A stretch of DNA of 64,000 nucleotides, taken from positions 49,128 through 113,127 of the forward strand of contig DATAYM010000017.1 in the NCBI GenBank assembly GCA_036272595.1, given 5' to 3'. The notes under the pieces were generated by a model, which ran no database searches, was not told where the DNA came from, and saw only the letters and a list, made by a program, of their open reading frames with translations. Of the stretch, positions 1 through 64,000 are shown one piece after another. A program made the position numbers and the translations under genes. How positions within the stretch are numbered: position 1 is the stretch's first letter; each line of letters opens with the position of its first letter. The DNA comes from Caulobacteraceae bacterium (lineage in GTDB: Bacteria > Pseudomonadota > Alphaproteobacteria > Caulobacterales > Caulobacteraceae).

Positions 1-82
1 GAGCCGCCGGACGAGGCCTCGCATTGATCCCGCCCTCAGGGTCACCTATGGACACGGGCAGTAGGGGCTTTTGGACGCAAGC

Positions 83-406
83 ATGACCACCTTCGACGAC
101 CGCGAACAGGGTTACGAGCGAAAGTTCGCCGAGGACGAGGCGCTGGAATTCAAAGCCATCGCCCGCCGCAACCGGCTGCTCGGCCTGTGGGCGGGCGAGC
201 TGATGGGCCTGGAAGACAAGCACCTGCAGGACTACGCGGCCGCCATCGTCCGTTCGGAAGTCACCGCGCCGGATGAGGAAGACGTGCTGCGCCGCGTACA
301 CGGCGACCTGGTCGGGGCCGGCCTTAAGGTTACCGAGGGCCAGGTGCTCGGCAAGATGCACGAACTGCTGGCCGTCGCCCGCGGCCAACTCCAGGCCGGG
401 GCTTGA
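83..406 (+). CDS. DUF1476 family protein (ATPase inhibitor zeta-like)
   Basis: MTTFDDREQGYERKFAEDEALEFKAIARRNRLLGLWA matches the DUF1476 N-terminus; ATG at 83 preferred over TTG at 71. Confidence 0.85.
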   Translation: MTTFDDREQGYERKFAEDEALEFKAIARRNRLLGLWAGELMGLEDKHLQDYAAAIVRSEVTAPDEEDVLRRVHGDLVGAGLKVTEGQVLGKMHELLAVARGQLQAGA

Positions 407-430
407 GCGCGCCGCGCTTCTTTTAATACC

Positions 431-461
431 CGTCATGGCCCGACTTGTTCGGGCCACCCAT
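431..461 (+). repeat. REP-like palindromic repeat, copy 1
   Basis: cgtcatggcccgacttgttcgggccacccat; internal hairpin ggcccga/tcgggcc. Confidence 0.85.
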
Positions 462-480
462 AAACGCCAAGCTTGGCCTT

Positions 481-579
481 ATGGTCTCGGCCGACGCCTC
501 GATCGCCGTCTACATGATGAGCAACCGCAAACACGGCACGCTCTATGTCGGCGTGACGAGGCCGAGCCTCACCGGATAG
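481..579 (+). pseudogene. Truncated GIY-YIG nuclease N-terminal fragment
   Basis: MVSADASIAVYMMSNRKHGTLYVGVTRPSLTG*; VYMM..GTLYVGVT is the GIY-YIG signature; stops after 32 aa. Confidence 0.8.
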
Positions 580-589
580 AGTCGCGTCT

Positions 590-620
590 ATGGGTGGCCC
601 GGACAAGCCGGGCCATGACG
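590..620 (-). repeat. REP-like palindromic repeat, copy 2 (inverted relative to copy 1)
   Basis: Reverse complement cgtcatggcccggcttgtccgggccacccat; 29/31 identical to copy 1. Confidence 0.85.
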
Positions 621-634
621 GTGAGAATAGGTCC

Positions 635-1939
635 TCACGTCCCGAACGCGCGCTGGAACAGGGCGTCCAGGTTCTTGAAGTGATAGGCGAGGTCGAACAG
701 CTCCGAGAGTTCGGCGTCGCTCAGGTGCGGGCGCACGTCCGGGTCGCTCATCAGCAGTTCGGCGAAGCTCCCCTCGCCGCGCCAGACCTTCATGGCGTTG
801 CTCTGCACCGCCGCATAGGCGGTCTCGCGGGCGACGCCCTTCTGGGTCAGGGCCAGCAGCACCCGCTGGGAGTTCACCAGGCCGCCGAGCCGGTCGAGGT
901 TGCGGCGCATGTTCTCCGGGTAGACCACCAGCCGCTCGACGACGCCGGCCAGCCGGCGCAGCGCGAAATCCAGGTGCACGCAGGCGTCCGGGGCGATGCC
1001 GCGCTCGACCGACGAGTGGCTGATGTCGCGCTCGTGCCACAGCGCCACGTCCTCCAGCGCCGGGACCACCGCCGAGCGCACCAGCCGCGCCAGGCCGGTC
1101 AGGTTCTCGGTCAGGATCGGATTGCGCTTGTGCGGCATGGCCGACGAGCCCTTCTGGCCCTGGTCGAACGGCTCCTCGGCCTCCAGCACCTCGGTGCGCT
1201 GCAGGTGGCGGATCTCCACCGCCAGCCGCTCGACCGAGGAGGCGACCACGCCCAGGGCGGCGAAATAGGCGGCGTGGCGGTCGCGCGGGATCACCTGGGT
1301 CGAGATCGGCTCGATCCCTAAGCCCATCTTCGCCGCCACATGGGCTTCGACGCGCGGATCGACATTGGCGAAGGTGCCGACGGCGCCGGAGATGGCGCAG
1401 ACCGCGATCTCCTCGCGCGCGACCTCAAGCCGCCGCCTGGCGCGCTGGAACTCGACATAATGGCCGGCCAGCTTCAGGCCGAAGGTGGTCGGTTCGGCGT
1501 GCACCCCGTGGCTGCGGCCGACCGTGGGGGTGAAGCGATATTCGAAGGCGCGGGTCTTCAGCGCCGCCAGCACCAGGTCGACATCCTCGATCAGAAGGTC
1601 GGTGGCGCGGGCCAGCTGCACGGCCAGGGTGGTGTCGTTGACGTCCGACGAGGTCAGGCCCTGGTGCAGGAAGCGCGCCTCGGGCCCGACGATCTCGGTG
1701 ACGTGGGTCAGGAAGGCGATGACGTCGTGCTTCACCTCCCGCTCGATCTCGTCGATGCGGTCGGCGTCCCAGACCACGTCCCGGCCCCGCTCCCAGATCG
1801 CCTCGGCGGCCAGTTTCGGGATGGTCCCGATCTCGGCCATGGCGTCCGCCGCATGGGCCTCGATCTCGAACATGATTTTGAACTTGGCCTGCGGCGACCA
1901 GACGGCCGCGGCCTCGGGCCGGGAATAGCGAGGGATCAT
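635..1939 (-). CDS. purB: Adenylosuccinate lyase
   Basis: MIPRYSRPE start; TPTVGRSHGVHAEPTTFG and GSSAMPHKRNP fumarase/ASL signature. Confidence 0.97.
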   Translation of the reverse strand: MIPRYSRPEAAAVWSPQAKFKIMFEIEAHAADAMAEIGTIPKLAAEAIWERGRDVVWDADRIDEIEREVKHDVIAFLTHVTEIVGPEARFLHQGLTSSDVNDTTLAVQLARATDLLIEDVDLVLAALKTRAFEYRFTPTVGRSHGVHAEPTTFGLKLAGHYVEFQRARRRLEVAREEIAVCAISGAVGTFANVDPRVEAHVAAKMGLGIEPISTQVIPRDRHAAYFAALGVVASSVERLAVEIRHLQRTEVLEAEEPFDQGQKGSSAMPHKRNPILTENLTGLARLVRSAVVPALEDVALWHERDISHSSVERGIAPDACVHLDFALRRLAGVVERLVVYPENMRRNLDRLGGLVNSQRVLLALTQKGVARETAYAAVQSNAMKVWRGEGSFAELLMSDPDVRPHLSDAELSELFDLAYHFKNLDALFQRAFGT

Positions 1940-1976
1940 GGGCGCTAGATAGGCCGCCCCGGCTCGCAAGGAAAGC

Positions 1977-3380
1977 TCAGGCTTGCGCCTGCACAACGCC
2001 CGCCGCGGCCATGTCGGCGCGGATGGTGCGCGCCGCCGCGACGTAGTGCAGCGAACCCCAGACATAGGTGATCATCGTCAGGATGATGCCGTACTGGGTC
2101 GCGCGCCAAAGGGTCGCGTGGCAGACGAGCGTCATGGCGGGATGCGCCGCCAGGCCGCCCGGGCACTGGACGAGGAAGTCGCCAAGCCCGTGCATGGCGA
2201 ACAGACGCCTGCCGATGACGTCGATCAGCGCGCCGGTGATCGGCGGCCCGCCGCCGAGCGCGATGAGGTTGAGCACGAAGAACAGCAGCGCGGTGGCCGT
2301 GGCGCGCGAGCGGGGCTCAACCAGGTTGTGCAGCACGCCCCAGGTCGGGCCGAGATAGGTGTAGCCGAAGACGCCGGGCAGGATGGCGATCGCCGCCGCC
2401 ATGGTCCAGCTTGGGACCAGATAGACCGCGAGCGAGAGGGGCGCGGCGACGGCGACGCCGATCGCCGGCGTCCAGGCGTACCAGCGCCAGTCCGCCCTGC
2501 CGAGCCGGTCGGCGATCCAGCCGCCGAGGATGGTGCCCGCCCCGGTCGATATCCCGCCGATCAGGCCGAAGATCACGCCCACCTGGGCGTAGTTCAGGCC
2601 GAAGCGGCGCTGGAAATAGAGGTTGGCGAACGCGCCGATCCCGTAGCCGGCGAACGACACCAAGGTCACGCCGGCGGTCATGTGGCGGAAGGAGCGGCTG
2701 CCGAACAGGCGCCGGGCCACCGCCGGCAGCGATGGCGCCGGCGTCGCATCCACCGTGCCGGAAGGCTCGGAATAGCCGCGCGGCGGCTCCCGCACCGTCG
2801 CCTTGACCAGCACCGCCAGCAGCAGGCCCGGCAGGCCGACGACCACGAAGGCGACCCGCCAGCCGAAGCTTTGCGTCAGGAGGCCGCCGCTGATCGCCCC
2901 GATCATCGCGCCAAGCGGAATGCCGAACGAATAGATCGAGAGCGCCGTCGCCCGCTTGGCCGGCGTGTAGTAGTCGGCGATCAGCGACTGGGCCGATGGC
3001 GAGCATCCCGCCTCGCCGATGCCGACGCCGACCCTGCACAGCAGAAGCAGCAGGAAGTTGGAGGCCAGGCCGCACAGCGCGGTCATGCCCGACCAGACCG
3101 CCAGCGAGACCGAGATGATCGTCACCCGGTTGTGCCTGTCGGCCACCCGCGCCAGGGGCACCGCCAGGATGGTGTAGAGAATGGCGAAGGAGAGGCCGCC
3201 CAGCAGACCGACCTGGAAGTCGGTGATCTTCATGTCGATCTTGATCGCCTGGCTGATGGTGGCGACGATCGTGCGGTCGATGAAGTTCGACGTGTAGACC
3301 AGCATCAGGGCCACGACGACCCAGTTGGAATAGGCCTCTGAATAAAGCGGCCTGGGCGCGGGGCCGGCGGTGTCGGTCAT
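1977..3380 (-). CDS. MFS transporter, spinster family
   Basis: NFIDRTIV...LARVADRHNRVTII...GVGIGEAGCSP motifs; about 12 hydrophobic segments. Confidence 0.9.
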   Translation of the reverse strand: MTDTAGPAPRPLYSEAYSNWVVVALMLVYTSNFIDRTIVATISQAIKIDMKITDFQVGLLGGLSFAILYTILAVPLARVADRHNRVTIISVSLAVWSGMTALCGLASNFLLLLLCRVGVGIGEAGCSPSAQSLIADYYTPAKRATALSIYSFGIPLGAMIGAISGGLLTQSFGWRVAFVVVGLPGLLLAVLVKATVREPPRGYSEPSGTVDATPAPSLPAVARRLFGSRSFRHMTAGVTLVSFAGYGIGAFANLYFQRRFGLNYAQVGVIFGLIGGISTGAGTILGGWIADRLGRADWRWYAWTPAIGVAVAAPLSLAVYLVPSWTMAAAIAILPGVFGYTYLGPTWGVLHNLVEPRSRATATALLFFVLNLIALGGGPPITGALIDVIGRRLFAMHGLGDFLVQCPGGLAAHPAMTLVCHATLWRATQYGIILTMITYVWGSLHYVAAARTIRADMAAAGVVQAQA

Positions 3381-3497
3381 TCGAAACGTTCCCCAACGGC
3401 GCGGGCATACGCGCGCCAAAGCTTTTCAGCGCCTTTGCGGCGGACTAGACCGCGCTTTGGCCCGCGCGCCAAGGGGCCGCCAGAACCGGAGACGCAT

Positions 3498-4142
3498 ATG
3501 GAGATCCTGATCGGCGACAAGATCTGGTCGAGTTGGTCGCTGCGGCCATGGCTGGCCCTGAAGCGCACCGGCCAGCCGTTCACCGAGACCCTGATCGGGC
3601 TGCGCACCACCGAGACCAACGCCAAGGCCCGCGCCGCCGGCTCGCCGAACGGCCAGGTGCCGGTGCTGAAGGATGGCGACGCGACCATCTGGGATTCGCT
3701 GGCCATCTGCGAATACCTCGCCGACCGCTTCGCGGACGCCAGGCTGTGGCCGAGCGACGTGGCGAGCCGGGCGTTTGGCCGGTCGGCGGCGGCGGAGATG
3801 CACGCCGGCTTCGCCTCCCTGCGCGGCGAATGCCCGATGGACCTCGGCCTGAAGACCGAGGTCGAGCTCTCCGAGGCGACCCATATCGACATCCGCCGCA
3901 TCGTGGCGCTGTTCAACGAGCTGCGCGGCCGGTTTTCCGCCGACGGTCCGTTCCTGCTGGGCGCCTGGTCGATCGCCGACGCCTTCTATACGCCGGTCGC
4001 CACCCGCTTCCGCAGCTACGGCGTGATGCTCACCGACTACGGCGACACCGGCCCCGCCGGCGCCTACTGCGAAGCCCTGCTGGAAACCCCGGAATTCCTG
4101 GAATGGGAAGCCGATGCCCTGAAGGCGAGGCCGCAACCCTGA
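3498..4142 (+). CDS. Glutathione S-transferase family protein
   Basis: IGDKIWSSWSLRPWL, GQVPVL, WDSLAICEYLA, SIADAFYTPV. Confidence 0.9.
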   Translation: MEILIGDKIWSSWSLRPWLALKRTGQPFTETLIGLRTTETNAKARAAGSPNGQVPVLKDGDATIWDSLAICEYLADRFADARLWPSDVASRAFGRSAAAEMHAGFASLRGECPMDLGLKTEVELSEATHIDIRRIVALFNELRGRFSADGPFLLGAWSIADAFYTPVATRFRSYGVMLTDYGDTGPAGAYCEALLETPEFLEWEADALKARPQP

Positions 4143-4435
4143 CGCCGTCTCCGGTCAGCAAATCCCTGACCCCCCTCCGCCGCGTGCTCAACTCTGCCGC
4201 ATGTTCATCCGTCACAGCCCCGGCCGATCGATCCGTCCGAACAGCGCGTCTGCAGCGCGCGTTTCGGCGACGCCGGTTCGGGGGCTCTGATGGCTGGCGA
4301 TGCGGTGCGGTTGAAGTCGGTCGGCGCGGTCATGACCGCCGAACGGGCCAACCGCGCGGTCTCGACGCCCTCGATCTCGTGAGCCTGGAGGAACTCACCA
4401 GCAGCGATTGTCCAGAGGCAAGGATGGCCGGCGGC

Positions 4436-4459
4436 CACCACCACCACCACCACCACCAC
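4436..4459 (+). repeat. (CAC)8 trinucleotide tract
   Basis: Eight perfect CAC units read directly from the sequence. Confidence 0.9.
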
Positions 4460-4564
4460 AACAGACTACGCTAGCCATCCTTTCCTCTGGACAACCTCCA
4501 GCGCACACCGGCCAAGCCGGTGGCGGCCGCGCCCCCGTGTCCGTTCAGGCCAACCCACCCTCTT

Positions 4565-4595
4565 CGTCATGGCCCGACTTGGTCGGGCCACCCAT
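4565..4595 (+). repeat. REP-like palindromic repeat, copy 3
   Basis: cgtcatggcccgacttggtcgggccacccat; 30/31 identical to copy 1. Confidence 0.85.
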
Positions 4596-4723
4596 GATCA
4601 CCGCCTAGGATCAGTGTGCATCCCTGAACACAGGCAGGCCCCCTCCGACAACCGGAGCGCGTATGATGACTCGACTACCGGCCAGCGCCTGGTCTAGGGT
4701 CTCTCCGTGGGCTGGAGGGGATC

Positions 4724-5152
4724 ATGGCGACATCACGGCAGAAGCGGGAGCTGCTCGGATCAGCAGCTCCGCTGGGCGCTGCGCGGCCGAAGGCGTCTCA
4801 GCAGAAGGCGGGGCCGCTCGGCTTAACCGATCCGGTTCGCCTGGAGGGCGTGCCTCCCGAAGACGTTCAGTTCGTAGAGGCTCCGGAGTTCTACGCTTCG
4901 GGCTGCCAAGTGACGCTGGTCGGAAACGATTTCGTAATGACCCTGACACGGCCCCGCACGGCCATGGCGATGCTGAAGGGAGAGGCGATACAGGTCGGCA
5001 CGATGCTCCCTCAGGCCTACATCACGATGAGCGCCTCGGCTCTGAAAGACCTCTCAATCGTGATCGACGACGTGCTCAAGCAGTACGAGTCCGATCTGGG
5101 GCCGCTCAAAACCCCGTTCATGCGCGCACGAGCCGCGAACAACAAAAAGTGA
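4724..5152 (+). CDS. DUF3467-like hypothetical protein
   Basis: EFYASGCQVT...DFVMTLTRP...YITMSASALKDLSIVIDDVLKQYESDLGPL resembles the DUF3467 pattern. Confidence 0.6.
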   Translation: MATSRQKRELLGSAAPLGAARPKASQQKAGPLGLTDPVRLEGVPPEDVQFVEAPEFYASGCQVTLVGNDFVMTLTRPRTAMAMLKGEAIQVGTMLPQAYITMSASALKDLSIVIDDVLKQYESDLGPLKTPFMRARAANNKK

Positions 5153-5508
5153 GCGACGATAAACCGCTCCTTATCGCGCCATCGTCGCTGATCCCCCAGG
5201 TGACGATGGTCCGCATTTACGCGGAGACCCTTGACCATGTCCGCGAGCATCATGGCCTCGAAATGGGCCAGATCGCGCCTAATCTGCCTTCGCTGACGGC
5301 AGCCGTGGTGTCCGCGATCACCAACCCTACGCATATCGAAAACCCTCGGCCGGGTTCTTATGTATTCGTTGACGCAGAGTCGACCAACGCCGCCGGCGAC
5401 GCCATCAGAGCACCCACAAAGATTATCTCAGGAACATCCGCTTTATTGAAAACGTTTTACTTCGCATCAACCACTGGTGAGCGAAATATTGTTTGGAGGA
5501 GGACTTAA
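5149..5508 (+). CDS. Putative RelE/BECR-fold ribonuclease toxin (PBECR/DUF4258-like)
   Basis: GTG start overlaps upstream stop (GTGA); LDHVREHH...ITNPTHI...YVF...LLKTFY...IVWRR pattern; directly upstream of DUF2283. Confidence 0.5.
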   Translation: MSDDKPLLIAPSSLIPQVTMVRIYAETLDHVREHHGLEMGQIAPNLPSLTAAVVSAITNPTHIENPRPGSYVFVDAESTNAAGDAIRAPTKIISGTSALLKTFYFASTTGERNIVWRRT

Positions 5509-5789
5509 TGGCCAAGTCCGTTTCCTTCAACGTGGCCTATGACGCCAGAGCCGACGTGCTGTACATCAGCGCGCGCATGGAGCCTATGGCGTGTGGTACC
5601 GAGGACCCTCACGGGATCGTCTGGCGCTACGGTTCGGACGGCAAGCTGATTGGCGCAACGATCGTGGACTTCCGAGAAGTGTGGGGGGACAATGCCGCTT
5701 CCCTCGCGTTCGAGATAGCCGCGCGGTTTGACATCCCGCGCCGGCAGGCGCTGAACGTGGTCGAACATGCGCTGGAGTCCGGAACATGA
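5508..5789 (+). CDS. DUF2283 family protein (putative antitoxin)
   Basis: YDARADVLYI...GIVWRYGSDGKLIGATIVD; TAATG overlap with upstream gene. Confidence 0.8.
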   Translation: MAKSVSFNVAYDARADVLYISARMEPMACGTEDPHGIVWRYGSDGKLIGATIVDFREVWGDNAASLAFEIAARFDIPRRQALNVVEHALESGT

Positions 5790-5994
5790 GCGGTGCGCTA
5801 TCGCTGACGGAAGCGCTAAGGACCGGCCGGTTGGCCGAGTTCATCGATCAAGCGGAAGCGGCCGGCGTTGGGCCAACCACTTCCGGGAATTTCGATGAAG
5901 CGTGAAGCGGATCGCTACACCGCGCCGACTATCAGATCGAACATCCCGTTCACCATCGCGCGGTGGTTCGCGGAAAGTGAACTCGTCCAGATAG
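5786..5994 (+). pseudogene. Small IS1595-associated ORF, frameshifted
   Basis: MSGALSLTEALRTGRLAEFIDQAEAAGVGP...FDEA* at 5786-5905; basic Ser/Arg-rich tail VKRIATPRRLSDRTSRSPSRGGS continues in another frame from 5902. Confidence 0.45.
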
Positions 5995-6801
5995 CGCTGC
6001 ATGTGCTTGGCTGAGACGTGGATGTGGGTCGACTTGATCGGCCGCTTGAACAGGCCCCAGAAGCTTTCGATGTTCGCGACGTGGTGCTTGATCCCCGGTC
6101 TCGGGATCGACGCGCACCCATTCCTTGGCGTGGTGATTGACGCTGCCATGGGTGTAGTCGGCGCCGCTCAGTAAGCGATAGCCGTGGTGCTCGTCGGTCG
6201 AGGAGCGGGGCTGGACGTTTCCAGCACGATCCGGCGCAGCGTCTTCGTGGTCGTGTCCGGGGCCACTTCGGCGCGCACGATCCCGTCACGCTCTTTCAGG
6301 CCGACGATGATCGTCTTGTTGTCGCGCGGCTTGCCTTCGGTGCGCGGCATCCGGCCGCCTTGGAAATGCTCGTCAGTCTCGACGTGGCCTTTCAGGGCGA
6401 CGAACTCGTCAACGTTGGCGATCAGCTTCCTGATCTGCATGCCGATCCGATAGGCGCACTTGTAGGTGACGCCGAGCTGACGTTGCAGCTCCCTCCCGCT
6501 CACGCCATGGCGGGTCGTGACGAACAGATAGATCGCATAGAACCAGACCATCAGCGGCGTGCGGCTGTCCTCAAAGACCGTCCCGACGCAGGGATACAGG
6601 TTGTCGCCACAGTGCGCGCAGGCATAGGCGCGGCGTTGGCGAGGCGATGGAACGTGGCATCGACCACGCCGCACTTGCGGCAGGTGTGACGCAGGCCGTG
6701 GCGAACCGACATGATGAGTTCCAGGCAGGCCTCATCGGTCGGGAAGCGCTTGGGCTGGCGGAGAAGGGCTGGACGTTACTGGCTCTGGCCACTTGGGTCA
6801 T
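5915..6801 (-). pseudogene. IS1595-family (ISXO2-like) DDE transposase, about five frameshifts
   Basis: Frame-joined fragments: RFPTDEACLE, C-x2-C ribbon (CRKC, CAHC), GTVFEDSRTPL, VETDE, STDEHHGY, NIESFWGLFKR, VSAKHMQRYLDEFTFR. Confidence 0.9.
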
Positions 6802-6866
6802 GGCTTGCTCCAACAAGCCAAACACTAGGTCAGGGCCGTACCTGTGGGGGATAATCCTTGTGTGCA

Positions 6867-6913
6867 TGGATCCCCCGCATTCCGCCGCTTCGCGGCTCCA
6901 GCGGGGGATGACG
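6867..6913 (-). repeat. REP-like palindrome, second type
   Basis: Reverse complement cgtcatcccccgc...gcgggggatcca; same cgtcat head as the other REP copies. Confidence 0.7.
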
Positions 6914-6936
6914 GTTGAGAGCTCGGTCCGCCTCTC

Positions 6937-7554
6937 TTACGACGCGTAGAACTCGACGATCAGGTTCGGTTCCATCTTCACCGGATAGGGCACTTCGGCC
7001 AGTTCCGGGATGCGGATGTACTTGGCCGACAGACCCTTGCCGTCGACTTCCAGATAGTCGGGCACGTCGCGCTCCGACGACTGGATGGCTTCCAGCACCA
7101 GGGCCATGTTGCGCGAGCGTTCGCGCACCGAGACCACGTCGTTCGGCTTCACCCGATAGGAGGCGATGTTCACCCGCTTGCCGTTCACCAGCACGTGGCC
7201 GTGATTGACGAACTGGCGGGCGGCGAACACGGTCGGCACGAACTTGGCGCGATAGACCACCGCGTCCAGCCGGCTTTCCAAGAGGCCGATCAGGGTCTCG
7301 GCGGTGTTGCCGCGCTTCTTGGCCGCGGCCGCATAGGTGCCGGCGAACTGCTTTTCGGTCAGGTTGCCGTAATAGCCCTTCAGCTTCTGCTTGGCGCGCA
7401 GCTGCAGGCCGAAGTCGGAAATCTTCTGGCGGCGGCGCTGGCCGTGCTGGCCGGGACCGTAGGACCGCTGGTTGACCGGGGATTTCGGGCGACCCCAGAT
7501 GTTTTCGCCCATCCGGCGGTCGATCTTGTACTTCGCCGATTGGCGCTTGGACAT
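6937..7554 (-). CDS. rpsD: 30S ribosomal protein S4
   Basis: [26 protein letters not shown]; [14 protein letters not shown]...[14 protein letters not shown]. Confidence 0.98.
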
Positions 7555-7754
7555 GCTTCGTCACTTTCTAGTTCGATGCGGTCCGGCCCCTCCTCGATGG
7601 AGCGGCGATCTCAACGGCGGCGCGCGCGTCACCCGTCATGCATTCCGCGCCATCGGGCAGGCCCGGCGGCGGGAAAGGCGGGTGTATGATCACCAACAGG
7701 CTGAAAGTCAATCTTGGCCGGGCCGCGCAAGCGAGCCGCCCGCCAGGACCCGCC

Positions 7755-8375
7755 TTACCGGTAGTGCGTCCGGTACCAGTAGCGGTGGTAGGGATAGGGC
7801 CGGTAGATCCAGCGGCCGCCGTACCAGATCCAGGGGTCGTACCAGCCGGGCGCGGCGTAGACCACCGGCCCGTAGATCGGCCCCGGATAGAAGACCGGGG
7901 CGCCGGGCCTGAGGCCATAGCCGGGCGGACAGTTGGGGTTGCTGTTGGCGCTGGCGTTGCCGATCGCGCCGCCGGCCGTGGCGCCGACGACGCCGCCGGC
8001 AAGCGCGCCGGCGCCGCCGTTGTAGCGGCCGCCGATCCCGGCCCCGAGCGCCGCTCCGAGCAGGCCGCCGATCACCACGCCGGCGGCGGTGCTGTTGGCG
8101 TGCTGGGCGACACAGTTGCGCGCCGCCCACTGTTCGGCGGCGTAGCTGTACTGCTCGTCCTGCGCCCGCGCCTGGTCGGAAGTCTCCGCCGGCTCGTCGC
8201 CGGGCTGGTAGCCGGGCGGCGGCGGCACGTTGTACTGGCCCTGGTCGTACTGGCCCTGATCCGGCGGCGGCGTTCCGTTGGGAGAGGCCGGGGGCTGGGC
8301 GCCGGCGGACTGGGCGGCCGAGATCGCCATCGCCGCGGCGCCCAGGATGAGGACTGTGGTTCGAAGACGCGCCAT
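7755..8375 (-). CDS. Secreted glycine-zipper protein with Pro/Tyr/Trp-rich C-terminus
   Basis: Signal peptide; GVVIGGLLGAALGAGIGG...GALAGGVVGATAGGAIG. Confidence 0.75.
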   Translation of the reverse strand: MARLRTTVLILGAAAMAISAAQSAGAQPPASPNGTPPPDQGQYDQGQYNVPPPPGYQPGDEPAETSDQARAQDEQYSYAAEQWAARNCVAQHANSTAAGVVIGGLLGAALGAGIGGRYNGGAGALAGGVVGATAGGAIGNASANSNPNCPPGYGLRPGAPVFYPGPIYGPVVYAAPGWYDPWIWYGGRWIYRPYPYHRYWYRTHYR

Positions 8376-8480
8376 GGGGCTGCCTCCAGATCGAGGGTAT
8401 TGACCGCTCAACGAAGCGGCAAGGTCGCGGTTCCCGCGACCCCGCTATTCGTCATGGCTGACGTGGTCGGGAGGACGGCG

Positions 8481-9608
8481 CTAACGCTGCGCGATCAGCT
8501 TCACCTTCACCGTGGTCGACAGGCCGGGGCGCAGGCGGGCGAGGCCGGCCTGGCCGGGATCGAAGCGGATGCGCACCGGCACGCGCTGGACGATCTTGGT
8601 GAAGTTGCCGGTCCCCGGTTCGAACGGCAGCAGCGAGAACTGCGAGCCCGACCCCGGCGCGAAGCTTTCCACTTCGCCCTTCAGGGTCGCCCCCGGCAGG
8701 GCGTCGACCTGGATGAAGGCCGGCTGGCCGACGCTCATGCGCGAGACCTGGGTCTCCTTGAAGTTGGCGACGACATAGAGCGCATCCAGCGGCACGATGG
8801 TCATCAGCCTGGCGCCCGGCTGCACATAGTCGCCCGGCTCGACCTGGCGATCGCCGACCACCCCGTCGATGGGCGCGCGCACCAGCGTGTGGGACTGGTC
8901 CTGGCGGGCGAGGTCGAGCGCCGCCTGGGCGCGGGCGACAGCGGCGAGCGCCTGGGCGAGGCCGGCCTCCAGCGTCGCGCGCCTGGCCAGGGTGACCGAG
9001 GCCTGGTTGCGGCTGACGTCCAGCTCGGCGCGGCTGTGCTCGGCGTCCGACTGGGCGGTGATGGCCGCGGCGCGGTACTGGTCGGCGTCGCGCCGGGCCA
9101 CCGCGCCGGAGGCGACCAGGTCGTCATAGCGCTTGCGGTCGGCCTGGGCGCGGTCGCTCTGGGCGTCGGCCGAGCGGATCTGGGTCTGGGCGGCGCGGAC
9201 GCTGGACGCCGCCAAGGCCTCCTCCGCGCCTTGCGAGACCAGGGCGGCGCGGGCGGCGTCGACGGCCGCCTCGGCGTTCTGCAGGTCGGCCGCGGCCGAG
9301 GCGACGCGGGCGTCGAACTCCTCCGGATCGATCTGCACCAGCGGATCGCCGCGATGGACCCGCTGGTCGTGCTCGACCAGCACGGCGGCGATCAGGCCGC
9401 GCACCTTGGGGGCCACGGTCGAGCTGTCGGCCTGGATATAGGCCGCGTCGGTGGAGACCGCGCCCTTGGGCCAGGCGATGAAGGCCGCGCCGGCGACCGC
9501 GACGGCGACGGCCGCGGCCACCACCACCGCCGTCCGCCGCGAAAACGGCGCCCGCGCGCGCGGCGGCGGGGCCGGCGCCACCACCTCGTGGAGGGTGGCG
9601 GTGCTCAT
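8481..9608 (-). CDS. HlyD/EmrA family membrane fusion protein
   Basis: VSTDAAYIQADSSTVAPKVRG; VVANFKETQ; GNFTKIVQRVPVRI. Confidence 0.93.
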   Translation of the reverse strand: MSTATLHEVVAPAPPPRARAPFSRRTAVVVAAAVAVAVAGAAFIAWPKGAVSTDAAYIQADSSTVAPKVRGLIAAVLVEHDQRVHRGDPLVQIDPEEFDARVASAAADLQNAEAAVDAARAALVSQGAEEALAASSVRAAQTQIRSADAQSDRAQADRKRYDDLVASGAVARRDADQYRAAAITAQSDAEHSRAELDVSRNQASVTLARRATLEAGLAQALAAVARAQAALDLARQDQSHTLVRAPIDGVVGDRQVEPGDYVQPGARLMTIVPLDALYVVANFKETQVSRMSVGQPAFIQVDALPGATLKGEVESFAPGSGSQFSLLPFEPGTGNFTKIVQRVPVRIRFDPGQAGLARLRPGLSTTVKVKLIAQR

Positions 9609-10051
9609 CGCTCGAACACCAGCAGGGTCGAGGTGGCCGAGGCCAGCAGGCGGCCCTCGGCGTCGGTCAGGCTCGCCTCGGCGAAGGCGGCGCGGCGGCC
9701 GATGCTGACCACCCGGCCCTCGGCCCGCACCTTGCCGGTCCTGGCGGTGATCGCCTTGTGATAGGCGACCTTCAGCTCCAGGGTGGTGTAGGCCTGCGAG
9801 CCGCTGAGCTTCGACTGCACCGCGCAGCCGCAGGCGGAATCCAGCAGGGTCGCGGCATAGCCGCCGTGCACCGTGCCAATGGGGTTGTAGGCGTGAAGGC
9901 CGGGAACGCCTTCGAACACCGCCCGGCCCTCCTCCACCTCGACGAAGTTGAGATCCAGCGTCTCGACGATGCCGGGGCGCCGGTCCGACGCCATCAGGGC
10001 CCGGAGCTGCTCGAGGCCGGTGGGCGCGACAGTCTCTTCGGCGAGGCTCAT
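9605..10051 (-). CDS. PaaI family thioesterase
   Basis: YNPIGTVHGGYAATLLDSACGCA; YTTLELKVAY. Confidence 0.92.
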   Translation of the reverse strand: MSLAEETVAPTGLEQLRALMASDRRPGIVETLDLNFVEVEEGRAVFEGVPGLHAYNPIGTVHGGYAATLLDSACGCAVQSKLSGSQAYTTLELKVAYHKAITARTGKVRAEGRVVSIGRRAAFAEASLTDAEGRLLASATSTLLVFER

Positions 10052-10641
10052 TGCCGCGGCTCCAGTCCAAATCGCTGTTTCAGGGAGGTTTTCGAGCGGG
10101 CCAGGACGGCGTCCGACCGCTCGCGATCCGGCTCGGCGCGGGCCAGGGACAGCGCCCCGACCAGCTCGGCCAGCATGGAGCTGGCCTCGGTCCTGGCGTC
10201 CTCGTGGCCCAGTTCGGCCAACAGGGCGCCCAGCCGGGTCCGCAGACCGGCGACGCCCAAGGCGAACCGCGCCCTGGCCGGCTCGCTCAGCCGCGGCAGG
10301 TCGGCGGCCATGAACGGCATGGGACAGCCGCTGGTGCGGGCGTCGCGATGCTCGCCCGACAGGTAGAAGTCGATATAGGCCGCCAGTCCCTCGGCCGGCG
10401 GCCGGCCGCTGGTCGCCAAGGCCAGCCGCTCGCCGCCCTCCTCGAACATCTGGCCGATGGCGGCGACCACCAGGTCGTCCCTTGAGGCGAAGTGGGCATA
10501 GAAGCCGCCATGGGTCAGGCCGGCCTTGGCCATGACCCCGGCGACGGCGATCTGGTGCGGACCCTCCGCGCGCATGGCCTTGGCGGCCTCGCGCAGCACC
10601 CGCTCGCGGGTCCTCTGCTTGTGTTCGGCGTCGTAGCGCAT
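10048..10641 (-). CDS. TetR/AcrR family regulator
   Basis: IAVAGVMAKAGLTHGGFYAHFASRDDL HTH. Confidence 0.93.
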   Translation of the reverse strand: MRYDAEHKQRTRERVLREAAKAMRAEGPHQIAVAGVMAKAGLTHGGFYAHFASRDDLVVAAIGQMFEEGGERLALATSGRPPAEGLAAYIDFYLSGEHRDARTSGCPMPFMAADLPRLSEPARARFALGVAGLRTRLGALLAELGHEDARTEASSMLAELVGALSLARAEPDRERSDAVLARSKTSLKQRFGLEPRQ

Positions 10642-10674
10642 GGGCTTGCACCCTTCGTTGATATGACGCATATA

Positions 10675-10692
10675 ATATTACGATCGTCATAT
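10675..10692. promoter_or_regulatory. Probable TetR operator palindrome
   Basis: atattacgatcgtcatat, near-perfect 18-bp dyad between divergent tetR and DHA2 genes. Confidence 0.65.
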
Positions 10693-10707
10693 AAGCAAGA
10701 GGGCGAG

Positions 10708-12339
10708 ATGAAGGACGTGGCGGATCTCACGCCGGCCTCGCCCCAAGGGACACCTCAAGGGGCGCCCGAGCCGGCGATCGACCCGTCATCGTTCGGCAAT
10801 GGCCGCAAGTACGCGATCTTCGCGGTGATGGCGTTTGGCCAGTTCATGGCCCTGATCGACATCCAGATCGTCGCCGCCTCGCTGAACAACGTCCAGGCGG
10901 GCCTGTCCGCCGGCCCGGACGAGATCAGCTGGGTGCAGACCGGCTATCTGATGGCCGAGCTGGTGATGATCCCCTTCTCGGCCTTCCTGGCCCAGGCCCT
11001 GTCGACCCGCTGGCTGTTCGTCCTTTCCGCCGGCCTGTTCACCCTCGCCAGCGCCCTTTGCGGCATGGCCTGGGACATCCAGTCGATGGTGGTCTTCCGC
11101 ATCGTCCAGGGCTTCGTCGGCGGCGCCATGGTGCCGCTGGTCTTCTCCACCGGCTTTTCGCTGTTCTCCGGGCCGCAGCGGGCGATGATCCCGGCGATTC
11201 TCGGCATGGTCTCGGTGCTGGCGCCGACGCTCGGACCCACCGTCGGCGGCTGGCTGACCGACGCCATCGGCTGGCGCTCGATCTTCTACATCAACATCCT
11301 CCCCGGCATCGCGGTCACGCTGCTGGCCGCCTGGCTGATCCGGGTCGACCGGCCGAACCTCGCCATGCTGAAGAAGATCGACTACGCCCACCTGGCCTCG
11401 ATGGCGGTCTTCCTGGGCGGGCTCGAATACGTGCTCGAGGAAGGCCCGCGCCACGATTGGTTCGGCGATCCGGCCATCCTGACCGCGGCCTGGCTGTCCC
11501 TGGTCGGTTTCGCCCTCTTCATCGAGCGCTCGTTCAATTCCGGCGGCCCGATCGTGCGGCTGACGCCGTTCCGCAACCCGACCTTCGCCTTCGCCTGCGT
11601 CTTCAACCTGGTGATCGGCTTCGGCCTCTATTCGGCTACCTACCTGATCCCGGTCTTCCTCGCCCGGGTGCGCGGCTATGACAGCCTGCAGATCGGCACG
11701 ACGGTCGTCGTCACCGGCATCGCCCAGGTCGCCTCGGTGGTCATCGCCGCGCGGCTGTCGCAGACGGTCGATCCGCGCAAGACCATCACTGTCGGCCTTG
11801 TCCTGTTCGCCGCCAGCCTTTGGCTGAGCTCGAGGGTGACGGTCGACTGGGGGTTCGCCGCCCTGCTGGCGCCCCAGGCCCTGCGTGGCTTCGCCATCAT
11901 GCTGTGCATCGTGCCCAGCGTGAACATGGCGCTGTCCGGCTTCGCCATGACCGAGCTGCGCTACGCCTCCGGCCTGTTCAACCTGATGCGCAACCTCGGC
12001 GGGGCGGTCGGCATCGCGGTGGTCAACACCTGGCTGGCCGACCAGACCCGCATCCATGTGGCGCGCATGGGCGAGAGCCTCGGCGAGGCCGGCCGCGGCG
12101 CCCCGGCCTTCGTCGGCGCGGTGGCGAGCCGCATCGGCCAGTCCACCAGCGATCCGGTCCAGGCCCTGCTGATGGCGCGCGGCGAACTGGCCGGGCTGGT
12201 CGGCCGCTACGCCCTCACCTCCGCCTTCGAGGAGGTGTTCCGCCTGATGGCCTGGCTGTTCCTGGCCGCCCTGGTGATGGTCCCGTTCTGCCGCCCGGTC
12301 CGGGCCGCCGCAGCCGCGCCGCCCGCCGAAGCCCATTGA
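10708..12339 (+). CDS. DHA2/EmrB family MFS efflux permease
   Basis: GQFMALIDIQIVAASL; SWVQTGYLMAE; APTLGPTVGGWLTD; ASGLFNLMRNLGGAVGIA. Confidence 0.93.
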   Translation: MKDVADLTPASPQGTPQGAPEPAIDPSSFGNGRKYAIFAVMAFGQFMALIDIQIVAASLNNVQAGLSAGPDEISWVQTGYLMAELVMIPFSAFLAQALSTRWLFVLSAGLFTLASALCGMAWDIQSMVVFRIVQGFVGGAMVPLVFSTGFSLFSGPQRAMIPAILGMVSVLAPTLGPTVGGWLTDAIGWRSIFYINILPGIAVTLLAAWLIRVDRPNLAMLKKIDYAHLASMAVFLGGLEYVLEEGPRHDWFGDPAILTAAWLSLVGFALFIERSFNSGGPIVRLTPFRNPTFAFACVFNLVIGFGLYSATYLIPVFLARVRGYDSLQIGTTVVVTGIAQVASVVIAARLSQTVDPRKTITVGLVLFAASLWLSSRVTVDWGFAALLAPQALRGFAIMLCIVPSVNMALSGFAMTELRYASGLFNLMRNLGGAVGIAVVNTWLADQTRIHVARMGESLGEAGRGAPAFVGAVASRIGQSTSDPVQALLMARGELAGLVGRYALTSAFEEVFRLMAWLFLAALVMVPFCRPVRAAAAAPPAEAH

Positions 12340-12357
12340 CCCCAAGAGAAAGCGCCG

Positions 12358-13818
12358 ATGACCGCTCCCTTCCGCCAGGCCCTGATGGCCATGCTCGCCC
12401 TGGCCCCATTCGCCCTGTCCCCATTCGCCCTGTCCCTGGCCGCCTGCGCGGTCGGGCCGGACTACCGCAAGCCCGATCTCGCCCTGACCCCGGCCTATGT
12501 GACGCCGGTCCCGGCCGCGCCTGGCGCCAAAACCGCCTCGCTGGACGTCTGGTGGGAAGGCTTCGGCGATCCGGAACTGGTCAGGGTGGTCGAGCGGGCC
12601 ACGGCCGGCAACCTCGACATCGCCCAGGCCGGCGCCCGGGTGCGCCAGTCGCGCGCGGCGGCCAAGGCGGCCGGCGCGGCCCTGCTGCCGCAGGCTGCCG
12701 CCACCGGCTCCGTCGCCGACGTGCGGCAGTCCCTGCTCAGCCCGATCGGCGAGATCGGCAGCCATCTGCCGGGCTTCCAGCGGGACTATGACGAATATGG
12801 GCTTGGCCTCGGCGGCTCCTGGCGGATCGACGTCTCCGGCGGCCTGCGCCGCGCCCGCGACGCCGCCAGGGCCGACGCCGACGCCGCCGCTGATCAGGCC
12901 ATCGCGGTGCGGCTGACCGTCGCCGCCGACGCCGCCGACGCCTACTTGCAGGTGCGCGCCTACCAGGCCCGCATCGCCGTGGCGCGCCGCCAGGTGCAGG
13001 TGCAGGAGGACCTTGTGGCCCTGCTGGTCAAGCGCACCGCCGAGGGCGTCACCGCCGACCGCGAACTGCACGAAGCCCGGGCCGCGCTGGAAGGCGCGCG
13101 CGCCACCATTCCGCCGCTGCAGACCGGGCTCGAGGCACAGCTGAACCGGCTCGACGTCTTGATGGGCGCCCAGCCGGGAACCTGGCGCGCCGAACTGGCC
13201 GCGGAGGCCGCCCTGCCCTCGCCGCCCGGCCTGACCGCCGGCGACGGGCCCGCCGACCTGCTGCGCCGCCGCCCCGACGTGCTGGCGGCCGAGCAGCGCC
13301 TGATCGCCGCCAACGCCCGCATCGGCGCGGCCATCTCGGACTACTATCCCAAGGTGTCCATCTCCGGCCTGCTCGGCCTGGACAGCATCGACGCCACCCG
13401 GCTGTTCACCGGGGCGGCGGTGGCGCACCAGGTCGGCGCCGGGCTCAGCTGGCGGCTGTTCGACTTCGGCCGGGTGGACGCCGAGGTGGCCCAGGCGCGC
13501 GGCGCCGACGCCGAGGCCCTGGCCGCTTACCGGGCCACCGTGCTGCGGGCGACCGAGGAGGTGGAGGACTCGTTCTCCGGCATGATCCAGGACGAGGTCC
13601 AGGCCGACGCCCTGGCGCGGCAGATCGACCAGCTGACGACCGCCCGCCGCCAGGCCGAACAGGCCTATCAGGGCGGCGTCGACAGCCTGATCGAGGTGCG
13701 CGACGCCGACCGCGACCTGCTGGCCGCCTCCGACCAGCTGGTCCAGGCCAAGGCCGGCGCGGCGCGGGCGGCGGTGGCCTCGTTCCGCGCCCTGGGCGGC
13801 GGCTGGAAGCCGATATAA
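12358..13818 (+). CDS. Outer membrane efflux lipoprotein (NodT/TolC family)
   Basis: Lipobox LAAC-AVGPDYRKP; DLLRRRPDVLAAEQRL; FRALGGGW C-terminus. Confidence 0.93.
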   Translation: MTAPFRQALMAMLALAPFALSPFALSLAACAVGPDYRKPDLALTPAYVTPVPAAPGAKTASLDVWWEGFGDPELVRVVERATAGNLDIAQAGARVRQSRAAAKAAGAALLPQAAATGSVADVRQSLLSPIGEIGSHLPGFQRDYDEYGLGLGGSWRIDVSGGLRRARDAARADADAAADQAIAVRLTVAADAADAYLQVRAYQARIAVARRQVQVQEDLVALLVKRTAEGVTADRELHEARAALEGARATIPPLQTGLEAQLNRLDVLMGAQPGTWRAELAAEAALPSPPGLTAGDGPADLLRRRPDVLAAEQRLIAANARIGAAISDYYPKVSISGLLGLDSIDATRLFTGAAVAHQVGAGLSWRLFDFGRVDAEVAQARGADAEALAAYRATVLRATEEVEDSFSGMIQDEVQADALARQIDQLTTARRQAEQAYQGGVDSLIEVRDADRDLLAASDQLVQAKAGAARAAVASFRALGGGWKPI

Positions 13819-13867
13819 GACGGCGCGGCCGGCGCGATCCTGATAGCGGCGGCGAAGGAGGCCGCCG

Positions 13868-14239
13868 GTGAAACTCGGCATGATCGTGGTGCTGACGCCG
13901 GACCTCATCGAGGCGCGGCGCTTCTATGGCCACCTGCTCGGCCTGACGCTGGTCCGCGACAGCACGAGCCAGCTGATCTTCGACCTGGCCGGGACGGAGT
14001 TCCACGTCTTCGGCTGCACCGGCGCCGCGCCCGCCGGTTCTCGCCATGGCGCCACGGCGGCCACCGTCTGCGCCTTCGAGGTCGCTTCCGTCGAGGCCGA
14101 GATGAGCCGGCTGGGCGCGCTCGGCGTCGTCTTCCTGCACGGCAGGCCGGCGGAAAACGCCTTGAGCGGGATCCGCTACGCGGCCTTCGAGGCGCCCGGC
14201 GGCAATGTGCACGAGCTCGTCGAAAGGATCACCGCCTGA
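13868..14239 (+). CDS. VOC/glyoxalase family protein
   Basis: DLIEARRFYGHLLGL...FEAPGGNVHELVE. Confidence 0.8.
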   Translation: MKLGMIVVLTPDLIEARRFYGHLLGLTLVRDSTSQLIFDLAGTEFHVFGCTGAAPAGSRHGATAATVCAFEVASVEAEMSRLGALGVVFLHGRPAENALSGIRYAAFEAPGGNVHELVERITA

Positions 14240-14682
14240 TGCCGCTGCGGGTCGCCACCGCGGCCGACGTTCCGGCCATCGCCGCCCTGGTCCGCGCGGC
14301 CTACGCCAGGTGGGTTCCGCTGATCGGCCGCGAGCCCCTGCCCATGCAGGCCGACTATGACGCCGCGGTCCGCGAGCACGCCATCGACCTTTTGTACGAC
14401 GACGGCGAACTGGTCGGTCTGATCGAGACCATCGCCCGCCCCGACCATCTGTTCATCGAAAACCTCGCGGTGCGCCCGCAAAGCCAGGGCCGCGGCTTTG
14501 GCCGCCATCTGCTGGCCCATGCCGAGGACAAGGCCCGCCATCTCGGCCGGGATGAACTTCGCCTGCTGACCAACGCCGCTTTCGAGGCCAATATCCGGCT
14601 TTATGAAGCCACCGGCTACCGCATCGATCGCCGCGAGAACTTCATGGGCGGCGTCACCGTGCATATGAGCCTGCGAATCTGA
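14239..14682 (+). CDS. GNAT family acetyltransferase
   Basis: LFIENLAVRPQSQGRGFGRHLL; NIRLYEATGY. Confidence 0.88.
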   Translation: MPLRVATAADVPAIAALVRAAYARWVPLIGREPLPMQADYDAAVREHAIDLLYDDGELVGLIETIARPDHLFIENLAVRPQSQGRGFGRHLLAHAEDKARHLGRDELRLLTNAAFEANIRLYEATGYRIDRRENFMGGVTVHMSLRI

Positions 14683-14694
14683 GGAAAACCGCCC

Positions 14695-15318
14695 ATGTCC
14701 GACGAAATCGTCCTCTATCGCTCTGTCGCCAGCCGCTCGTTCGCCGCCATCTGGATGCTGGAGGAGCTGGGCGTCCCTTACCGGATGGAGACGGTCGACA
14801 TCCGCAGCGGCGCCCAGAAGGCGCCTGGCTACCTGCGCCTGAACCCCATGGGCAAGGTGCCGACCCTGGTGGTCGGCGACAGCGTGGTGACCGAGGTGCC
14901 GGCCATCTGCCTCTTCCTCGCCGACCGCTTCGGCTATGGCGGCCTGGCGCCGAGGATCGACGATCCCGACCGCGCCGCCTACCTGCGCTGGATGGTCTTC
15001 TCCACCGCCGTGCTGGAGCCGGCGACGATCATCCACGAACTGAAGCTGGAGGCGCCGGCCTATCACGCCGGCTGGGGCGGCTATGACGACGCCGTCCGCA
15101 GCTTGGTCGGCCTCCTCGAGGGCCGCGACTACGTGCTCGGCGAGCGGTTTAGCGGCGCCGACGTGGCCATCGGCGCCCAGGTCAGCGTCGGGCTGTTCAC
15201 CAAGCAGTTGCCCGATCATCCCGCCCTCGTCGCCTACAACGCCAGGATCGGCGCCCGTTCGGCCCACGCGACGGCGCTGGCGACCAACTGGCCGCCGGAG
15301 CTGTTCGCCGCCAACTGA
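14695..15318 (+). CDS. Glutathione S-transferase family protein
   Basis: WMLEELGVPY; LNPMGKVPTL; FSGADV. Confidence 0.9.
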   Translation: MSDEIVLYRSVASRSFAAIWMLEELGVPYRMETVDIRSGAQKAPGYLRLNPMGKVPTLVVGDSVVTEVPAICLFLADRFGYGGLAPRIDDPDRAAYLRWMVFSTAVLEPATIIHELKLEAPAYHAGWGGYDDAVRSLVGLLEGRDYVLGERFSGADVAIGAQVSVGLFTKQLPDHPALVAYNARIGARSAHATALATNWPPELFAAN

Positions 15319-15417
15319 GCCCTCAGTATTGGCCTAATTTGAGGTCACTATGCCTGATAGCGATATTGGATCAGTGATACTAGACTAGTTAGCGCGATTG
15401 ATCGCGATCAACGCGGC

Positions 15418-15626
15418 AACTGGTCCAGCAAGGCCGCATTGCCCACTATCGCAGCCGAGATGGACTACGCTGGCCTCGAGGTAAACGACAGCGGCAGCGC
15501 ACAGGAGCCTATGGTCGAGGCGGTCGCGGCCGGTGCCGCCGACGCACGACGAGCAGCATGGACGCGGCGTTACGTGCCTATTGCGGGCACGATACGGAGG
15601 TGATGATTGAGTTGGCTCGGCGGCTG
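15418..15626 (+). pseudogene. C-terminal remnant of a DUF2779-type protein
   Basis: NWSSKAALPTIAAEMDYAGLEVNDSGSAQ, then frameshift to ALRAYCGHDTEVM; resembles the ..WSIK.VLP...Y..L / L.YC..DT..M end of DUF2779 proteins. Confidence 0.55.
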
Positions 15627-15669
15627 AGCCTTTGGGAACATCACCATTGCAGATTCAGGAGGAGCGCAG

Positions 15670-18138
15670 TTGAGAGACGGCGAATTCAAGAGGTGGCTGG
15701 AAGCAAGAGGAGCCAACACCGAGTCCGGCCGGAACACCCGCACTCATGCGGTTCGTTCGATCGAGAACAAGCTTGCGGTGCTGGGTTCACCGCATGCCGA
15801 TCTTGAGGCTGCATGGAATGATGATCGCTTCGCGCAAATACGCACCCGGCTAAAAATGATGCGCGGCGATTTCGCGGCAGGCGGAGATGATTATCGTATC
15901 CTCATGCCGCAATCTGAACGGCCCCATAAGCGCTTGTCGAGTTGGGGGTCTTGGCTGGCGCAATATGGGCAGTTCCTGGACGGGCAGCCACCAAGTGACA
16001 AGGATGCTGATCTGATCCGCCGGTATGTGCTCGAATCCTACATTGAACCTGGCCGAGAAGGGGATGATGATACTGTCGATGTTCGCGTCGGCGATGTGAA
16101 CGAAGCTCTGGAGCTGAACCAAGCATGGCCGAACATTTGCCAAGCGCTCATTGGCCGGAAATTTCTAGATATGGCCGACCTAGATCCGCCGGAGCGGATC
16201 GGTGCGGATCAGAGCTCGTCAACGGTTTTCCGGTTCAACCTCGACCCGACGAACGACGTGCAGGCATCGAAACGGCCGTTCCTGTTGTTCGATGGCATCG
16301 GCCAAGGGTATCATCCCACACGCACCGCTCATCCTTCTGAGCCCTCGACCTATCATATTCAAAGGCCCGGCACCTCAAATCGCGCTAATGACGCGGAAAA
16401 GGTCGAGACTATCGCTGAGGTAGCGCGCGCCATGCTGATCGACGGGCGGCGCGCACGGGTCAGACGGCTCGATGGCAGAGGCCCTGCCAGCTATGTTGGT
16501 TACGGCAAGCAGAAGCTCATTCGCTATCAGCTCGATCCCACTATCGCCGGCGAACTAGGCCTGCCTGCGCGCGGAAGTGTCGCCGGCCCGAATGCAACGT
16601 CACAGATTGAAAGTGAAACCGGACCCATGACCGCTGAGCCGATTAACCTGATCCTTTACGGACCACCCGGCACCGGCAAGACGCACTTCACCGCTACCGA
16701 AGCAGTACGCCTTTGCGGTGAACCAGTCCCGTCTGATCGTGAAGAGCTGATGGCGGCCTACCATCGTCTTGCAGACGCGGGGCGGATCGAATTCGTCACA
16801 TTCCACCAATCCGTCGCGTATGAGGACTTCGTCGAAGGCCTCCGGCCCATCCAAGGGAGTGATGGTGGTTCGGCTGGCTTCCAGTTGAAGCCCCAGCTGG
16901 GCGTTTTCCGCCGCATCGCACGTCGGGCCGAGACAAGCACCGGACCTGGCGGTGCGAGCTTTTCCGTAGCGGGCCGCAAGGTTTTCAAGATGTCGATCGG
17001 CGAAGCCGCCAATCCGGACGACGCCTATCTGTTCGAAGAAGCGATCGACGGCGGCTACACGCTGCTTGGTTTCGAGAACATTGATTGGTCTGACGACCGC
17101 TTCGCCGAGCGCGACGCGATTATCGAAGTTGTGCGCACTGAGGGGGCGCGGGGTGGCGAGCCCAACGCAATGAGCGGGCGAGTGCAGATGCCCTTCATTT
17201 TCCGCAACTGGGTAAAGCACGGCGACGTGATCGTTGTGTCGAAAGGCAACGGCTTGTTCCGCGCGATCGGCGAAGTCATTGGTGACTATGAGTACGCGCC
17301 GCGGGAAGGCGGCGGCTATGCCCATCGCCGTGCCGTCCGTTGGCTGTGGGTCGATCGCGCGGGTGTACCAGCCAGCGAGATCTATGCCCGGACCTTCACT
17401 CAAAAGTCGATCTATGTGCTGACCGAGGCCGACCTGAACGTCCCGGCGCTCGAACGCTACATCTCCAGTCAGCAGGGCACCGGCTCGGGAGCGCCAGAGC
17501 CGTTCGTGCTCGTCATCGACGAGATCAACCGCGCCAATATCTCCAAGGTCTTCGGCGAACTCATCACCTTGCTGGAAGCTGACAAGCGCATCGGGAAGGC
17601 GAACGCGCTAAAGGTTCGCCTGCCTTATTCGGGCGATGTCTTCGGCATTCCCGCCAACCTGCACATCATTGGCACCATGAACACGGCCGACCGCTCGATC
17701 GCGTTGCTCGATACCGCGCTTCGGCGCCGGTTCGAGTTTCGCGAGCTGATGCCGGACGCCTCTTTGCTCGCGAATGTCGAGGGAATTGACCTCGCTGTGC
17801 TGCTGCAAACGATTAACGAGCGGATCGAGTATCTCTTCGACCGCGAGCACCAAATCGGCCACGCCTATTTCATCCGCTGCAAGTCACAGACCGACGTGGA
17901 CGAGGTCATGCGCCACAAGGTGATTCCACTGCTCGCCGAATATTTCTACGAGGACTGGGCGAAGGTCGCGGCCGTCCTGGGTGACGGGGACGACGGCGAA
18001 GGTGATCGCGACGGTCGCTTCATCGATAGGCGCCGTCTGAAGGCGCCCAAGGGCTTGGGCAGCGACGAGAGCGCCGCGCCACGCTATCGATGGAGTGTTC
18101 GCGACACCTTCTCCTACGACGGCTTCGCGGCGGCGTGA
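15670..18138 (+). CDS. mcrB: McrB family AAA+ GTPase of a type IV restriction system, long multi-domain N-terminus
   Basis: LILYGPPGTGKT; FVTFHQSVAYEDFVEG; VIDEINRANISKVFGELITLLE; GTMNTADRS; ALRRRF. Confidence 0.9.
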   Translation: MRDGEFKRWLEARGANTESGRNTRTHAVRSIENKLAVLGSPHADLEAAWNDDRFAQIRTRLKMMRGDFAAGGDDYRILMPQSERPHKRLSSWGSWLAQYGQFLDGQPPSDKDADLIRRYVLESYIEPGREGDDDTVDVRVGDVNEALELNQAWPNICQALIGRKFLDMADLDPPERIGADQSSSTVFRFNLDPTNDVQASKRPFLLFDGIGQGYHPTRTAHPSEPSTYHIQRPGTSNRANDAEKVETIAEVARAMLIDGRRARVRRLDGRGPASYVGYGKQKLIRYQLDPTIAGELGLPARGSVAGPNATSQIESETGPMTAEPINLILYGPPGTGKTHFTATEAVRLCGEPVPSDREELMAAYHRLADAGRIEFVTFHQSVAYEDFVEGLRPIQGSDGGSAGFQLKPQLGVFRRIARRAETSTGPGGASFSVAGRKVFKMSIGEAANPDDAYLFEEAIDGGYTLLGFENIDWSDDRFAERDAIIEVVRTEGARGGEPNAMSGRVQMPFIFRNWVKHGDVIVVSKGNGLFRAIGEVIGDYEYAPREGGGYAHRRAVRWLWVDRAGVPASEIYARTFTQKSIYVLTEADLNVPALERYISSQQGTGSGAPEPFVLVIDEINRANISKVFGELITLLEADKRIGKANALKVRLPYSGDVFGIPANLHIIGTMNTADRSIALLDTALRRRFEFRELMPDASLLANVEGIDLAVLLQTINERIEYLFDREHQIGHAYFIRCKSQTDVDEVMRHKVIPLLAEYFYEDWAKVAAVLGDGDDGEGDRDGRFIDRRRLKAPKGLGSDESAAPRYRWSVRDTFSYDGFAAA

Positions 18139-19421
18139 TCCGCCGCACGATCCTCGAATGGGAGACCATCCGCTACGGTGACGCAGCAGACGAAATCCCG
18201 ACTTATGCCGCCGATCGGATCGCTGCGGTGGCGGCGTCATCGCCGTTGGCCGGTCGTGGCGGTGGGGGCGTCCTCGAACATGGCCGCAAGGCCCTTCGCG
18301 CGCGCGGAGTCGTCGGCGTCATCGCCGCCGGGGGCTGCGCGCTCGAAATCCTGCCGAAGATCGATATCGTCGGCGAGGATCGTGCACAGGCGACTGGAAG
18401 CATCCGTCGCCAGCTCGTCCATATGCTCGCCGTGGCGCTCGACCTAAAGATCGATGCCGGACAGTTCACCGCGCTCGACTGGCAGCGCGAGACGCTGCTC
18501 GAGATCCTGATCCGGCTTTTCTCGGAGAGGCTGGTCGATGCCGTGCGGCAAGGGATGCCGCGCCGCTATATCGAGCATGCCGACGATCTTCCGGCTTTGC
18601 GCGGACGGCTGAACGCGACGCGGCAGTTCACGACGCTAGCCGTCGAGCCGTCCCGGCTGGCCTGCCGTTACGATGCGCTGACCCCGGACATCGCGCTCAA
18701 TCACATCATGAAGGCGGTGGTCACACGGCTCTCCCGCATCGCCCGCACCACCGACAACCAGCGCCGGCTCCGCGAGTTGGCCTTCGCCTATGCCGATATC
18801 GCAGAGGTGCCCGTCTCGGCACTACGCTGGGACGACCTGGTCCTGGATCGCACCAACGGGCGTTGGCGCGAGCTACTGATCCTCGCTCGCTTGGTCCTCG
18901 GCGAGCGGTTTCAGACCACCTCCACCGGCGGCAGCGACGGCTTCTCCCTCCTCTTTGAGATGAACAACTTGTTCGAGGAATATGTCGCAAGGATGCTCCG
19001 GCGCGCACTCGCCGATACCGACTTTCACGTCGTGAGCCAGGGCGGACGGCTTTATTGCCTCGAGACCGAGGATCGGCGGCAGCTCTTCCAAACCAAGCCG
19101 GATATCCTGATCAAGCGGGGCCACGCCGTGTTGCAGGTGATCGACACCAAGTGGAAGCGGATCGCAGCGCATGTCGACGACCCCAAGCAGGGTGTGTCGC
19201 AGACAGACGTCTATCAGATGATGGCCTATGGCCGCCTTTACCGATGCCGCAAGCTGACTTTGCTCTATCCGCACCACATGGGAACAGGATGTGACGAGGG
19301 ATTAATCGGCGATTACGCCATCAATTCAAGCGAGGATCGCCTCGAAATCTGCTCTATCGACATTTCTCAAAGCAGCGACATTAAGGCACGGCTGGCGGCG
19401 CTATGTCGAGAGAAGTGCTAG
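18135..19421 (+). CDS. mcrC: McrC family PD-(D/E)xK nuclease
   Basis: GTGA overlap with mcrB; LEILPKI; LFEMNNLFEEYV; KPDILI; VIDTKWK; DVYQMMAYG. Confidence 0.9.
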   Translation: MIRRTILEWETIRYGDAADEIPTYAADRIAAVAASSPLAGRGGGGVLEHGRKALRARGVVGVIAAGGCALEILPKIDIVGEDRAQATGSIRRQLVHMLAVALDLKIDAGQFTALDWQRETLLEILIRLFSERLVDAVRQGMPRRYIEHADDLPALRGRLNATRQFTTLAVEPSRLACRYDALTPDIALNHIMKAVVTRLSRIARTTDNQRRLRELAFAYADIAEVPVSALRWDDLVLDRTNGRWRELLILARLVLGERFQTTSTGGSDGFSLLFEMNNLFEEYVARMLRRALADTDFHVVSQGGRLYCLETEDRRQLFQTKPDILIKRGHAVLQVIDTKWKRIAAHVDDPKQGVSQTDVYQMMAYGRLYRCRKLTLLYPHHMGTGCDEGLIGDYAINSSEDRLEICSIDISQSSDIKARLAALCREKC

Positions 19422-19748
19422 CAAGATCGGCATTCAGTAACGGCTCATCGATAGATCTTCGCTACCTGACCAAGGCGACGGAAAGTTCCCATTGGCGCGG
19501 GTGCCCCGTTTTTGCTGTGCTGGGCGCGCCGATTGGCCGCCAACATCGCCGCATTGAATTCCGTCTCTAGCTCATCCACGTCGGTGATCAACCGCTACGG
19601 CCGCCCTCCTCCGGGCGTCGGCCGGTAACTTGATCGCCCCGTTGTGTGGCACGGCGAAGAACGGCGCCTGTTGCTTCTTCGAGCCCTCCCCGCCCTTGCC
19701 GCCCGAAAACCGCCGGCGCACAGTCGCGGCAAAAGGGAGGCGTTCCAG

Positions 19749-20429
19749 ATGAAGCTTTATTCCGGCGATCTCAGCCCGTATTCGGCCAAGGTGCGGATGC
19801 AGATCTACGCCAAGGGCATCGAGGGCGTCACCCTGGAGCGGCCCGACGGCTTCGGAACCCCGGAATGGTGGAAGACCTCGCCGATCGGCCGCATCCCGGT
19901 GCTGGAGCTGGCGGACGGGGGCCTCATCCCGGAATCCGAGGTGATCGCCGAATACCTTGAGGAGATCTATCCCGAGCCGCGCCTTTTGGGCGCCACCCCG
20001 CGCGAGACCGCCGAGATCCGCACCGTCTCACGTCTGGCCGACATCTACCTGATGAACAACATGTTCATGCTCAGCGGCCAGACCCGCCGCTCCACCCGCA
20101 ACGACGGCGTCCGCGACCTGCTGGCCGGCCAGGTGATCCGCGGCGTCAAGGCGCTGGAGCACTATATCGGCACGGACGGCTTCGCCGTGCGGGACCGGCT
20201 GACCATCGCCGACTGCACCCTGGTCCCGGCCCTCTTCCTGATCGAGAACGTCATCCCGACCGCCGATGTCGAGGACCCGATTCCCGGCCAGCCCAAGGTC
20301 GCGGCCTATTGGGCGGCGATCCAGCGGAACGAATACGCCGCCCGGGTCCTGGTCGAGCTCTACCGGGGCCTCGCCGAACGTCGCCAACTGATCCGCAAGG
20401 CTGCGGAAAAGGCCGCCGCGGCCTCCTGA
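19749..20429 (+). CDS. Glutathione S-transferase family protein
   Basis: SPYSAKVRM; SPIGRIPVL; ESEVIAEYLEE; LTIADC. Confidence 0.88.
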   Translation: MKLYSGDLSPYSAKVRMQIYAKGIEGVTLERPDGFGTPEWWKTSPIGRIPVLELADGGLIPESEVIAEYLEEIYPEPRLLGATPRETAEIRTVSRLADIYLMNNMFMLSGQTRRSTRNDGVRDLLAGQVIRGVKALEHYIGTDGFAVRDRLTIADCTLVPALFLIENVIPTADVEDPIPGQPKVAAYWAAIQRNEYAARVLVELYRGLAERRQLIRKAAEKAAAAS

Positions 20430-20470
20430 ATGCAGAGGCTCTGCGGACTTTTCGCGCCTGCACATCCTGA

Positions 20471-20674
20471 CCGGATCGCCGGGGCGACGGTGATCGCCTG
20501 TACGGTCAGCTCACCGGCCAGCAGGCCTTCGAACTCTTTGCGGAAAGCCCCATCGACTTCTTCCTCAAGGTCGTCGACGCCCGGCTGACCTTCCGGATCG
20601 GGTCGGACGGCCGCGCCGCCGGCCTCGTCCTGCACCAGAACGGCCGCGACCTGCCCGCGGCCCGGGTCCCTTAG
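20471..20674 (+). pseudogene. Orphan DUF3471-like domain remnant
   Basis: GDRLYGQLTGQQAFELFAESPIDFFLKVVDARLTF...LVLHQNGRDLPA; no in-frame start, preceded by an in-frame stop. Confidence 0.6.
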
Positions 20675-22368
20675 GCCGGCTCGGGCTTGGCGTCAGGGGC
20701 GAGGGCCTGGATGGCGGCGTCGACGCTGTCGAACAGCCGGTTCTCGCCGAGGGCCTGGCGAAGGCCAAGGCGCTCGAACGCCCCTTGCGCGTCGTAGGCC
20801 TCCAGGCGGGCGATGGCGAAGATGACGCCGGCCTCGCGGGCCCGGGCGAGCACGTCCTTGAAGACCTCGGCGGCGGTGAAATCGATATCGATGATCCCGG
20901 TCGCCTCCAGCACTACCAGCTTCACCACGCCGGATCCGGGCTGCATGGCGCCCAGCATGGCGCGACGGAACTGGTCGGCGTTGAGAAAGGACAGCGGCGC
21001 CTGGAACCCGACCACCACCACGCCGGCGAGCGTCTCGCCCCTGGACGTCGGCGTGTCCGGCCACCAGACCGTGGTCCCTGGCACGCGGTGCATGCGGTGG
21101 GTGCGGGGCTGCACGCTGGCCCACATGCCGTGCAGCAGGGAAAGCCCGATGCCGATGGCGACGCCGACCTCGATGGGCAACGCCACCATGGCCGCCGCCG
21201 TACCGAGGATCAGCAGGAATTCGGCCGGGCTGACGGCGGCGACGGCGCGCATCTCTCTGACCCGGACGATGCGCGCGGCGACGAACAGCAGGACGCCCGC
21301 CAGGGCCGCGTGCGGCACATGGGTCAGAAGCCCGGTCCCGAACACCAGCAGCAGCACGATCACCGCGACGGCGGCGAGCCCCGCCAGCTGCGAGCGGCCG
21401 CCGCTCTCGCAGACGATGCCGGTGCGCGGCGGGCTGGCGTCGACGGGAAAGCCGCCGAACAGCCCCGCCAGCAGGTTGGCGACGCCCAGCCCGATATAGT
21501 CGCCGTTGACGTCGTGGGGAGCCCGCGGATCGGAAGGGAAGGCCCGCGAGGTCGCCCCGGTCTGCACCATGCACACGAGCGCCACCAGCAGCGCCAGCGG
21601 CAGCAGCTTCAACAACTCGCCGACCCCGACCATCGGCGGCGAGAGCATCGGCAGCCCGCCCTGGACCGCGCCCAGCACCTCGACCCCGCGGGTCTCCAGC
21701 CCCAGGGCCGTGACCGCCCAGGTCGCCAGCGCCATGCCGATCAGCGCGCCGGGAATCCGCGCATCGATCAGGTGGGTGACGGCGGTCAGCGCCAGCACCG
21801 CGCCGGCGATGGCGACGGCGTAGGGGTTGGCGTGCGGCGCGGCGCGCCAGAGCCCGGCGAACTGCTGGATCAGGTTGCCGCTGACCGCCGGGACACCCAG
21901 CGCGCCGGGGCCCTGGGAAGCGATGATGTGCAGGGCGATGCCGGCGAGGAAGCCGGCGGTCACCGGCACGGAGAGCAGGTCGGCGACCCAGCCCATCCTG
22001 CCGAGGCCGGCGGCGATGACGATGACGCCGATCATCAGGCCGAGCGCCGCCGCCAGGGTCAGGTATTGCGGCGATCCGGCGCCGGCCAGCGCGACGAGCC
22101 CGCCGGCGAAGATCGGCGCGATGGTCGAGTCGGCGCCCACCGACATGAACCGGTTTGAGCCGAACACCAGGAAGGCGAGGCTGGCGGCGATGAAGGCGAA
22201 GAAGCCGAGCTGCGCCGGCAGGCCGGCCAGCCGCGCGGTCGCCATCTGCTCGGGGATGGCGATGGCCGCCAGGGTCAGGCCGGCGATCAGGTCCGGCGCG
22301 ATGAAGCCCGGCCGGTAGCCGGCCAGCGAGCGGAAAACCGGCCAACCCGGCCGTGTTTGCTCCGCCAT
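20671..22368 (-). CDS. SulP family anion transporter with STAS domain
   Basis: DLIAGLTLAAIAIPEQMATA; SRTG-like PPRTG...GGRSQLAG; C-terminal STAS (FLNADQF, IDIDFTAA). Confidence 0.92.
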   Translation of the reverse strand: MAEQTRPGWPVFRSLAGYRPGFIAPDLIAGLTLAAIAIPEQMATARLAGLPAQLGFFAFIAASLAFLVFGSNRFMSVGADSTIAPIFAGGLVALAGAGSPQYLTLAAALGLMIGVIVIAAGLGRMGWVADLLSVPVTAGFLAGIALHIIASQGPGALGVPAVSGNLIQQFAGLWRAAPHANPYAVAIAGAVLALTAVTHLIDARIPGALIGMALATWAVTALGLETRGVEVLGAVQGGLPMLSPPMVGVGELLKLLPLALLVALVCMVQTGATSRAFPSDPRAPHDVNGDYIGLGVANLLAGLFGGFPVDASPPRTGIVCESGGRSQLAGLAAVAVIVLLLVFGTGLLTHVPHAALAGVLLFVAARIVRVREMRAVAAVSPAEFLLILGTAAAMVALPIEVGVAIGIGLSLLHGMWASVQPRTHRMHRVPGTTVWWPDTPTSRGETLAGVVVVGFQAPLSFLNADQFRRAMLGAMQPGSGVVKLVVLEATGIIDIDFTAAEVFKDVLARAREAGVIFAIARLEAYDAQGAFERLGLRQALGENRLFDSVDAAIQALAPDAKPEPA

Positions 22369-22539
22369 GCCGCCGCCCTCCCTTGGGTTCGGCCTGAGCT
22401 TAGCCGCCGCCGGGCCGGCGAACCATGCGTTTATGCTCCGGGCACGGTGGATTCCGCCGGCGGGTGGCGAAGACTGTGCGCCTTTGGCCGCTCAAGGCGC
22501 TAGTTTGCGTCGATCGCCCATCCTATCCCGGCCACGCCC

Positions 22540-23289
22540 GTGACCCAGACCTTCGACCAACTGCTGCAGCGCGCCAGGGAAGACCCCAACATCCTGGCCT
22601 TCTGGCTGGGCGGCTCGCGTGGCAAGGGTTTGGCCACCATCCATTCCGACCACGACTGCACGATGATCGTCGCCGACGCGGCGCTGGCCGACTATCGCGC
22701 CCGCTTCCATCAGGTCAGCCAGAGCGAGCTCGACTGCGTGGTCATGAGCCTGGACGAGTTGCGCGCCTATGGCGAATGGGGCGGCCCCGAGGCCTGGGAC
22801 CGCTACAGCTTCGCCCATCAGACGGTGGATATCGACAAGACCGGCGAGGTCCAGGCGTTGGTCGACGCCAAGGCCCGCGTGCCGGCCGAGGCGCGGGCGG
22901 GGTTCATCGACGCCGCGCTCGACCACTATGTGAACCAGGTCTACCGCTCGCTGAAAAATTTCCGCGACGGGCGGTCGATCGCGGCCCGGCTGGAGGCGGC
23001 GGAGCAGATCCCGCCGCTGCTCGACGCCCTGTTCGCCCTGCACGACGGGCGCCTGCGGCCGTTTCACAAGTACCTGGAGTGGGAACTGGAGACCTGGCCG
23101 CTGGACCGGCTGCCCTGGCCGTCCGAGGTGTTCCTCGGCAAGCTGCTGGCCATCCTGGAAACCGCCGACCGCGACCTGCAGCGCCAGATGCTCGCCGCGA
23201 TCGAAACCCTCTTCCGCGCCGCCGGCCATGACCAGGTCTTCGACGCCTGGGGCCCCTCCCTCCCCGCCATGACCAGCGGGAGGCTTTGA
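22540..23289 (+). CDS. Pol-beta superfamily nucleotidyltransferase with C-terminal helical domain
   Basis: FWLGGSRGKG...SDHD (hG[GS]...DxD variant); C-terminal RPFHKYLEWEL. Confidence 0.65.
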   Translation: MTQTFDQLLQRAREDPNILAFWLGGSRGKGLATIHSDHDCTMIVADAALADYRARFHQVSQSELDCVVMSLDELRAYGEWGGPEAWDRYSFAHQTVDIDKTGEVQALVDAKARVPAEARAGFIDAALDHYVNQVYRSLKNFRDGRSIAARLEAAEQIPPLLDALFALHDGRLRPFHKYLEWELETWPLDRLPWPSEVFLGKLLAILETADRDLQRQMLAAIETLFRAAGHDQVFDAWGPSLPAMTSGRL

Positions 23290-23330
23290 GTTTCCAGTTC
23301 TTCCCGCGCAAGCGGAAGCAAGTTGTTGCG

Positions 23331-23506
23331 CCACCAAGCATACCAGGAAGGTCAGCGCCGATCCTTGGTGTGCTTGGTGTGCTTGGTGGTTCATCCTTCG
23401 GCCGCGCCGAAGCCAATCAACTGCGAAGGCCGACCGCCAAGGACGCCAAGTTCGCCAAGCAGGACTAAGGTCGGCGCCCTTGGCGTCCTTGGCGAACTTG
23501 GCGGTG
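23331..23506. repeat. Two intergenic palindromes built from 9-bp units
   Basis: ccaccaagcataccagg...cttggtgtgcttggtgtgcttggtgg; accgccaaggacgccaagttcgccaag...cttggcgtccttggcgaacttggcggt. Confidence 0.8.
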
Positions 23507-23548
23507 AATCTAAAGTCCCCGCTCGCGCGGGAGTGAGCGGTTCCCGTC

Positions 23549-24334
23549 CTACTTCACCCCGTCACGCGCCGCCCGCTCGCGGGCTAGGCGGGCGAGGACG
23601 CGGCCTCGGCCTTTGGTCAGGGCGGTGACGACGCCGCGCAGGGTGCGCGCCTCCTGGGTCGACAGCCGGGCGCGGGCGAAGATGGAGCGCAGGTTGCGCA
23701 CCATGGACGGGGTCTTTTCAGGCGGAAAGAAGAAGCCCGCCGCCTCCAGCTCGGTCTCCAGGTGGACGTAGAGGCCGGCCAGTTCGTCCTGGCTGGCCGG
23801 ATCGGCGGCGTCGGCGAAGGCCGGCGGCGCGCCGGCGTCGATGGCGGTGCGCCATTCATAGCCGTTGATCGCCACCGCCTGGGCGAGGTTCAGCGAGCGG
23901 AACCTCGGATCGATCGGAATGGTCACGATCGCCTGGCAGAAGGCGATGTCGGCGGTCTCCAGCCCGGCCCGCTCGGCCCCGAAGAGCAGGCCGGTCGCCA
24001 GGCCCTCGGCGGCGGCGCCGTGCAGCTCGGCCGCCGCCTCGCGCGGGGTGATCACCGGCAGCCGCGCCTCGCGCGGCCGCGCCGTGGTCGCATAGACCCG
24101 GTGCAGGTCGGCGGTCGCCTCGGCCAGGGTGGCGAACACCCGGGCGTTGTCCAGCGGCCAGTCGGCGCCCGAGGCGCTGGCCCAGGCGCGCTCCTGCGGC
24201 CAGCCGTCGCGCGGCGCCACCAGGCGCAGATCGGAAAGGCCGAAATTGGCCATCACCCTGGCCACCGCGCCGATATTTTCCGCCAGCTGCGGCCGGTCCA
24301 GGATGACGCTGGGAGCCTGAAGCGCCTGGTTCAT
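23549..24334 (-). CDS. trmJ: tRNA/rRNA SPOUT methyltransferase, TrmJ/LasT family
   Basis: PQLAENIGAVARVMANFG; LLFGAERAGL; SLNLAQAV. Confidence 0.88.
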   Translation of the reverse strand: MNQALQAPSVILDRPQLAENIGAVARVMANFGLSDLRLVAPRDGWPQERAWASASGADWPLDNARVFATLAEATADLHRVYATTARPREARLPVITPREAAAELHGAAAEGLATGLLFGAERAGLETADIAFCQAIVTIPIDPRFRSLNLAQAVAINGYEWRTAIDAGAPPAFADAADPASQDELAGLYVHLETELEAAGFFFPPEKTPSMVRNLRSIFARARLSTQEARTLRGVVTALTKGRGRVLARLARERAARDGVK

Positions 24335-24424
24335 CGCGCCGCAATAGCGGGTTTCGCGCGGGGCGGCGAGCGTCTATAGCGGGGCTCGATTTTCTAAGCC
24401 CCCAAGGCCGTTTCCGGAGTTCGC

Positions 24425-25636
24425 ATGGCCAAGATCAAAGTCGCAAACCCCGTCGCCGATCTCGACGGGGATGAGATGACCCGGATCATCTGGAAGATGA
24501 TCAAGGACAAGCTGATCTTTCCCTTCCTCGACCTGCCCACGGAATATTACGACCTGGGCATCGAGTATCGCGACGCCACCGACGACCAGGTCACCATCGA
24601 CGCGGCCGAGGCGATCAAGCGGCTGGGCGTCGGCATCAAGTGCGCCACCATCACCCCGGACGCCGCGCGGGTGAAGGAATTCAACCTGAAATCGATGTGG
24701 AAGTCGCCGAACGGCACCATCCGCAACATCCTTGGCGGGGTGATCTTCCGTGAACCGATCATCTGCAAGAATGTCCCCCGGCTGATCCCAGGCTGGACCG
24801 CGCCGATCATCATCGGCCGCCACGCCTATGGCGACCAGTACCGCGCCACCGACATCCTGATCCCCGGCGCCGGCAAGCTGACCTTGAAGTTCGAAGGCGT
24901 CGACGGCCAGGTGATCGAGCGCGAGGTGTTCGACTTCCCCGCCTCGGGCGTCGCCCTGGCCATGTACAATCTCGACCAGTCGATCCGCGACTTCGCCCAC
25001 GCCACCTTCACCTACGCCCTGGCGCGGCGGTTCCCGGTCTATCTGTCGACCAAGAACACCATCCTCAAGGTCTATGACGGCCGCTTCAAGGACCTGTTCC
25101 AGGAGATTTTCGACGCCGAGTTCGCCGACCGGTTCAAGGCCGCCGGCATCACCTACGAGCACCGGCTGATCGACGACATGGTCGCCGCCTCGTTGAAGTG
25201 GTCGGGCGGCTACGTCTGGGCCTGCAAGAACTACGACGGCGACGTGCAGTCGGACTCGGTGGCGCAGGGCTATGGCTCGCTGGGCCTGATGACCTCGGTG
25301 CTGGTGACCCCCGACGGCGGCATCATGGAGGCGGAGGCCGCCCACGGCACGGTGACCCGCCACTATCGCCAGTACCAGCGCGGCGAGAGCACCTCGACCA
25401 ACTCGATCGCCTCCATCTTCGCCTGGACGCAAGGGCTGAAGCACCGCGCCAAGCTCGATGGCAACAGCGACCTGGAGCACTTTTCCGAGACCCTGGAAAA
25501 GGTCTGCGTCGATACGGTCGAGTCCGGCTCGATGACCAAGGACCTGGCGCTGCTGGTCGGCGACCACCAGGGCTGGCTGACCACCGAGGGCTTCATCGAC
25601 AAGGTCGCCGACAACCTGGCCAAGGCGCTGGGGTAG
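24425..25636 (+). CDS. icd: NADP-dependent isocitrate dehydrogenase
   Basis: [11 protein letters not shown]; KCATITPD; [14 protein letters not shown]; NYDGDVQSD; [10 protein letters not shown]. Confidence 0.97.
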
Positions 25637-25700
25637 CTCGCCCGCCTCTTCGAGACCCCTCCCAGAGGGAGAAGGACGGGCCCGCGGCGCGTAGCAGTCT
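25637..25700. repeat. Partial alphaproteobacterial intergenic palindrome
   Basis: cccctcccagagggagaagg hairpin followed by gggcccgcggcgcg. Confidence 0.4.
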
Positions 25701-25877
25701 AATCTGAGACAAGGCCGCCTCGGGCGCCGCTCGTGGGGCGCGTCCGCCGTCATGTCGGGCGTTGATTTTCAGGGCGCCCGGGCGCCCGCGGCCGCCTGAT
25801 GGAATGCGAATACCGCCGAGCGGCGAAATCGCCCAATCTGCATCGCCACAAGGCCGACAGAGGAGACAGGAATCGAG

Positions 25878-26630
25878 ATGACCGAGACCGTCTATGACCG
25901 GCACGCGGACTTCTACCTCGACTTCATCGACCGCGGGCTGGCCTCGGAGAACGGCTACACCCGACTGCTGCTCGAGACGCTGGTCGCGTGCCTGGCCGAA
26001 CGGCTCCCCGGCGCCCGGGTCTGCGACCTGTGCTGCGGCGAGGGCTATGTCGGCCGGCGCCTGCTGACGCGCGGCGCCCGCGAGGTGGTCGGCATCGACG
26101 CCTCGGCGGCGCTGATCGAGGCGGCCCGGGCCCGCGCCGATGCGCCCGGGCTCTCCTATCGCGTCGACGACGCCCGCACGCTGGGATCGGCGATCGTAGG
26201 CGAGTTCGACCTGGTCGTCTCGCAGATGGCGATGATGGACGTCGCCGACCACCGCGCGCTGTTCGCCGCCGTCCGCCGCATCCTGCTCCCCGGCGCGCCC
26301 TTCGTCTTCTCCATGCTGCATCCCTGTTTCGAGGGGCGGCCCTTCCACGTCCGCGACGCCCCGCCCTATGTGGTGGACGAGGCGGGCCGGCCGGTCGCTT
26401 TCGCCGTGCGGCGCTACGCCTCGGAAGGCTTCTGGGATTCCGGCGGCGACGGCGTTCGCGGCCACATGGGCTCCTACCACCGCATGCTGTCGACCTACGT
26501 CAACGACCTTATCGCCGCCGGCTTCGCGCTCGAGCGGCTGGAGGAGCCGCTGGCCGGCGCCGACGCCGCCAGGGCCGGCCTGTTCGCCGAGGTCCCGACC
26601 GTTCTGGTGGTCGCCGCTCACGCCATCTAG
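25878..26630 (+). CDS. Class I SAM-dependent methyltransferase
   Basis: VCDLCCGEG; VVGIDAS; FSMLHPCF; YHRMLSTYVNDL. Confidence 0.88.
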   Translation: MTETVYDRHADFYLDFIDRGLASENGYTRLLLETLVACLAERLPGARVCDLCCGEGYVGRRLLTRGAREVVGIDASAALIEAARARADAPGLSYRVDDARTLGSAIVGEFDLVVSQMAMMDVADHRALFAAVRRILLPGAPFVFSMLHPCFEGRPFHVRDAPPYVVDEAGRPVAFAVRRYASEGFWDSGGDGVRGHMGSYHRMLSTYVNDLIAAGFALERLEEPLAGADAARAGLFAEVPTVLVVAAHAI

Positions 26631-26658
26631 GGGACGCGCGGCCGCGGGCGCGCGCCGG

Positions 26659-27297
26659 TCAGCCGGCGGTGATCGCGGCCGCCGTCATGCGGGCAAGCCT
26701 CCTCAGCCGCCGCCGGTCGCAGCGGTCGCCCATAACCACCTGGCTCCAATAGAGCGGTCCGATAAGCAGGTCGCTCGCCGCGCGCCGGTCGACGTCGGCG
26801 GGCAGCTCTCCCCGGGCGATGGCCCGGTCGACCAGCGCCTTGACCTTCTTTTCCCGCGCCATCTCGCCCGGCCGCATCGCCGCGGCCAGAGCCGGCTCGC
26901 GCGGGATCGCCGTATAGAGATCGGGCAGGATGCGGCGCACCAGCGGGTGGCGCAGGATGCGGCGCACGGCCAGCAGCGCCGCATAGAGGTCGGCCTCCAG
27001 CGAGCCCTGGTCGCCGGGATCGGCCAGGGTTATCGCCTCCGCCGAGAGTCGCCGCACCAGGTCCGCGGCCATGTCGGCCTTGGAGCGCCAGCGGCGATAG
27101 AGGGCCGCCTTGCCCACCCCGGCCTTGCGGGCCACGGCGTCGAGGCTGAGCGCGGAATAGCCGACCCGCGCCCATTCCTCGAAGAAGGTCCGCGCCAAGG
27201 CGTCGGTGATCTGCGGGCGCTTCACCGCCGCGCCGTTCACGCGGCCGGCGTTTGCGGTGGTCCCGCTCGCAGGCTCATCCGTCGGGTCGGCATCCAT
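26659..27297 (-). CDS. TetR family regulator
   Basis: LSLDAVARKAGVGKAALYRRWRSK HTH; start position uncertain. Confidence 0.85.
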   Translation of the reverse strand: MDADPTDEPASGTTANAGRVNGAAVKRPQITDALARTFFEEWARVGYSALSLDAVARKAGVGKAALYRRWRSKADMAADLVRRLSAEAITLADPGDQGSLEADLYAALLAVRRILRHPLVRRILPDLYTAIPREPALAAAMRPGEMAREKKVKALVDRAIARGELPADVDRRAASDLLIGPLYWSQVVMGDRCDRRRLRRLARMTAAAITAG

Positions 27298-27377
27298 CAC
27301 GACGGAACTGTTGCGTTCCATCGCCGGCCGCCCTATCACGTCGAGACGATCCTGTTCCATCGATGGAGACTTAACCC

Positions 27378-27836
27378 GTGACCGCCGTCAAGCCAACCAT
27401 CCTGGACATGCTGACGGGCGCCCTGGGCGGCCGCGTCGACCCGGCGGCGAAGAGCTTCGTCGAGATGATGTCCGACGACTTCGTGATGGAATTCCCCTAC
27501 GCCCGGCCTGGCATGCCGACCCGGGTGGAGGGCCGCGCCGCGGTGCTGGCCCACCTGGTCAAGGTCGGCGAGGGGGTGAGCGTCGAATCGGCCAGCAACC
27601 TCGTGGTGCACGAGACCACCGACCCGGAGGTGGTGATCCTGGAGTTCGACGGCCACGGCCGCTCGGCGAAGACCGGCGAACCCTACGAGCAGCGCTATAT
27701 TTCGGTGATCCGCACGCGCGGCGGCAAGATCGTCCACTTCAAGGACTACTGGAACCCGATCCAGGGCCTGAAGGCCCAACTGGGCTCGGCGGCGGTCGAC
27801 GCCTTCATCCTCGGCGCCCCGGCGAAGGCGCGCTAG
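27378..27836 (+). CDS. SnoaL/PhzA-B-like NTF2-fold protein
   Basis: DFVMEFPYA; PYEQRYISVI...GKIVHFKDYWNP. Confidence 0.85.
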   Translation: MTAVKPTILDMLTGALGGRVDPAAKSFVEMMSDDFVMEFPYARPGMPTRVEGRAAVLAHLVKVGEGVSVESASNLVVHETTDPEVVILEFDGHGRSAKTGEPYEQRYISVIRTRGGKIVHFKDYWNPIQGLKAQLGSAAVDAFILGAPAKAR

Positions 27837-27869
27837 GGCGGCCGTCCCGGCTGGACGAGGAGACATGGC

Positions 27870-28709
27870 GTGAGTGACCTGGTGCTTGTCACAGGGGCTA
27901 CAGGCAAGACGGGCAGGAGCCTGGTCTCGCTTCTGAGGAAGAGGGGCATGGCCTGGCGCGCCGGCTCGCGCGGCGGCGAGCCGCCGTTCGACTGGTCCCG
28001 GCTCGACAGCTGGGATGCGGCGCTGGAGGGAGCCGCGTCGGTCTACCTCGTGGCTCCGGCCGGAGTGGCCGATGCCTATTCACGGATGACGGCGTTCCTG
28101 CAGTCGGCGATGCGCAAGGGCGCCCGCCGCTTCGTCCTGCTGAGCATGGCCTCGCTTCCCGCCGGCGGCCCTGGCCCGGGACAGGTGCATCAATGGTTGA
28201 AGGACAACAGCCAGGATTGGACCGTCCTGCGCCCGACCGCCTTCATGCAGAACTTCAGCGAGGGTCCTTTTCTCGCGTCGATCCGCGATGAGGACACGAT
28301 CTATTCCAATACCGGCACGGGCCGCGTGCCGTTCATCAGCACGGTCGACATCGCCCGCGCGGCGTTCGCGGCGCTGACGGCCCCCGCCGCCCTCAACAGC
28401 GACTTCACCCTCACCGGCGGGGAGTCGATCTCCTATGACCGCGTCGCTGAATTGATCGGCCAGGCCTGCGGCCGCCGGATTTCCCACACCCCTATCTCGA
28501 CGGCGGCGATGGCGAAGCGGTTCGTCGATCGCGGTCTGCCCGAACCGACCGCCATGTTCCTGGCCGCGGGCTATCAGACCATCGCCGAAGGCGCGCAGGA
28601 GCGGATCATCGACGGGTTCGGAACGCTGACCGGCGGAACTCCGACGACCTTCCAGGCCTTCGCGGACGCCAACGCCGATGTCTGGAAACGGAGACCAGAA
28701 GCGGTCTAG
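27870..28709 (+). CDS. NmrA-like NAD(P)-binding oxidoreductase (EasG-like family)
   Basis: LVTGATGKTG; FDWS; WTVLRPTAFMQNF; VPFISTVDIA. Confidence 0.85.
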   Translation: MSDLVLVTGATGKTGRSLVSLLRKRGMAWRAGSRGGEPPFDWSRLDSWDAALEGAASVYLVAPAGVADAYSRMTAFLQSAMRKGARRFVLLSMASLPAGGPGPGQVHQWLKDNSQDWTVLRPTAFMQNFSEGPFLASIRDEDTIYSNTGTGRVPFISTVDIARAAFAALTAPAALNSDFTLTGGESISYDRVAELIGQACGRRISHTPISTAAMAKRFVDRGLPEPTAMFLAAGYQTIAEGAQERIIDGFGTLTGGTPTTFQAFADANADVWKRRPEAV

Positions 28710-28710
28710 T

Positions 28711-31356
<2,646 letters not shown>

Positions 31357-31474
31357 GGCGTTCCAACGAATGGCGCGTCCATATAGAAATGGCGCGCCGG
31401 TTCGCCAAGCAGCGTTTCAGTTCGTCCTTGCATGAGCGCGCGCGCAAAGACCTCGCATGGTCACCCGGACGCGC

Positions 31475-31873
31475 TCACGTCAGGTCGGTGAACGGGTTGT
31501 ACGCCACGTCCCAGACATGGCCGTCGGGATCGGCGAACGAGGATTCGTAGCCGCCCCAGGGCGCGTCCGCCGGGCGCGCCACCACACTGGCTCCAGCCCG
31601 AAGGGCCTCTTCGAACACCGCGTCGACCGCGGCCTTGGATGGCTCGTTGTGCGAGATGCCGACGGTCGGGACGCCGGCGGCGCCCGCCGGCGCGTCATTC
31701 AGGGGTTCCGCCGCCGGAAGGATCGCCAGCCAAGTCCCCTCCAGCCGAAACAGGATATAGTCGTCACCGTCGGCGTAGTTATGGGTCGGAAACCCAAGCC
31801 CGTCGCGATAGAAGGCGACCGACCTTTTCATATCCCTCACCCGAAGGCTGACGATCGATATCTTCGGCTTCAT
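31475..31873 (-). CDS. VOC family protein
   Basis: ISIVSLRVRDMKRSVAFYRDGLGF; PWGGYESSFADPDGHVWDVAYNP. Confidence 0.88.
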   Translation of the reverse strand: MKPKISIVSLRVRDMKRSVAFYRDGLGFPTHNYADGDDYILFRLEGTWLAILPAAEPLNDAPAGAAGVPTVGISHNEPSKAAVDAVFEEALRAGASVVARPADAPWGGYESSFADPDGHVWDVAYNPFTDLT

Positions 31874-31982
31874 GGCGCGGCCTCGCGAGGCGTCTTCGAG
31901 CGGGTCCTGGGAGGGGCGAAACGACGCCTTTGCGGTCAACGCCTCAGAATAGACATACGCCAGATTGGCGGGACTGAGCCGT

Positions 31983-32022
31983 CGCCCCCATCCCCAACCC
32001 CTTCCCGCGCGGGGAAGGGGCT
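31983..32022. repeat. Intergenic palindrome downstream of recA
   Basis: ccccaaccccttcccgcgcggggaagggg hairpin. Confidence 0.45.
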
Positions 32023-32063
32023 TTCATCGGCCTGAGCCGCGCTTGGGGGATTCTGCAGCGGTC

Positions 32064-33131
<1,068 letters not shown>

Positions 33132-33213
33132 TGAAGGCGTCCTTATCCCACGATTCTTCGAGCCCATGTCCCGAACCCCCCGCTGAAACGGGAACGCCCC
33201 GAACACCGCGACT

Positions 33214-33254
33214 GTACATGCTTTGTTCCGAGGCGCAATGTTCTTTTTTCGTTC
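33214..33254 (-). promoter_or_regulatory. Two alphaproteobacterial LexA (SOS) boxes upstream of recA
   Basis: gtac-atgcttt-gttc (33214-33228) and gttc-ttttttc-gttc (33240-33254), i.e. GAAC-N7-GTAC and GAAC-N7-GAAC on the minus strand. Confidence 0.8.
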
Positions 33255-33451
33255 CCCCCGACGTTCGAATGCGCCCGGCGGTAGACGTGCTCATAGAGAT
33301 TGGCGGTGACCGCTAGGGTTTGGCGGGATTTCACGGGATTTCGTGACACAAGGTGGGATTCGCAGCGGCTGCTCAGAGCCTTCTGAGAACCTTCAAAGAC
33401 CCCTTTCAAAAAATTGACCCGAGCGCCGCCCGTATGATTTGCTCGGGGCTA

Positions 33452-34069
33452 TCAGGTGGGTGGGGGGTCTTCCCAGTCAGCATGGGCGGCCCGGGCCGAG
33501 GGGCGCAGCCCGGCTTCTGACATACGGTCGAGGTTATCGCGCGCGACCCGCTCCTGATGGTCCTGGTGTGCCTTGAAGGCCGCCGCGTCGATCACAGCCT
33601 TCTGCAGGCGGGCGATATCGTAATCGCGCCAAACCACGTAACCGGTCCGGGTCACAACCAGCGTGCCGAGGAAGCCGATTGCACCGGATAGAACTCTCAG
33701 GACCGGCTCTGGCCATCCGACCGAGTGCCGGAGCGAATCCGGGATCGAGCGGCCGAAGATCGCGTCGTTTCCGACGACGACAAGCCCTATGATCAACAGG
33801 AGGAAAGCCGCAACAACGGCAAAAATGACCAGATACTCCTGGGTCAGGTCGACGATGGCCGCGGTAAGGCGTTCTCGCCGGTTGCGGTCGATCGATTCCC
33901 AGCTGAGCGATGGCATGGTGCGGTTCAGACGCACCAACAGGCCGGCCGCGATGATCGAGAGCGGCGACGTGATGACCTGAGCCGAGTTCAGGAGCCGCTC
34001 AAGCGAGACCTGCCACCCGAACAGACCGCCTACGGCCAGGCAAACCAGAAGAGTGGCCGCAGTTCCCAT
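33452..34069 (-). CDS. Multi-pass membrane protein, gene 2 of a coupled pair
   Basis: Several hydrophobic segments (LLVCLAVGGLFG; PLSIIAAGLLV; YLVIFAVVAAFLLLIIGLVVVG; VLSGAIGFLGTLVV); TAATG overlap with upstream gene. Confidence 0.75.
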   Translation of the reverse strand: MGTAATLLVCLAVGGLFGWQVSLERLLNSAQVITSPLSIIAAGLLVRLNRTMPSLSWESIDRNRRERLTAAIVDLTQEYLVIFAVVAAFLLLIIGLVVVGNDAIFGRSIPDSLRHSVGWPEPVLRVLSGAIGFLGTLVVTRTGYVVWRDYDIARLQKAVIDAAAFKAHQDHQERVARDNLDRMSEAGLRPSARAAHADWEDPPPT

Positions 34070-35094
34070 TAAGCATCAATCTTTCCATCCTGAACAAATC
34101 GAGAATACACGGTCCGCAGCTGGTCGGCCACATTGTCGAAATCCAGCAGCGTGCTGCCTTGGTGGGGCACCGAGAATGGCATCCGGGTGCGAAGGATTGC
34201 GTCGCCGTCCGAGAGACGCCCGTCCTTGCCCTCGATCTGCACCCTCGCGTCGCTCATGTCGGCGATGTCGTTGGCGAGTTCCTTGATCTGCCGCTTGCTC
34301 TCGGCGGTCCGCCTACCGCGTACGGCCAGGGATGCGTCGGCGGTGATGTACTCGCCGGGCCCGAGGGCTTTGATCAAAGACTCGGTCTTGGCGGAGCCTA
34401 GGATGGCCTCCCAGACCGGCTTGGCTTGTTCGGAGCGCAGGGCAGCGTCCTCGACGCGGCGCCTGGTCTGGACCTCGCGAGTTGGCCCGTCGGCGACGAC
34501 ACCAACAACGGCCGGGATGGTGCGTCCGGTGACCCGTAGTTTTTGAATGTCTCCGACATCGCCGACCGACCTGTCGAACTCGGCCTGCAGCCGGAAGGAC
34601 AGCATCGGATCGACAGTCTTGGTGCGCTCCTTAAGGAGCCAGTTGAGGTAGGCGTGGATCCGGTCTGAATCCATTGCCTGGGTCTTGAGGAAAAACAGGT
34701 GGTCACCGATCGCCATCCAGTACGCCAGGCCGCGGATGAATTGTGATCCGGTCGGTGCCTTACGTTCTTCCAGGTCGAACACCTCGGCGAGGGTGATGTT
34801 CGAAAGTTGCTGGGTCGAGGCCTTGAGGCGCAAGAGCGCCTGAAGGCCTTTCTCCTCCGAGTAGCAGAACTCGCCGTAGATTGCGGAGGTCAGGTCTGCG
34901 ACGCGGTTGAGCATCATCTCGCCGCCGAATTGGTCCTGGAGTTGGAAGACCCGATCTTCGACGCGCTGTGACAGCGAAGCGCCGGCGGTGTCCACCGTCT
35001 CAAGCGCCTGGCGGCAAAGGCCCTCAAGCGGCCACGCGACGGGGCCGTCGGCCTGGAACCGCCGATAATGCACCATGTGATATACGGTCGTCAT
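34069..35094 (-). CDS. Soluble hypothetical protein (341 aa), gene 1 of a coupled pair
   Basis: Long open frame, no TM segment, no recognisable catalytic motif. Confidence 0.8.
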   Translation of the reverse strand: MTTVYHMVHYRRFQADGPVAWPLEGLCRQALETVDTAGASLSQRVEDRVFQLQDQFGGEMMLNRVADLTSAIYGEFCYSEEKGLQALLRLKASTQQLSNITLAEVFDLEERKAPTGSQFIRGLAYWMAIGDHLFFLKTQAMDSDRIHAYLNWLLKERTKTVDPMLSFRLQAEFDRSVGDVGDIQKLRVTGRTIPAVVGVVADGPTREVQTRRRVEDAALRSEQAKPVWEAILGSAKTESLIKALGPGEYITADASLAVRGRRTAESKRQIKELANDIADMSDARVQIEGKDGRLSDGDAILRTRMPFSVPHQGSTLLDFDNVADQLRTVYSRFVQDGKIDA

Positions 35095-35177
35095 CGCCCA
35101 CCCCGAGTCGCTACGCGAGTATCCCGCATTTCCTACATATACTACAGGCTGTAGCCTGCCCGGCCGAAAGGGTCGAC

Positions 35178-35594
35178 ATGAAGCTCAGCGACTTCATCGA
35201 AGAGACACTCTACGAGATCGCGGTGGGCGTGAAGGCTGCCCGCCTCCGGGCAAGAGACCTGGTGGCCATCACGCCCTCAAGGCTGAACGGGACAGGCATC
35301 GACGAGAAGAGCTACGTCGACTTTGATGTGTCGATCGTGGTCTCAGAGGCGGACGCCTCCAAGCGAGGAGCGGGCGGCCGCCTCGGCGGCGATATCCAGG
35401 TGGCCGCCATCGCTAAGGTTAGCCTTGGCGCCGGCGGGAGCGCCGAGACGAGCAGCGACTCAAGGTCCGAGCAGACGCACAGGGTCAGCTTCAAGGTGCC
35501 GGTCTATCTTCACGCCAACTACTTCGGGAACCCGGCGACGGCCCAGGAAGCCGAGGAGTTTCTGAACTCGCGCGCGGCTTCAGGTGGACCATAG
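35178..35594 (+). CDS. Hypothetical protein, Trypco-like
   Basis: MKLSDFIEETLYEIAVGVK...VDFDVSIV...G-rich...HRVSFKVPV. Confidence 0.65.
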   Translation: MKLSDFIEETLYEIAVGVKAARLRARDLVAITPSRLNGTGIDEKSYVDFDVSIVVSEADASKRGAGGRLGGDIQVAAIAKVSLGAGGSAETSSDSRSEQTHRVSFKVPVYLHANYFGNPATAQEAEEFLNSRAASGGP

Positions 35595-35788
35595 CGGCGT
35601 TCTTCGCCTTCTGGGCGCTCGGCGCGCTGGTGTTCGGCGTCTTCCATGTTCGCTGGCTGCGCCGCCATGCCGCTAAGGGCGAGAAGGTTCCGGAGCCGGT
35701 CTTTCAATTCGTGTTCGGTGTGATCCTAGCCCCGATCGCGCTGGCGATCGGGGCGGCTCTCGCCTGGACGTTGCTGCGTGCGCTCTAG
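35591..35788 (+). CDS. Small two-TM protein, no canonical start found
   Basis: IAAFFAFWALGALVFGVFHVRWLRRH...VFGVILAPIALAIGAALAWTLLRAL*; overlaps the upstream stop. Confidence 0.4.
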   Translation: MAAFFAFWALGALVFGVFHVRWLRRHAAKGEKVPEPVFQFVFGVILAPIALAIGAALAWTLLRAL

Positions 35789-35793
35789 GTCGG

Positions 35794-36306
35794 TCAGTTC
35801 AGCGGGCGGGTAAACGACCGCATCCTTCCGTTCACGCATCGCGTGGTGATCATGAACCGCCTGAGGTACACCCGCCCGTCGCGCCCGACGACGTAGCGAT
35901 CGACCTCACCGCCGGCGCCACCATCGCAGGTAGCCTGCACCGGCTCTCCCGATCTGCCGGTCAGAGGCTCCACGTCGCCCCTCATGACATAGAAGTAGCG
36001 GCCGAAGCCCGAGTAGCCGTTGGCCCAGTCCCGACCATAGATCATTGCCACCGTCTTGGTGGGCGCGCCGGGGACCGAGAAGAAATCCTGCCGGTTCATA
36101 GCTTCGAACGATGACGAACTCGAAAGCGTGAAACAGCCGATCGGCTTGCCAGCGCCCGAGTCCGCCGACTTCGCTGCGTAGAGGTGCTCCTCGGTGTCGC
36201 AGGCCAGGACCCCAGGACCGTTTGGATGATAGAGCGGGTCGGAGAGCGCCCTTCCGGCAACTGCGCAAGCCAAGACGACCAGTGCGGCGAAGCCACCCTG
36301 TCTCAT
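35794..36306 (-). CDS. Secreted hypothetical protein
   Basis: Signal peptide MRQGGFAALVVLACAVAGRALS; four Cys in the mature region. Confidence 0.65.
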   Translation of the reverse strand: MRQGGFAALVVLACAVAGRALSDPLYHPNGPGVLACDTEEHLYAAKSADSGAGKPIGCFTLSSSSSFEAMNRQDFFSVPGAPTKTVAMIYGRDWANGYSGFGRYFYVMRGDVEPLTGRSGEPVQATCDGGAGGEVDRYVVGRDGRVYLRRFMITTRCVNGRMRSFTRPLN

Positions 36307-36370
36307 CGGCTCCCCGAGCCAGCGACCCAACATCTGCGTCAAGCACGCTTTGCGCGTCATACCCTTGCGA

Positions 36371-36829
36371 TCAATTCGAATTCGTCCGGCACTGGTAGTG
36401 ATCGATCTCGTCCAGCGTTGCGCCCTCGACCATGACTTGCGAGCTGCCTTGCGCTCCCGCTGGAAGGTTGGTCGAGTTGGTCATCGCATTGGCGAGCAGC
36501 GTATTGGCCTTCGAATAGAAGGCGCAGTCGGCCTCCACATACCCCAGCTCTTGGCCGCTGTTGTTTTGAAAGACGGCGGGAAAAATGACATAGTCGGAAG
36601 ACAATCGTGGACGTCCAAGCGTGACGGTCAGCGCCTGGGCCGCAGGCGCCGCCGGCACCAACGCGGACGCCACACTCGCGCCACCAGCTGGCGGGGCGAC
36701 CACCCCGCTCGCGGTCCCCTGGCTTTCATGGAGCGCGTACCCGATGACGAGGCCCGCGACCCCACCGACGACGAGACCTGTCGCGAAATTGCCGCGGCGC
36801 TTTGCCGGTGGCGTCGCTAATTCCGTCAT
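36371..36829 (-). CDS. Membrane-anchored protein with FxLYD-like domain
   Basis: N-terminal TM; VFQNNSGQELGYVEADCAFYSKANTLL...NLPAG. Confidence 0.7.
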   Translation of the reverse strand: MTELATPPAKRRGNFATGLVVGGVAGLVIGYALHESQGTASGVVAPPAGGASVASALVPAAPAAQALTVTLGRPRLSSDYVIFPAVFQNNSGQELGYVEADCAFYSKANTLLANAMTNSTNLPAGAQGSSQVMVEGATLDEIDHYQCRTNSN

Positions 36830-36903
36830 CGCCGCTCCCCAGTAGGTTGTTGGAGTCTAGGTCGCGGAACATCGCTGCGCAACCTGCGATGCCGCTGGAG
36901 GGC

Positions 36904-36933
36904 GAGCGGCGCGGGCTCCAACCCGCGCCGCTC
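36904..36933. other. Perfect 12-bp hairpin with loop complementary to a nearby site
   Basis: gagcggcgcggg-ctccaa-cccgcgccgctc; ttggag at 36850-36855. Confidence 0.7.
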
Positions 36934-37017
36934 TAGTCGCCACGCCCAGCCCCCCCCGCAGGGGCTGTCGCGCCCTCGGCAGCCGGAGAGATTACCGCCG
37001 AGAGGGCGTGACGATGT

Positions 37018-38823
37018 TCAACCCGGGAGCGCTCCCCGGTTCCAGCGAAAGTCCACGGCGGCGGCCTTTTCGACGCGGCTCACCGACGTTCCTTGCTCGG
37101 CCTTGACCACGATCGTCCCTAGGAGTTGGGACGAGGAAGGCTGTGAGGCAGGGGCCGGTGCGACCGCCGGCGACGCGGCCCTGACTAAGAGCGTCGGCAA
37201 GTGGCCGGCGGCTCGATCATGGGTTTGGCCTGGTGCGGCCATCGCGTTGCTGATCGCGATATGAAGCTTCGAAAGCGACGGCAAGCCCGGCAGCGACCGG
37301 CGGTCCGGTGTCGGCTTCCAATCTGCCGGCGACCGGTGGCCGGCCGGCGAACCAGGGCTTGGCGACGGGCGGCCACCCGGCACACTACGGCCTGGCTGCT
37401 GCTGGCCGCCAGGCGCGGGGGCCCTCGCCAGACCATCAATCAGTCGGGTGATCGCGCCAAGCGCTGGGAACTGGATAGAGAGCGCCGCGCCGCCGGCGTT
37501 TAGCAGCGTTTGAAGCCACTTCGGCATTTTCGACTCTAGGTCGGTGAAGGCCTTCTCGATCTTCCGACAACCGTCCTCCAAGCCTTTGACGATTTCGTCC
37601 CAGTGATTGTGTAACTCGACCAAGGCGAAGATGAACAAGCCGATCACGACAATGGCGGCCTCGATCGCCAAAGCGATGAGGCCAATCGGGTTCGCGTCCA
37701 TCGCGATATCGAGCAAAGTCATGGCGTCGGTGAGGCCGAAGACCGCCGGTATGAGGCTGGCGACCAGCACGGCCGCGCGGACCGATGCGATGCCGATGCT
37801 AACGATGCTTCCGGTCGCCGAAACCAAAGCCACGGCGGCTTGCGTCGCCAAGACCGCAGACAAGCCGATGAACGCCCCTTTCACCACATTGGTGTTGTCC
37901 GAGAGCTTGAGCAGCTTATCAGCGAGATCAACCGCCTTGACGATGATCTTCTCGATCTTCGGAAGCATAGCCACGAACTGGTCTGCGAGCTTGGTCACCG
38001 CGTCGGTGAAATGCTTCACGTCGTCGTCGTTGAGGCTCTCTATCCACTTCGTGACCTTATCGATCGCGTCTGTAAGCTTGGGGATCAGGGCAATGCCAAT
38101 CCGATTGCCGAGGCCAAGGACCGCCAGGCCCATGTTTTGTTTGGCTTCGATAAATTTCTTGGAGGCCTCGGCGTCCTCCTTGGTCATGACAGCATGAGCC
38201 CGTTGGAGCTGGTCCATCAGGGCGGCGATCTCTTCGCGCGGCGCTCTCAGCAGCGGCGCCATGTCGACCCAGGACCGGCTGAATAGTCCCTGGGCGGCGA
38301 CCGCCAGCGCGCTTCGGTTTTTGATCCGCTCCATGCCGTCGAGAATGCGCGTGAACATCGCGCCAGGGTCGTTTGAGAGGGCCTTGATCTCCTTCATGCT
38401 GACGCCGGCCAGCCGCAGCGCTTCGATCTCCTGCTTATTGCCCTTCAGCGCGTTGCCGACGTGCAGCTCCATCATCGCGAAGGCATGGTTCAACCCATCC
38501 GCGTCGACGCCGAGCTGTTTCGCGGCCCAGCCCAAGCGCTGCATGGCCTCGACGCTGACACCGGTCTTCTCTGAGCTGCGCAGCAGGGATTCGCCCATCT
38601 CCGCGACGCGGTTGGTGACGTCCCAAATCGCGCGGCCAGCCTCGGCCGCAGCGCCGGCGATGGCGGCGCCGCCGATCAGCTCGGTAAGGCCGAGCTTGGT
38701 GAACGCCGCGTGAAGCTTCGAGGTGCGCTGTTCGAGCGCCTGCAGGCCGGCGCCGATGCGCCGCAAGGGCGCGGTTGCGCGGTCCAACGCCTCGACAACC
38801 AGGTTAAGCCTAAGATCCTTCAT
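37018..38823 (-). CDS. Phage tail tape measure protein-like
   Basis: MKDLRLNLVVEALDRATAPLR; SEKTGVSVEAMQRLGWAAKQLG; ANPIGLIALAI; follows the tail chaperone. Confidence 0.85.
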   Translation of the reverse strand: MKDLRLNLVVEALDRATAPLRRIGAGLQALEQRTSKLHAAFTKLGLTELIGGAAIAGAAAEAGRAIWDVTNRVAEMGESLLRSSEKTGVSVEAMQRLGWAAKQLGVDADGLNHAFAMMELHVGNALKGNKQEIEALRLAGVSMKEIKALSNDPGAMFTRILDGMERIKNRSALAVAAQGLFSRSWVDMAPLLRAPREEIAALMDQLQRAHAVMTKEDAEASKKFIEAKQNMGLAVLGLGNRIGIALIPKLTDAIDKVTKWIESLNDDDVKHFTDAVTKLADQFVAMLPKIEKIIVKAVDLADKLLKLSDNTNVVKGAFIGLSAVLATQAAVALVSATGSIVSIGIASVRAAVLVASLIPAVFGLTDAMTLLDIAMDANPIGLIALAIEAAIVVIGLFIFALVELHNHWDEIVKGLEDGCRKIEKAFTDLESKMPKWLQTLLNAGGAALSIQFPALGAITRLIDGLARAPAPGGQQQPGRSVPGGRPSPSPGSPAGHRSPADWKPTPDRRSLPGLPSLSKLHIAISNAMAAPGQTHDRAAGHLPTLLVRAASPAVAPAPASQPSSSQLLGTIVVKAEQGTSVSRVEKAAAVDFRWNRGALPG

Positions 38824-38959
38824 AGAGCCGCTCAGCCTGTGTTCGCCACATCAGGAGTTCGTCGACGTCCATTTCCCAAAGCTCGGAGGTCGGGAAATGA
38901 AAGACGACGGCCACGTCGCCTAAAACGTCTCGCCAGTTTCCTGGCGCCCAGGAAAAAAA
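38810..38959 (-). CDS. GpE'/gpT-like -1 frameshift extension of the tail assembly chaperone
   Basis: WRDVLGDVAVVFHFPTSELWEMDVDELLMWRTQA in the -1 frame after a T7 slippery run. Confidence 0.8.
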   Translation of the reverse strand, partial: FFSWAPGNWRDVLGDVAVVFHFPTSELWEMDVDELLMWRTQAERLYEGS

Positions 38960-39213
38960 CCGCCGACGATCTCGCCCAAGCCCTCGATATCTTCCAGATC
39001 CAGCTCATCGACCGCACTGCCTGAAAGGCCTGTCAAAGCTCCGATCAGGGAAAGGCTTTTGGCGATGGAGCCGTCCGTTCGGTCGAGCATCCGCAGGTCC
39101 TTGGACTTCAGCCGGCGAATGGGAACCTCGGTTATTTCTTCCTGGCGTTCCTCGCCGCCCTGCACCCTGGTGCGCAGGACGATCGGATGCTTCAGCTGAT
39201 AGGTGTCGCTCAC
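38920..39213 (-). CDS. Tail assembly chaperone (Mu gp41 / P2 gpE-like)
   Basis: QLKHPI...RRLKSKDL...LIGALTGLS...VDELDLEDI...GGFF. Confidence 0.85.
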   Translation of the reverse strand: MSDTYQLKHPIVLRTRVQGGEERQEEITEVPIRRLKSKDLRMLDRTDGSIAKSLSLIGALTGLSGSAVDELDLEDIEGLGEIVGGFFPGRQETGETF

Positions 39214-39404
39214 GGGCGCTGTCCCTTTCGTTGCTTGGTTGCAAGGAAATCGGCTTCCGACACTCCAAGCGCCCTGCACGCCGCCTGTTCATCCACTGTC
39301 AGTTTGGTGGCCGGTGCTGGGGCCGCTGCCTTGAGGAAGGCGGCTTCGGAAACGCCGATCGCCGCACAGGCAGCGCGCTGTTCGTCCGTCAGGCCCGTCG
39401 TCAT
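39210..39404 (-). CDS. Small protein with two tandem Mu scaffold C-terminal-like motifs
   Basis: LTDEQRAACAAIGVSEAAFL and LTVDEQAACRALGVSEADFL. Confidence 0.65.
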   Translation of the reverse strand: MTTGLTDEQRAACAAIGVSEAAFLKAAAPAPATKLTVDEQAACRALGVSEADFLATKQRKGQRP

Positions 39405-39802
39405 GCGGCCGGCCCCGATTGGGGTGACAGGCCGGTGGGTTCGATAGTCAGCGTGACCTCCGCGTTGCTCACCCTGAAAACGAAACACGGATGAAGTCCT
39501 CGACGGTGCCAGGCATTCATGGGGTTTGCGGCAGCTTCGGACCAGCGGACGGTTGCGTAGGGTGCGCCAACCCCAAACTCTATGTGCGAGAGCACGCCAA
39601 GGACGGGCTCAGCGCCAATCGAGATCGGAGCCGACCGGAGATAGTCTCTGATCGCCGTGATAACCGGGCCAGCGTCGGCAAGTTGCTGGCCATCGCTGTC
39701 GATCGCAGAGATTGGACTTAGGCGGACCGAAACCGAACGGGCCGAGAGCAGGCGTTGGGATGCCGCGAATGTCGCCTGCCATCTCTTTTCACCATTGTTC
39801 AT
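39401..39802 (-). CDS. Hypothetical protein, possible remote Mu prohead protease remnant
   Basis: DAGPVITA...PI...GVLSHIE...YATVRWSEAAA...RGLHPCF loosely follows the Mu_Pro order; catalytic motifs not evident. Confidence 0.4.
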   Translation of the reverse strand: MNNGEKRWQATFAASQRLLSARSVSVRLSPISAIDSDGQQLADAGPVITAIRDYLRSAPISIGAEPVLGVLSHIEFGVGAPYATVRWSEAAANPMNAWHRRGLHPCFVFRVSNAEVTLTIEPTGLSPQSGPAA

Positions 39803-39972
39803 TTGGCACTCTCGTTCTCTGTCGCCAGAATTTTTCGGACCACTCTCACCGGCACCCCGCTGTCCCGGGCGATCGTGTCGACCGACCGCCCTCCTAGGGA
39901 TGTTCGCCTGACCTTGGTCGCCGCGGCTTTGAAGGCCTTCCGACGGCACAGCCGGAGATTTTTCGGTTTCAT
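39799..39972 (-). CDS. Small basic HTH-like protein (57 aa, below ORF-track cutoff)
   Basis: MKPKNLRL...GRSVDTIARDSGVPVRVVRKIL; ATGA overlap with the downstream ORF. Confidence 0.55.
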   Translation of the reverse strand: MKPKNLRLCRRKAFKAAATKVRRTSLGGRSVDTIARDSGVPVRVVRKILATENESAK

Positions 39973-40005
39973 GTGCTGATTGCCGGGTTACGGGATGACG
40001 GCTGG

Positions 40006-40389
40006 TCATTTGATAAGGCCCTCGCGGCGCAGCTTGGCGCGCTTCATGCGGACCCAGCGGGAAGAGCATCCGAAGACTTTAGCGATGTCGCCGGCCGAGC
40101 GATCGGTCAAACAGGCTTCTCTGATGAGGGCAGCCCGGCCGGCCGGCCCCGAGGAAACATCAAACTGTCCCGAGCCGAACTCGGAGGCGACAATCTCCGC
40201 ATTCTCCTGGCCGACGAGCTTCGAAAAGATGTTGTGCGGTTCCGGGCTCGACGGGACGTAGACCTGTCGGCCGCCGAAGGCCTCCTGGATCTTAAGCGCC
40301 ACGAGGCCGCCTAAGCGCAGCGACACAAAGCCGACCAGATCAGTCGGCGCGTCGGCGTCTGTGGTGATCTCTTTCGCCCCTCGCGTCAT
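40006..40389 (-). CDS. Mor/C family transcription activator
   Basis: ALKIQEAFGGRQVYVP; SAGDIAKVFGCSSRWVR. Confidence 0.8.
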   Translation of the reverse strand: MTRGAKEITTDADAPTDLVGFVSLRLGGLVALKIQEAFGGRQVYVPSSPEPHNIFSKLVGQENAEIVASEFGSGQFDVSSGPAGRAALIREACLTDRSAGDIAKVFGCSSRWVRMKRAKLRREGLIK

Positions 40390-40605
40390 GGCGCCACAAA
40401 GCGGGAATTAGTTCCGGCGGAACCACCCTGAATAAATTCAGGGTCGGCCTATGTGCCGTTGCCGTTCAACGCCCGCGCCCCCGGTAGATGATCGCCTTCC
40501 AATCCAGTCGATCGTCCTCTGTCGCTCGGGCTAGCGCGTGAGAAGCCTTGAGAGGCGTGAGAAGCCCGTTGACGATCCGCGACGAGGAAGTAGGTCATCT
40601 TGGCC

Positions 40606-40965
40606 CTAAGAGGCCGCCACGGTCGCGCGCTGGCGCAGCCTTAGGGCCAGACGACCAACGGCAGATTTGCTGGGGAAGCGACCTGAGCCGAACGCCTCGG
40701 CTCCCAGCCGCGCGATCTCCGCCATCGAGACCAGGCCGTCCCGGTCAGTGATGAAAGCCATAACAGCGGGTTCGCGTTCGAAGGGTGACCGCCGGCCGGC
40801 TTCGCGCGGCGGCAAGAGCTGGTGGTGGACCGCCGCCACCAAGTCGACCGACCACGCGCGCCCAGGGCCGAACTCAGCGGCGATCTCGACGGCCATCGCC
40901 GAGAAGGTGCGCTCGCGGCTCGCGGCGACGAAGGCGCGGATGTCGGGATCGGTCGGATCAGGCAT
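40606..40965 (-). CDS. Phage hypothetical protein, HTH-like
   Basis: DPDIRAFV...SMAEIARLGAEAFGSGRFPSKSAVGR; overlaps the gp16-like stop. Confidence 0.6.
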   Translation of the reverse strand: MPDPTDPDIRAFVAASRERTFSAMAVEIAAEFGPGRAWSVDLVAAVHHQLLPPREAGRRSPFEREPAVMAFITDRDGLVSMAEIARLGAEAFGSGRFPSKSAVGRLALRLRQRATVAAS

Positions 40966-41371
40966 CCGCGTGCGCCTTTCGCTCGACCATCGCCTTGAGG
41001 GCGGTGATCACCGGACCGGCCTTACTCGCGTTCAGAAATCGGAGCGCCGAGACCTTCGCCTGCCGTTCCAGAAATGCATTAAGGCTGGCCTCGGTTGGTG
41101 CGTCCGCGTAGGCGGTCCAGAGCTTGCGGATCGCGGCCACTTGGCCAGGCGATGCCATGCCGTCGCGCTCGCCGAACGATCGGCGGCGCGACGAGCTGGT
41201 GAAGCCCAGCCCTCGGAACCTGTCCATGACGGCATCGAAGCCGCGACCGTCCAAGTGGCTCGCGCTATGGGTGCCCCCGAAGTTTTCGAGGATCGCCCGA
41301 TAGTCGTCATCGCCAAGGCCCAGCTGGGCCTTGGCGACTCTCAGCAGGGCCAGCTTAGACTTGTGCAGCAT
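40958..41371 (-). CDS. Mu gp16/GemA-like protein (DUF1018)
   Basis: KLALLRVAKAQLGLGDDDYRAIL; ASPGQVAAIRKLW; VITALKAM. Confidence 0.85.
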   Translation of the reverse strand: MLHKSKLALLRVAKAQLGLGDDDYRAILENFGGTHSASHLDGRGFDAVMDRFRGLGFTSSSRRRSFGERDGMASPGQVAAIRKLWTAYADAPTEASLNAFLERQAKVSALRFLNASKAGPVITALKAMVERKAHADA

Positions 41372-41663
41372 GCTGATCCGCGTGGAGGTCTTCTTGAATC
41401 TTCGTGACCCTCGCTATCGTCTCGCGCTGGAGCGCCGCGGCGCCAGCCAGCAGCGCGTAAATCGTCTCATCATAGCTCAAAGAAACACGGGCAAATTCCG
41501 GCGTCAGCGCGTAGTCCGCGGCCAGGTCCATGATCCTTCCAACATGCTCAAACGCCACATTCGCGATCCAGAGGTCGGCGGCGAGACGCCCGGCCGGTAC
41601 CCGTGGATCGCCGCTCGCCGGCGGACGATCGGCATTAGATTCGATCACTTGCGGGTTGGTCAT
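41355..41663 (-). CDS. Phage hypothetical protein
   Basis: Open frame in the operon between MuB and gp16-like. Confidence 0.55.
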   Translation of the reverse strand: MTNPQVIESNADRPPASGDPRVPAGRLAADLWIANVAFEHVGRIMDLAADYALTPEFARVSLSYDETIYALLAGAAALQRETIARVTKIQEDLHADQHAAQV

Positions 41664-41672
41664 GGGTGCCTT

Positions 41673-42500
41673 TCAGGCTGCTAAGAAGAGAAAATCACGC
41701 ACAAGTTCGGCGGTGACGGGTTGCCGATCAGCTTCGATATTCAGTTCGCTTAGAAGGTCGGCCGCGCGGCGGAAGCTGCGGTCGGCGCGGCCGGTTCCGA
41801 AGTGGTGGATAACAAGTTGAAGTGCATTGGGATCAACCAAGCCGCCGGCTTCGAAGAAGAGCTTCAGGTCATCATCCCTCACGTCTGCATACGTGAGGGT
41901 CTCGACATAGAGCGCACGGTCGGCGACCGCCGCCGATAGGACACTTTGTCCGCGCCGATCGCTCTTCAAGATGAACTCGTTGTTGCCGACGAAAATCAGG
42001 CCGATGGGAAAAGGTGAATAGCCGCCCGTCGCATCGTTCAAGAACCGCAAGACCTCGATCGCTTCAGGCGACAGGTTTTGCGCTTCATCAAATATGATCG
42101 TGTAGTGCGGGCTCCATTGCTCGGCCGATTCACGTTGTTGCTTGCGGCTGCCGTCAAAGCCCGCCCATTCACAGATCACGCCAAACATTCGGCCCCGGAG
42201 CATGACGTAATTGGTCGGGGTGGTGTCGCGATGGGCGGATGGGCAAACCTCGTAAATGGCCTCAAGCGCGAGCTGGAGCGCCGCGGTGGACTTCAGCCCG
42301 CCCTTGGGTCCAGGCGGAACAGACACCACCGCCACCTTGCATTCTTCCGCGGCCTGGAACCGTCCTATCGCCGTGCTTTTGCCGATGCCGGGAGGTCCGG
42401 AAAAGACCGCTATGCGCCGTCGATCGTGAGATTTTTGCATGTGTGCGAGAAGGGTGCTGACGACCGAGGTCGCCACGTATCCGCTGTCGTCAGCCGACAT
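41673..42500 (-). CDS. MuB-like AAA+ transposition ATPase
   Basis: Walker A GPPGIGKS; Walker B IIFDEAQNL; LIFVGN; overlaps the transposase end. Confidence 0.88.
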   Translation of the reverse strand: MSADDSGYVATSVVSTLLAHMQKSHDRRRIAVFSGPPGIGKSTAIGRFQAAEECKVAVVSVPPGPKGGLKSTAALQLALEAIYEVCPSAHRDTTPTNYVMLRGRMFGVICEWAGFDGSRKQQRESAEQWSPHYTIIFDEAQNLSPEAIEVLRFLNDATGGYSPFPIGLIFVGNNEFILKSDRRGQSVLSAAVADRALYVETLTYADVRDDDLKLFFEAGGLVDPNALQLVIHHFGTGRADRSFRRAADLLSELNIEADRQPVTAELVRDFLFLAA

Positions 42501-44457
42501 TGCGTTGCTCTCCCATGAGGCGGGCGGTGCGGCGGTCGCGCAGGGCTCTCGCGCGCTCTTCCGGCGTCTGAGCGGGCGTCGGCTCGCTGGCGCTGCCGAT
42601 GGCCAAGACCAGCGCTGTCGCAGCCCCGCCGGTGTCCAGACGGTCGACCCGCCCGGCGACTGTCGTCACAGGCAGCCGAGCGACCATTCGGCGCTTGATG
42701 GCTATAGGGTCAGCCGGCGGCGCTTCTTGTTCGAGTAGAGCCACATGACGCCGCTGGCCGGCCTGTCGGCGCGCGGATTCGAGTGCGCCTTCTTCCCACA
42801 GGGCGGGCATGGCGTAGTCTCGTTCGAGATACGCCCAACTGCCGTCCCGCTGCTGAAACAGCGGCTCGCCCCCGCGACGCCAGGGCAGCGCCAGCGCTAC
42901 GGTCGTCCCGGCCGGCAGCGCAGACAGCGCCGGGTGGTGAAATCCTATGCCGTCGATCGAGACACGGCCGTCCCTGGCCTTGCGGGTGTCGTGTTTGCAG
43001 AAGGCCGCGTCCAGCGCGAGCGGGTCAACACGAATTGGCCGCCAGCCGGCTTGGACTTTTTCGCGGAGCCATTCGTCTGGCGAGCGGCCGCCCCATTGGC
43101 CGCCGACCGGCCTGGCGTTGAAGTCCTCGACCATCATCGCGTGGTCGGTGCAGAACTCATCCCAAGAGCCCGGATAGGGCTTCGGCGGCCTTCCAACGGT
43201 CTGGGTCTTCTTGTGCATCCGCTCGCCGCCGGCGTAGCCTGGGAGCTGGGCATAGACATAGCGGTCCATCATCGCGAAGCGGCCCTCGATCGGCTTGGCC
43301 GAGGCGTTGTAGGGCCGCGCATAAATGACGGTGCGAACGCCGGCCGGGTTCACCAGCTGCAGGGCGCCTCGGAGCTTCTCCTCCAGGCCGGCGAACTCAG
43401 AACCGTTGTCGAGATAGAGCGCGCGCGGAAAGCCCCATAGCGGCTGCTGCGTCATGGCGATAAACGCCTCGATGACATGCTCCTGCCGGATGCCTTCACC
43501 CTCGGCGCACATGACGAGATGGCAAAAGATTCGGCCCGTTCCAGCGTCCACAAAGCCGATGTTTTTGCCCCACGTGGCGGAGCCGTCCGGGCGGGTCACG
43601 ATCACGTCGATCGGCTTCACGTCCGCGATGACGATCTCCATCGGCGCATAGCAGGTCCAGTCTCGACGGATGCGCGGCTTGGCGTCGTCGAAGGCCTTGG
43701 CGTTATTCTTTTTGAGGTTGACGACGCGGTATTCGGAGAATCGCTCAACGTGGCGGCGGGACAGTCGATAGGCCGCTGGCGCCAGCTCGACGCCGCGGGC
43801 CTCGCACAACTCCAACAGCCGGAATTCGAGCAGGCGGCGGACTTCGTTGACGCCTGACGCTTCGGCTGTCGATGCCCACAGCCCTTTGGCCTCGACCACG
43901 ACCAAGCCGCCAATTTGAGCAAGTAAGTCTTCGGGTTGTCCGGCCGCGCGGAACGCTCGGTCAAAGACACGGGAGACCACGACGCGAGGCTTGCCGGCGT
44001 CTTGGGGCAGCTTTCGCGCTAGCCCCGCCATTCCATGCTTCTCGTAGAGGTCAATCCAGCGCTGAAGGGTGCGCTCGCTATGCTTGCCCTTGGCGGCCTC
44101 GACGCGGATCTCCGCCGCCCGCCCCGCTGTCCCCCGCTCATGGCCGATGGCCGCCTCGATCGCCTTGAACCTGGCCGCCACGCGTTCGCTCTGATTCTTG
44201 AAGACCGCCAGCCGCTGCGCCGTCGGCGCCAGGACGGACAGGGCGGTGCTCATGGGCCGTTCAAGGGCCGCTGAGAGGCTTCTGAGAGACACCTGATAGC
44301 ATCGGCCCGAACGACCACCACGGCCCTTCACGGTGCGAACCTCAAGGGCGATGCCCCGCCATGATTCGGCGGCGACGGCCGCGGTTGCCGATCGACGGCC
44401 AATGCCGGCCATCGCGGCGACCTCGCCGACGCTCAGCCAATCGCCCCCAGCCGCCAT
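42490..44457 (-). CDS. MuA-like DDE transposase
   Basis: N-terminal HTH (WLSVGEVAAMAG...GRGGRSGRCY); IADVKPID, LYLDNGSEF, KPIEGRF triad. Confidence 0.9.
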   Translation of the reverse strand: MAAGGDWLSVGEVAAMAGIGRRSATAAVAAESWRGIALEVRTVKGRGGRSGRCYQVSLRSLSAALERPMSTALSVLAPTAQRLAVFKNQSERVAARFKAIEAAIGHERGTAGRAAEIRVEAAKGKHSERTLQRWIDLYEKHGMAGLARKLPQDAGKPRVVVSRVFDRAFRAAGQPEDLLAQIGGLVVVEAKGLWASTAEASGVNEVRRLLEFRLLELCEARGVELAPAAYRLSRRHVERFSEYRVVNLKKNNAKAFDDAKPRIRRDWTCYAPMEIVIADVKPIDVIVTRPDGSATWGKNIGFVDAGTGRIFCHLVMCAEGEGIRQEHVIEAFIAMTQQPLWGFPRALYLDNGSEFAGLEEKLRGALQLVNPAGVRTVIYARPYNASAKPIEGRFAMMDRYVYAQLPGYAGGERMHKKTQTVGRPPKPYPGSWDEFCTDHAMMVEDFNARPVGGQWGGRSPDEWLREKVQAGWRPIRVDPLALDAAFCKHDTRKARDGRVSIDGIGFHHPALSALPAGTTVALALPWRRGGEPLFQQRDGSWAYLERDYAMPALWEEGALESARRQAGQRRHVALLEQEAPPADPIAIKRRMVARLPVTTVAGRVDRLDTGGAATALVLAIGSASEPTPAQTPEERARALRDRRTARLMGEQRNVG

Positions 44458-44670
44458 CTATGCAGCCGCCGCGCTCTCTCGCAGGATGATCCTGCGCAGT
44501 TCTTTGGCCGCCGGGCCATTCTTCAACCCAGCCAAGGCGCGGTGAGCATATGAAGGGGTCACGCTGTTGCGAAGGCACCAGGCGCGGAGCGAATCGCCTT
44601 GTTCGGTGAAGCCGGCGCGCACCCTGCGCACCAAGGCTTCGCTTCCGTTCAACTCGATTGTGTGCTGCAT
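44458..44670 (-). CDS. Ner/Cro-like DNA-binding protein
   Basis: VRAGFTEQGDSLRAWCLRNSVTPSYAHRALAG; divergent from the repressor. Confidence 0.75.
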   Translation of the reverse strand: MQHTIELNGSEALVRRVRAGFTEQGDSLRAWCLRNSVTPSYAHRALAGLKNGPAAKELRRIILRESAAAA

Positions 44671-44686
44671 TGCCGGCCCCGCGAGT

Positions 44687-44730
44687 TTGTCCACAGGTGG
44701 ACGGTATTGACCGCTTGTCCACACGTCAAC
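44687..44730. promoter_or_regulatory. Putative immunity operators
   Basis: ttgtccaca at 44687 and 44715; gtccac-ag-gtggac dyad between divergent ner and repressor. Confidence 0.55.
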
Positions 44731-44743
44731 ACGGCTGCCGTCA

Positions 44744-45253
44744 ATGCTTGAGGATCAGGTTCGCCGTATTCGAGAGGCGCTAGGCGCGGCCAACGACTCT
44801 GAGTTGGCGGAGAAGCTAGGGCTGGGTCGATCGGCGGTATCGAGGTGGAAGGAGCGCGGGGTAATTCCGGCGAAGTTTCGCTTCCTGGCTGAACGCGACG
44901 GCCGCCATGCTATTGAGCATGGCTCCCAGTTCATCGAACACGACCGCCTATACGGCCATGCCGATCATCACTATTGGCTGAGGGCCGCTCTGCAATTCAT
45001 TCCTCCGGGATATGGCGCGAAACTGGCGGCGCCAGACCGCGCGCGACTGCTTGAGTTCGTGCTCACCCGGCTTATGGGAGCCGCCGCCGACGCCACTGTC
45101 CGAGAACTCGGAAAGCGCCGCTGCGAGAGCGAGGAAGACCTTCAGGCGTTGCTAGAGGTTCTCGGTTCCGGCACCAGCTCGGAGACGGGCTCGATGTACG
45201 CGGACCGCATAGCAAGGGTCCTCGCTGAAGGCCTCCCAGCAAACCCTACCTAG
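44744..45253 (+). CDS. Phage CI-type HTH repressor
   Basis: RIREALGAANDSELAEKLGLGRSAVSRWKERGVIP. Confidence 0.8.
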   Translation: MLEDQVRRIREALGAANDSELAEKLGLGRSAVSRWKERGVIPAKFRFLAERDGRHAIEHGSQFIEHDRLYGHADHHYWLRAALQFIPPGYGAKLAAPDRARLLEFVLTRLMGAAADATVRELGKRRCESEEDLQALLEVLGSGTSSETGSMYADRIARVLAEGLPANPT

Positions 45254-46182
45254 GGGATCGCTGGAAGTGCTGTGACCTCGCCGATCCGCGCATGCCAAGC
45301 CTTGTCGCCCGCCTCGATCCCCATCATGTCGCCCTGCCTGGTCAGCCGAAATCGGCCAGTCCCAGTGCTTGCGGGCGAAAGGGCGGCCAGTGTGTTCGCT
45401 GTTTCGACCGAGAGAAAGGCCGCGGCTGTATCGACGTGCTCCATGGCCAGCCGCATCGTCTCTAGCGCCGCGCCGTGGCCTGCCAGCTTCTCCGCGCAGA
45501 TGACTGGGGCAAGCGCCGCGGTCCAGGCGCGCAGGTCGGGGTGGCCGGCATCGGCGATCATGTCGGTCAAGATCACCCGCGCCTCCTGCAGCCGCTCTCT
45601 GTCTCGCCAGGTTGACCGAAGGAAGGCCGCACCCCTGATGAACCCGATATCCCGCAGCGTGCGATCGACGTCGATTTGCACCGGGCCGCCCCCGCGCGTC
45701 TTGTCGAAGATGCCCTTCCGGATCGCGGCCATCTTGGCCATGCGGTTCTGCAGTTCATCGACGCGATCGACGCGCGAGCTGACCCGGTCGATCCAGTCAA
45801 TCCGCGCTTGAAGCCGGCCTAGCGCCTGGGCTAGCTCGGCGGCGTTCTGGCGCTCGCGCTCTTCCTGCAGGAAGAGGTTCTCGGCAATGTTTGACGCGGT
45901 CTGCCAGCCAGCCTGGTCCGGAGCATTGCGGCCCAAGGCAAGCCACCGCGATCCGGATGGGAGGCACACTGGACAAGGCGCCATGTCCTTAAGAGGACGA
46001 AGGCGACTATCGATCTCAACCGGGCTGGCGAGCACGACCAGTTCGCCCTCGGCCGGCGGCCGCTCCGTGCTGATGGTCGGGAACGTCTCCGGCTGTCCGG
46101 TGGACTTTACGTGTTCCAGGAAGCGCCTGCCGAGGGCGATGCCTGGATTGCTCGGATAGACGGGATTCGTTTCGAGGTTCAA
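45250..46182 (-). CDS. Hypothetical protein (310 aa) with CPVC motif and coiled coil
   Basis: Long open frame convergent on the repressor. Confidence 0.6.
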   Translation of the reverse strand: MNLETNPVYPSNPGIALGRRFLEHVKSTGQPETFPTISTERPPAEGELVVLASPVEIDSRLRPLKDMAPCPVCLPSGSRWLALGRNAPDQAGWQTASNIAENLFLQEERERQNAAELAQALGRLQARIDWIDRVSSRVDRVDELQNRMAKMAAIRKGIFDKTRGGGPVQIDVDRTLRDIGFIRGAAFLRSTWRDRERLQEARVILTDMIADAGHPDLRAWTAALAPVICAEKLAGHGAALETMRLAMEHVDTAAAFLSVETANTLAALSPASTGTGRFRLTRQGDMMGIEAGDKAWHARIGEVTALPAIP

Positions 46183-46505
46183 GCGCCGCTCCGAGCCTCA
46201 ACCGACAGAAGACTCCGTGGATCATGTATCCATCAGGCGAGCGGCACAAGAATGGGAGGGCGCGATCCGCTGGCCAGCACTTGGCCTGCGCAAAGCGGCC
46301 CGACTCCCCAATAGACTCCTCAATCTGCTGAGATCATTCTCACCACAGCTGATTTCATTGCGTTTTTCGCGGGCCTCTATTGAGGAGTCCCGGACCTCCT
46401 CAATAAGCTCCCGAAACCGGGCGCAAACCCAATCCGTATCAGCGAATTCCATCGCCAAAATCTAACGGCCGCTTCCGTCAATCTCAAAAAGCGCGCCCAG
46501 CGGAT

Positions 46506-48098
46506 CTAGGTTGATTTCCGTTCCGGCGAGTCCAGAACCCGCCGCACGTGGGCCGCGAGCTGGTCGTAGGTGAACGGCTTGGACAGCAGGTCGACGCCGG
46601 CATCGAGGCGGCCCTGGTGCACGATGGCGTTGCGCGAATAGCCGGTGGTGTAGAGCACCCTCAAGCCGGGCCGGATTTGCGCGGCCTCCTCCGCGAGCAG
46701 CCGACCGCTACGCCCCGGCAACACCACGTCGGTGAACAGCAGGTCGATCCGCTCGTCGCTGCGCAAGATGGGCAGGGCCCCTTCGGCGTCAGCGGCTTCG
46801 AGCACTCGGTAACCGAGTTCGGTCAGGCTCATTGCGCTGTAGGCGCGGACTCCCTCATTGTCTTCGACGAGGAGCACCACCTCGCCCTCGGCCGCGCCCA
46901 CCGACCGATGCTCGCCGGCGTCCTCATCCTGCGAGGCCGGGCCACGGTAGCGGGGGAGATAGAGCTTCACGCAGGTCCCCTCGCCGGGCTCGCTGTAAAT
47001 CGTCACATGGCCGCCGGATTGCTTGACGAAGCCGTAGACCATGCTGAGGCCGAGGCCCGTGCCTCTTCCCTCTCCCTTGGTGGTGAAGAACGGCTCGAAC
47101 ACGCGCGCGAGCACATCCTTCGGGATGCCGCCGCCGGTGTCGGTCACCGACAGCAGCACGTACTGACCGGGGATCACCTCGGTGTCGGTTTCCTGATAGG
47201 TCTCGTCGAGATAGGTGTTGGCCGTCTCGACCGTCAGCTTGCCGCCGCCCGGCATGGCGTCGCGGGCGTTCACGGCCAGATTGAGCACCGCGGACTCCAG
47301 CTGGTTCTGATCCACCTCCACCGGCCACAGACGCGGATAAAGCACGCCCTCCAGCTCGATCTGTTCGCCCAATGCATGGTGCAGCAGTTCGGTCATGCGC
47401 CGGACCAGCAGGTTGAGGTCCGTCGCCACGGGCTGAAGCGGCTGGCGGCGTGAGAAGGCGAGGAGCCGCGAGGTCAGATTCACCGCCCGCTCCGCAGCCA
47501 GCCTGGCCATGCTCAAAGCCTTCTCCGCCCGCGGGTTCGGCTCGATGCTGCGCTGGGTGGTGTCCAGGCCGCCGATGATGACCGTCAGCAGATTGTTGAA
47601 GTCATGCGCGATGCCGCCTGTCAGCTGGCCGACCGCTTCCATTTTCTGAGCCTGGAACAGCGCGTGCCGCGCCTGCTCGAGATCCTGTTGCGCCTCGTGC
47701 TGTTCGGTCCGGTCGCGGGTGATCTTGGCGAAGCCGATGATGGCGCCGTCGTCCTGGCGAATCGGCTCGATGGTGACGTGCGCCCAGAACCGGGTGCCGT
47801 CCTTGCGCACGCGCCAGCCCTCGGTCCTCCAACGTCCCTGGAGGCGTGCGGTGTCGAGCCCGTACTGCGGCAGCCCGGCTTGCCGATCATCTTCGGTGTA
47901 GAAGCGGGAAAAATGCTGGCCGATGATCTCGTCGGCCGTGTAGCCCTTCAGACGCCGAGCTCCCAGGTTCCAGCTGGTCACCACGCCTTTGGGATCGAGC
48001 ATGTAGATGGCGTAATCGCTGATCGCCTCGACCAGCCGCCGATACTGGCTCGCCTCGGTGTACCCCGCACCGCCAAGATCGTCCTTGTTCGCCACCAC
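46506..48098 (-). CDS. PAS hybrid sensor histidine kinase / response regulator
   Basis: PAS ([14 protein letters not shown]); [12 protein letters not shown]; VFEPFFTTK; receiver [10 protein letters not shown]. Confidence 0.93.
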
Positions 48099-48258
48099 TT
48101 CACCGGAGACGGCCGACGGCCACGGCGCCGCCCCTACCCTTAACGCCCGCGTCGTCGGTTTGGTCCGCCGACACCGGTCCCGGCGTGATCTCCGCCTGGA
48201 CGATTGTCAGGCGCCGCCTCGGTCGGCTAAAGGCTGACCGTCTTCGGCGGGGGCCTGC

Positions 48259-48675
48259 ATGGCGGCCAAACACGCGCTTTGGGTCGGCGTCGCGTTGCTG
48301 ACCAGCGGCTGTCTCGGGCAGGCCGACGCCAAGAAGGTCGATGACGCCACCGCGCGGTTCTACCAGCAGGTGGCGGCCAGGCAGTACCAGGTCATCTATG
48401 ACCAGGCGGCGCCGGAGCTGCGCGACAATATCTCGCCGGACATCTTCGTCGGCTTCATGCAGCGGATCGACCGCAGGCTGGGCGCCTGCCAGCCGCCGGT
48501 GAAGCGCATGGACTTCCATACCAACGCGACCTCGCAGGGCTTCTTCCAGGAGCAGGGCTACAACCAGACCTGCGCCAACGGCGCGCTGCAGGAGAGCGTG
48601 ACCATGGTGCTGCGGGGCGGCGAGGCGAAACTCGCCGGCTACCACGCCTCGAGCCCGCTGCTGCTGACCGACTAG
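48259..48675 (+). CDS. Lipoprotein, DUF4019/DUF3887-like
   Basis: Lipobox LTSG-C; FYQQVAARQYQVIYDQAAPEL. Confidence 0.65.
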   Translation: MAAKHALWVGVALLTSGCLGQADAKKVDDATARFYQQVAARQYQVIYDQAAPELRDNISPDIFVGFMQRIDRRLGACQPPVKRMDFHTNATSQGFFQEQGYNQTCANGALQESVTMVLRGGEAKLAGYHASSPLLLTD

Positions 48676-49673
48676 GCCTCGCCGGCCTTGCGCCAGAAGC
48701 GCACGGCTTCGGCGCGGATGTCCCTGGGCGTGCGCTCGTAACGGCGCCGGAAGGCGCGGTTGAAATAGGACAGGTCGCCGAAGCCGACGTCATAGGCGAT
48801 GCGCGAAATCGGGTCGGCGGCGAACCTTGGGCTGGTCAGCATGGAATGGGCCTGGGTCAAGCGCTGTTCCAGGAGGTAGCCGGTGAAGCTCTGGTGCTCC
48901 GCCTCGAACAGCTGGCGAAGATAGCGCGGCGAGATGCCCTGATCGGCGGCGACGGATTCGGGCGAGAGGTCGAACGCGCCGATGCGCTCGCGGATATGGG
49001 CCTTGGCGGCGCTCAGGCGCCCGGCGGCCAGGCCGCGGCTGGCCGCCAGCGCGGCGGTCTCGCCGCCCGCCCCGACCACCAGGGCCATCAGGTCGCCGAT
49101 ATGGTCGACGACGACGCGGCTGGCCGCCGGCGACAGCTGCGCATCGCCGCTCGGCAGGGTCCGGGCATAGGTGATGAGCAGTTTCAGCGCCTCGGTATCG
49201 GCCGGAATCAGCCGGCCGAAGGCCTGATCGACGCGGCCGGCGAAGGCGCCGAGCACCCGCCGCTCAAGCCTGAGGCACAGATGCCGGCCCGCCACGGGCA
49301 TCACATAAGAGCCGACCTCGCGGCACTCGACCAGGCAGGCGTCGCCGGCGTCGAGCTGGATCTCGCCGCCGGCGCGACGGACGAGGAATGTTCCGCCCAG
49401 GTTGACGAACAGGGCGACATCGTCGTTCTCGGCCGCGGCGATCTCGCGGGTGCGATGATGGATGGCCGGGCCGACCAGGCCGAAGCCGACCCGCAAGGAC
49501 GGCATGGCGCGTAGCGCGGCCTTGGCGCGATAGGGCAGCTCGCTCAACGGGTCGATGGCGAGCCTGAGCAGCTTGCGGGTCATGGTGTCCCGCCAGATGT
49601 CGAACCGCTCGCGCGCGGGCAGGGCATCGCTTGAGAATCGCATCAAGCGAAATTCGGGGTCGGCATCGGCCAT
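48672..49673 (-). CDS. AraC family transcriptional regulator
   Basis: ISPRYLRQLFE; ISRIAYDVGFGDLSYFNRAFRRRY. Confidence 0.92.
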   Translation of the reverse strand: MADADPEFRLMRFSSDALPARERFDIWRDTMTRKLLRLAIDPLSELPYRAKAALRAMPSLRVGFGLVGPAIHHRTREIAAAENDDVALFVNLGGTFLVRRAGGEIQLDAGDACLVECREVGSYVMPVAGRHLCLRLERRVLGAFAGRVDQAFGRLIPADTEALKLLITYARTLPSGDAQLSPAASRVVVDHIGDLMALVVGAGGETAALAASRGLAAGRLSAAKAHIRERIGAFDLSPESVAADQGISPRYLRQLFEAEHQSFTGYLLEQRLTQAHSMLTSPRFAADPISRIAYDVGFGDLSYFNRAFRRRYERTPRDIRAEAVRFWRKAGEA

Positions 49674-49884
49674 GTACTGAGCCCAGGAGGCTGCGCCTGG
49701 CCAAGCTTACCGCGTTCGGCGCGTCGGACGTAGCGTTTGTTGCGCCATTGCAGCGTTTGTTACGCCGCCCAGTCCTGTTCATACGCCGCCCGGTCCAAGC
49801 CGGGGGCCGGACAGCCCCGTTAGTTTGCCGGTCATTCCACCACCGCGGCTGGGCGCGGCGGTGCGAACCTGGGGACTAACCGAC

Positions 49885-52701
49885 GTGAATTCCATCATCC
49901 TGAAGGCCCGGCCGGGCCGCGTCCGGTTGCCGATGCTGCTGGTCGGTGCTTCATTGCTGGCGCTCGACCTGAGCGCTGGCGGCGCCTGGGCGCAGAACTA
50001 CTGCGAGCCGACGGCGTGCGGCGCCGCGACGTTCGACGAGACCGCGGTCGGGAACGGCGCCGGACAGGCCGTCACCGGCACCGGCAACACCGGCGCCGGC
50101 CTGAACTCGTCGAACGACATCACGGGGAACGACAACGTCGGCGCGGGCGAGTCGTCGTCAAGCGAGATCGTCGGCAATCAGAACATCGGGGTTGGACTGG
50201 ATTCGTCCGGGCGGATCAACGGCGACAACAATGTCGGCGTGGGCGTCGGCGCTTCAGCCGCCATCGACGGCTCGGGCAACGTCGGCGTCGGGATGCAAGC
50301 CTCCCATTTCGTGACCGGCGACAACAACAGCGGCTTCGGCGACCAGTCTTCGCAGACGGTCAGCGGCAGCGGCAATATCGGCGTCGGCACGGCGTCGTCG
50401 TCGACCGTCACCGGCACGAACAACAGCGGCGTCGGCTCCTATTCTTCGACCTCGGTCACCGGCAATTTCAACGCCGGAAACGGCTACCAATCCTCGTTCG
50501 CGATCAGTGGGAACGACAATATCGGCGACGGCGCCCAGTCGTCGTGGAGCGTCACCGGCTCGCAAAACACCGGCGCGGGCAGCGAGTCGTCCATGAGCGT
50601 GGTGGGCAACGACAACACCGGCGACGGCTACGGCTCGTCCGAGTCCGTCACTGGCGACAACAACACCGGCTCGGGGTATCTGTCGTCGCGGCGCGTGATC
50701 GGCAACGACAATGTCGGCGTCGGCGACGGCGCCTCGAACGGGGTGAGCGGCAACCAGAACACCGGCATCGGCATCAACGCCTCGCAGTCCGTCACCGGGA
50801 CCGACAATGTGGGCCTTGGCAGCGGCGCCTCGCAGCTGGTTTCGGGCAGCGGCAACGCCGGCGTCGGCGCCGGGGCGTCACGCTTCGTCAGCGGCGGCGG
50901 CAATGTGGGATTCGGCGACAGCGCATCGAATCATGTGACCGGGACGAACAATGTCGGTGTCGGCACGAACGCCTCGCAGTCTGTCACCGGCAGCGGCAAC
51001 AGCGGCTTCGGCGAGGGCTCGTCGCAGAGCGTCAGCGGCGACCTGAACACCGGCGTCGGGGCGCTGTCCTCGACGAACGTGTCGGGCGGCCAGAACTCCG
51101 GCCTCGGCGAACGATCGTCCATGGACGTGACCGGCTCGAGCAACACCGGGGCCGGCGCCTATTCGTCGCTGTCGGTCACCGGCTCGGAAAACACCGGCCT
51201 GGGCGCCTTCGCCCTAGGCTTCGTCAACGGCTCGGGGAACACCGCCGCCGGCGCCCTGGGCGGCTTCATGGTCACCGGCAACGACAACACCGGTCTTGGC
51301 CTCGGCTCGTCGACCGACGTCACCGGCAACGCCAATTCCGGCTCCGGGACCGGCTCCTCGTTCGGCGTCTACGGCGACATGAATACCGGCGCCGGCTACG
51401 AGTCATCGTTTCTCGTCAGCGGCACTGGCAACAGCGGCTTCGGCGAGGGCTCGTCCCAGAGCATCACCGGAAACCTGAACACCGGGCTCGGCGCCCTGTC
51501 GTCGGTCAGCGTCACCGGCTCGGGCAATTCCGGCGTCGGCTGGTTCTCGTCCTCGACGGTGGTTGGCAGCTACAACGCCGGCGACGGCTCCCTCTCCTCG
51601 CTCAACGTCACCGGCTCGTTCAACAGCGGCCTCGGCTACGCCTCGTCGCAATCGGTCAGCGGCGACGGCAACACCGGCGCCGGCGCGGGGGCATCGGCGG
51701 TGGTGGTCGGCAACCTCAACACCGGCGCCGGCGACTCGGCCTCGGTGAACGTGACCGGCGCCTTCAACACCGGCGCCGGCGCCGAGGCGTCGCAGCACGT
51801 GACCGGATCCGGCAACACCGGCGCGGGCGCCCAGTCGTCGACCCAGGTGGTGGGCAACGAGAACACCGGCGCCGGCTTCGCCGCGTCGGTCAGCGTCACC
51901 GGCAACTTGAACACCGGCGCGGGCGAGCTCTCCTCGACCTTCGTGACCGGCAACCTGAACACCGGTTCGGGGGCAGGCTCGTCCAGCTTCGTCACCGGCG
52001 ACAACAACACCGGCGCCGGCGCCCGCTCGTCCGAGTTCGTCAGCGGCAGCGGCAATACGGCGCTGGGCGCGGCGTCCGGCCAGAGCGTCACCGGTTCGTC
52101 GAACGTGGCGGTCGGCTTCCAGGCCGGCGACGGGGTGGCGGCCAGCAACACGGTCGCCGTCGGCGCGACCAGCAACGCCGGGGCGAACGGCGCGGTCGCG
52201 GTCGGCGCCGCCGCGGTCGCCAGCCAGGCCAGCGCGGTCGCCCTGGGCGCCGGCAGCCAGGCCACGGCGGCCAATTCGGTCGCCCTGGGGGCCGGCTCGG
52301 TCGCCAACCAGGCGGACACCGTCTCGGTGGGCGCGGTCGGCGGCGAGCGGCGGATCGTCAATGTCGCCGACGGCACGGCGCCGACCGACGCCGTCAATCT
52401 CGGCCAGCTGACCCAGTCCGCCGCGACCACGCTGTCGCAGGCCAACGCCTACACCAACCTGATCTCGAGACGAGCCGACGCCGCGACCGCCGCGGCCATG
52501 GCCGTCGCCTTCATGCCGCAGCCGGTGACCGCCGGTAGAGGCATGCTCAGCGCCGGCTTCGGCGTCTTCAACGGCCAGGCCGGCTTCGCCGTCGGCGGCG
52601 GCGTTCGCCTCAACGACAATCATACGACTTTCCGCGCCGGCGTGAACTTCACAGCCCAGGGCCGCGCGGGGGGCGGAGCGGGTGTCGGCTGGGAGTTCTA
52701 G
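49885..52701 (+). CDS. YadA-like trimeric autotransporter adhesin
   Basis: Signal peptide; roughly 50 14-aa head repeats; NSVALG; neck ERRIVNVADGTAPTDAVNLGQL; anchor ending GVGWEF; GTG start tentative. Confidence 0.9.
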   Translation: MNSIILKARPGRVRLPMLLVGASLLALDLSAGGAWAQNYCEPTACGAATFDETAVGNGAGQAVTGTGNTGAGLNSSNDITGNDNVGAGESSSSEIVGNQNIGVGLDSSGRINGDNNVGVGVGASAAIDGSGNVGVGMQASHFVTGDNNSGFGDQSSQTVSGSGNIGVGTASSSTVTGTNNSGVGSYSSTSVTGNFNAGNGYQSSFAISGNDNIGDGAQSSWSVTGSQNTGAGSESSMSVVGNDNTGDGYGSSESVTGDNNTGSGYLSSRRVIGNDNVGVGDGASNGVSGNQNTGIGINASQSVTGTDNVGLGSGASQLVSGSGNAGVGAGASRFVSGGGNVGFGDSASNHVTGTNNVGVGTNASQSVTGSGNSGFGEGSSQSVSGDLNTGVGALSSTNVSGGQNSGLGERSSMDVTGSSNTGAGAYSSLSVTGSENTGLGAFALGFVNGSGNTAAGALGGFMVTGNDNTGLGLGSSTDVTGNANSGSGTGSSFGVYGDMNTGAGYESSFLVSGTGNSGFGEGSSQSITGNLNTGLGALSSVSVTGSGNSGVGWFSSSTVVGSYNAGDGSLSSLNVTGSFNSGLGYASSQSVSGDGNTGAGAGASAVVVGNLNTGAGDSASVNVTGAFNTGAGAEASQHVTGSGNTGAGAQSSTQVVGNENTGAGFAASVSVTGNLNTGAGELSSTFVTGNLNTGSGAGSSSFVTGDNNTGAGARSSEFVSGSGNTALGAASGQSVTGSSNVAVGFQAGDGVAASNTVAVGATSNAGANGAVAVGAAAVASQASAVALGAGSQATAANSVALGAGSVANQADTVSVGAVGGERRIVNVADGTAPTDAVNLGQLTQSAATTLSQANAYTNLISRRADAATAAAMAVAFMPQPVTAGRGMLSAGFGVFNGQAGFAVGGGVRLNDNHTTFRAGVNFTAQGRAGGGAGVGWEF

Positions 52702-52825
52702 GACTCCCTCGCCGGCGCCCGCAAAGCCGTCTCACACTCTTCGCCATCGGGTTTCTTCCGGCCCGCGCGGCGCGCGGCTAGGATAGCCGCGCGGCCGATC
52801 CGCCGCGTCCGCCAAGGAAGACGCC

Positions 52826-53575
52826 ATGCAACCCACCGCCCTGGTCACCGGCGCCGGCAGCGGCATCGGCCGGGCCGTGGCGCTTGCCCTGATGGGCAAG
52901 GGCTATCGCGTCGCCCTGGCCGGGCGGCGCGCCGACGCGCTGGCCGAGACGGCGCGGTTGGCGGGCGCGACCGAGGCCGACGCCCTGGTCATGCCGACCG
53001 ACGTCGGCGACGAGGCTGAGGTCGAGGCGCTGTTCCAGGCGATCGGCGAGCGCTTCGGGCGGCTGGACCTTCTGTTCAACAACGCCGGAACCGGCGCCGC
53101 CGCCGTGCCGATCGACGAGCTGTCGGTCGCGCAATGGAACCGGGTGCTGGCGGTCAATCTGACCGGCGCCTTCCTCTGTGCGCGCGGGGCGTTCCGGATG
53201 ATGCGGACCCAGCAGCCGCGCGGCGGGCGGATCATCAACAACGGCTCGATCTCGGCCCATACGCCCCGGCTCTACTCGGCGCCCTACACCGCGACCAAGC
53301 ACGCCATCACCGGCCTGACCAAGTCGCTGGCGCTGGACGGGCGGACCTTCGACATCGCCTGCGGCCAGATCGACATCGGCAACGCCGAAACGCCGCTGAC
53401 CGCCCGCATGGCCGCTGGGGCGCTGCAGCCCAATGGCGAGCTGGCGCCGGAGCCGGTCATGAACGTCAGCCACGTGGCCGACGCGGTGCTCTACATGGCC
53501 GGCCTGCCCCTGGATGCCAACGTCCTGGCCCTGACCGTCATGGCGACCAAGATGCCTTTCGTCGGCCGCGGCTAG
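52826..53575 (+). CDS. Short-chain dehydrogenase/reductase
   Basis: TGAGSGIG; NNAG; YTATK. Confidence 0.92.
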
Positions 53576-53581
53576 GGCCGG

Positions 53582-54631
53582 TCAGGACGGGAGGGCGGTT
53601 TCATTTCGGCTGGCGCCAGGATGGCGGGTGTCGCTCTCCAGCACGTACAACGGCCGGCCCTTCACCTCCATCAGCACCCGGCCGAGATACTCTCCGATGA
53701 CCCCGAGGAAGATCAGCTGAGCCGCGCCGATCATCGAGATCAACACGATCAGCGTCGGATAGCCGGGCGGGCTGACCCCCCAGTAGAACTTCTCGAACAC
53801 GGTCCAGAGGCCATAGCCGCCGGAGAGCATGGCCAGCACCACCCCGGCCCAGACCGCCAGCCTGAGCGGCGCCAGCGAAAACGAGGTGATGCCGTCGACC
53901 GCCAGGAAGCCGAGCTTCAGCGGCGAATAATGGCTGGATCCCGCCGCGCGGATCGGGGCGGTGAAGGCGATGCCCTTCTGGCGGAAGCCGATCCAGCTGT
54001 AGAGCCCCTTCATCATCCGCTGGCGCTCGCCGAGGGTGCGCAGCGCCTGGTAGGCGCGCCGGGACAACAGGCGGAAATCCCCGGCGTCGGGCGGGATGGC
54101 GACCTCGGAGGTGGCGTTGATCAGGCTGTAGAACAGCCGCCGCGAGACTTTCAGCCACCAGGCCTGCGGCCGGTCCCGGTCCTGATAGCCGTAGACGACG
54201 TCGAACCCCTGGTTCAGCCAGCCATCCAGGAACTGGTCGATCAGCGCGACCGGATGCTGCAGGTCGGCGTCCATCACCACCACCGCGTCGGCCTCGGCGT
54301 TCATCAGGGCGGCGGTGATCGCCACCTCCTTGCCGAAGTTGCGGCTGAGGCGCAGCAGGCGCAGATCGAAGCTGAGCGCGCGGCCGGCGCTCAGGCCGGT
54401 CAGCACCTCGCCGCCGCCGTCCAGGCTGCCGTCGTCGACGAAGATGGCGTCGATGCGCACGCCCCATTTCGCCCCGGCCTGACGCGCGAAGTTGTCCAGC
54501 GTCCGCACCAGCAGCGGCAGGTTCACCGCCTCGTTGAAGAAGGGGATGCACAGGCTGACGGTCCGCCCGGGCGGCGGATCGGCGATCGGGATCACATTGG
54601 TCCTGGTGCTGGGAGCCTTGGGCGCAGCCAT
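53582..54631 (-). CDS. GT2 glycosyltransferase, GtrB/bactoprenol-glucosyl transferase-like
   Basis: CIPFFNE; FVDDGSLD; LSRNFGKE; MDADLQHP; two C-terminal TMs. Confidence 0.9.
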   Translation of the reverse strand: MAAPKAPSTRTNVIPIADPPPGRTVSLCIPFFNEAVNLPLLVRTLDNFARQAGAKWGVRIDAIFVDDGSLDGGGEVLTGLSAGRALSFDLRLLRLSRNFGKEVAITAALMNAEADAVVVMDADLQHPVALIDQFLDGWLNQGFDVVYGYQDRDRPQAWWLKVSRRLFYSLINATSEVAIPPDAGDFRLLSRRAYQALRTLGERQRMMKGLYSWIGFRQKGIAFTAPIRAAGSSHYSPLKLGFLAVDGITSFSLAPLRLAVWAGVVLAMLSGGYGLWTVFEKFYWGVSPPGYPTLIVLISMIGAAQLIFLGVIGEYLGRVLMEVKGRPLYVLESDTRHPGASRNETALPS

Positions 54632-54675
54632 GAAAGAACTTTACCATTGTAGGCCGCCATGGCGAATGCGGCGGC

Positions 54676-56439
54676 TTATCCCGCCCTCGCAGCCGCCTCC
54701 AGCACCTCGTCGACCGCGCCGTCGGCCGGCACGCCCAGCCCATGATGGCTATGCCAGAGCGCATAGAAGAGCAGGCTCCAGGCGGCCTGGCCGCGGCGGG
54801 CCGCATCGCCGATCACGGCGCGGACCTGGTCCGGCGGCAGGAACGCCGCCACGCCCGGCTGGGCGGCGACCAGACCGGCGATGCGATCGGCGCGGGCGGC
54901 GATCCACGCGCCCATCGGCGGGTTGAACCCGGTCTTCCGGGCGAAGGGCTCGGCGGCGGGCACGTTGCGCGCCAGCCATTCGCGCAGCAGCCACTTGCCG
55001 AGACCGCCGCGCACCTTGGCCCGGCCCGGCAGACGGAAGGCGAAATCGGCGACCACCGGATCGAGATAGGGGGTGCGGCCTTCCAGCCCGTGCGCCATCA
55101 GGCAGCGGTCGAGCTTGACCAGGAGGTCGTTGGGCAGCCACTCGGCGCAGTCGACGGCCTGCAGCCGCTGCATGGTCGAGCGCCCCTGCCCGGCTTGCGC
55201 CGCCTCGGCGCGCGCCAGGCCATCGCGCCACCCCTTCAGGGCCGGGGCGTCCGCCAGCGGCCCCCGGAACACCCCGCGCGTACGCGAGCGGCCGGCCAGC
55301 GCGCCCAGCAGGCCGGCGCGGCGATAGCGGCTGTAACCGCCGAACACCTCGTCGGCGCCCTCCCCGCTCAGCACCACGGTCATCCGGCCCCTGGCGGCGC
55401 GGGCCAGCATCCAGGTCGGCAGGGCCGCGGCGTCGGCGGTCGGGTCGTCCAGCGCCGCCGCCACCGCCGGCGTGAAGGCCCAGAAGTCGGCCTCGGTGAC
55501 CTCCACCACCTGATGCTCGGCGCCGACGGCCCGTGCGACCCGCCGGGCGAGCGCGGTCTCGTCATCGCCGCCGCCTGGAAAACCGGCGGTCATCGCATGC
55601 ACCGGCTGATCGGTGAGCCGCGCCATCAGCGCGACCAGCACGGAGGAATCGATGCCGCCGGACAGGAACAGGCCGTAGGGCACGTCCGAGCGCAAATGGT
55701 GAGCGACGGTGTCGATCAGCACCTCGTCCAACCGGCGCAGCAGCGCCTCGTCGTCGGCGGGGATCGGACCGCCGGCCGGCAGGGCGGCCCGGGTCCGGCG
55801 TTCGCTCACCTCCCCGGCGGACAGCACCAGCAGTTCGCCTGGCAGGACGCGCCGGATGTCGGCGAAGACGGTTTCGCGGCCGGTGGTGAACTTCAGCTGC
55901 ATCAGTTCGGCGCGGGCGGCGGGCCGCAACGTCGGGCCGGCCAGACCGGCGGCGATCAGCGCCTGGGCTTCTGAGGCGAAGGCGAAAAACTCCGCCGTTT
56001 CAGCATAATAGAGCTGTTTTATGCCAAACGGATCGCGCGCCAGCACCACCTTCCCGGTCGTCGGGTCGTAGAGGGCGATGGCGTACATGCCGCGCAGGTC
56101 GGCCACGAAGTCGGTCCCCTGGCTGCGGTAGAGCTGCAAAGGCGACTCGCAGTCCGAGCCGGTCCGGTAGGACGCGCCGGCCAGGGCCGCGCGAATTTCC
56201 GGATCGTTGTAGATCTCGCCGTTGGCGACCAGCACCGCGCCTTCAGCGTCGAACAGCGGCTGGTCGCCGGTCTCCAGGTCGATGATCGCCAGGCGGGTGT
56301 TGACCAGGCCGACCGGCCCGGTGACGAACCGGCCGACCCCGTCCGGCCCGCGGTGGGCGATGGCGCGCGCCAGCGCGTCCAGCCGCGCCTCGTCCACCGG
56401 CTGGCCGTTCCGCATGACGATGCCGGCAATGCCGCACAC
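54676..56439 (-). CDS. asnB: Asparagine synthase (glutamine-hydrolysing) family amidotransferase
   Basis: MCGIAG; HRGPDG; NGEIYN; LSGGIDSS; LSGEGADE. Confidence 0.9.
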   Translation of the reverse strand: MCGIAGIVMRNGQPVDEARLDALARAIAHRGPDGVGRFVTGPVGLVNTRLAIIDLETGDQPLFDAEGAVLVANGEIYNDPEIRAALAGASYRTGSDCESPLQLYRSQGTDFVADLRGMYAIALYDPTTGKVVLARDPFGIKQLYYAETAEFFAFASEAQALIAAGLAGPTLRPAARAELMQLKFTTGRETVFADIRRVLPGELLVLSAGEVSERRTRAALPAGGPIPADDEALLRRLDEVLIDTVAHHLRSDVPYGLFLSGGIDSSVLVALMARLTDQPVHAMTAGFPGGGDDETALARRVARAVGAEHQVVEVTEADFWAFTPAVAAALDDPTADAAALPTWMLARAARGRMTVVLSGEGADEVFGGYSRYRRAGLLGALAGRSRTRGVFRGPLADAPALKGWRDGLARAEAAQAGQGRSTMQRLQAVDCAEWLPNDLLVKLDRCLMAHGLEGRTPYLDPVVADFAFRLPGRAKVRGGLGKWLLREWLARNVPAAEPFARKTGFNPPMGAWIAARADRIAGLVAAQPGVAAFLPPDQVRAVIGDAARRGQAAWSLLFYALWHSHHGLGVPADGAVDEVLEAAARAG

Positions 56440-56570
56440 CGCTCAGGACCCCGGGGTCGCCGAAGAGGAAGACGAGAGAGTCAAGCTGCAACACATCCAA
56501 GCGGTGACGCGGGGCCGTGACTAAGAGCCGATATGCCGCCGCGGAACAAGAAGCCGTCGCTGGGGGCCGG

Positions 56571-57944
56571 TCAGAACTGCGCGTGCAGGCGCGCGGCGAA
56601 GATCGGCGCCGGGCCGCGGTCGCGGTTGTAGGCCGGGTTGCCGACCAGCTGGGCGTCGAAGCTGAGCGCGGTGTTCGCCGTCAGGCCTATCTTGTAATAG
56701 GTCTCCAGGATCTCCTCCGGTCCGGGGTGCGGCAGCTTGCCGTCGCCGACCAGGATGCCGAGCCCGCCGTCGGCCAGATACCGCTGGTGGATCTTCGATA
56801 TGGTGTTCACCACGCCCGCCACGCCGACGGTGTCGTCCTTGCGGCCCCAGCGTTTGCCGCTCAGCGACAGGCCGCCGGAGACCGTCTGGTCGATGTCGGC
56901 GTACTCATAGGGCTCGACGTTTCCGTCGGCGACGCCGGCGCGCACGAAAAAGCCGAGATCGTCGCTCAGCGACTGCTCGAGGTCGAGGCTGACGCCGGTG
57001 CGGCTGCGATACCGGCGGACGGCGGCCGTGCTGGGCGGCTGGCCGGTCGCCTGCGAAAGCTGGATGGCGTCGGCGAAGGTTCCCATCCGTCCGCGGGTGA
57101 GGAAACCGGTCAGCATCACCCGGCCGTCCTGACCGGCGATGGTGTGGCGCTCCTCAAGTTCGCCGACATACTGGTCCTGGCCGAAGGTGGGATCGATGAG
57201 GCTGCCGTTGGGCACGTCGGACAGGTCGAACGCCCCGGCCCGCAAGGTCCAGCGGCCCTGGTACCACTCGAGCGCCGTTCCGTAGGTGTAGCCCCAGGCG
57301 TCGGCGGCGTAGTCGAAACTGCCGGCGTCGACGACCGACCAGTTCAGGAAATCGTTGGCCGCGTCGTGGGCGTATTTGTTGGTGTCGAAGATATCGACCA
57401 CCGATAGCTTGCCGACCCAGAACACCAGCCGGTTGGCGGTGTGCGAGCCGCCCAGCTGGTTCTGGTCGGGGTCGACCTTCTGGCTCTCGCCGCCCAGGTC
57501 GATGGTCTGGCGGAAGAACATCCGCTGCAGCCGCAGGTACGGCACGACCTTGCCGACCTTGGCGCCCTGGCCGTTGGGGAAGCCGGCGACGCCCTCCGTA
57601 TCGGAGAGGCCGAAGCCCTGGTCGATCTCCGGGTCGATCCAGAGTTCGCCGCCGCGCCAGGGGCGAAAGCCGGCGTAGAGCGTGGCGGTGAAGGTCTCGC
57701 GGCCTTGCGACGGCCTCAGGCTGTTCTGGCCGACATAGGGCGAGCGGAAGTCCGTCACCGCCTGGTCGATCAAGGTCGATTGGGCGTGGATGGCGAAGGT
57801 CTCGTCCTTGGCCGGGGCGGCGGCGTTGTCGTCGTCGGCGCGCGCGCGGCCCGGCAGCCCGGCCAGGACGGCGAGCGCCGCCAGCGCGGCGAGGCGCCGA
57901 ACCTGGAGCGGTGCGGCCAACAGGGAGCGGGACGACGACAGCAT
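56571..57944 (-). CDS. OprB family porin (MnoP-like subgroup)
   Basis: Signal peptide; EIDQGFGLSDTEGVAGFPNG; FDYAADAWGYTYG; NPAYNRDRGP; terminal F. Confidence 0.85.
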   Translation of the reverse strand: MLSSSRSLLAAPLQVRRLAALAALAVLAGLPGRARADDDNAAAPAKDETFAIHAQSTLIDQAVTDFRSPYVGQNSLRPSQGRETFTATLYAGFRPWRGGELWIDPEIDQGFGLSDTEGVAGFPNGQGAKVGKVVPYLRLQRMFFRQTIDLGGESQKVDPDQNQLGGSHTANRLVFWVGKLSVVDIFDTNKYAHDAANDFLNWSVVDAGSFDYAADAWGYTYGTALEWYQGRWTLRAGAFDLSDVPNGSLIDPTFGQDQYVGELEERHTIAGQDGRVMLTGFLTRGRMGTFADAIQLSQATGQPPSTAAVRRYRSRTGVSLDLEQSLSDDLGFFVRAGVADGNVEPYEYADIDQTVSGGLSLSGKRWGRKDDTVGVAGVVNTISKIHQRYLADGGLGILVGDGKLPHPGPEEILETYYKIGLTANTALSFDAQLVGNPAYNRDRGPAPIFAARLHAQF

Positions 57945-58051
57945 GGGGCCCCCTTCGGCGAACCTGCAGACGAACCGCGACAGTTCGAACCCCGGCATTT
58001 GGAAAATCCCGCCGCGCGAGGTGGTTCCACGGCCGGGCGAGCAGCTATGCT

Positions 58052-58063
58052 ATACCCCGGTAT
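58052..58063. promoter_or_regulatory. CsoR/RcnR-type operator
   Basis: atacc-cc-ggtat dyad with a central C tract, about 20 bp upstream of the repressor gene. Confidence 0.6.
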
Positions 58064-58083
58064 GCCACAAGTGAGAAAACCGC

Positions 58084-58361
58084 ATGGCCCACATCGCGCG
58101 CGAGAAGGTCAAGCTGCTCAACCGTCTAAGGCGAATGCTGGGGCAGCTGGCGGCGATCGAGCGGGCCGTGAGAGCGACGGCGAATGCGCCAGGGTGCTGC
58201 AGCAGGTCACCGTCTGCCGCGGCGCACTGGACGGTTTCATCGCCGAGGTGATCGAGGACCATATCCGCGAGCATATGCTCGATCCGGCGGCGCCGAACGG
58301 CGACCCGCGCGTACAGGCGGCCGAGGAACTGGTCTCCATCGTGCACTCGTACCTGACCTAG
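58084..58361 (+). pseudogene. RcnR/FrmR/CsoR family repressor with a 1-nt frameshift
   Basis: MAHIAREKVKLLNRLRRMLGQLAAIERAV, then ESDGECARVLQQVTVCRGALDG..EVIEDHIREH in another frame; span 278 nt. Confidence 0.85.
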
Positions 58362-58573
58362 CGCATCCGACGGGCGGCCGCCTCGGAAACGCCTGGGAGC
58401 GATGGGCGCGAGGTCCAGCTTGACGGGTGTTACATTATTACATAACAGCCCGGCTGCGCGCATCGGACGCGTCCGGAGCCCGGCCGACCTCCCCCCTGCG
58501 CCGCCTGGAAGGAGCGATCCATGAAACCTCTCTCTGCGCCGCCACGGCTTTCAGCGCCTCGCTGATCAGCGGC

Positions 58574-59302
58574 GTGAAGGCTGAGACCGCGCCGCTGCTG
58601 GTTCTGCTCATCGGCGTCCTCACCGGCGCCGCGACCATTTTTGGCGGCGCGCTGGCGTTGCGGTTCCGCTCGGCGCTGAACCTGTTCCTCGGTTTCAGCA
58701 GCGGGGCGGTCATCGGCGTCGCCCTGTTCGACCTGTTGCCGGAGGCCCTGGACCTGGGCGCGCCGCATTTCCACCCGCTCACGATCACAACGGGCGTCGC
58801 GGCCGGCCTTGCGCTCTACCTCGCCCTCGACCGGGCCATGACGATCCTGAGCACCGGATCGGAAGGCCGCCGGCGCCATCTTGGGCCCGCCAGCCTGACG
58901 GCGCACAGCCTCATGGACGGCCTGGGCATCGGCTTCGCTTTTCAGATCTCCTCGGCCGCCGGCGCGATTGTGGCTTTCGCGGTGCTGGCCCACGACGTCT
59001 TCGACGGCGCCAATACCGTCACCCTCAGCCTCGGCGGCGGATCGCCACCGACCACGGCCCGCCGCTGGCTTGCCGCCGACGCCATCGCCCCATTCCTCGG
59101 GATCCTGATCGCGCGCATGATCGCCATCCCGGCCGCGGGGCTCGCCCTTCTGCTGGCCCTGTTCGCAGGCTTCTTCCTCTATATCGGCGCGAGCGAGCTG
59201 CTTCCCCGCGCCCACGGGCAAAGGCCGCACCTGTCGACGGTGGCCGCGACCGTCGTCGGCCTCGGCTTCATCTATGCGGTGGTCCGCCTGGCGTCGATCT
59301 GA
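58574..59302 (+). CDS. ZIP family divalent metal transporter
   Basis: ALFDLLPEA; HSLMDGLGIG; VLAHDVFDG; LYIGASELLP; start uncertain. Confidence 0.85.
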   Translation: MKAETAPLLVLLIGVLTGAATIFGGALALRFRSALNLFLGFSSGAVIGVALFDLLPEALDLGAPHFHPLTITTGVAAGLALYLALDRAMTILSTGSEGRRRHLGPASLTAHSLMDGLGIGFAFQISSAAGAIVAFAVLAHDVFDGANTVTLSLGGGSPPTTARRWLAADAIAPFLGILIARMIAIPAAGLALLLALFAGFFLYIGASELLPRAHGQRPHLSTVAATVVGLGFIYAVVRLASI

Positions 59303-59429
59303 GGCGCCCCGGCGCCGTTCCCGAAAACTCTGTCCCACGAACGCAGTGATATGCCGCTCCATCCCGCTCGACTGAATTCTCAGATGTCGACAGCTTCGGG
59401 CGAAATGGCGCTCTCCAAGCACCTTGCGA

Positions 59430-60572
59430 TCAGCCGTGCGCGATCCTCTGCCTGCGGGAACGGCGAGCCAGCCACAGGCTGACGCCGGTCGCCCAAAGCA
59501 GCGCCGGCAAGAGCCCGCTGCACAGCACGAGGATCGTCCACCATGCCCCCAGGCCGGCCCCTCGATGCAGGCCTCGCAGGCGCGTCGCAATCCCAGGCCG
59601 GGAGAGCTCGCCCGCTGATCGATCGACCTTCGCGATGGTTGCGCGGAAGGGATCGACGAACACGGTGACCGGCGCCGGACGCCCAATATCCAGATGGACG
59701 GCCGCGGCTCGACCGGACGTTCCCCCGATGGTCACCTTTCTGGGGATCCCGTCCGGGTAGGCGCGCCGGGCGATATCGACCGCCTCCTGCGGACCGGTTT
59801 CGAGGGCGCGGCGAGCATACGGGATCACAGGTCCGTCATCGCCGCGCCCCGCCGGCGACGCCATCGGATCAAACGTCTTCGGAAAAGCGATGACGACCCC
59901 GGAGATGCTGACGACCAGGAAGACCGCAAGCGGCCAAACGCCCGTAACGGCGTGCAGATCGCGGTAAACGCGCCAGGGCGCCGCGTGGACTCGGACGGAG
60001 AGGGCCCGCCGCCAGCGGCCGCGCCTTGGCCACCGGAGAATGACGCCACTGAGCCCCATTGCCGTCATGGCGACCCCAAGCCAGCCGACGACCGCCCGCC
60101 CGCCTGGTCCCATGAGCAGGTTGCCGTGCAGCTGGTGCGCGAACACCAGAACGGACGGCTCGAGCGCATCGCGAGCTTGCAGAACCTTGCCGGTCACGGG
60201 ATCGATGAAGAGTTCCACGCCGCCGTCCATGGCCGGCATGCCCGCCGCTGACGTATGTCTGGAAGGGGGGCCGACCATGGGCGACATGCGTCCGACCCGC
60301 ACGACGACCGCATCGCCGGGCCTCTGGGGAAGCGCGATTTCCAGACGCTTGTCCCCGCCCGCTCCCGTGGCGATGGCCGCAATTCTATCCAGCGAAAGGG
60401 CCGCGCCGCGGCCTGGGGCGGCGGGGGACGGCCAGAGGATGCGGGTGATCGCGTCCTCGTAGACCAGCAGGCTGCCTGACAGCCCAAGGACCGCGAAAAA
60501 CAGCCCAAGCACGAGACCCAGCCAAAGGTGTATCTGGCCCAAAACGAGCCGGGTTGCGCGGAGACCTTTCAT
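59430..60572 (-). CDS. PepSY-associated TM helix protein
   Basis: QIHLWLGL; QLHGNLL; DLHAVTG; LRGLHRG. Confidence 0.88.
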   Translation of the reverse strand: MKGLRATRLVLGQIHLWLGLVLGLFFAVLGLSGSLLVYEDAITRILWPSPAAPGRGAALSLDRIAAIATGAGGDKRLEIALPQRPGDAVVVRVGRMSPMVGPPSRHTSAAGMPAMDGGVELFIDPVTGKVLQARDALEPSVLVFAHQLHGNLLMGPGGRAVVGWLGVAMTAMGLSGVILRWPRRGRWRRALSVRVHAAPWRVYRDLHAVTGVWPLAVFLVVSISGVVIAFPKTFDPMASPAGRGDDGPVIPYARRALETGPQEAVDIARRAYPDGIPRKVTIGGTSGRAAAVHLDIGRPAPVTVFVDPFRATIAKVDRSAGELSRPGIATRLRGLHRGAGLGAWWTILVLCSGLLPALLWATGVSLWLARRSRRQRIAHG

Positions 60573-60620
60573 GCGGTGTTTAAAGGCAGGTTGCCCCAGA
60601 CAAGTCGCTGTCGCTTCGGG

Positions 60621-61097
60621 TCAGCGCACGTGGATATGACCGACCATGCCGGCCTGGGCATGGCCGGGCAGATCGCAGGCATAGAGGAACTCGCCAGCGC
60701 GCGTGAAGCGCCAGGTCAAGCTGCGCGTCTGGCCAGGTTTGAGGTCCAGTTCGTTGGGGTCGTCCATCTTCATGCCTGGCATCTGCTGCATCTCACGCTG
60801 ATGCTGGGCCTGGAAGGCGGCGTCGCCGATCACGAATTCATGGGCGACCCGTCCCTGGTTGGACACCATGAAGCGCACGGTTTCTCCCCGCCGGATCTGG
60901 ACGGCGTCGGATTTATAGCGGGTATCGATAGCGGTGATGGCGATCGTCCGATCCGCCACCCGTCCGGGCTCGCCAAAGGCCGCCCATTCGGGGGAAGCTC
61001 CGCCCATGCCCGGCATCGCGGGCATGGCGGCGGCGGCTCCAAATGCGACGCTCGCAAGTACGCCTGCGAAGACGGGCGACCAGGTGATCTGCTGCAT
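60621..61097 (-). CDS. Periplasmic cupredoxin (CopI-like)
   Basis: HEFVIG; Met-rich stretch; CDLPGHAQAGM type-1 copper site. Confidence 0.88.
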   Translation of the reverse strand: MQQITWSPVFAGVLASVAFGAAAAMPAMPGMGGASPEWAAFGEPGRVADRTIAITAIDTRYKSDAVQIRRGETVRFMVSNQGRVAHEFVIGDAAFQAQHQREMQQMPGMKMDDPNELDLKPGQTRSLTWRFTRAGEFLYACDLPGHAQAGMVGHIHVR

Positions 61098-61275
61098 GTG
61101 CTCCATCCGGGCGCTTGAGTGATGCGCCTGACCGACGCCAGAAGCCACGACTGTTGTGTTCAAGGTCGACGGTCATCGAAGCGCCGCCTGGAGTTTGCAA
61201 GCCAGGAAGAGCCCAGTCCAACCTAAACCGTATTCCCGGAATATTTCCCGCGCTCCGAGCGCCAATTCGACGTTG

Positions 61276-62631
61276 CTATTCGGCGCTTGGAGACACGCTG
61301 TCGGGGATGGGCGCCTCAACCACGACGGACCAGCCGCCGAGCGTCCCGGGGGTGATGGACAATTGGCCTCCGAGAGCCTCCACCCGCTCGCGCATGCCGA
61401 CAAGGCCGAAACCGGTCTCCTGTCCGGCGAGCCGCTCGCCGACACCATCGTCGGCGACCTGCACCCGCATCAGCCGTGACGGGGTGACCGCGATCTCGAC
61501 GTCGATCCGCCGGGGATGCGCATGGCGGACCGCGTTGGTCAGCCCTTCCTGGATCGTTCGATAGGCGAGCTCCTGCAGAGCGTAGGGAAGCCGGGCGTCG
61601 AGCGGCGCCATGCGGCGCGTGATCTCGATCTCGGGCTTTCGAGAGCGCCAGAAATCGAAGAGCTCCTCGATCGCGGCGTCCAGGCCGATCTCCACGAACT
61701 TGGTCGGCCGAAGCCGGGTCAGGATCTCCCGCACATGATGTTGCGCCTGGCTGATCGCGCCGCCGATAGCGCGCACGAGCCGCGCCGTTTCGTGGTCGCC
61801 CCTGCCCTCAAGCGCGCGACACGCCACCGTGGCGTCGATGCTGGCCGCGAAGAGATGCGGGCCGATCTCGTCGTGGAGATCGCGCGCGAGCTCCGACCGT
61901 TCCTCGTCCTGAAGCTTGAGGATCTGCTCCTCCAGCATCCGGGTGCGGCGGTGCATGGCGGCCAGATCCGCCGCCATGACGTTGAAGCTCTCCGAGAGAC
62001 GGACAAGTTCGGCGGGGCCTTGTTCAGGCACACGGGCGTCATAGTTGCCGGCCCCGACGCGCCGGAAAGCCGCGGTGAGCGCCTGCAGCGGCCGCAGGGC
62101 GCGATCGAGGGTCAGGTAGACAAGGACCAGGCCCGCCACGCTGACGAGCAGGATCAGGATCACGGCGTTGCGGAATTGGACCCAGGCATCGCCGGCGTCG
62201 GCCCCGGGCTCGGCCGATAGGATCATGGCGCCGCCGCTGTCCAAGGGCATTCGAACATCGGGGACGTGCGGGTCCACGATGTGCTTGAACCAGGCCGGCG
62301 CGCGCCAGGCGGGCTCCAGCGGGATCGAACGCGCCCGCACCGCCGGCCCCGGCGCCGCAAGGCTGATCGACATGTGCCGATCGCCGTCGAAGCTTCGAAG
62401 CAGTTCGCGCAGATTCGCCGCTGCGGTGGCGCCGGTGGCGGTTTGCGACAGGACCCGCTGATGGCCGCTCACCAGCGCTGCTGAAAGCTCGTCCTTCAGG
62501 GCCCGCCGTTCCATGAGCACGGACGCGGCGAGTCCGACAACCGCGCCTAAGGCGACCACGATCATGATCGCGGTCAGAACCCTCGCCTTGAGGGACGCCG
62601 TGGTCGTCGCGCTTGTGGGATCCATCGTCAA
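61276..62631 (-). CDS. HAMP sensor histidine kinase, NarX-type (HisKA_3)
   Basis: ERSELARDLHDEIG; QEGLTNAVRHA; GFGLVGMRERV. Confidence 0.92.
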   Translation of the reverse strand: MTMDPTSATTTASLKARVLTAIMIVVALGAVVGLAASVLMERRALKDELSAALVSGHQRVLSQTATGATAAANLRELLRSFDGDRHMSISLAAPGPAVRARSIPLEPAWRAPAWFKHIVDPHVPDVRMPLDSGGAMILSAEPGADAGDAWVQFRNAVILILLVSVAGLVLVYLTLDRALRPLQALTAAFRRVGAGNYDARVPEQGPAELVRLSESFNVMAADLAAMHRRTRMLEEQILKLQDEERSELARDLHDEIGPHLFAASIDATVACRALEGRGDHETARLVRAIGGAISQAQHHVREILTRLRPTKFVEIGLDAAIEELFDFWRSRKPEIEITRRMAPLDARLPYALQELAYRTIQEGLTNAVRHAHPRRIDVEIAVTPSRLMRVQVADDGVGERLAGQETGFGLVGMRERVEALGGQLSITPGTLGGWSVVVEAPIPDSVSPSAE

Positions 62632-62731
62632 GGCTTGCCCGAGGCCGGCCCATGGGCCGCGGCGGCGTGAGCCTGGCGCGGCCGCCCGGTCCAGGCATGG
62701 GAGGCGGCATGCCCTGGCGGCGGCGTCGCGA

Positions 62732-63346
62732 TCATGTCAGCCCCGCATCGAGCGCCAGCCGGACCAGGTCGGTCGTGCGTCCGACGCCCAGCTTTGATTT
62801 GATGAAGCTGCAGTTGTTGGCCACGGTCTTGTAACTCACACCGAGCGCCACGGCGATGTCCGTCAGGCTCGCGCCGCGGCTGAGTTGGCGGAGGATCTCG
62901 AGCTCCCTCGGGCTGAGGTTGTCGAGCGTGCTCTTCGCGGTCCCGTCTTCCAGGACCAGGGACTGAGCCACTTCGGCTTCGACATAGCGGCCGCCCGACG
63001 CCAGCCTTTGGATGGCGACCAGAATCTCATCGGGACTTGCGTTTTTGGTGACGTAACCCTGCGCGCCGGCATCCAGCGCCCGCCGCACATAGAGCGGCTC
63101 AACGTGCATGGTGAGAACAAGAACGCGTTTCGCGCCTTCGTCGATCAGCTGCCGCAACAGCTCGATGCCGCCCAGGGCCGGCAGGTCGAGGTCCAGGATG
63201 ATCAGGTCCGGGCGAAACTCGGCCAGCAACTCCAAGGCCTCCCGGCCGTTCACCGCCTCGCGAAACTGATGATCGCCGTGGACAGCCAGCAGCTTGGCCA
63301 TGCCCTCGCGAACGATCGCGTGGTCGTCGACGATCAGGACTCTCAT
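62732..63346 (-). CDS. NarL/LuxR family response regulator
   Basis: MRVLIVDDH; DLIILDLDLP; LSPRELEIL; SYKTVAN. Confidence 0.93.
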   Translation of the reverse strand: MRVLIVDDHAIVREGMAKLLAVHGDHQFREAVNGREALELLAEFRPDLIILDLDLPALGGIELLRQLIDEGAKRVLVLTMHVEPLYVRRALDAGAQGYVTKNASPDEILVAIQRLASGGRYVEAEVAQSLVLEDGTAKSTLDNLSPRELEILRQLSRGASLTDIAVALGVSYKTVANNCSFIKSKLGVGRTTDLVRLALDAGLT

Positions 63347-63698
63347 CCAGGACGGTTCCATCCGGTCGACGCGATCCCGGCTCAGCCGAGAGCCACGCGG
63401 GCCTACGTTCTGCGTTGCGCGGAAGTTCTACTGTATCCCCGATGACACGCCCACAAGCCGGAATAGCCGATCGGGAATAATTCCCGAAGTCTGCGGGAAG
63501 GCCCGGCATAGTTATGGCGGAACGTCTGTCGTAACAGCGGCGCGGATGTCGCGAACTCACCGTCTCGTTGGATTCGTTGCTGATCTTGCAGGTTCCTGTC
63601 GTGGGCCGAAGACGCTTTGGTCGATCGATGTCCACGGCGGCGGCTGGGAGCAGCGACAGCGACGCGTGACGCCGGGGCCGGCATAGAGGGTGATTTCG

Positions 63699-64000
63699 AT
63701 GAATCTGAAAAGTTCGAAGCCAGCGCTTCTGGCCGGATCGGCCGTCTTGGCGCTGGGGCTCCTCGGCGCAGGCGTTCTCGGCGCGGGCCCGGTGATGGCG
63801 CAGACGGCCGAACCGCCGGCGGCGACATCGGAGTCGGAGGCCGCGGTCATCGTGACGGCGAAACGGCTGAGCGCGGCGCGCGCGTCGATCCAGCCACGCA
63901 TCGGCGCCTCGACCTACACCATCGATTCCCAGGCGATCCAGACGCTGCCCGGCGGGGCGAACGTGCAGCTCAACCAGGTGGTGCTGCAGGCTCCGGGGGT
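63699..64000 (+). CDS. TonB-dependent receptor, N-terminal part (runs off the window)
   Basis: Signal peptide; TonB box-like VIVTA; IQPRIGASTYTI; LNQVVLQAPG. Confidence 0.75.
   Translation, partial: MNLKSSKPALLAGSAVLALGLLGAGVLGAGPVMAQTAEPPAATSESEAAVIVTAKRLSAARASIQPRIGASTYTIDSQAIQTLPGGANVQLNQVVLQAPG

Follow-up and report, generated by a model that had tools for sequence, protein, structure and literature searches.

A compact Mu-type transposable element beside recA in a Caulobacteraceae bacterium and its possible life as a phage satellite

The window analysed here, a stretch of 64,000 nucleotides from a Caulobacteraceae bacterium, contains between positions 33282 and 46499 a complete, intact transposable element of 13,218 bp descended from Mu-like phages. 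It belongs to a recurrent lineage of compact Mu-type elements whose standing as a distinct class is well supported; the family is widespread, and we found no description of it in the literature. The original prediction had put the element forward as a candidate Mu-type phage satellite. The distinct compact class stands, whereas the life as a satellite remains our interpretation, with chances that we judge to be about even. Coordinates are collected in Table 1; L-numbers (L003 to L100) label related loci, and WIN the window's element.

Ends of the element and its place beside recA

The termini were mapped by comparison with relatives and lie no more than 6 bp from the limits first proposed (33288-46493). 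The right end can be aligned to those of L005, L009, L010, L024, L063, L067 and L088, and in all seven of these, as in the window's element, 16 nt separate the terminus from the first GATTG repeat; the left end aligns with those of L003, L009, L010, L018 and L063. The terminal repeats are imperfect, each end carrying two transposase-site-like repeats. Duplications of 4 bp were found in five of the six elements with both ends mapped (in relatives GTGA in L010, GCGC in L005, ACGG in L063 and CCGT in L088), against 5 bp in Mu-like phages, and the right terminus ends in TA, whereas that of Mu is typically CA, a point that we count against the satellite reading.

The recA SOS box, a conserved feature of recA promoters within the genus, stands 27 bp from the insertion, which is on its upstream side. 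Eleven related elements have inserted upstream of the box at distances of 24-51 bp; the spot of the window's element is shared by ten relatives, in either orientation, and for the L005 element two lake metagenomes show both orientations at one same 4-bp site, with one lake population holding both. The recA-adjacent elements fall into at least four subclades of one clade of the MuA tree (support 100/99). Mu-like phages, in contrast, insert near-randomly. The targeting might be directed by the SOS box, by bound LexA, or perhaps by an element-encoded DNA binder. Both the recA-promoter targeting and the 4-bp, rather than 5-bp, duplication had been missed in the earlier reading.

Table 1. Features of the element and its immediate flanks (window coordinates).
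Feature	Position	Strand	Evidence and remarks
recA	32064-33134	minus	PF00154, E 6.5e-144
recA SOS box	33240-33254		GTTCTTTTTTCGTTC; host landmark outside the element; read from sequence
Target-site duplication, copy 1	33278-33281		GCGG; identical to 46500-46503
Right end	33282-33330		outside inward 5'-TAGACGTGCTCATAGA then GATTGGCGG; second repeat GGTTTGGCGG 20 bp further in
205-aa protein (cargo)	33452-34069	minus	ORF; start overlaps stop of upstream 341-aa gene
341-aa protein (cargo)	34069-35094	minus	phrog_3482, E 9.8e-51
188-aa cysteine-rich protein (cargo)	35794-36360	minus	ORF; hydrophobic N-terminus
152-aa protein	36371-36829	minus	directly after TMP; N-terminal hydrophobic helix; 81% identical to same-position L063 gene
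Tail tape measure protein (TMP), 601 aa	37018-38823	minus	phrog_2276, phrog_9570, phrog_8125, E 1e-26
Tail assembly chaperone (TAC)	38810-39213	minus	0-frame product 38920-39213; phrog_166; orthologues match PF10109
Scaffold-motif peptide, 64 aa	39210-39404	minus	PF10123 positions 303-330 of 330 (last 28), E 1.5e-5
133-aa protein (p133)	39401-39802	minus	between Mor and scaffold peptide; homologues in L009, L062, L063, L067
Mor-family late transcription activator	40006-40389	minus	phrog_836, E 1e-11; orthologues in relatives
119-aa conserved early protein	40606-40965	minus	orthologues 34-70% identical in six elements
GemA (Mu gp16 family)	40958-41371	minus	PF06252, E 2.2e-24
102-aa early protein	41355-41663	minus	orthologues 36-53% identical in L062, L063, L065
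MuB-like AAA+ transposition ATPase	41673-42500	minus	AAA_22 E 3.5e-10; phrog_296 'DNA transposition protein' E 7.6e-15
MuA-like (MuA/TnsB-superfamily) DDE transposase, 655 aa	42490-44457	minus	phrog_310, E 3.7e-38
Ner-like small HTH protein	44458-44670	minus	weak matches to phrog_15281, phrog_925
CI-type repressor	44744-45253	plus	PF07022, E 1.8e-8; divergent from early operon
Left-arm accessory gene, 310 aa	45250-46182	minus	phrog_33379, E 5.7e-9
Left end	46440-46499		outside inward 5'-TGGGCGCGCTTTTTGA then GATTGACGG; second repeat GATTTTGGCG further in
Target-site duplication, copy 2	46500-46503		GCGG
Flanking histidine kinase gene	46506-46508		stop codon

Regulatory, transposition and late genes

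The repressor, Ner-like, MuA, MuB, gp16-like and Mor genes had been described as intact, and all are indeed present and open, without frameshifts; every listed gene of the element is open and, with the sole exception of the repressor, on the minus strand. They encode a full Mu-style control and transposition circuit (CI-type repressor, Ner, MuA/TnsB-type DDE transposase, MuB-type ATPase, GemA and Mor). The left-arm order, repressor / Ner - A - B - ... - GemA - Mor, is that of Mu, BcepMu, D3112/B3-type phages, Rhodobacter RC1 and Rhodovulum RS1, with which the element also shares a DDE transposase with an AAA+ partner, ends with repeated binding-site-like motifs, and homologous TAC, TMP, gpI motif and gpT (gpT in relatives only). 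No peptidase domain was detected in the repressor, whose counterparts in L063 and in the same-genus element L062 share 90% and 64% identity with it, respectively. The Ner-like protein (orthologues 43-93% identical) likely starts at M19 of a longer ORF; in L063, with 93% identity, a 70-aa gene is called. D279, D350 and E391 of the transposase are invariant among 30 homologues, and its profile matches the TnsB N-terminal DNA-binding region in the PDB (E 1e-11), with no MuA match among solved structures. GemA is 31% identical to GemA of BcepMu-group phages. In the 119-aa early protein two helix-turn-helix units are predicted (AlphaFold2, pLDDT 82); among its fold matches, those to bipartite DNA-binding domains of transposases did not reach significance, and we regard it as a candidate accessory DNA-binding protein.

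Virion-related genes are limited to a Mor-proximal mini late operon of a protease-fold protein, the scaffold-motif peptide, TAC and TMP, the last three being the late remnant originally proposed, each now matched by family searches. The expected absence of nearly all other virion genes was borne out, since searches of the element's ORFs against Pfam and PHROGs turned up no terminase, portal, major capsid, sheath, tube, baseplate, fibre or lysis family. The AlphaFold2 model of p133 (pLDDT 75) has T4 gp21 prohead protease as its best PDB fold match (probability 0.97, TM 0.40), with HCMV protease further down the list, and the alignment of its homologues holds no invariant Ser or His; p133 probably adopts a prohead-protease fold without catalytic residues, the weakness of the match counting against the satellite reading. 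The scaffold-motif peptide repeats in tandem, twice over, the capsid-binding C-terminal motif of the protease/scaffold protein gpI of Mu (LTxEQRAxCxAxGVSEAxFL), which is present twice in L063 and L067 and three times in L009; its duplication in four elements, all without any capsid gene, argues for dependence on proteins supplied in trans. So does the rest of the element's own genome, in which profile searches found no gpT, portal, gpI or gpF and which holds no second TAC or TMP. TAC has a predicted programmed -1 frameshift at a T7 run (38953-38959), leading to an extended product that would stop at 38810-38812, and the slippery run and the ~50-aa -1 extension are kept in six elements. TMP matches 23 PHROG families, mostly tape-measure families, and its orthologues in compact elements are 47-69% identical.

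All three cargo genes are absent from L063, and at the position of the 310-aa gene L063 has an unrelated 266-aa ORF. The 188-aa protein has no family match; the 205-aa protein, which by eye looks membrane-bound, has none in Pfam, PHROGs or PADLOC; and PADLOC models match neither the 341-aa protein nor any other gene of the element.

A family of compact relatives

About 45 related loci were found in Caulobacterales, Sphingomonadales and Asaia. Wherever both ends could be mapped they are compact, 8.6-13.2 kb or about one third of a 36-40 kb Mu-like phage, and no annotated locus has a terminase. The same holds in the MuA tree of 48 transposases, where a terminase is seen at none of the loci, only part of which are annotated, and most are visibly compact. 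The original prediction had proposed a search for the same gene order at other loci; it recurs across many genomes in insertions that arose independently, with protein identity falling as low as 31-54%. The closest relative, L063, has a MuA 91% identical to that of the window's element, but the two have different flanking sequences and duplications and lie at different distances from the box, and elements with transposases 91% identical sit in two different species. In the order, one of 301 high-quality genomes carries an element. With tblastn the transposase matched none of 50,697 phage records, and no full-length relative of it was found in these phage genomes or in any locus fetched. Mu-like phages of 36-40 kb (RC1/RS1), in contrast, have a major head protein that shares 49% identity with the family's gpT.

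In the comparison with L063, all nine genes have dN/dS values of 0.09-0.28 (MuB-like 0.09, transposase 0.11, 152-aa protein 0.18, TMP 0.19, TAC 0.22). By this measure, which had been proposed as a check for TMP and TAC, the late-operon genes are under purifying selection and are not evolving neutrally.

The relatives carry differing partial virion sets or defence genes: gpT and TMP (L005); gpT, TAC and TMP (L024, L088, L089, L093); gpI, gpT, TAC and TMP (L065); gpI and gpT (L030, L100); portal, gpF, TAC and TMP (L032/33/87/96); and p133, scaffold peptide, TAC and TMP (WIN, L009, L062, L063, L067). Such differing sets are awkward for a single hijacking strategy. Further members of the same transposase clade (L003, L004, L007, L013, L018) have defence or metabolic cargo only and no virion gene in the sequence examined, which may stop before their right ends; L003 carries SIR2 and an OLD/UvrD pair, and L007 an adjacent type I restriction-modification system. 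Since virion-gene-free members exist, the family can persist as a plain transposon, which together with the differing sets speaks against the satellite reading.

Satellite and rival readings

We propose, with about equal confidence for and against, that the element is a compact Mu-type satellite. Inside a cell it would transpose by means of its own A and B genes, targeting the recA promoter region; from cell to cell it would travel as the satellite of a phage that has a Mu-type head, and it probably needs such a helper to spread. Upon derepression Mor would switch the late operon on, the scaffold-motif peptide and the protease-like protein might next target the gpT-type capsid protein of the helper, perhaps redirecting capsid size as SaPI CpmB does, TAC and TMP would join the helper's tail assembly, and the helper's headful machinery would package the element, as it does laboratory mini-Mu. 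Recurrence, mobility, selection, dependence in trans, lineage depth and size support this reading.

Like the known satellites (P4, PICI/SaPI, cfPICI, PLE, PICMI), the element is of ~10-14 kb, about one third of a plausible helper, with its own repressor and replication/mobility functions, a small number of structural or assembly genes, and edges that hold accessory or defence cargo; its scaffold-motif peptide may work on the principle of the small SaPI protein CpmB, which has the capsid-binding C-terminus of the helper's scaffold. To our knowledge all described satellites integrate by an integrase, whereas the element has DDE transposition, no primase/replicase and no recognised small terminase, and its helper and packaging we infer. 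We know of no described satellite with a chaperone and a tape measure, both of which the element has. Laboratory mini-Mu, which replicates by transposition and is packaged by helper Mu together with adjacent host DNA, could serve as a working model for mobilisation, having Mu ends and A/B without morphogenesis genes; it is, however, an engineered deletion, and the element comes from a lineage that is natural, old and diversified and has a late operon and a site preference of its own. Published satellite sizes have medians of 9.5-14 kb, within which the compact elements fall, and the same survey never mentions a transposase (PMC10085698). No published account of transposing satellites was found.

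Several observations weigh against the satellite reading. No helper was identified in the element's own genome, where Mu-type head genes are absent elsewhere, or in the 19 element-bearing genomes; co-resident Mu-like prophages had been suggested as a check, and one of the 19 does have a Mu-type portal, but the prophage carrying it is unrelated. No small terminase or known hijacking gene was recognised in the element, and in the source metagenome it is single-copy, at the depth of its flanks and without variant junctions.

The lack of a resident helper would also suit a defence island that poisons virion assembly, which we consider unlikely. The late genes (with gpT or portal in relatives) would here be decoys that co-assemble with an invading Mu-type phage and block infectious particles, the gain being host survival and the element itself not being packaged. 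A dominant-negative inhibitor would be expected to look like this, with bivalent scaffold motifs and a protease that is catalytically dead; the defence systems of L003 and L007 occupy equivalent positions, and TMP is a known conflict focus among Mu-like phages, with Tab blocking tail assembly via TMP recognition (PMC10884400). However, the late genes lie behind the element's own Mor and would be expressed only upon its derepression rather than constitutively, the fully conserved TAC frameshift and the full-length TMP point to productive assembly, PADLOC identifies none of the genes, and the presence of 91% identical transposases in two species is left unexplained.

We find similarly improbable a Tn7-like 'safe-harbour' transposon with TnsB-like and TnsC-like proteins, which would keep Mu regulators and some structural genes as phage relics for a cell-internal role, and which would have transformation, conjugation or generalised transduction as its only routes of spread and no dedicated helper. 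Precise, recurrent insertion near a conserved housekeeping promoter, at a short and fixed distance, the pairing of a DDE transposase with an AAA+ regulator, the match to TnsB rather than MuA, the virion-gene-free members and the rarity of the element are all shared with or expected of Tn7-like and CRISPR-associated transposons (TnsB/TnsC with TnsD/TniQ). Yet Pfam and PHROG searches of the element detected no TnsA or TniQ/TnsD homologue, its duplication is 4 bp and not 5 bp, both orientations are used, unlike Tn7, and it carries phage regulatory and virion genes, of which the TAC frameshift, TMP and scaffold motif are under strong purifying selection (31-69% identity across elements). We know of no function of TAC, TMP or scaffold-motif proteins outside virion assembly.

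Decay of a full-length Mu-like prophage, with loss of the morphogenesis genes in this strain, is the alternative named in the original prediction. It would fit a gene content that is a subset of a Mu-like phage and a single quiescent copy, but is very unlikely, since the transposase has no full-length relative in the genomes and loci searched, the compact order is not unique to this strain, the junctions are proper ends with a perfect duplication instead of simple deletions, and the genes, free of frameshifts and stops, are under purifying selection.

Gene content and termini of the element

The early region of the element is laid out as in Mu-like transposable phages, with adjoining genes for a MuA-type DDE transposase and a MuB-type ATPase 3' of a divergent repressor/Ner switch. 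Family searches (Pfam, PHROG) confirmed all the genes named in the original prediction, among them those for a CI-type repressor (PF07022), the transposase (phrog_310, E 3.7e-38), the ATPase (AAA_22, phrog_296), GemA (PF06252, E 2e-24) and Mor (phrog_836), and the virion functions it had listed as missing were indeed unmatched in every ORF of the element (terminase, portal, capsid, tube, sheath, baseplate, fibre and lysis families). Mu-like phages, in contrast, have the full set of virion genes (terminase, portal, protease/scaffold, capsid and tail) and span ~36-40 kb. GC content is 0.62-0.65 in this stretch versus ~0.69 in the surroundings. Promoter and terminator scans returned site numbers not above those of shuffled sequence.

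The DDE residues of the transposase (D279, D350 and E391) are unchanged across 30 homologues. Among solved structures its profile hit TnsB alone, in the N-terminal DNA-binding region, and MuA was not among the hits. The enzyme is best called a member of the MuA/TnsB superfamily in a Mu-type gene order. Tn7-like transposons carry TnsA and TniQ/TnsD beside TnsB and TnsC; in the element neither TnsA nor TniQ/TnsD had a Pfam or PHROG match, and the likeness to TnsB is confined to the N-terminal domain. The 119-aa protein p119 was considered as a recognisable terminase or TniQ and rejected, the fold search not being significant, and no small terminase (TerS) was recognised in the element.

Aligning several relatives at their junctions on the recA side and on the far side puts each terminus 16 nt outward from the first of two GATTG(G/T)CG-like repeats. 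The sequence begins with 5'-TGGG at left ends and with 5'-TAGA at seven of the eight right ends compared. GCGG stands on both sides of the element as a 4-bp target duplication; a 5-bp duplication is ruled out, as only 4 bp match. Perfect 4-bp duplications also flank the related elements at loci L010 (GTGA), L005 (GCGC), L063 (ACGG) and L088 (CCGT), and L009 has none. Mu-like phages, by comparison, make 5-bp duplications and have 5'-TG...CA-3' termini, while the element has 4 bp, TG at its left end and TA at its right.

Coordinates of the element, its flanking genes and features discussed in the text (window positions unless a locus or contig is named)
Feature	Position	Strand	Remarks
Compact Mu-type element	33282-46499		13,218 bp; junctions aligned with those of relatives
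recA, host gene on one flank	32064-33134	minus	
Hybrid histidine kinase, host gene on other flank	46506-48098		
DNA next to the recA-proximal end	33255-33281		no alignment with L039-L049 upstream of the recA SOS box, despite RecA 92-97% identical
Slippery T7 run of the tail assembly chaperone gene	38953-38959		kept in six elements
Two cargo genes, 341 aa (phrog_3482) and 205 aa (membrane-like)	33452-35094		right-end slot; stop/start overlap
Putative gene, 138-aa ORF	35178-35594	plus	opposite strand amid cargo genes; no family match
Palindrome TTGAGGAG-N8-CTCCTCAA	46380-46405		~97 nt inside left terminus
Direct repeat, first copy	33367-33399		near right end
Direct repeat, second copy	44266-44298		within 5' part of transposase gene
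L002, second MuA/MuB pair of the source assembly	C57:17716-20446		right end at C57:20446, just downstream of dut-coaBC
Low-GC island, 17 kb	C57:4000-21000		L002 right end at its edge
L005 element	L005:8978-17630		8.6 kb, gpT + TMP; Caulobacter MAG
L062 element	G006:C177:350-11960		same genus; recA-adjacent
ORF of 1,701 aa in L010	L010:15715-20820		recA-adjacent locus; occupies post-Mor slot in place of virion genes; no Pfam or PADLOC match

Insertion upstream of recA

Mu-like transposable phages choose their targets nearly at random. The lineage of the element, in contrast, inserts next to one host gene, a point absent from the original prediction: eleven related elements, that of the window included, lie directly upstream of recA, 24-51 bp from its SOS box or an equivalent promoter motif. 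The distance from the terminus to a strict GTTC-N7-GTTC box is 27 nt in the window, 25 in L009, 29 in L062, 35 in L018 and 41 in L063, and the remaining six termini are 24-51 nt from an equivalent motif. In the transposase tree the recA-adjacent elements form at least four subclades inside one clade (support 100/99). As duplications, distances and distal flanks all differ between the window element and L063, its closest relative, the two were inserted independently. Same-genus genomes without the element keep the SOS box and differ in sequence upstream of it. The lack of alignment between 33255-33281 and L039-L049 would be compatible with a site that has gained and lost insertions repeatedly.

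The source assembly holds a second MuA/MuB pair, L002 (33% and 29% identical to those of the window), whose right end, of the canonical TG..CA type, is 66 bp from a near-identical SOS box, GAACAAAAAAAGAAC. This 4.25-Mb genome has only 87 strict SOS boxes, and ~0.3% of it is as close to one. Together with the insertions at recA, the position of L002 makes it a reasonable hypothesis that the recA-adjacent clade targets SOS-operator DNA. Such targeting is ruled out for the family as a whole, since no box lies close to the ends of L024, L067 or L088. The lineage shows a Mu/TnsB-type system with a tight natural target and no recognisable TniQ/TnsD, and how the target is chosen becomes a testable question.

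Tn7-like transposons insert at their site in one fixed orientation, but this lineage uses both, across genomes and within one population. The right end faces recA in the window, L005, L062 and L063, and the left end does so in L003, L009, L010, L013, L014, L018 and L079. A lake-metagenome Logan contig consists of exactly GCGC, the L005 element and GCGC, and two lake runs, X1 and X2, contain junction unitigs for both orientations of the whole L005 element at one GCGC site and at similar depth (orientation A/B: left 8.9/9.7 and right 11.9/11.8 in X1; left 15.9/13.7 and right 20.6/7.4 in X2). Neither run yielded a unitig for the empty site. The mixture means either that coexisting strains received the element in two separate, precise events or that it flipped or re-inserted in place; because the GCGC duplication is palindromic, the two readings look alike. 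In the source metagenome of the window element, one 13.6-kb contig crosses both junctions at flank depth and we saw no evidence of activity; there the element is a fixed, quiet, single copy.

Related elements, mosaicism and selection

The transposase has at least 272 homologues. Most are ~50% identical, and their main sources are metagenomes and the genomes of Caulobacter and Phenylobacterium; those in genome contigs were recovered by profile searches only, a single-protein query giving none. The transposase itself is absent from 40 close relatives (genus, family, order) and from 301 order-level genomes. The compact gene order, which the original prediction proposed to look for elsewhere, recurs in many related loci, spanning 8.6-13.2 kb wherever ends or flanks are visible. 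We inspected ~45 loci, most of them metagenomic and with gene calls that are partly hand-picked ORFs. Partial virion sets sit directly after Mor, between it and the right end, and terminase was found at no annotated locus.

Virion genes in the element and its relatives (TAC, tail assembly chaperone; TMP, tape measure; gpI, gpT and gpF, Mu-type protease-scaffold, major capsid and head proteins; p133, 133-aa element protein)
Set	Loci
p133 + scaffold peptide + TAC + TMP	the window, L009, L062, L063, L067
gpT + TMP	L005
gpT + TAC + TMP	L024, L088, L089, L093
gpI + gpT + TAC + TMP	L065
gpI + gpT	L030, L100
portal + gpF + TAC + TMP	L032/33/87/96
Defence or other cargo, no virion gene in sequence covered	L003, L004, L007, L013, L018

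A maximum-likelihood tree was built from 48 transposases; at none of their loci, most of them visibly compact and part of them annotated, was a terminase seen. A tblastn comparison of the transposase with 50,697 phage genomes gave no match, while gpT of related elements shares 49% identity with the major head proteins of Mu-like phages 36-40 kb in size. The virion genes therefore come from ordinary Mu-like phages, and the mobility lineage is seen only in small elements.

L063 resides in a related species (recA 95% and AlaRS 88.5% identical to those of the window genome). Its early genes are 87-93% identical to those of the window element but its late genes only 31-68%, and the right-end cargo differs, so that both elements are mosaics. 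L062 shares repressor, Ner, Mor, TAC and TMP with the window element at 45-64% identity (repressor 64%, TAC 54%, TMP 57%); its transposase and ATPase are only ~26% identical, yet it still lies at recA. This comparison of sequences indicates that modules have been swapped between compact elements at the same site.

Nei-Gojobori dN/dS between the window element and L063 is 0.11 for MuA, 0.09 for MuB, 0.12 for the repressor, 0.16 for Ner, 0.12 for GemA, 0.28 for p119 and 0.18 for the 152-aa protein p152, with 0.06 for host recA. For the tape measure and the chaperone, which the original prediction had singled out for this comparison, the values are 0.19 and 0.22. Taken together, the observations on ends, target site, relatives and selection show that this compact Mu-type element is mobile, is under selection and targets a site.

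The late operon and its possible partners

Only four genes of the element are virion-related. The TAC belongs to phrog_166 and its orthologues match PF10109; its -1 extension of ~50 residues in an overlapping frame is, like the slippery run, kept in six elements. The TMP matches 23 PHROG families, mostly of tape measures. In the Mu gpI protease/scaffold model (PF10123) the 64-aa scaffold peptide matches nothing but the final 28 positions; it consists of two tandem scaffold C-terminal motifs, which also number two in L063 and L067 and three in L009. The protein p133, encoded 5' of it, is shared by five elements. In fold, its AlphaFold2 model (pLDDT 75) comes closest to the T4 prohead protease, with a probability of 0.97 but a TM of only 0.40, and no Ser or His is invariant in its alignment. 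Tentatively, and on structural grounds that derive from shallow alignments, p133 might be a relic of the gpI protease domain that is no longer active. The bivalent scaffold peptide and p133 are candidates for redirecting the capsid size or packaging of a helper, and the peptide and the private tape measure are candidates for new routes of redirecting or blocking virion assembly.

The co-resident full Mu-like prophage envisaged by the original prediction was not found in the source genome (95% complete), where tblastn and profiles from relatives revealed neither a second TAC or TMP nor any gpT, portal, gpI or gpF. A Mu-type portal (PF06074) occurred in only one of 19 carrier genomes, G049, in a Mu-type prophage unrelated to the element, on a contig that stops before the tail genes. 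As no resident helper was found, the partners of the scaffold motif, TAC and TMP (capsid, tube and tail tip) would have to come, if at all, from an incoming phage.

The best reading is that the late operon interacts with the assembly line of another phage. We favour parasitism, in which the element would be a satellite mobilised in the way mini-Mu is, because the late genes are wired to its own Mor, TAC and TMP have every appearance of working as a pair, more than one species carries a nearly identical transposition module, and its size, about a third of a Mu-like genome, is inside the published satellite range (PMC10085698). Phage satellites likewise lack a full virion gene set and keep some assembly or hijacking genes. 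They differ in mobility: all known satellites integrate by integrases and the satellite survey does not mention transposases (PMC10085698); those described use a tyrosine or serine integrase, whereas the element, in which no integrase family was found, has a DDE transposase and a target duplication.

The main rival, itself compatible with a satellite, is that the late operon might serve as an assembly-poisoning defence, on the pattern of Tab, whose target in Mu-like phages is the tape measure (PMC10884400). A deletion remnant private to this strain, the alternative raised in the original prediction, is contradicted by the recurrence of the compact order among the ~45 loci inspected.

Returning to parasitism, we consider it possible, if somewhat doubtful, that these elements are the first phage satellites to use DDE transposition, in place of an integrase and a replicase, for both integration and replication, homing to the LexA operator of the recA promoter and reprogramming a Mu-type helper through a bivalent scaffold-tail peptide and a private TAC/TMP pair. 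The 50:50 orientation mix in the lake population would then represent repeated precise re-insertion or in-place flipping. Literature searches turned up no account of satellites that transpose or of Mu-like elements that target recA. If the elements ride helper phages, they would be a mechanistically distinct satellite class in which transposition replaces site-specific recombination, and satellite-finding tools keyed to integrases would overlook them.

Several smaller features accompany these genes. Neither PADLOC nor Pfam identified defence genes among the element's cargo. The overlapping 341-aa/205-aa pair, missing from L063 and matched by no PADLOC model, may be an undescribed two-gene accessory system. 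L063, L005 and L018 have a palindrome similar to that at the left end and equally far from the terminus; in L010 the distance is 66 nt, and L003, L009, L075, L079 and L088 lack the palindrome. It could serve as an operator, as a pac site or as a site for a host factor. The two copies of the direct repeat, built of a tandem CTTCTGAGA-like motif, are identical at 19 of 22 bases, and L005, L062 and L063 have similar CTCAGAG motifs close to their right ends.

Follow-up and report, generated by a model that had tools for sequence, protein, structure and literature searches.

Reading frames and gene junctions showed positions 37018–40389 of a 64,000-nt stretch of Caulobacteraceae DNA (the window) to be one predicted translationally coupled operon, which runs from a Mor-family gene through orfB, orfC and a tail assembly chaperone (TAC) with a −1 frameshift to a tape measure protein (TMP). 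Comparison with related loci showed this cassette to be, as far as sequence conservation can tell, a conserved module that selection has kept across a family of Caulobacteraceae elements. Because related elements keep the same cassette, it is probably the tool kit of a phage parasite and not debris. The features of the window discussed here are the following.

33282..46499 (ends approximate), no strand assigned: reduced Mu-like transposable element of ~13 kb that carries the operon
40006..40389, minus strand: Mor-family activator gene, 127 aa (phrog_836, late transcriptional activator, 1e-11)
39401..40009, minus strand: orfB, long form, 202 aa, its ATG overlapping the Mor stop
39401..39802, minus strand: orfB, conserved core, 133 aa, within the long form
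39799..39972, minus strand: 57-aa ORF with a helix–turn–helix (HTH)-like pattern, nested out of frame in the orfB N-terminal extension
39210..39404, minus strand: orfC, 64 aa, two tandem ~25-aa copies of the gpI C-terminal tail
38920..39213, minus strand: TAC, 97 aa, GTG start, P2 gpE/Mu gp41 type
38953..38959, minus strand: slippery heptamer T TTT TTT, candidate −1 frameshift site inside the chaperone gene
38810..39213, minus strand: predicted −1 frameshift product of the chaperone gene, 134 aa, gpE+E′ type, ending at TAG 38810–38812
37018..38823, minus strand: full-length TMP, 601 aa, matching PHROG TMP families

The element encodes a c repressor, ner-like, MuA-like and MuB-like proteins, GemA, Mor and the cassette, with cargo genes last. 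Its GC content is 0.60–0.66, against 0.68–0.74 in the flanks, and CAATCTC-type terminal repeats, the same as in relatives, lie at both ends. The transposase matched phrog_310 (4e-38), MuB matched phrog_296 (8e-15) and GemA matched PF06252 (2e-24). This transposase belongs to a divergent MuA lineage, with 29% identity over the core to that of the intact relative L037/L038, and a genome scan with its sequence alone returned no match, an alignment query being required. When the element was compared with L025, its closest relative, dN/dS of c, A, B and GemA was 0.09–0.12, indicating strong purifying selection on the transposase. Terminase, portal, capsid, sheath, tube and baseplate genes were found neither in the element nor in the 64-kb window, and no late genes beyond the cassette occurred elsewhere in the window. 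The cassette is evidently derived from a full Mu-type late region by gene loss, the presumptive losses comprising lysis, terminase, portal, F, capsid, head-completion, sheath, tube, baseplate and fibre genes. As in a satellite, an incomplete set of virion genes is thus combined with the element's own MuA/MuB-like genes and both ends. A 5-bp target-site duplication and an empty site were sought for the element, neither of which was definable, and a promoter/terminator scan of the operon scored the coding strand no better than shuffles.

A preliminary description of this region had pointed to three successive 4-nt start/stop overlaps, all of which are present on the minus strand: the TGA stop of the 57-aa ORF lies inside the ATGA that starts the orfB core (39799–39802), the orfB stop and orfC start have ATGA in common at 39401–39404, and the orfC stop and chaperone start have GTGA in common at 39210–39213. 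Such a succession had been taken to be a rare outcome of random deletions. Using same-strand gene junctions in L037/L038 as a baseline, we found 4-nt overlaps at 14 of 40 (~35%), together with a run of three (portal, x386, x268, x1030). The overlaps of the cassette are therefore not above the lineage baseline and, because ~35% of the junctions of an intact relative are of this kind, a run of three is weak evidence. Missing from the earlier list was a further coupling, the ATGA at 40006–40009 shared by the Mor stop and the start of long orfB, which is the sole coupling kept in all relatives; an overlap of 4 nt between the Mor stop and the start of the next gene was found in seven of seven elements examined. 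The orfB/orfC and orfC/TAC overlaps, in contrast, are confined to the window and L025, with gaps of +2/+11 and +23/+84 nt elsewhere. Spacers from the Mor stop to the orfB core measure 33, 45, 102 and 207 nt and differ by multiples of three.

The coupled unit really begins with Mor, whose identity to its counterparts in relatives is 39–57%. Because the operon is coupled to Mor itself, dependence on a late promoter induced by Mor need not be assumed. That account had begun the operon with the 57-aa 'HTH' gene, a place to which this ORF has no claim: it is read in a different frame from the orfB extension that contains it and has no counterpart in L025, L027, L028, L029 or L040. Its matches were weak (phrog_4629, 0.005; phrog_836, 0.047; DprA_WH, 0.022), as was its score against a Mor-family HMM (6.8 bits, E 3e-4 in a one-sequence search). 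GC3 over the same bases, 0.71 in the frame of the 57-aa ORF versus 0.52 in the orfB frame, favours the ORF. We regard it as a doubtful gene or a relic of a Mor-type HTH. That it might be a recent duplicate of Mor was considered and rejected, the profile match being weak.

orfB and orfC had been described as 'protease-like' and as a 'scaffold peptide', and both labels found support in gpI of Mu. On its own, orfB matched no Pfam or PHROG family, and two large protein searches (one word-indexed, one exhaustive with HMMER) returned no homologues outside the family; P0136, the sole match in the exhaustive search, was rejected as a junk repeat protein. Comparison by hhalign of the orfB family with gpI of intact and intermediate relatives gave a probability of 95.5% and an E value of 1.4e-8 over 115 columns. 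In the alignment, the gpI invariants DYDH, ISP and YHAG are substituted or deleted in the orfB family: IEF-x or ISIG stands where gpI has DYDH, the Ser position is occupied by H, R, Q or W, and a 6-aa deletion runs across YHAG. From assemblin-type prohead proteases, we take the invariant His of DYDH and Ser of ISP to be catalytic. An AF2 model of orfB built with the alignment (pLDDT 82, pTM 0.76; a single-sequence run gave pLDDT 49 and no usable model) had the T4 gp21 protease and phage prohead proteases as its top fold matches, although these were weak (E 1e-3 to 2e-2). dN/dS of orfB was 0.30 between L028 and L029. By homology, we assign orfB to the N-terminal protease domain of Mu gpI, in a catalytically dead form.

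orfC covers just positions 309–330 of the 330 in PF10123, twice, at 24.7 bits (below the cut-off of 25.2), and positions 308–338 of the 339 in phrog_328; its repeat motif is LT-EQRA-CAA-GVSEA-FL. The repeat is 64% identical over 22 aa to the C-terminus of gpI in the intact phage L037, AHGRA ends both L036 gpI and L028 orfC, and orfC of relatives carries two to three tail copies. Eight synonymous and no nonsynonymous differences separate orfC of L028 from that of L029, and its dN/dS between the window and L025 was 0.46. A full-length match to PF10123/phrog_328 (~330 aa) is reached by neither orfB nor orfC, in contrast to gpI of L031 (phrog_328, 7e-68), and the codon-position GC signal of both is weak in the window (GC3 0.66). 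Their homologies trace orfB and orfC back to opposite ends of a single ancestral gpI gene that has been split; the preliminary description had treated them as separate genes joined by deletion. orfC is a candidate capsid-targeting or scaffold-mimic peptide. As had been said of Mu-type phages in general, the genes concerned lie far apart in intact relatives, where the gpI tail and the chaperone are separated by 5.5 kb (canonical Mu order).

The chaperone belongs to PF10109 (1.2e-11; 44.9 bits against a cut-off of 25) and is 55–70% identical in relatives; in L037/L038, the nearest sampled intact relative, TAC is 44% and TMP 41% identical, and 4-nt overlaps are common there as in the element. dN/dS of the chaperone against L025 was 0.22, and it had no match among cultured phages. 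T TTT TTT stands at equal codon phase in the window, L025, L026, L027 and L028, and the predicted −1 product runs 14 nt past the TMP start at 38823 (14–20 nt across elements), in keeping with the earlier claim that the frameshift product overlaps the TMP start. Its 47-aa extension is kept at the protein level in five elements (...WRDVLGDVA-VFHFP-SELWEMD-DELLMW--QAERLYE-S). This is the pattern of the programmed −1 frameshift of gpE/E′–gp41 chaperones, as predicted here. Directly after the chaperone, TMP matched phrog_2276 (1e-26) and 20 other TMP PHROGs; its homologues, of 536–641 aa, are 47–69% identical over 100% of their length, and TMPs of intact relatives measure 529–612 aa versus 601 aa here. 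We considered whether its low-complexity C-terminus (aa 450–560) might be a frameshifted tail and rejected this, because relatives span 100% and the last 40 aa are conserved although the low-complexity linker varies. dN/dS of TMP was 0.19 against L025 and 0.30 between L028 and L029; matches to viral contigs were weak and partial, and identity to TMPs of cultured phages was at most 27%.

The order Mor–orfB–orfC–TAC–TMP is present in L025, L027, L028 and L029. L032 and L040 are variants: L040 has the same cassette, without orfC, on a canonical MuA backbone, and in L032 the order is rearranged and TMP is broken, so that some members lack the complete cassette. Counted across separate samples, at least five further elements show the cassette order. 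Intermediates occur in L031, L039, L030 and L026, which carry Mor–gpI (full)–gpT–TAC–TMP. Between the window and L025, early genes are ~90% and late genes 32–73% identical, with dS of the late genes near saturation. The pattern is that of a conserved family under selection and not of a one-off remnant; nor does it resemble a decaying prophage, with intact frames, dN/dS of 0.1–0.46 and an architecture held in common at 47–69% TMP identity, the exceptions to intactness being TMP of L032 and the transposase of L039. Purifying selection indicates that a function exists, without telling which. Of the earlier proposal of a streamlined, selected unit, what stands rests on recurrence of the order, selection and the conserved frameshift; the argument from couplings that had been given for it does not. 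Identity to sampled intact relatives is 41–45% for TAC and TMP and 27–32% for A, B, GemA and Mor, and at such low values none of them is an obvious helper.

All products that the cassette retains are assembly determinants and not building blocks, and we therefore read the element as satellite-like. The nature of these products and the precedents below give what we judge to be somewhat better than an even chance that it remodels, or interferes with, head and tail assembly of a helper Mu-like phage. The cassette would act while its host cell also supports growth of a complete Mu-like myophage and, being coupled to Mor, would be expressed upon de-repression of the early operon. orfC, as a multivalent scaffold/protease tail, and orfB, as a pseudo-protease, would compete with helper gpI at the capsid interior, and this competition would remodel or poison helper head assembly. 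The element's chaperone and tape measure would enter helper tails, and the element could then travel in particles of the helper or, at a minimum, hinder it.

Known systems offer partial parallels. The late region of Mu-like myophages (gpI/gpZ, gp41, gp42) holds the same families in the same relative order of Mor, gpI, chaperone with −1 frameshift and tape measure; in contrast to it, the element is without about 20 late genes, its gpI exists as a dead domain and, separately, a duplicated tail, and its cassette abuts the Mor stop codon instead of lying behind lysis and packaging genes. Laboratory mini-Mu consists of Mu ends with or without A/B and is packaged headful by a helper Mu (mini-muduction). 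Like mini-Mu, the element is short, has Mu-type ends and, as read from its genes, is able to transpose; unlike mini-Mu, it belongs to a natural, diversified family with regulators, an assembly cassette, cargo and a preference for the site upstream of recA. Satellite P4 and its helper P2 provide a likeness in small size (13 kb here versus a helper genome of ~40 kb, about one third), an activator of its own and a capsid-redirecting factor, putative in the element; P4, however, lacks tail genes, inserts by means of a tyrosine recombinase and relies on the external scaffold Sid. By conjecture, the element's Mor could cross-activate late genes of a helper as in P4.

PLE satellites of the Vibrio cholerae phage ICP1 encode their own tmp-tac(-bhuB) and form chimeric tails, and their TMP is needed for transduction (Mathur et al., Nature 2026, PMC12987554). 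The element is likewise mobile and short of a full virion gene set, yet has its own tape measure and tail chaperone, whose role we infer here from the genes; unlike PLE, which integrates by a recombinase and replicates with RepA, it has Mu-type ends and A/B transposition, and the baseplate hub gene is absent from it. The capsid-size redirectors CpmB and Rcm of SaPIs are small proteins that vie with the scaffold of the helper for the capsid protein (PMC12409344). They resemble the capsid-binding end of the scaffold, much as orfC copies the C-terminal tail of the Mu-type protease/scaffold, with a putative role in binding; in contrast to them, orfC strings two to three motifs in tandem along a single short chain and has a pseudo-protease as its partner, and the sequences are unrelated.

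The cassette might instead serve defence alone, its products poisoning the assembly of incoming related Mu-like phages and so protecting host and element, which would spread by transposition and ordinary gene transfer rather than in helper particles. Purifying selection and conservation fit this equally well, defence without transfer being equal on sequence grounds; relatives carry defence-type cargo (SIR2 and OLD/UvrD in L001, GmrSD_N in L027), PLE-encoded factors restrict helper tail assembly (PMC12987554), and the loss of catalytic residues from orfB would suit a dominant-negative role. Full-length TMP, the chaperone and the conserved frameshift nevertheless look made for assembly and not for mere blocking, both ends and the transposase are intact as in a still-moving element, and PADLOC found zero matches among this element's cargo genes. 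We rate defence alone as rather unlikely; it is also compatible with the satellite reading, as satellites interfere too. That the cassette is a neutral remnant, left by random deletions in a dead Mu-like prophage with inherited or accidental overlaps and frames, is largely refuted and hardly credible. The frequency of 4-nt overlaps in ancestral operons, the several reduced architectures including the broken TMP of L032, the split transposase of L039 and the lack of orfB homologues beyond the family would agree with decay, but the same order and intact frames recur across samples, dN/dS is far below 1 in each cassette gene (most plainly in the synonymous differences of orfC), conservation extends to the slippery site and the −1 peptide, and the spacers between Mor and the orfB core keep to multiples of three.

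Placement bears on a further alternative. The element lies directly upstream of recA, and nine relatives occupy the same site (ten loci in total), where two transposase types and mosaic modules are found. These observations would accord with domestication by the host, that is, with an element inherited vertically at recA and patched through recombination with Mu-like phages that infect the host, whose cassette would serve the host in a way that has nothing to do with phage particles. We consider this very improbable: both orientations occur, even among hosts with 95% identical recA (the window and L025 versus L027), the flank from the end of the element to the LexA box cannot be aligned among the window, L025 and L027, the L039 element adjoins dnaE and not recA, the transposase is under strong purifying selection, and a tape measure with its chaperone suggests no host function. 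More tentatively than the satellite reading itself, and as a possibility rather than an expectation, we propose that these are natural self-transposing Mu-type satellites with a 're-keying' cassette for the helper head (pseudo-protease and multivalent capsid-targeting peptide) and tail (chaperone and TMP), which home in either orientation to a zone of 25–45 bp upstream of the recA LexA box. Such homing would imply target selection by a DNA–protein landmark. Literature searches found no description of Mu-type satellites or of a recA-adjacent Mu-like element in Caulobacter.

The repeated placement upstream of recA raises the question of how Mu-type transposition can be aimed. The division of gpI between a dead protease domain and a repeated tail shows clearly how a structural gene can give rise to what are probably decoys, and the orfC repeat provides a short peptide motif that is testable for binding to the Mu-type capsid protein. 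Theft of capsids by satellites is already known; a tape measure of a satellite's own was shown only in 2026, in one family (PLE). If the satellite reading is true, the Caulobacteraceae elements would be a second, unrelated lineage with a chaperone and tape measure, on a Mu-type backbone, and tail re-keying would be a general parasitic strategy.

All relevant genes of the window operon lie on the minus strand:

40006-40389, minus: Mor-family activator (phrog_836, 1e-11)
39799-39972, minus: 57-aa ORF with an HTH-like pattern (weak matches only)
39401-39802, minus: orfB, 133-aa core (own sequence without family match)
39210-39404, minus: orfC, 64 aa (end of PF10123, twice)
38920-39213, minus: tail assembly chaperone (PF10109, 44.9 bits)
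37018-38823, minus: tape measure protein (TMP), 601 aa (PHROG TMP families, 1e-26)

The start/stop overlaps by which a preliminary description had joined these genes are exact (ATGA at 39799-39802, ATGA at 39401-39404 and GTGA at 39210-39213). The chaperone gene contains a slippery T TTT TTT (38953-38959) at which a -1 shift would yield a product of 134 aa, and its stop (38810-38812) lies 14 nt into the TMP gene, confirming the described overlap of the frameshift product with the TMP start. This overlap recurs in all elements, and the heptamer and a 47-49-aa -1 extension are kept at the protein level in five. The genes and overlaps of the operon thus hold as described, but its first gene is Mor rather than the doubtful HTH ORF: an ATGA at 40006-40009 couples Mor to a 202-aa form of orfB, which is also the public gene call. 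After TMP, across a 188-nt gap with a strong hairpin (36845-36935), lies a gene for a 152-aa membrane-anchored protein (o152; 36371-36829), which may belong to the same unit because it is conserved in the related element L025 (85% identity, dN/dS 0.18).

The operon sits in a lower-GC island (0.60-0.66 versus 0.68-0.74 in the flanks) that encodes a CI-type repressor, a ner-like protein, a MuA-like transposase (phrog_310, 4e-38), a MuB-like ATPase (phrog_296), GemA (PF06252, 2e-24), Mor, the operon and five cargo ORFs; no further Mu late gene was found in the 64-kb window. CAATCTC-type terminal repeats at both ends match the ends of related elements, and the element runs from ~33.28 to 46.50 kb (ends and target duplication are approximate), abutting the recA promoter region. 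The recA-proximal cargo pair (33452-35094), with no PADLOC or Pfam match, consists of overlapping ORFs for a 341-aa protein (phrog_3482, 1e-50, a family of unknown function) and a 205-aa protein with multiple membrane spans. The slot bounded by the repressor gene and the left end holds a 310-aa gene (45250-46182; phrog_33379, 6e-9, a function-unknown family), and in L025 it is filled by a non-homologous 266-aa gene. At 46300-46420, in the stretch from the c gene side to the left end, CTCCTCAAT / ATTGAGGAG motifs are repeated; relatives carry analogous but different repeats (TTGAGGAC, TTGAGAAAC), as would be expected of repressor operators co-varying with the repressor.

orfB matched nothing in Pfam or PHROGs, nor in two protein searches of very large scale. 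A profile of six orfB family members matched the N-terminal domain of gpI, the Mu-type protease/scaffold, from intact and intermediate relatives (probability 95.5%, E 1.4e-8, 115 columns), and a confident AF2 model built on the joint alignment (pLDDT 82, pTM 0.76) had T4 gp21 and phage prohead proteases as its top fold matches, at weak E values of 1e-3 to 2e-2. The earlier 'protease-like' label is therefore right as to homology, but every orfB in the alignment has lost the gpI invariants DYDH, ISP and YHAG through replacement or deletion, and the truncated domain is almost certainly inactive. orfC consists of the last ~25 gpI residues, in two copies in the window and three in L027; it is 64% identical over 22 aa to the gpI C-terminus of the intact relative L037, and AHGRA ends both L036 gpI and L028 orfC. 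The profile match and the tail copies together indicate that orfB and orfC descend from opposite ends of a single ancestral gpI gene that lost its central scaffold segment, and are not distant genes brought together. In intact relatives the gpI tail and the chaperone are 5.5 kb apart, in agreement with the separation that had been stated for Mu-type phages.

Full-length TMP homologues were found at 47-69% identity.

Gene orders in related Mu-like elements and phages (L, sampled loci)
L025, L027, L028, L029: Mor-orfB-orfC-chaperone-TMP (the window's order)
L040: Mor-Mor-orfB-chaperone-TMP (without orfC)
L032: orfC-chaperone-orfB-TMP (TMP broken)
L031, L039, L030, L026: Mor-gpI (full length)-gpT capsid-chaperone-TMP (intermediates)
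L003: Mor-gpT-TMP (TMP 24-26% identical)
L033, L034/L037/L038, L036: gp27, terminase, portal, F, gpI, gpT, Gp36, Gp37, sheath, tube, chaperone, TMP, N, baseplate (canonical Mu order)

TMPs of the reduced elements cluster (their first 220 aa are 56-98% identical to one another, versus 36-46% to intact phages), and the low TMP identity of L003 suggests that it is probably an independent reduction. L040 combines the cassette with a canonical MuA backbone (Pfam DDE_2, Mu-transpos_C); its two tandem Mor paralogues (7818-8797), with a 4-nt overlap, each represent one of the two Mor types of the element family. A 491-498-aa DUF4236 protein, 63% identical between elements, lies between o119 (the ORF after GemA) and Mor in L027 (6167-7663), L028 (802-2277) and L040 (5628-7103), and not in the window. 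The closest transposase (63%) belongs to L001, an element without Mor or late genes in which a SIR2_2 protein and a Gabija-like OLD-TOPRIM/AAA and UvrD-helicase pair directly follow B (4634-11580). Signs of decay were seen in L032, whose TMP is broken into two frames (1285-2785), and in L039, whose transposase (3587-5425) is divided between two ORFs of 239 and 350 aa.

Across relatives, the Mor to long orfB junction is -4 in the window, L025, L027, L028/L029, L031, L039 and L040 (7/7 elements). The orfB to orfC and orfC to chaperone junctions are both -4 in the window and L025, +11 and +23 in L027, and +2 and +84 in L028/L029, so the couplings within the cassette recur in L025 and not in the others. 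In four lineages the spacer between the orfB start and its conserved core measures 33, 45, 102 or 207 nt, in each case a stop-free multiple of three, suggesting that it is translated. Same-strand genes of an intact relative overlap by 4 nt at 14 of 40 junctions, three of them consecutive after the portal gene; such runs are therefore a lineage habit and weak evidence alone, which undercuts the earlier argument from successive couplings to a streamlined, selected unit.

That conclusion itself is upheld by the shared gene order, dN/dS and the kept frameshift. Against L025, with early genes 87-92% identical to those of the window, dN/dS was 0.11 for c, 0.11 for A, 0.09 for B and 0.12 for GemA, and 0.19 for TMP, 0.22 for the chaperone and 0.46 for orfC, late genes being near synonymous saturation in this pair. 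Between L028 and L029, orfC had 8 synonymous and 0 nonsynonymous differences, orfB 21 of each (0.30), and TMP a ratio of 0.30. TMPs of the reduced family (536-641 aa) are about as long as in intact relatives (529-612 aa) and have a conserved extreme C-terminus. Low dN/dS, the kept frameshift, and TMP length and C-terminus argue that these are working genes, not debris, and the cassette as a product of neutral decay is largely excluded.

The 57-aa ORF had a counterpart in no relative examined, lies in another frame within the window-specific 207-nt orfB extension, and weakly resembles the Mor HTH (6.8 bits); its GC3, 0.71 in its own frame versus 0.52 in the orfB frame, favours it. We lean towards its not being a gene, and give somewhat less than an even chance to a real small gene or a relic of a Mor-type HTH.

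The cassette-bearing family shows mosaic exchange. Between the window and L025, early genes are about 90% identical (c, ner, A, B and GemA, 87-93%) and late genes 32-73%; past GemA, identity is 70% for o119, 40% for Mor, 32% for orfB and 68-71% for orfC, chaperone and TMP, rising again to 81-85% at o152. The mosaic boundary is sharp when window 40006-46182 is compared with L025 3691-8893. At ten loci from different samples (window 33207-33300, L003, L005, L008, L009, L013, L025, L027, L032 and L040), a reduced Mu-like element ends ~25-45 bp upstream of the recA LexA box (GAAC-N7-GAAC), in either orientation and with two different transposase types, which points either to preferential targeting of the region or to long residence accompanied by exchange of modules; the L039 element adjoins dnaE, not recA.

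Our comparisons show, at the level of sequence, a conserved, selected, Mor-coupled cassette in reduced Mu-like elements that keep their ends and strongly constrained transposition genes. Its products (a protease/scaffold derivative, scaffold-tail peptide, tail chaperone and tail ruler) would all be assembly determinants, not building blocks. Known satellites use determinants of matching sort: CpmB and Rcm act at the capsid protein as competitors of the helper's scaffold (PMC12409344), and PLEs encode a TMP and chaperone of their own and build chimeric tails, with their TMP required for transduction (PMC12987554). Because of this match, we favour a satellite-like role, in which de-repression would express the cassette together with the early operon, orfB and orfC would remodel or poison helper head assembly, and the element's own ruler would be placed in helper tails. 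Helper Mu packages laboratory mini-Mu elements; among the intact relatives sampled here no helper was found, all of them appearing too distant for that part. The chief alternative, interference alone with no transfer, does not exclude the satellite-like role. We found no published description of a Mu-type satellite-like element in the literature, and class the present one as a satellite-like mobile element.

Follow-up and report, generated by a model that had tools for sequence, protein, structure and literature searches.

The 64-aa protein o64, encoded on the minus strand of a 64,000-nucleotide stretch of Caulobacteraceae DNA (the window), is best read as a functional small protein composed of two predicted helix-turn-helix copies of the terminal module of Mu-type I/Z protease/scaffold proteins. 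Its gene is under purifying selection and lies in the late operon of a reduced Mu-like transposable element. By analogy with characterised satellite proteins, o64 may act as a multivalent mimic of the capsid-docking end of a helper phage scaffold, similar to CpmB, within a candidate Mu-type satellite; this reading is put forward tentatively, as plausible but somewhat short of probable.

The o64 protein and the origin of its repeats

The o64 reading frame starts with an ATG at 39404, stops with a TGA at 39210 and translates as MTTGLTDEQRAACAAIGVSEAAFLKAAAPAPATKLTVDEQAACRALGVSEADFLATKQRKGQRP. Two motif copies with the shared pattern LT..E..AC.A.GVSEA.FL are joined by the ten-residue linker KAAAPAPATK, and the copies are identical at 13/20 residues and 39/60 bases. 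The top ungapped BLOSUM62 self-match of the protein scores 67, compared with 19.5 ± 4.1 (maximum 44) for shuffles of the same residues, none of 5000 of which reached at least 67. The translation and the shuffles thus bear out the initial annotation in its description of two motif copies and an Ala/Pro linker in a 64-aa ORF. The coordinates of the repeats and of all other features are collected in Table 1.

AlphaFold2, run on a four-sequence alignment, predicts two helix-turn-helix hairpins separated by a disordered linker, with a mean pLDDT of 70. A Foldseek search of the PDB with this model returns helix-turn-helix DNA-binding domains as its sole matches, all non-significant with E > 1, and the Pfam scan of o64 gives no match to a helix-turn-helix family; DUF7457 (PF24256) scores 17.3 bits, below its gathering threshold of 27. 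The coat-binding domain of P22 gp8 is a C-terminal helix-turn-helix that docks on the coat protein, and o64 is predicted to form two such hairpins; in gp8, unlike in o64, the unit occurs once and terminates a long scaffold. Between gp8 and o64 there is neither a sequence match nor a significant fold match by Foldseek.

Profile comparisons place the o64 repeats at the very end of Mu-type head maturation proteases. Specifically, Pfam PF10123 (Mu-like_Pro) matches o64 over profile positions 309–330 of 330 (E 2.1e-5), and its C-terminal motif LT.EE...C...G.SE..F is found twice; the whole-protein score, 24.7 bits, lies below the 25.2 cut-off. PHROG 328 (head maturation protease) matches over positions 308–338 of 339 with an E-value of 4.9e-7. 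A tblastn search of 50,697 phage records with o64 finds matches in Mu, D108 and SfMu, where 23 aa at 56% (E 0.3) fall at the 3′ end of the overlapping genes I and Z. Copy 2 together with the next three residues (ATK) is identical at 17/23 residues to the C-terminus of the I protein of contig L025, LTDEERAVCRALGHSEAEFLATK. The similarity to I/Z ends is genuine, although it rests on a short module. The N-terminal protease domain, and hence the conserved His and Ser of PF10123 proteins, is absent from o64.

A motif-based scan of IMG/VR yielded six contigs, five of which were read: three 34–41 kb contigs and two shorter fragments (5 and 20 kb). All five encode an I protein of 339–359 aa in which a protease domain is followed by a helical scaffold segment and a single motif at the extreme C-terminus, and the protease domains share the conserved elements D[YW][DE]H and YR[YF][LIV]SP (n = 5). 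These canonical I genes sit in portal–F–I–capsid modules, with a capsid or decoration gene coming after the I gene in four of the five contigs and the fifth, L026, being without annotation. Since all five I proteins end in this manner, in agreement with Pfam and PHROG, the earlier proposal that a single similar motif terminates Mu-type protease/scaffold proteins is correct.

The reduced element and its split I-like gene

The o64 gene belongs to a mini-Mu element delimited by imperfect inverted end motifs at 33296–33330 and 46453–46485, which are visible by eye; a generic inverted-repeat search did not single out the element ends, and no 5-bp target duplication was found at them. Downstream of the Mor-type activator, the late operon runs in the order 57-aa ORF, o134, o64, tail chaperone with a −1 frameshift, and tape measure, followed by two small genes and then the 341-aa/205-aa pair. 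The Pfam- and PHROG-annotated gene content of the element includes no terminase, portal, F, capsid, sheath, tube, baseplate or lysis gene, and its ~13 kb amount to roughly a third of the length of the full-size phage contigs (34–41 kb). Rather than lying between portal/F and major capsid genes, o64 is flanked by a pseudo-protease gene and the tail chaperone gene.

Table 1. Positions in the window of the reduced Mu-like element, its genes and the repeats of o64
Feature	Position	Strand	Evidence or remark
Mini-Mu element, about 13.2 kb	33288..46493 (approximate)		Imperfect inverted end motifs
Gene pair, 341 aa (PHROG 3482) and 205 aa (membrane-like)	33452-35094	-	Right arm of the element
Tape measure, 601 aa	37018..38823	-	Homologous to, and equal in length with, full contractile-tail modules
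Tail assembly chaperone, 97 aa from GTG 39213	38920..39213	-	Phage_TAC_7
o64, 64-aa gene with two I/Z C-terminal motifs	39210..39404	-	ORF, Pfam, PHROG, self-match, dN/dS
o64 motif copy 2, residues 35-54, LTVDEQAACRALGVSEADFL	39243..39302	-	Predicted hairpin H37-46/H50-61
o64 linker, residues 25-34, Ala/Pro-rich	39303..39332	-	Low pLDDT; least conserved segment among homologues
o64 motif copy 1, residues 5-24, LTDEQRAACAAIGVSEAAFL	39333..39392	-	Predicted helix-turn-helix hairpin H7-16/H20-27
o134, 133 aa from ATG 39802	39401..39802	-	Degenerate homologue of the Mu-like I N-terminal protease domain
57-aa helix-turn-helix-looking ORF, between the Mor-like gene and o134	39799..39972	-	GC3 0.70 in frame
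Mor/C-type late transcriptional activator	40006..40389	-	PHROG 836, E 1e-11
119-aa ORF	40965-40606	-	Just past the low end of the early region
Mu-type early region	40958..44724	-	
GemA	41371-40958	-	PF06252, E 2e-24
102-aa ORF	41663-41355	-	Early region
Transposition protein B	42500-41673	-	PHROG 296
Transposase A, Mu-type	44457-42490	-	PHROG 310, E 4e-38
Ner-like	44724-44458	-	
CI-type repressor, divergent	44744..45253	+	

Two tail genes follow o64. The chaperone gene carries a T7 slippery run at 38953–38959, from which a −1 frame extension reaches 38810, past the start of the tape-measure gene, and the same run is present in the chaperone gene of L002, a contig carrying a close relative of the operon. 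Both chaperone and tape measure are homologous to their counterparts in full contractile-tail modules of IMG/VR (sheath, tube, chaperone, tape measure), whose tape measures of 585 and 601 aa are 39–41% identical to that of the window; no motif gene is present between tube and chaperone in these canonical modules. A canonical I protease was found neither in the window's genome nor in 60 related genomes, in a search whose positive control matched in three phage records, and an exact-pattern search of viral contigs for a helper with the element end motif gave no match.

Upstream, o64 is coupled to o134 through overlapping stop and start codons (ATGA), and the o64 TGA in turn overlaps with the GTG that starts the tail chaperone gene (GTGA). 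The same type of overlap (ATGA) joins the stop of the 57-aa ORF, MKPKNLRL...RKILATENESAK, to the o134 start; this ORF has no family match. Longer readings of o134 (202 or 222 aa) were rejected, as GC3 is 0.52 in the added stretch and another frame there holds the 57-aa ORF.

The o134 protein is related to the protease domain of I proteins. An hhalign comparison of o134 and its homologues in L005 and L003 with the I N-terminal domain gives a probability of 84% (E 7e-6, 99 columns), and the single notable PDB match of the AlphaFold2 model of o134 (pLDDT 69, pTM 0.64) is the T4 prohead protease gp21 (Foldseek E 8e-3, probability 0.99). The conserved His (D[YW][DE]H) and Ser (YR[YF][LIV]SP), presumably catalytic in I proteins given their conservation and the known His/Ser chemistry of the fold, are absent from all three members examined, o134 and the L005 and L003 homologues. 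A protease homologue without these residues, next to o64, suggests that o134 and o64 together constitute a split I-like protein that lacks the scaffold segment, is probably inactive and has its terminal motif duplicated. The description of o64 as a stand-alone protein therefore holds in that it is a separate 64-aa polypeptide, but not in that its gene appears to be the distal half of a split I-like gene with o134 as the proximal half. As a separate observation, L003 (862-1260) and the equivalent part of L004, both from peat metagenomes, encode a second o134-type pseudo-protease, 27% identical, between tail chaperone and tape measure.

Measured against Mu gpI/gpZ (PF10123; PHROG 328), both o64 copies are homologous to the last ~20–25 residues and the neighbouring o134 to the N-terminal protease domain. 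Unlike gpI/gpZ, however, o64 has two motif copies instead of one on a separate 64-aa polypeptide, possesses no protease domain or helical scaffold, and has no portal/F and capsid neighbours, while o134 is devoid of the conserved His and Ser.

Motif arrays, relatives and competing readings

Arrays of two to six motifs, either stand-alone or fused to I-type N-domains, occur after a Mor/C-type activator in L008, L015–L018, L022, L023 and L024; in the window, the 57-aa ORF intervenes between the activator gene and the o134/o64 genes. These multi-copy proteins belong to reduced Mu-like late operons rather than to head modules, and no capsid gene is present on the stretch seen in any of these array-bearing operons (L008, L015–L018, L022–L024 and the window). 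L008 presents the order Mor, 227-aa protein, triple-motif protein, 68-aa protein, chaperone and tape measure, and L017/L018 the order Mor, 227-aa protein, triple-motif protein, gpD-like protein, 68-aa protein, chaperone, tape measure and host genes. L015/L016 contain a complete element of ~8.6 kb bounded by host genes, with repressor, A, B, GemA, Mor, a 231-aa protein, a protein with four motifs and a 177-aa protein. The fused form is found in L022 (activator, then I N-domain with three motifs), in L024 (activator, I N-domain with five to six motifs, chaperone, tape measure) and in L023, which starts with repressor, ParB, A, B, GemA, Mor, a chaperone-like protein and a tape measure and ends, after the tape measure, with a second activator and an I N-domain fused to four motifs.

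The short, scaffold-less I-like proteins of L022–L024 (P0003, P0005 and P0004) share with the window the N-domain family, a multiplied motif (three to six copies), the position after a Mor/C-type activator and the placement in one operon with tail chaperone and tape measure. In contrast to the window's lineage, which is split and has lost both residues, they are single polypeptides in which the conserved His is mostly kept and the Ser is variable. Among the loci examined, canonical phages have one motif copy and reduced elements have arrays, a rule that may be biased because the contexts were taken from the top o64 matches. A conserved family of 227–231 aa with coiled-coil ends always lies between Mor and the proteins with three or four motifs (L008:188-871, L015:9256-9951, L017:9242-9925); considered as I-domain homologues, these proteins of L008, L015 and L017 show no relation to the I N-domain and have no family assignment. 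The large multi-repeat matches P0010, P0018, P0025, P0029 and P0040 were discarded as unrelated low-complexity or eukaryote-type repeats.

A single context departs from this pattern. In L009–L011, a double-motif protein is encoded upstream of Mor, apparently among early or middle genes, a position that is odd for a head-assembly factor and that the capsid-decoy idea leaves unexplained. These proteins are 71 aa long (P0042, P0049; Plasticicumulans-type) and follow a conserved 365-aa protein. Because some arrays lie in early regions, the motif may have another binding partner, such as DNA (with o64 as a small helix-turn-helix regulator), the portal, the protease or the tail chaperone/tape measure, and o64 would then be a regulator or adaptor. 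The location upstream of Mor, the predicted hairpins, the Foldseek matches to helix-turn-helix DNA-binding domains and the translational coupling of o64 to the tail chaperone all agree with such a partner. Yet every one of those Foldseek E-values exceeds 1, canonical tail modules (sheath, tube, chaperone, tape measure) contain no such gene, and the canonical motif occupies the extreme C-terminus of a protease/scaffold encoded right before the capsid gene, which is the position that docks on the capsid protein in the scaffolding proteins studied so far (PMC5644958). Overall, a non-capsid partner appears unlikely. Capsid docking by the I/Z motif is nevertheless an assumption, made by analogy with P22, 80alpha and HK97, because arrays are also fused to I-type N-domains and occur in an early-region context.

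The fused arrays also bear on a second alternative, in which the motif would serve as an encapsidation tag and o64 or its partner o134 would enter the helper procapsid as cargo or as a protease inhibitor, leaving capsid geometry unaltered. Consistent with this, loading of GFP into capsids takes no more than a segment of the HK97 protease (PMC11626933), the o134 and o64 genes are coupled neighbours that are conserved together, and N-domain and motif arrays are joined in one protein in other elements. In the window's lineage, however, tag and protease-fold domain reside on separate polypeptides, and o64 alone would therefore carry nothing; we regard an encapsidation tag as decidedly unlikely.

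A word-based homologue search with o64 alone recovered only o64 itself, whereas an exhaustive phmmer search of 1.84 billion representatives returned 43 matches, to which a profile search added more. The stand-alone relatives P0002, P0009, P0047 and P0048 are 63–69 aa long and 62–72% identical, and their contigs keep the order of the window, with a 133–153 aa protein, a double-motif protein, a Phage_TAC_7 chaperone and a tape measure of 536–601 aa. Homologues in conserved gene order are present in L002, L003–L006 and L031/L032, and the split o134/o64 arrangement with its four-base overlaps is retained in four lineages. The two motif copies of P0009 (L003:197-394) are nearly identical (LTDEQRAVCAAIGVSEEAF twice), which suggests recent duplication or gene conversion within the array. 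Tape-measure scans of genome contigs and of metagenome contigs gave nothing new.

The family occupies at least two different chromosomal sites, since the module is found upstream of recA in both the window and L003/L004 and ends beside a short-chain dehydrogenase gene in L031. RecA of the window and of L003/L004 is 93% identical, within a genus range of 93–97%. An empty site in same-genus genomes could not be defined because of other mobile DNA upstream of recA in genome G003 and many paralogues of the flanking kinase. In that genome, the region upstream of recA (L019, G003:C7:1506000-1524000) carries a 1048-aa polymerase-like gene and an IS transposase, and the stretch upstream of recA has the appearance of an insertion hotspot. 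In L031 (4943-8656, minus strand), three cargo genes on the opposite strand separate the GemA region from the late activator; one of them encodes a 661-aa SbcC/AAA_23-like protein, and the set may represent a defence system.

Selection was estimated with L002 as the single reference. The o64 homologue of L002 is 68% identical at the amino-acid level, dN/dS is 0.35 over 63 codons and the motif positions are conserved; the corresponding values are 0.26 for the chaperone and 0.20 for the N-terminus of the tape measure. The C-terminal tail of o134 is nearly neutral, with dN/dS of 0.87 over 40 codons. Although the absence of most virion genes, the tape measure of L003 being split into two ORFs, this near-neutral tail and the recA-adjacent position in two species of the same genus would suit a decaying, functionless I remnant left in a defective prophage by deletion of head and tail genes, such a remnant is the weakest of the alternatives and very improbable because of the selection on o64 with its conserved motif positions, the overlaps and split arrangement preserved in four lineages, the different chromosomal site of the same module in L031 and the recurrence of analogous reduced operons in unrelated lineages, and transposase, B protein, repressor, chaperone frameshift site and the 601-aa tape measure are moreover intact.

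Putative mimicry of a helper scaffold and its implications

The mimicry of a helper scaffold end is the reading that we favour for o64, because two copies of the I/Z end sit in an element without capsid genes. The helper would be a full-size Mu-like phage developing in the same cell, and o64 would fill those sites of the helper major capsid protein in which the I/Z C-terminus is normally accommodated. Equipped with a pair of docking units joined by a short flexible linker, and lacking both scaffold helix and protease, o64 would compete with the helper scaffold/protease, cross-link neighbouring capsid subunits, or do both. The outcome would be a block of helper head assembly, the formation of small heads that fit the one-third-size genome, or a combination of the two. 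The same one-third ratio separates P4 from P2 and SaPI1 from 80alpha. Against a role in head size, small heads are not strictly needed by Mu-type headful packaging. Gene identity, homology, selection, synteny and recurrence are observed here, whereas the partner that o64 would bind, its competition with the helper and its influence on the capsid are inferred by analogy. The role as a capsid-assembly decoy or size redirector suggested in the initial annotation is consistent with the context, namely a capsid-less ~13-kb element, purifying selection and recurring arrays.

The closest functional parallel is CpmB of SaPI1, which imitates the helix-and-hook of the 80alpha scaffold; it binds at the scaffold's own capsid site and diverts assembly towards small capsids (PMC5644958). 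Like CpmB, whose helper counterpart is 80alpha gp46, o64 is a small, predicted helical protein of an element without capsid genes and would offer two docking ends per molecule; in both, the end that contacts or would contact the capsid resembles the scaffold C-terminus of a full-size phage, in the case of o64 through its 17/23 match to a canonical Mu-like I protein. The two proteins are unrelated in sequence. An N-terminal dimerisation domain makes CpmB bivalent, whereas o64 would owe its bivalence to a tandem duplication on one chain, and the backbone of SaPI1 relies on integrase-mediated excision, whereas the o64 element relies on Mu-type transposition. Furthermore, the capsid contacts and small capsids of CpmB were established by cryo-EM and genetics, while o64 is known here from its sequence.

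A broader proposal extends this mimicry to the arrays in general, in which tandem I/Z motifs, stand-alone or attached to a stripped protease domain, would be the capsid-hijacking device of an undescribed class of satellites that rely on Mu-type transposition for both replication and movement. Combined with a tail chaperone and tape measure matched to the helper, such arrays would allow a 9–13 kb mini-Mu to take the heads and tails of full-size Mu-like phages. We consider this extension doubtful, if conceivable. Scaffold-end mimicry is a proven satellite route to capsid theft and resizing, known in detail, to our knowledge, only for SaPI1 CpmB. This strategy seems to have evolved a second time, in Mu-like transposable elements, through multiplication of the helper's own docking motif and loss of the remaining scaffold. 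A literature search returned no published description of such reduced elements or of a role for the motif, nor, within the searchable literature, any description of satellites that use transposition instead of integrases.

Several facts about these elements are new. The o64 protein is one half of a split, scaffold-less and probably inactive I-like protein and is conserved under selection in several lineages; one-copy phages stand against array-bearing reduced elements; and the chaperone and tape measure of the element match those of full-size contractile-tail phages. If scaffold-end mimicry by o64 is true, it would identify the capsid-docking module of Mu-type scaffolds, hitherto unmapped, and the presence of multiple copies of the motif rather than one would provide a simple sequence signature that separates reduced parasitic elements from autonomous Mu-like phages. 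It would also support the existence of satellites based on transposition rather than on integrases.
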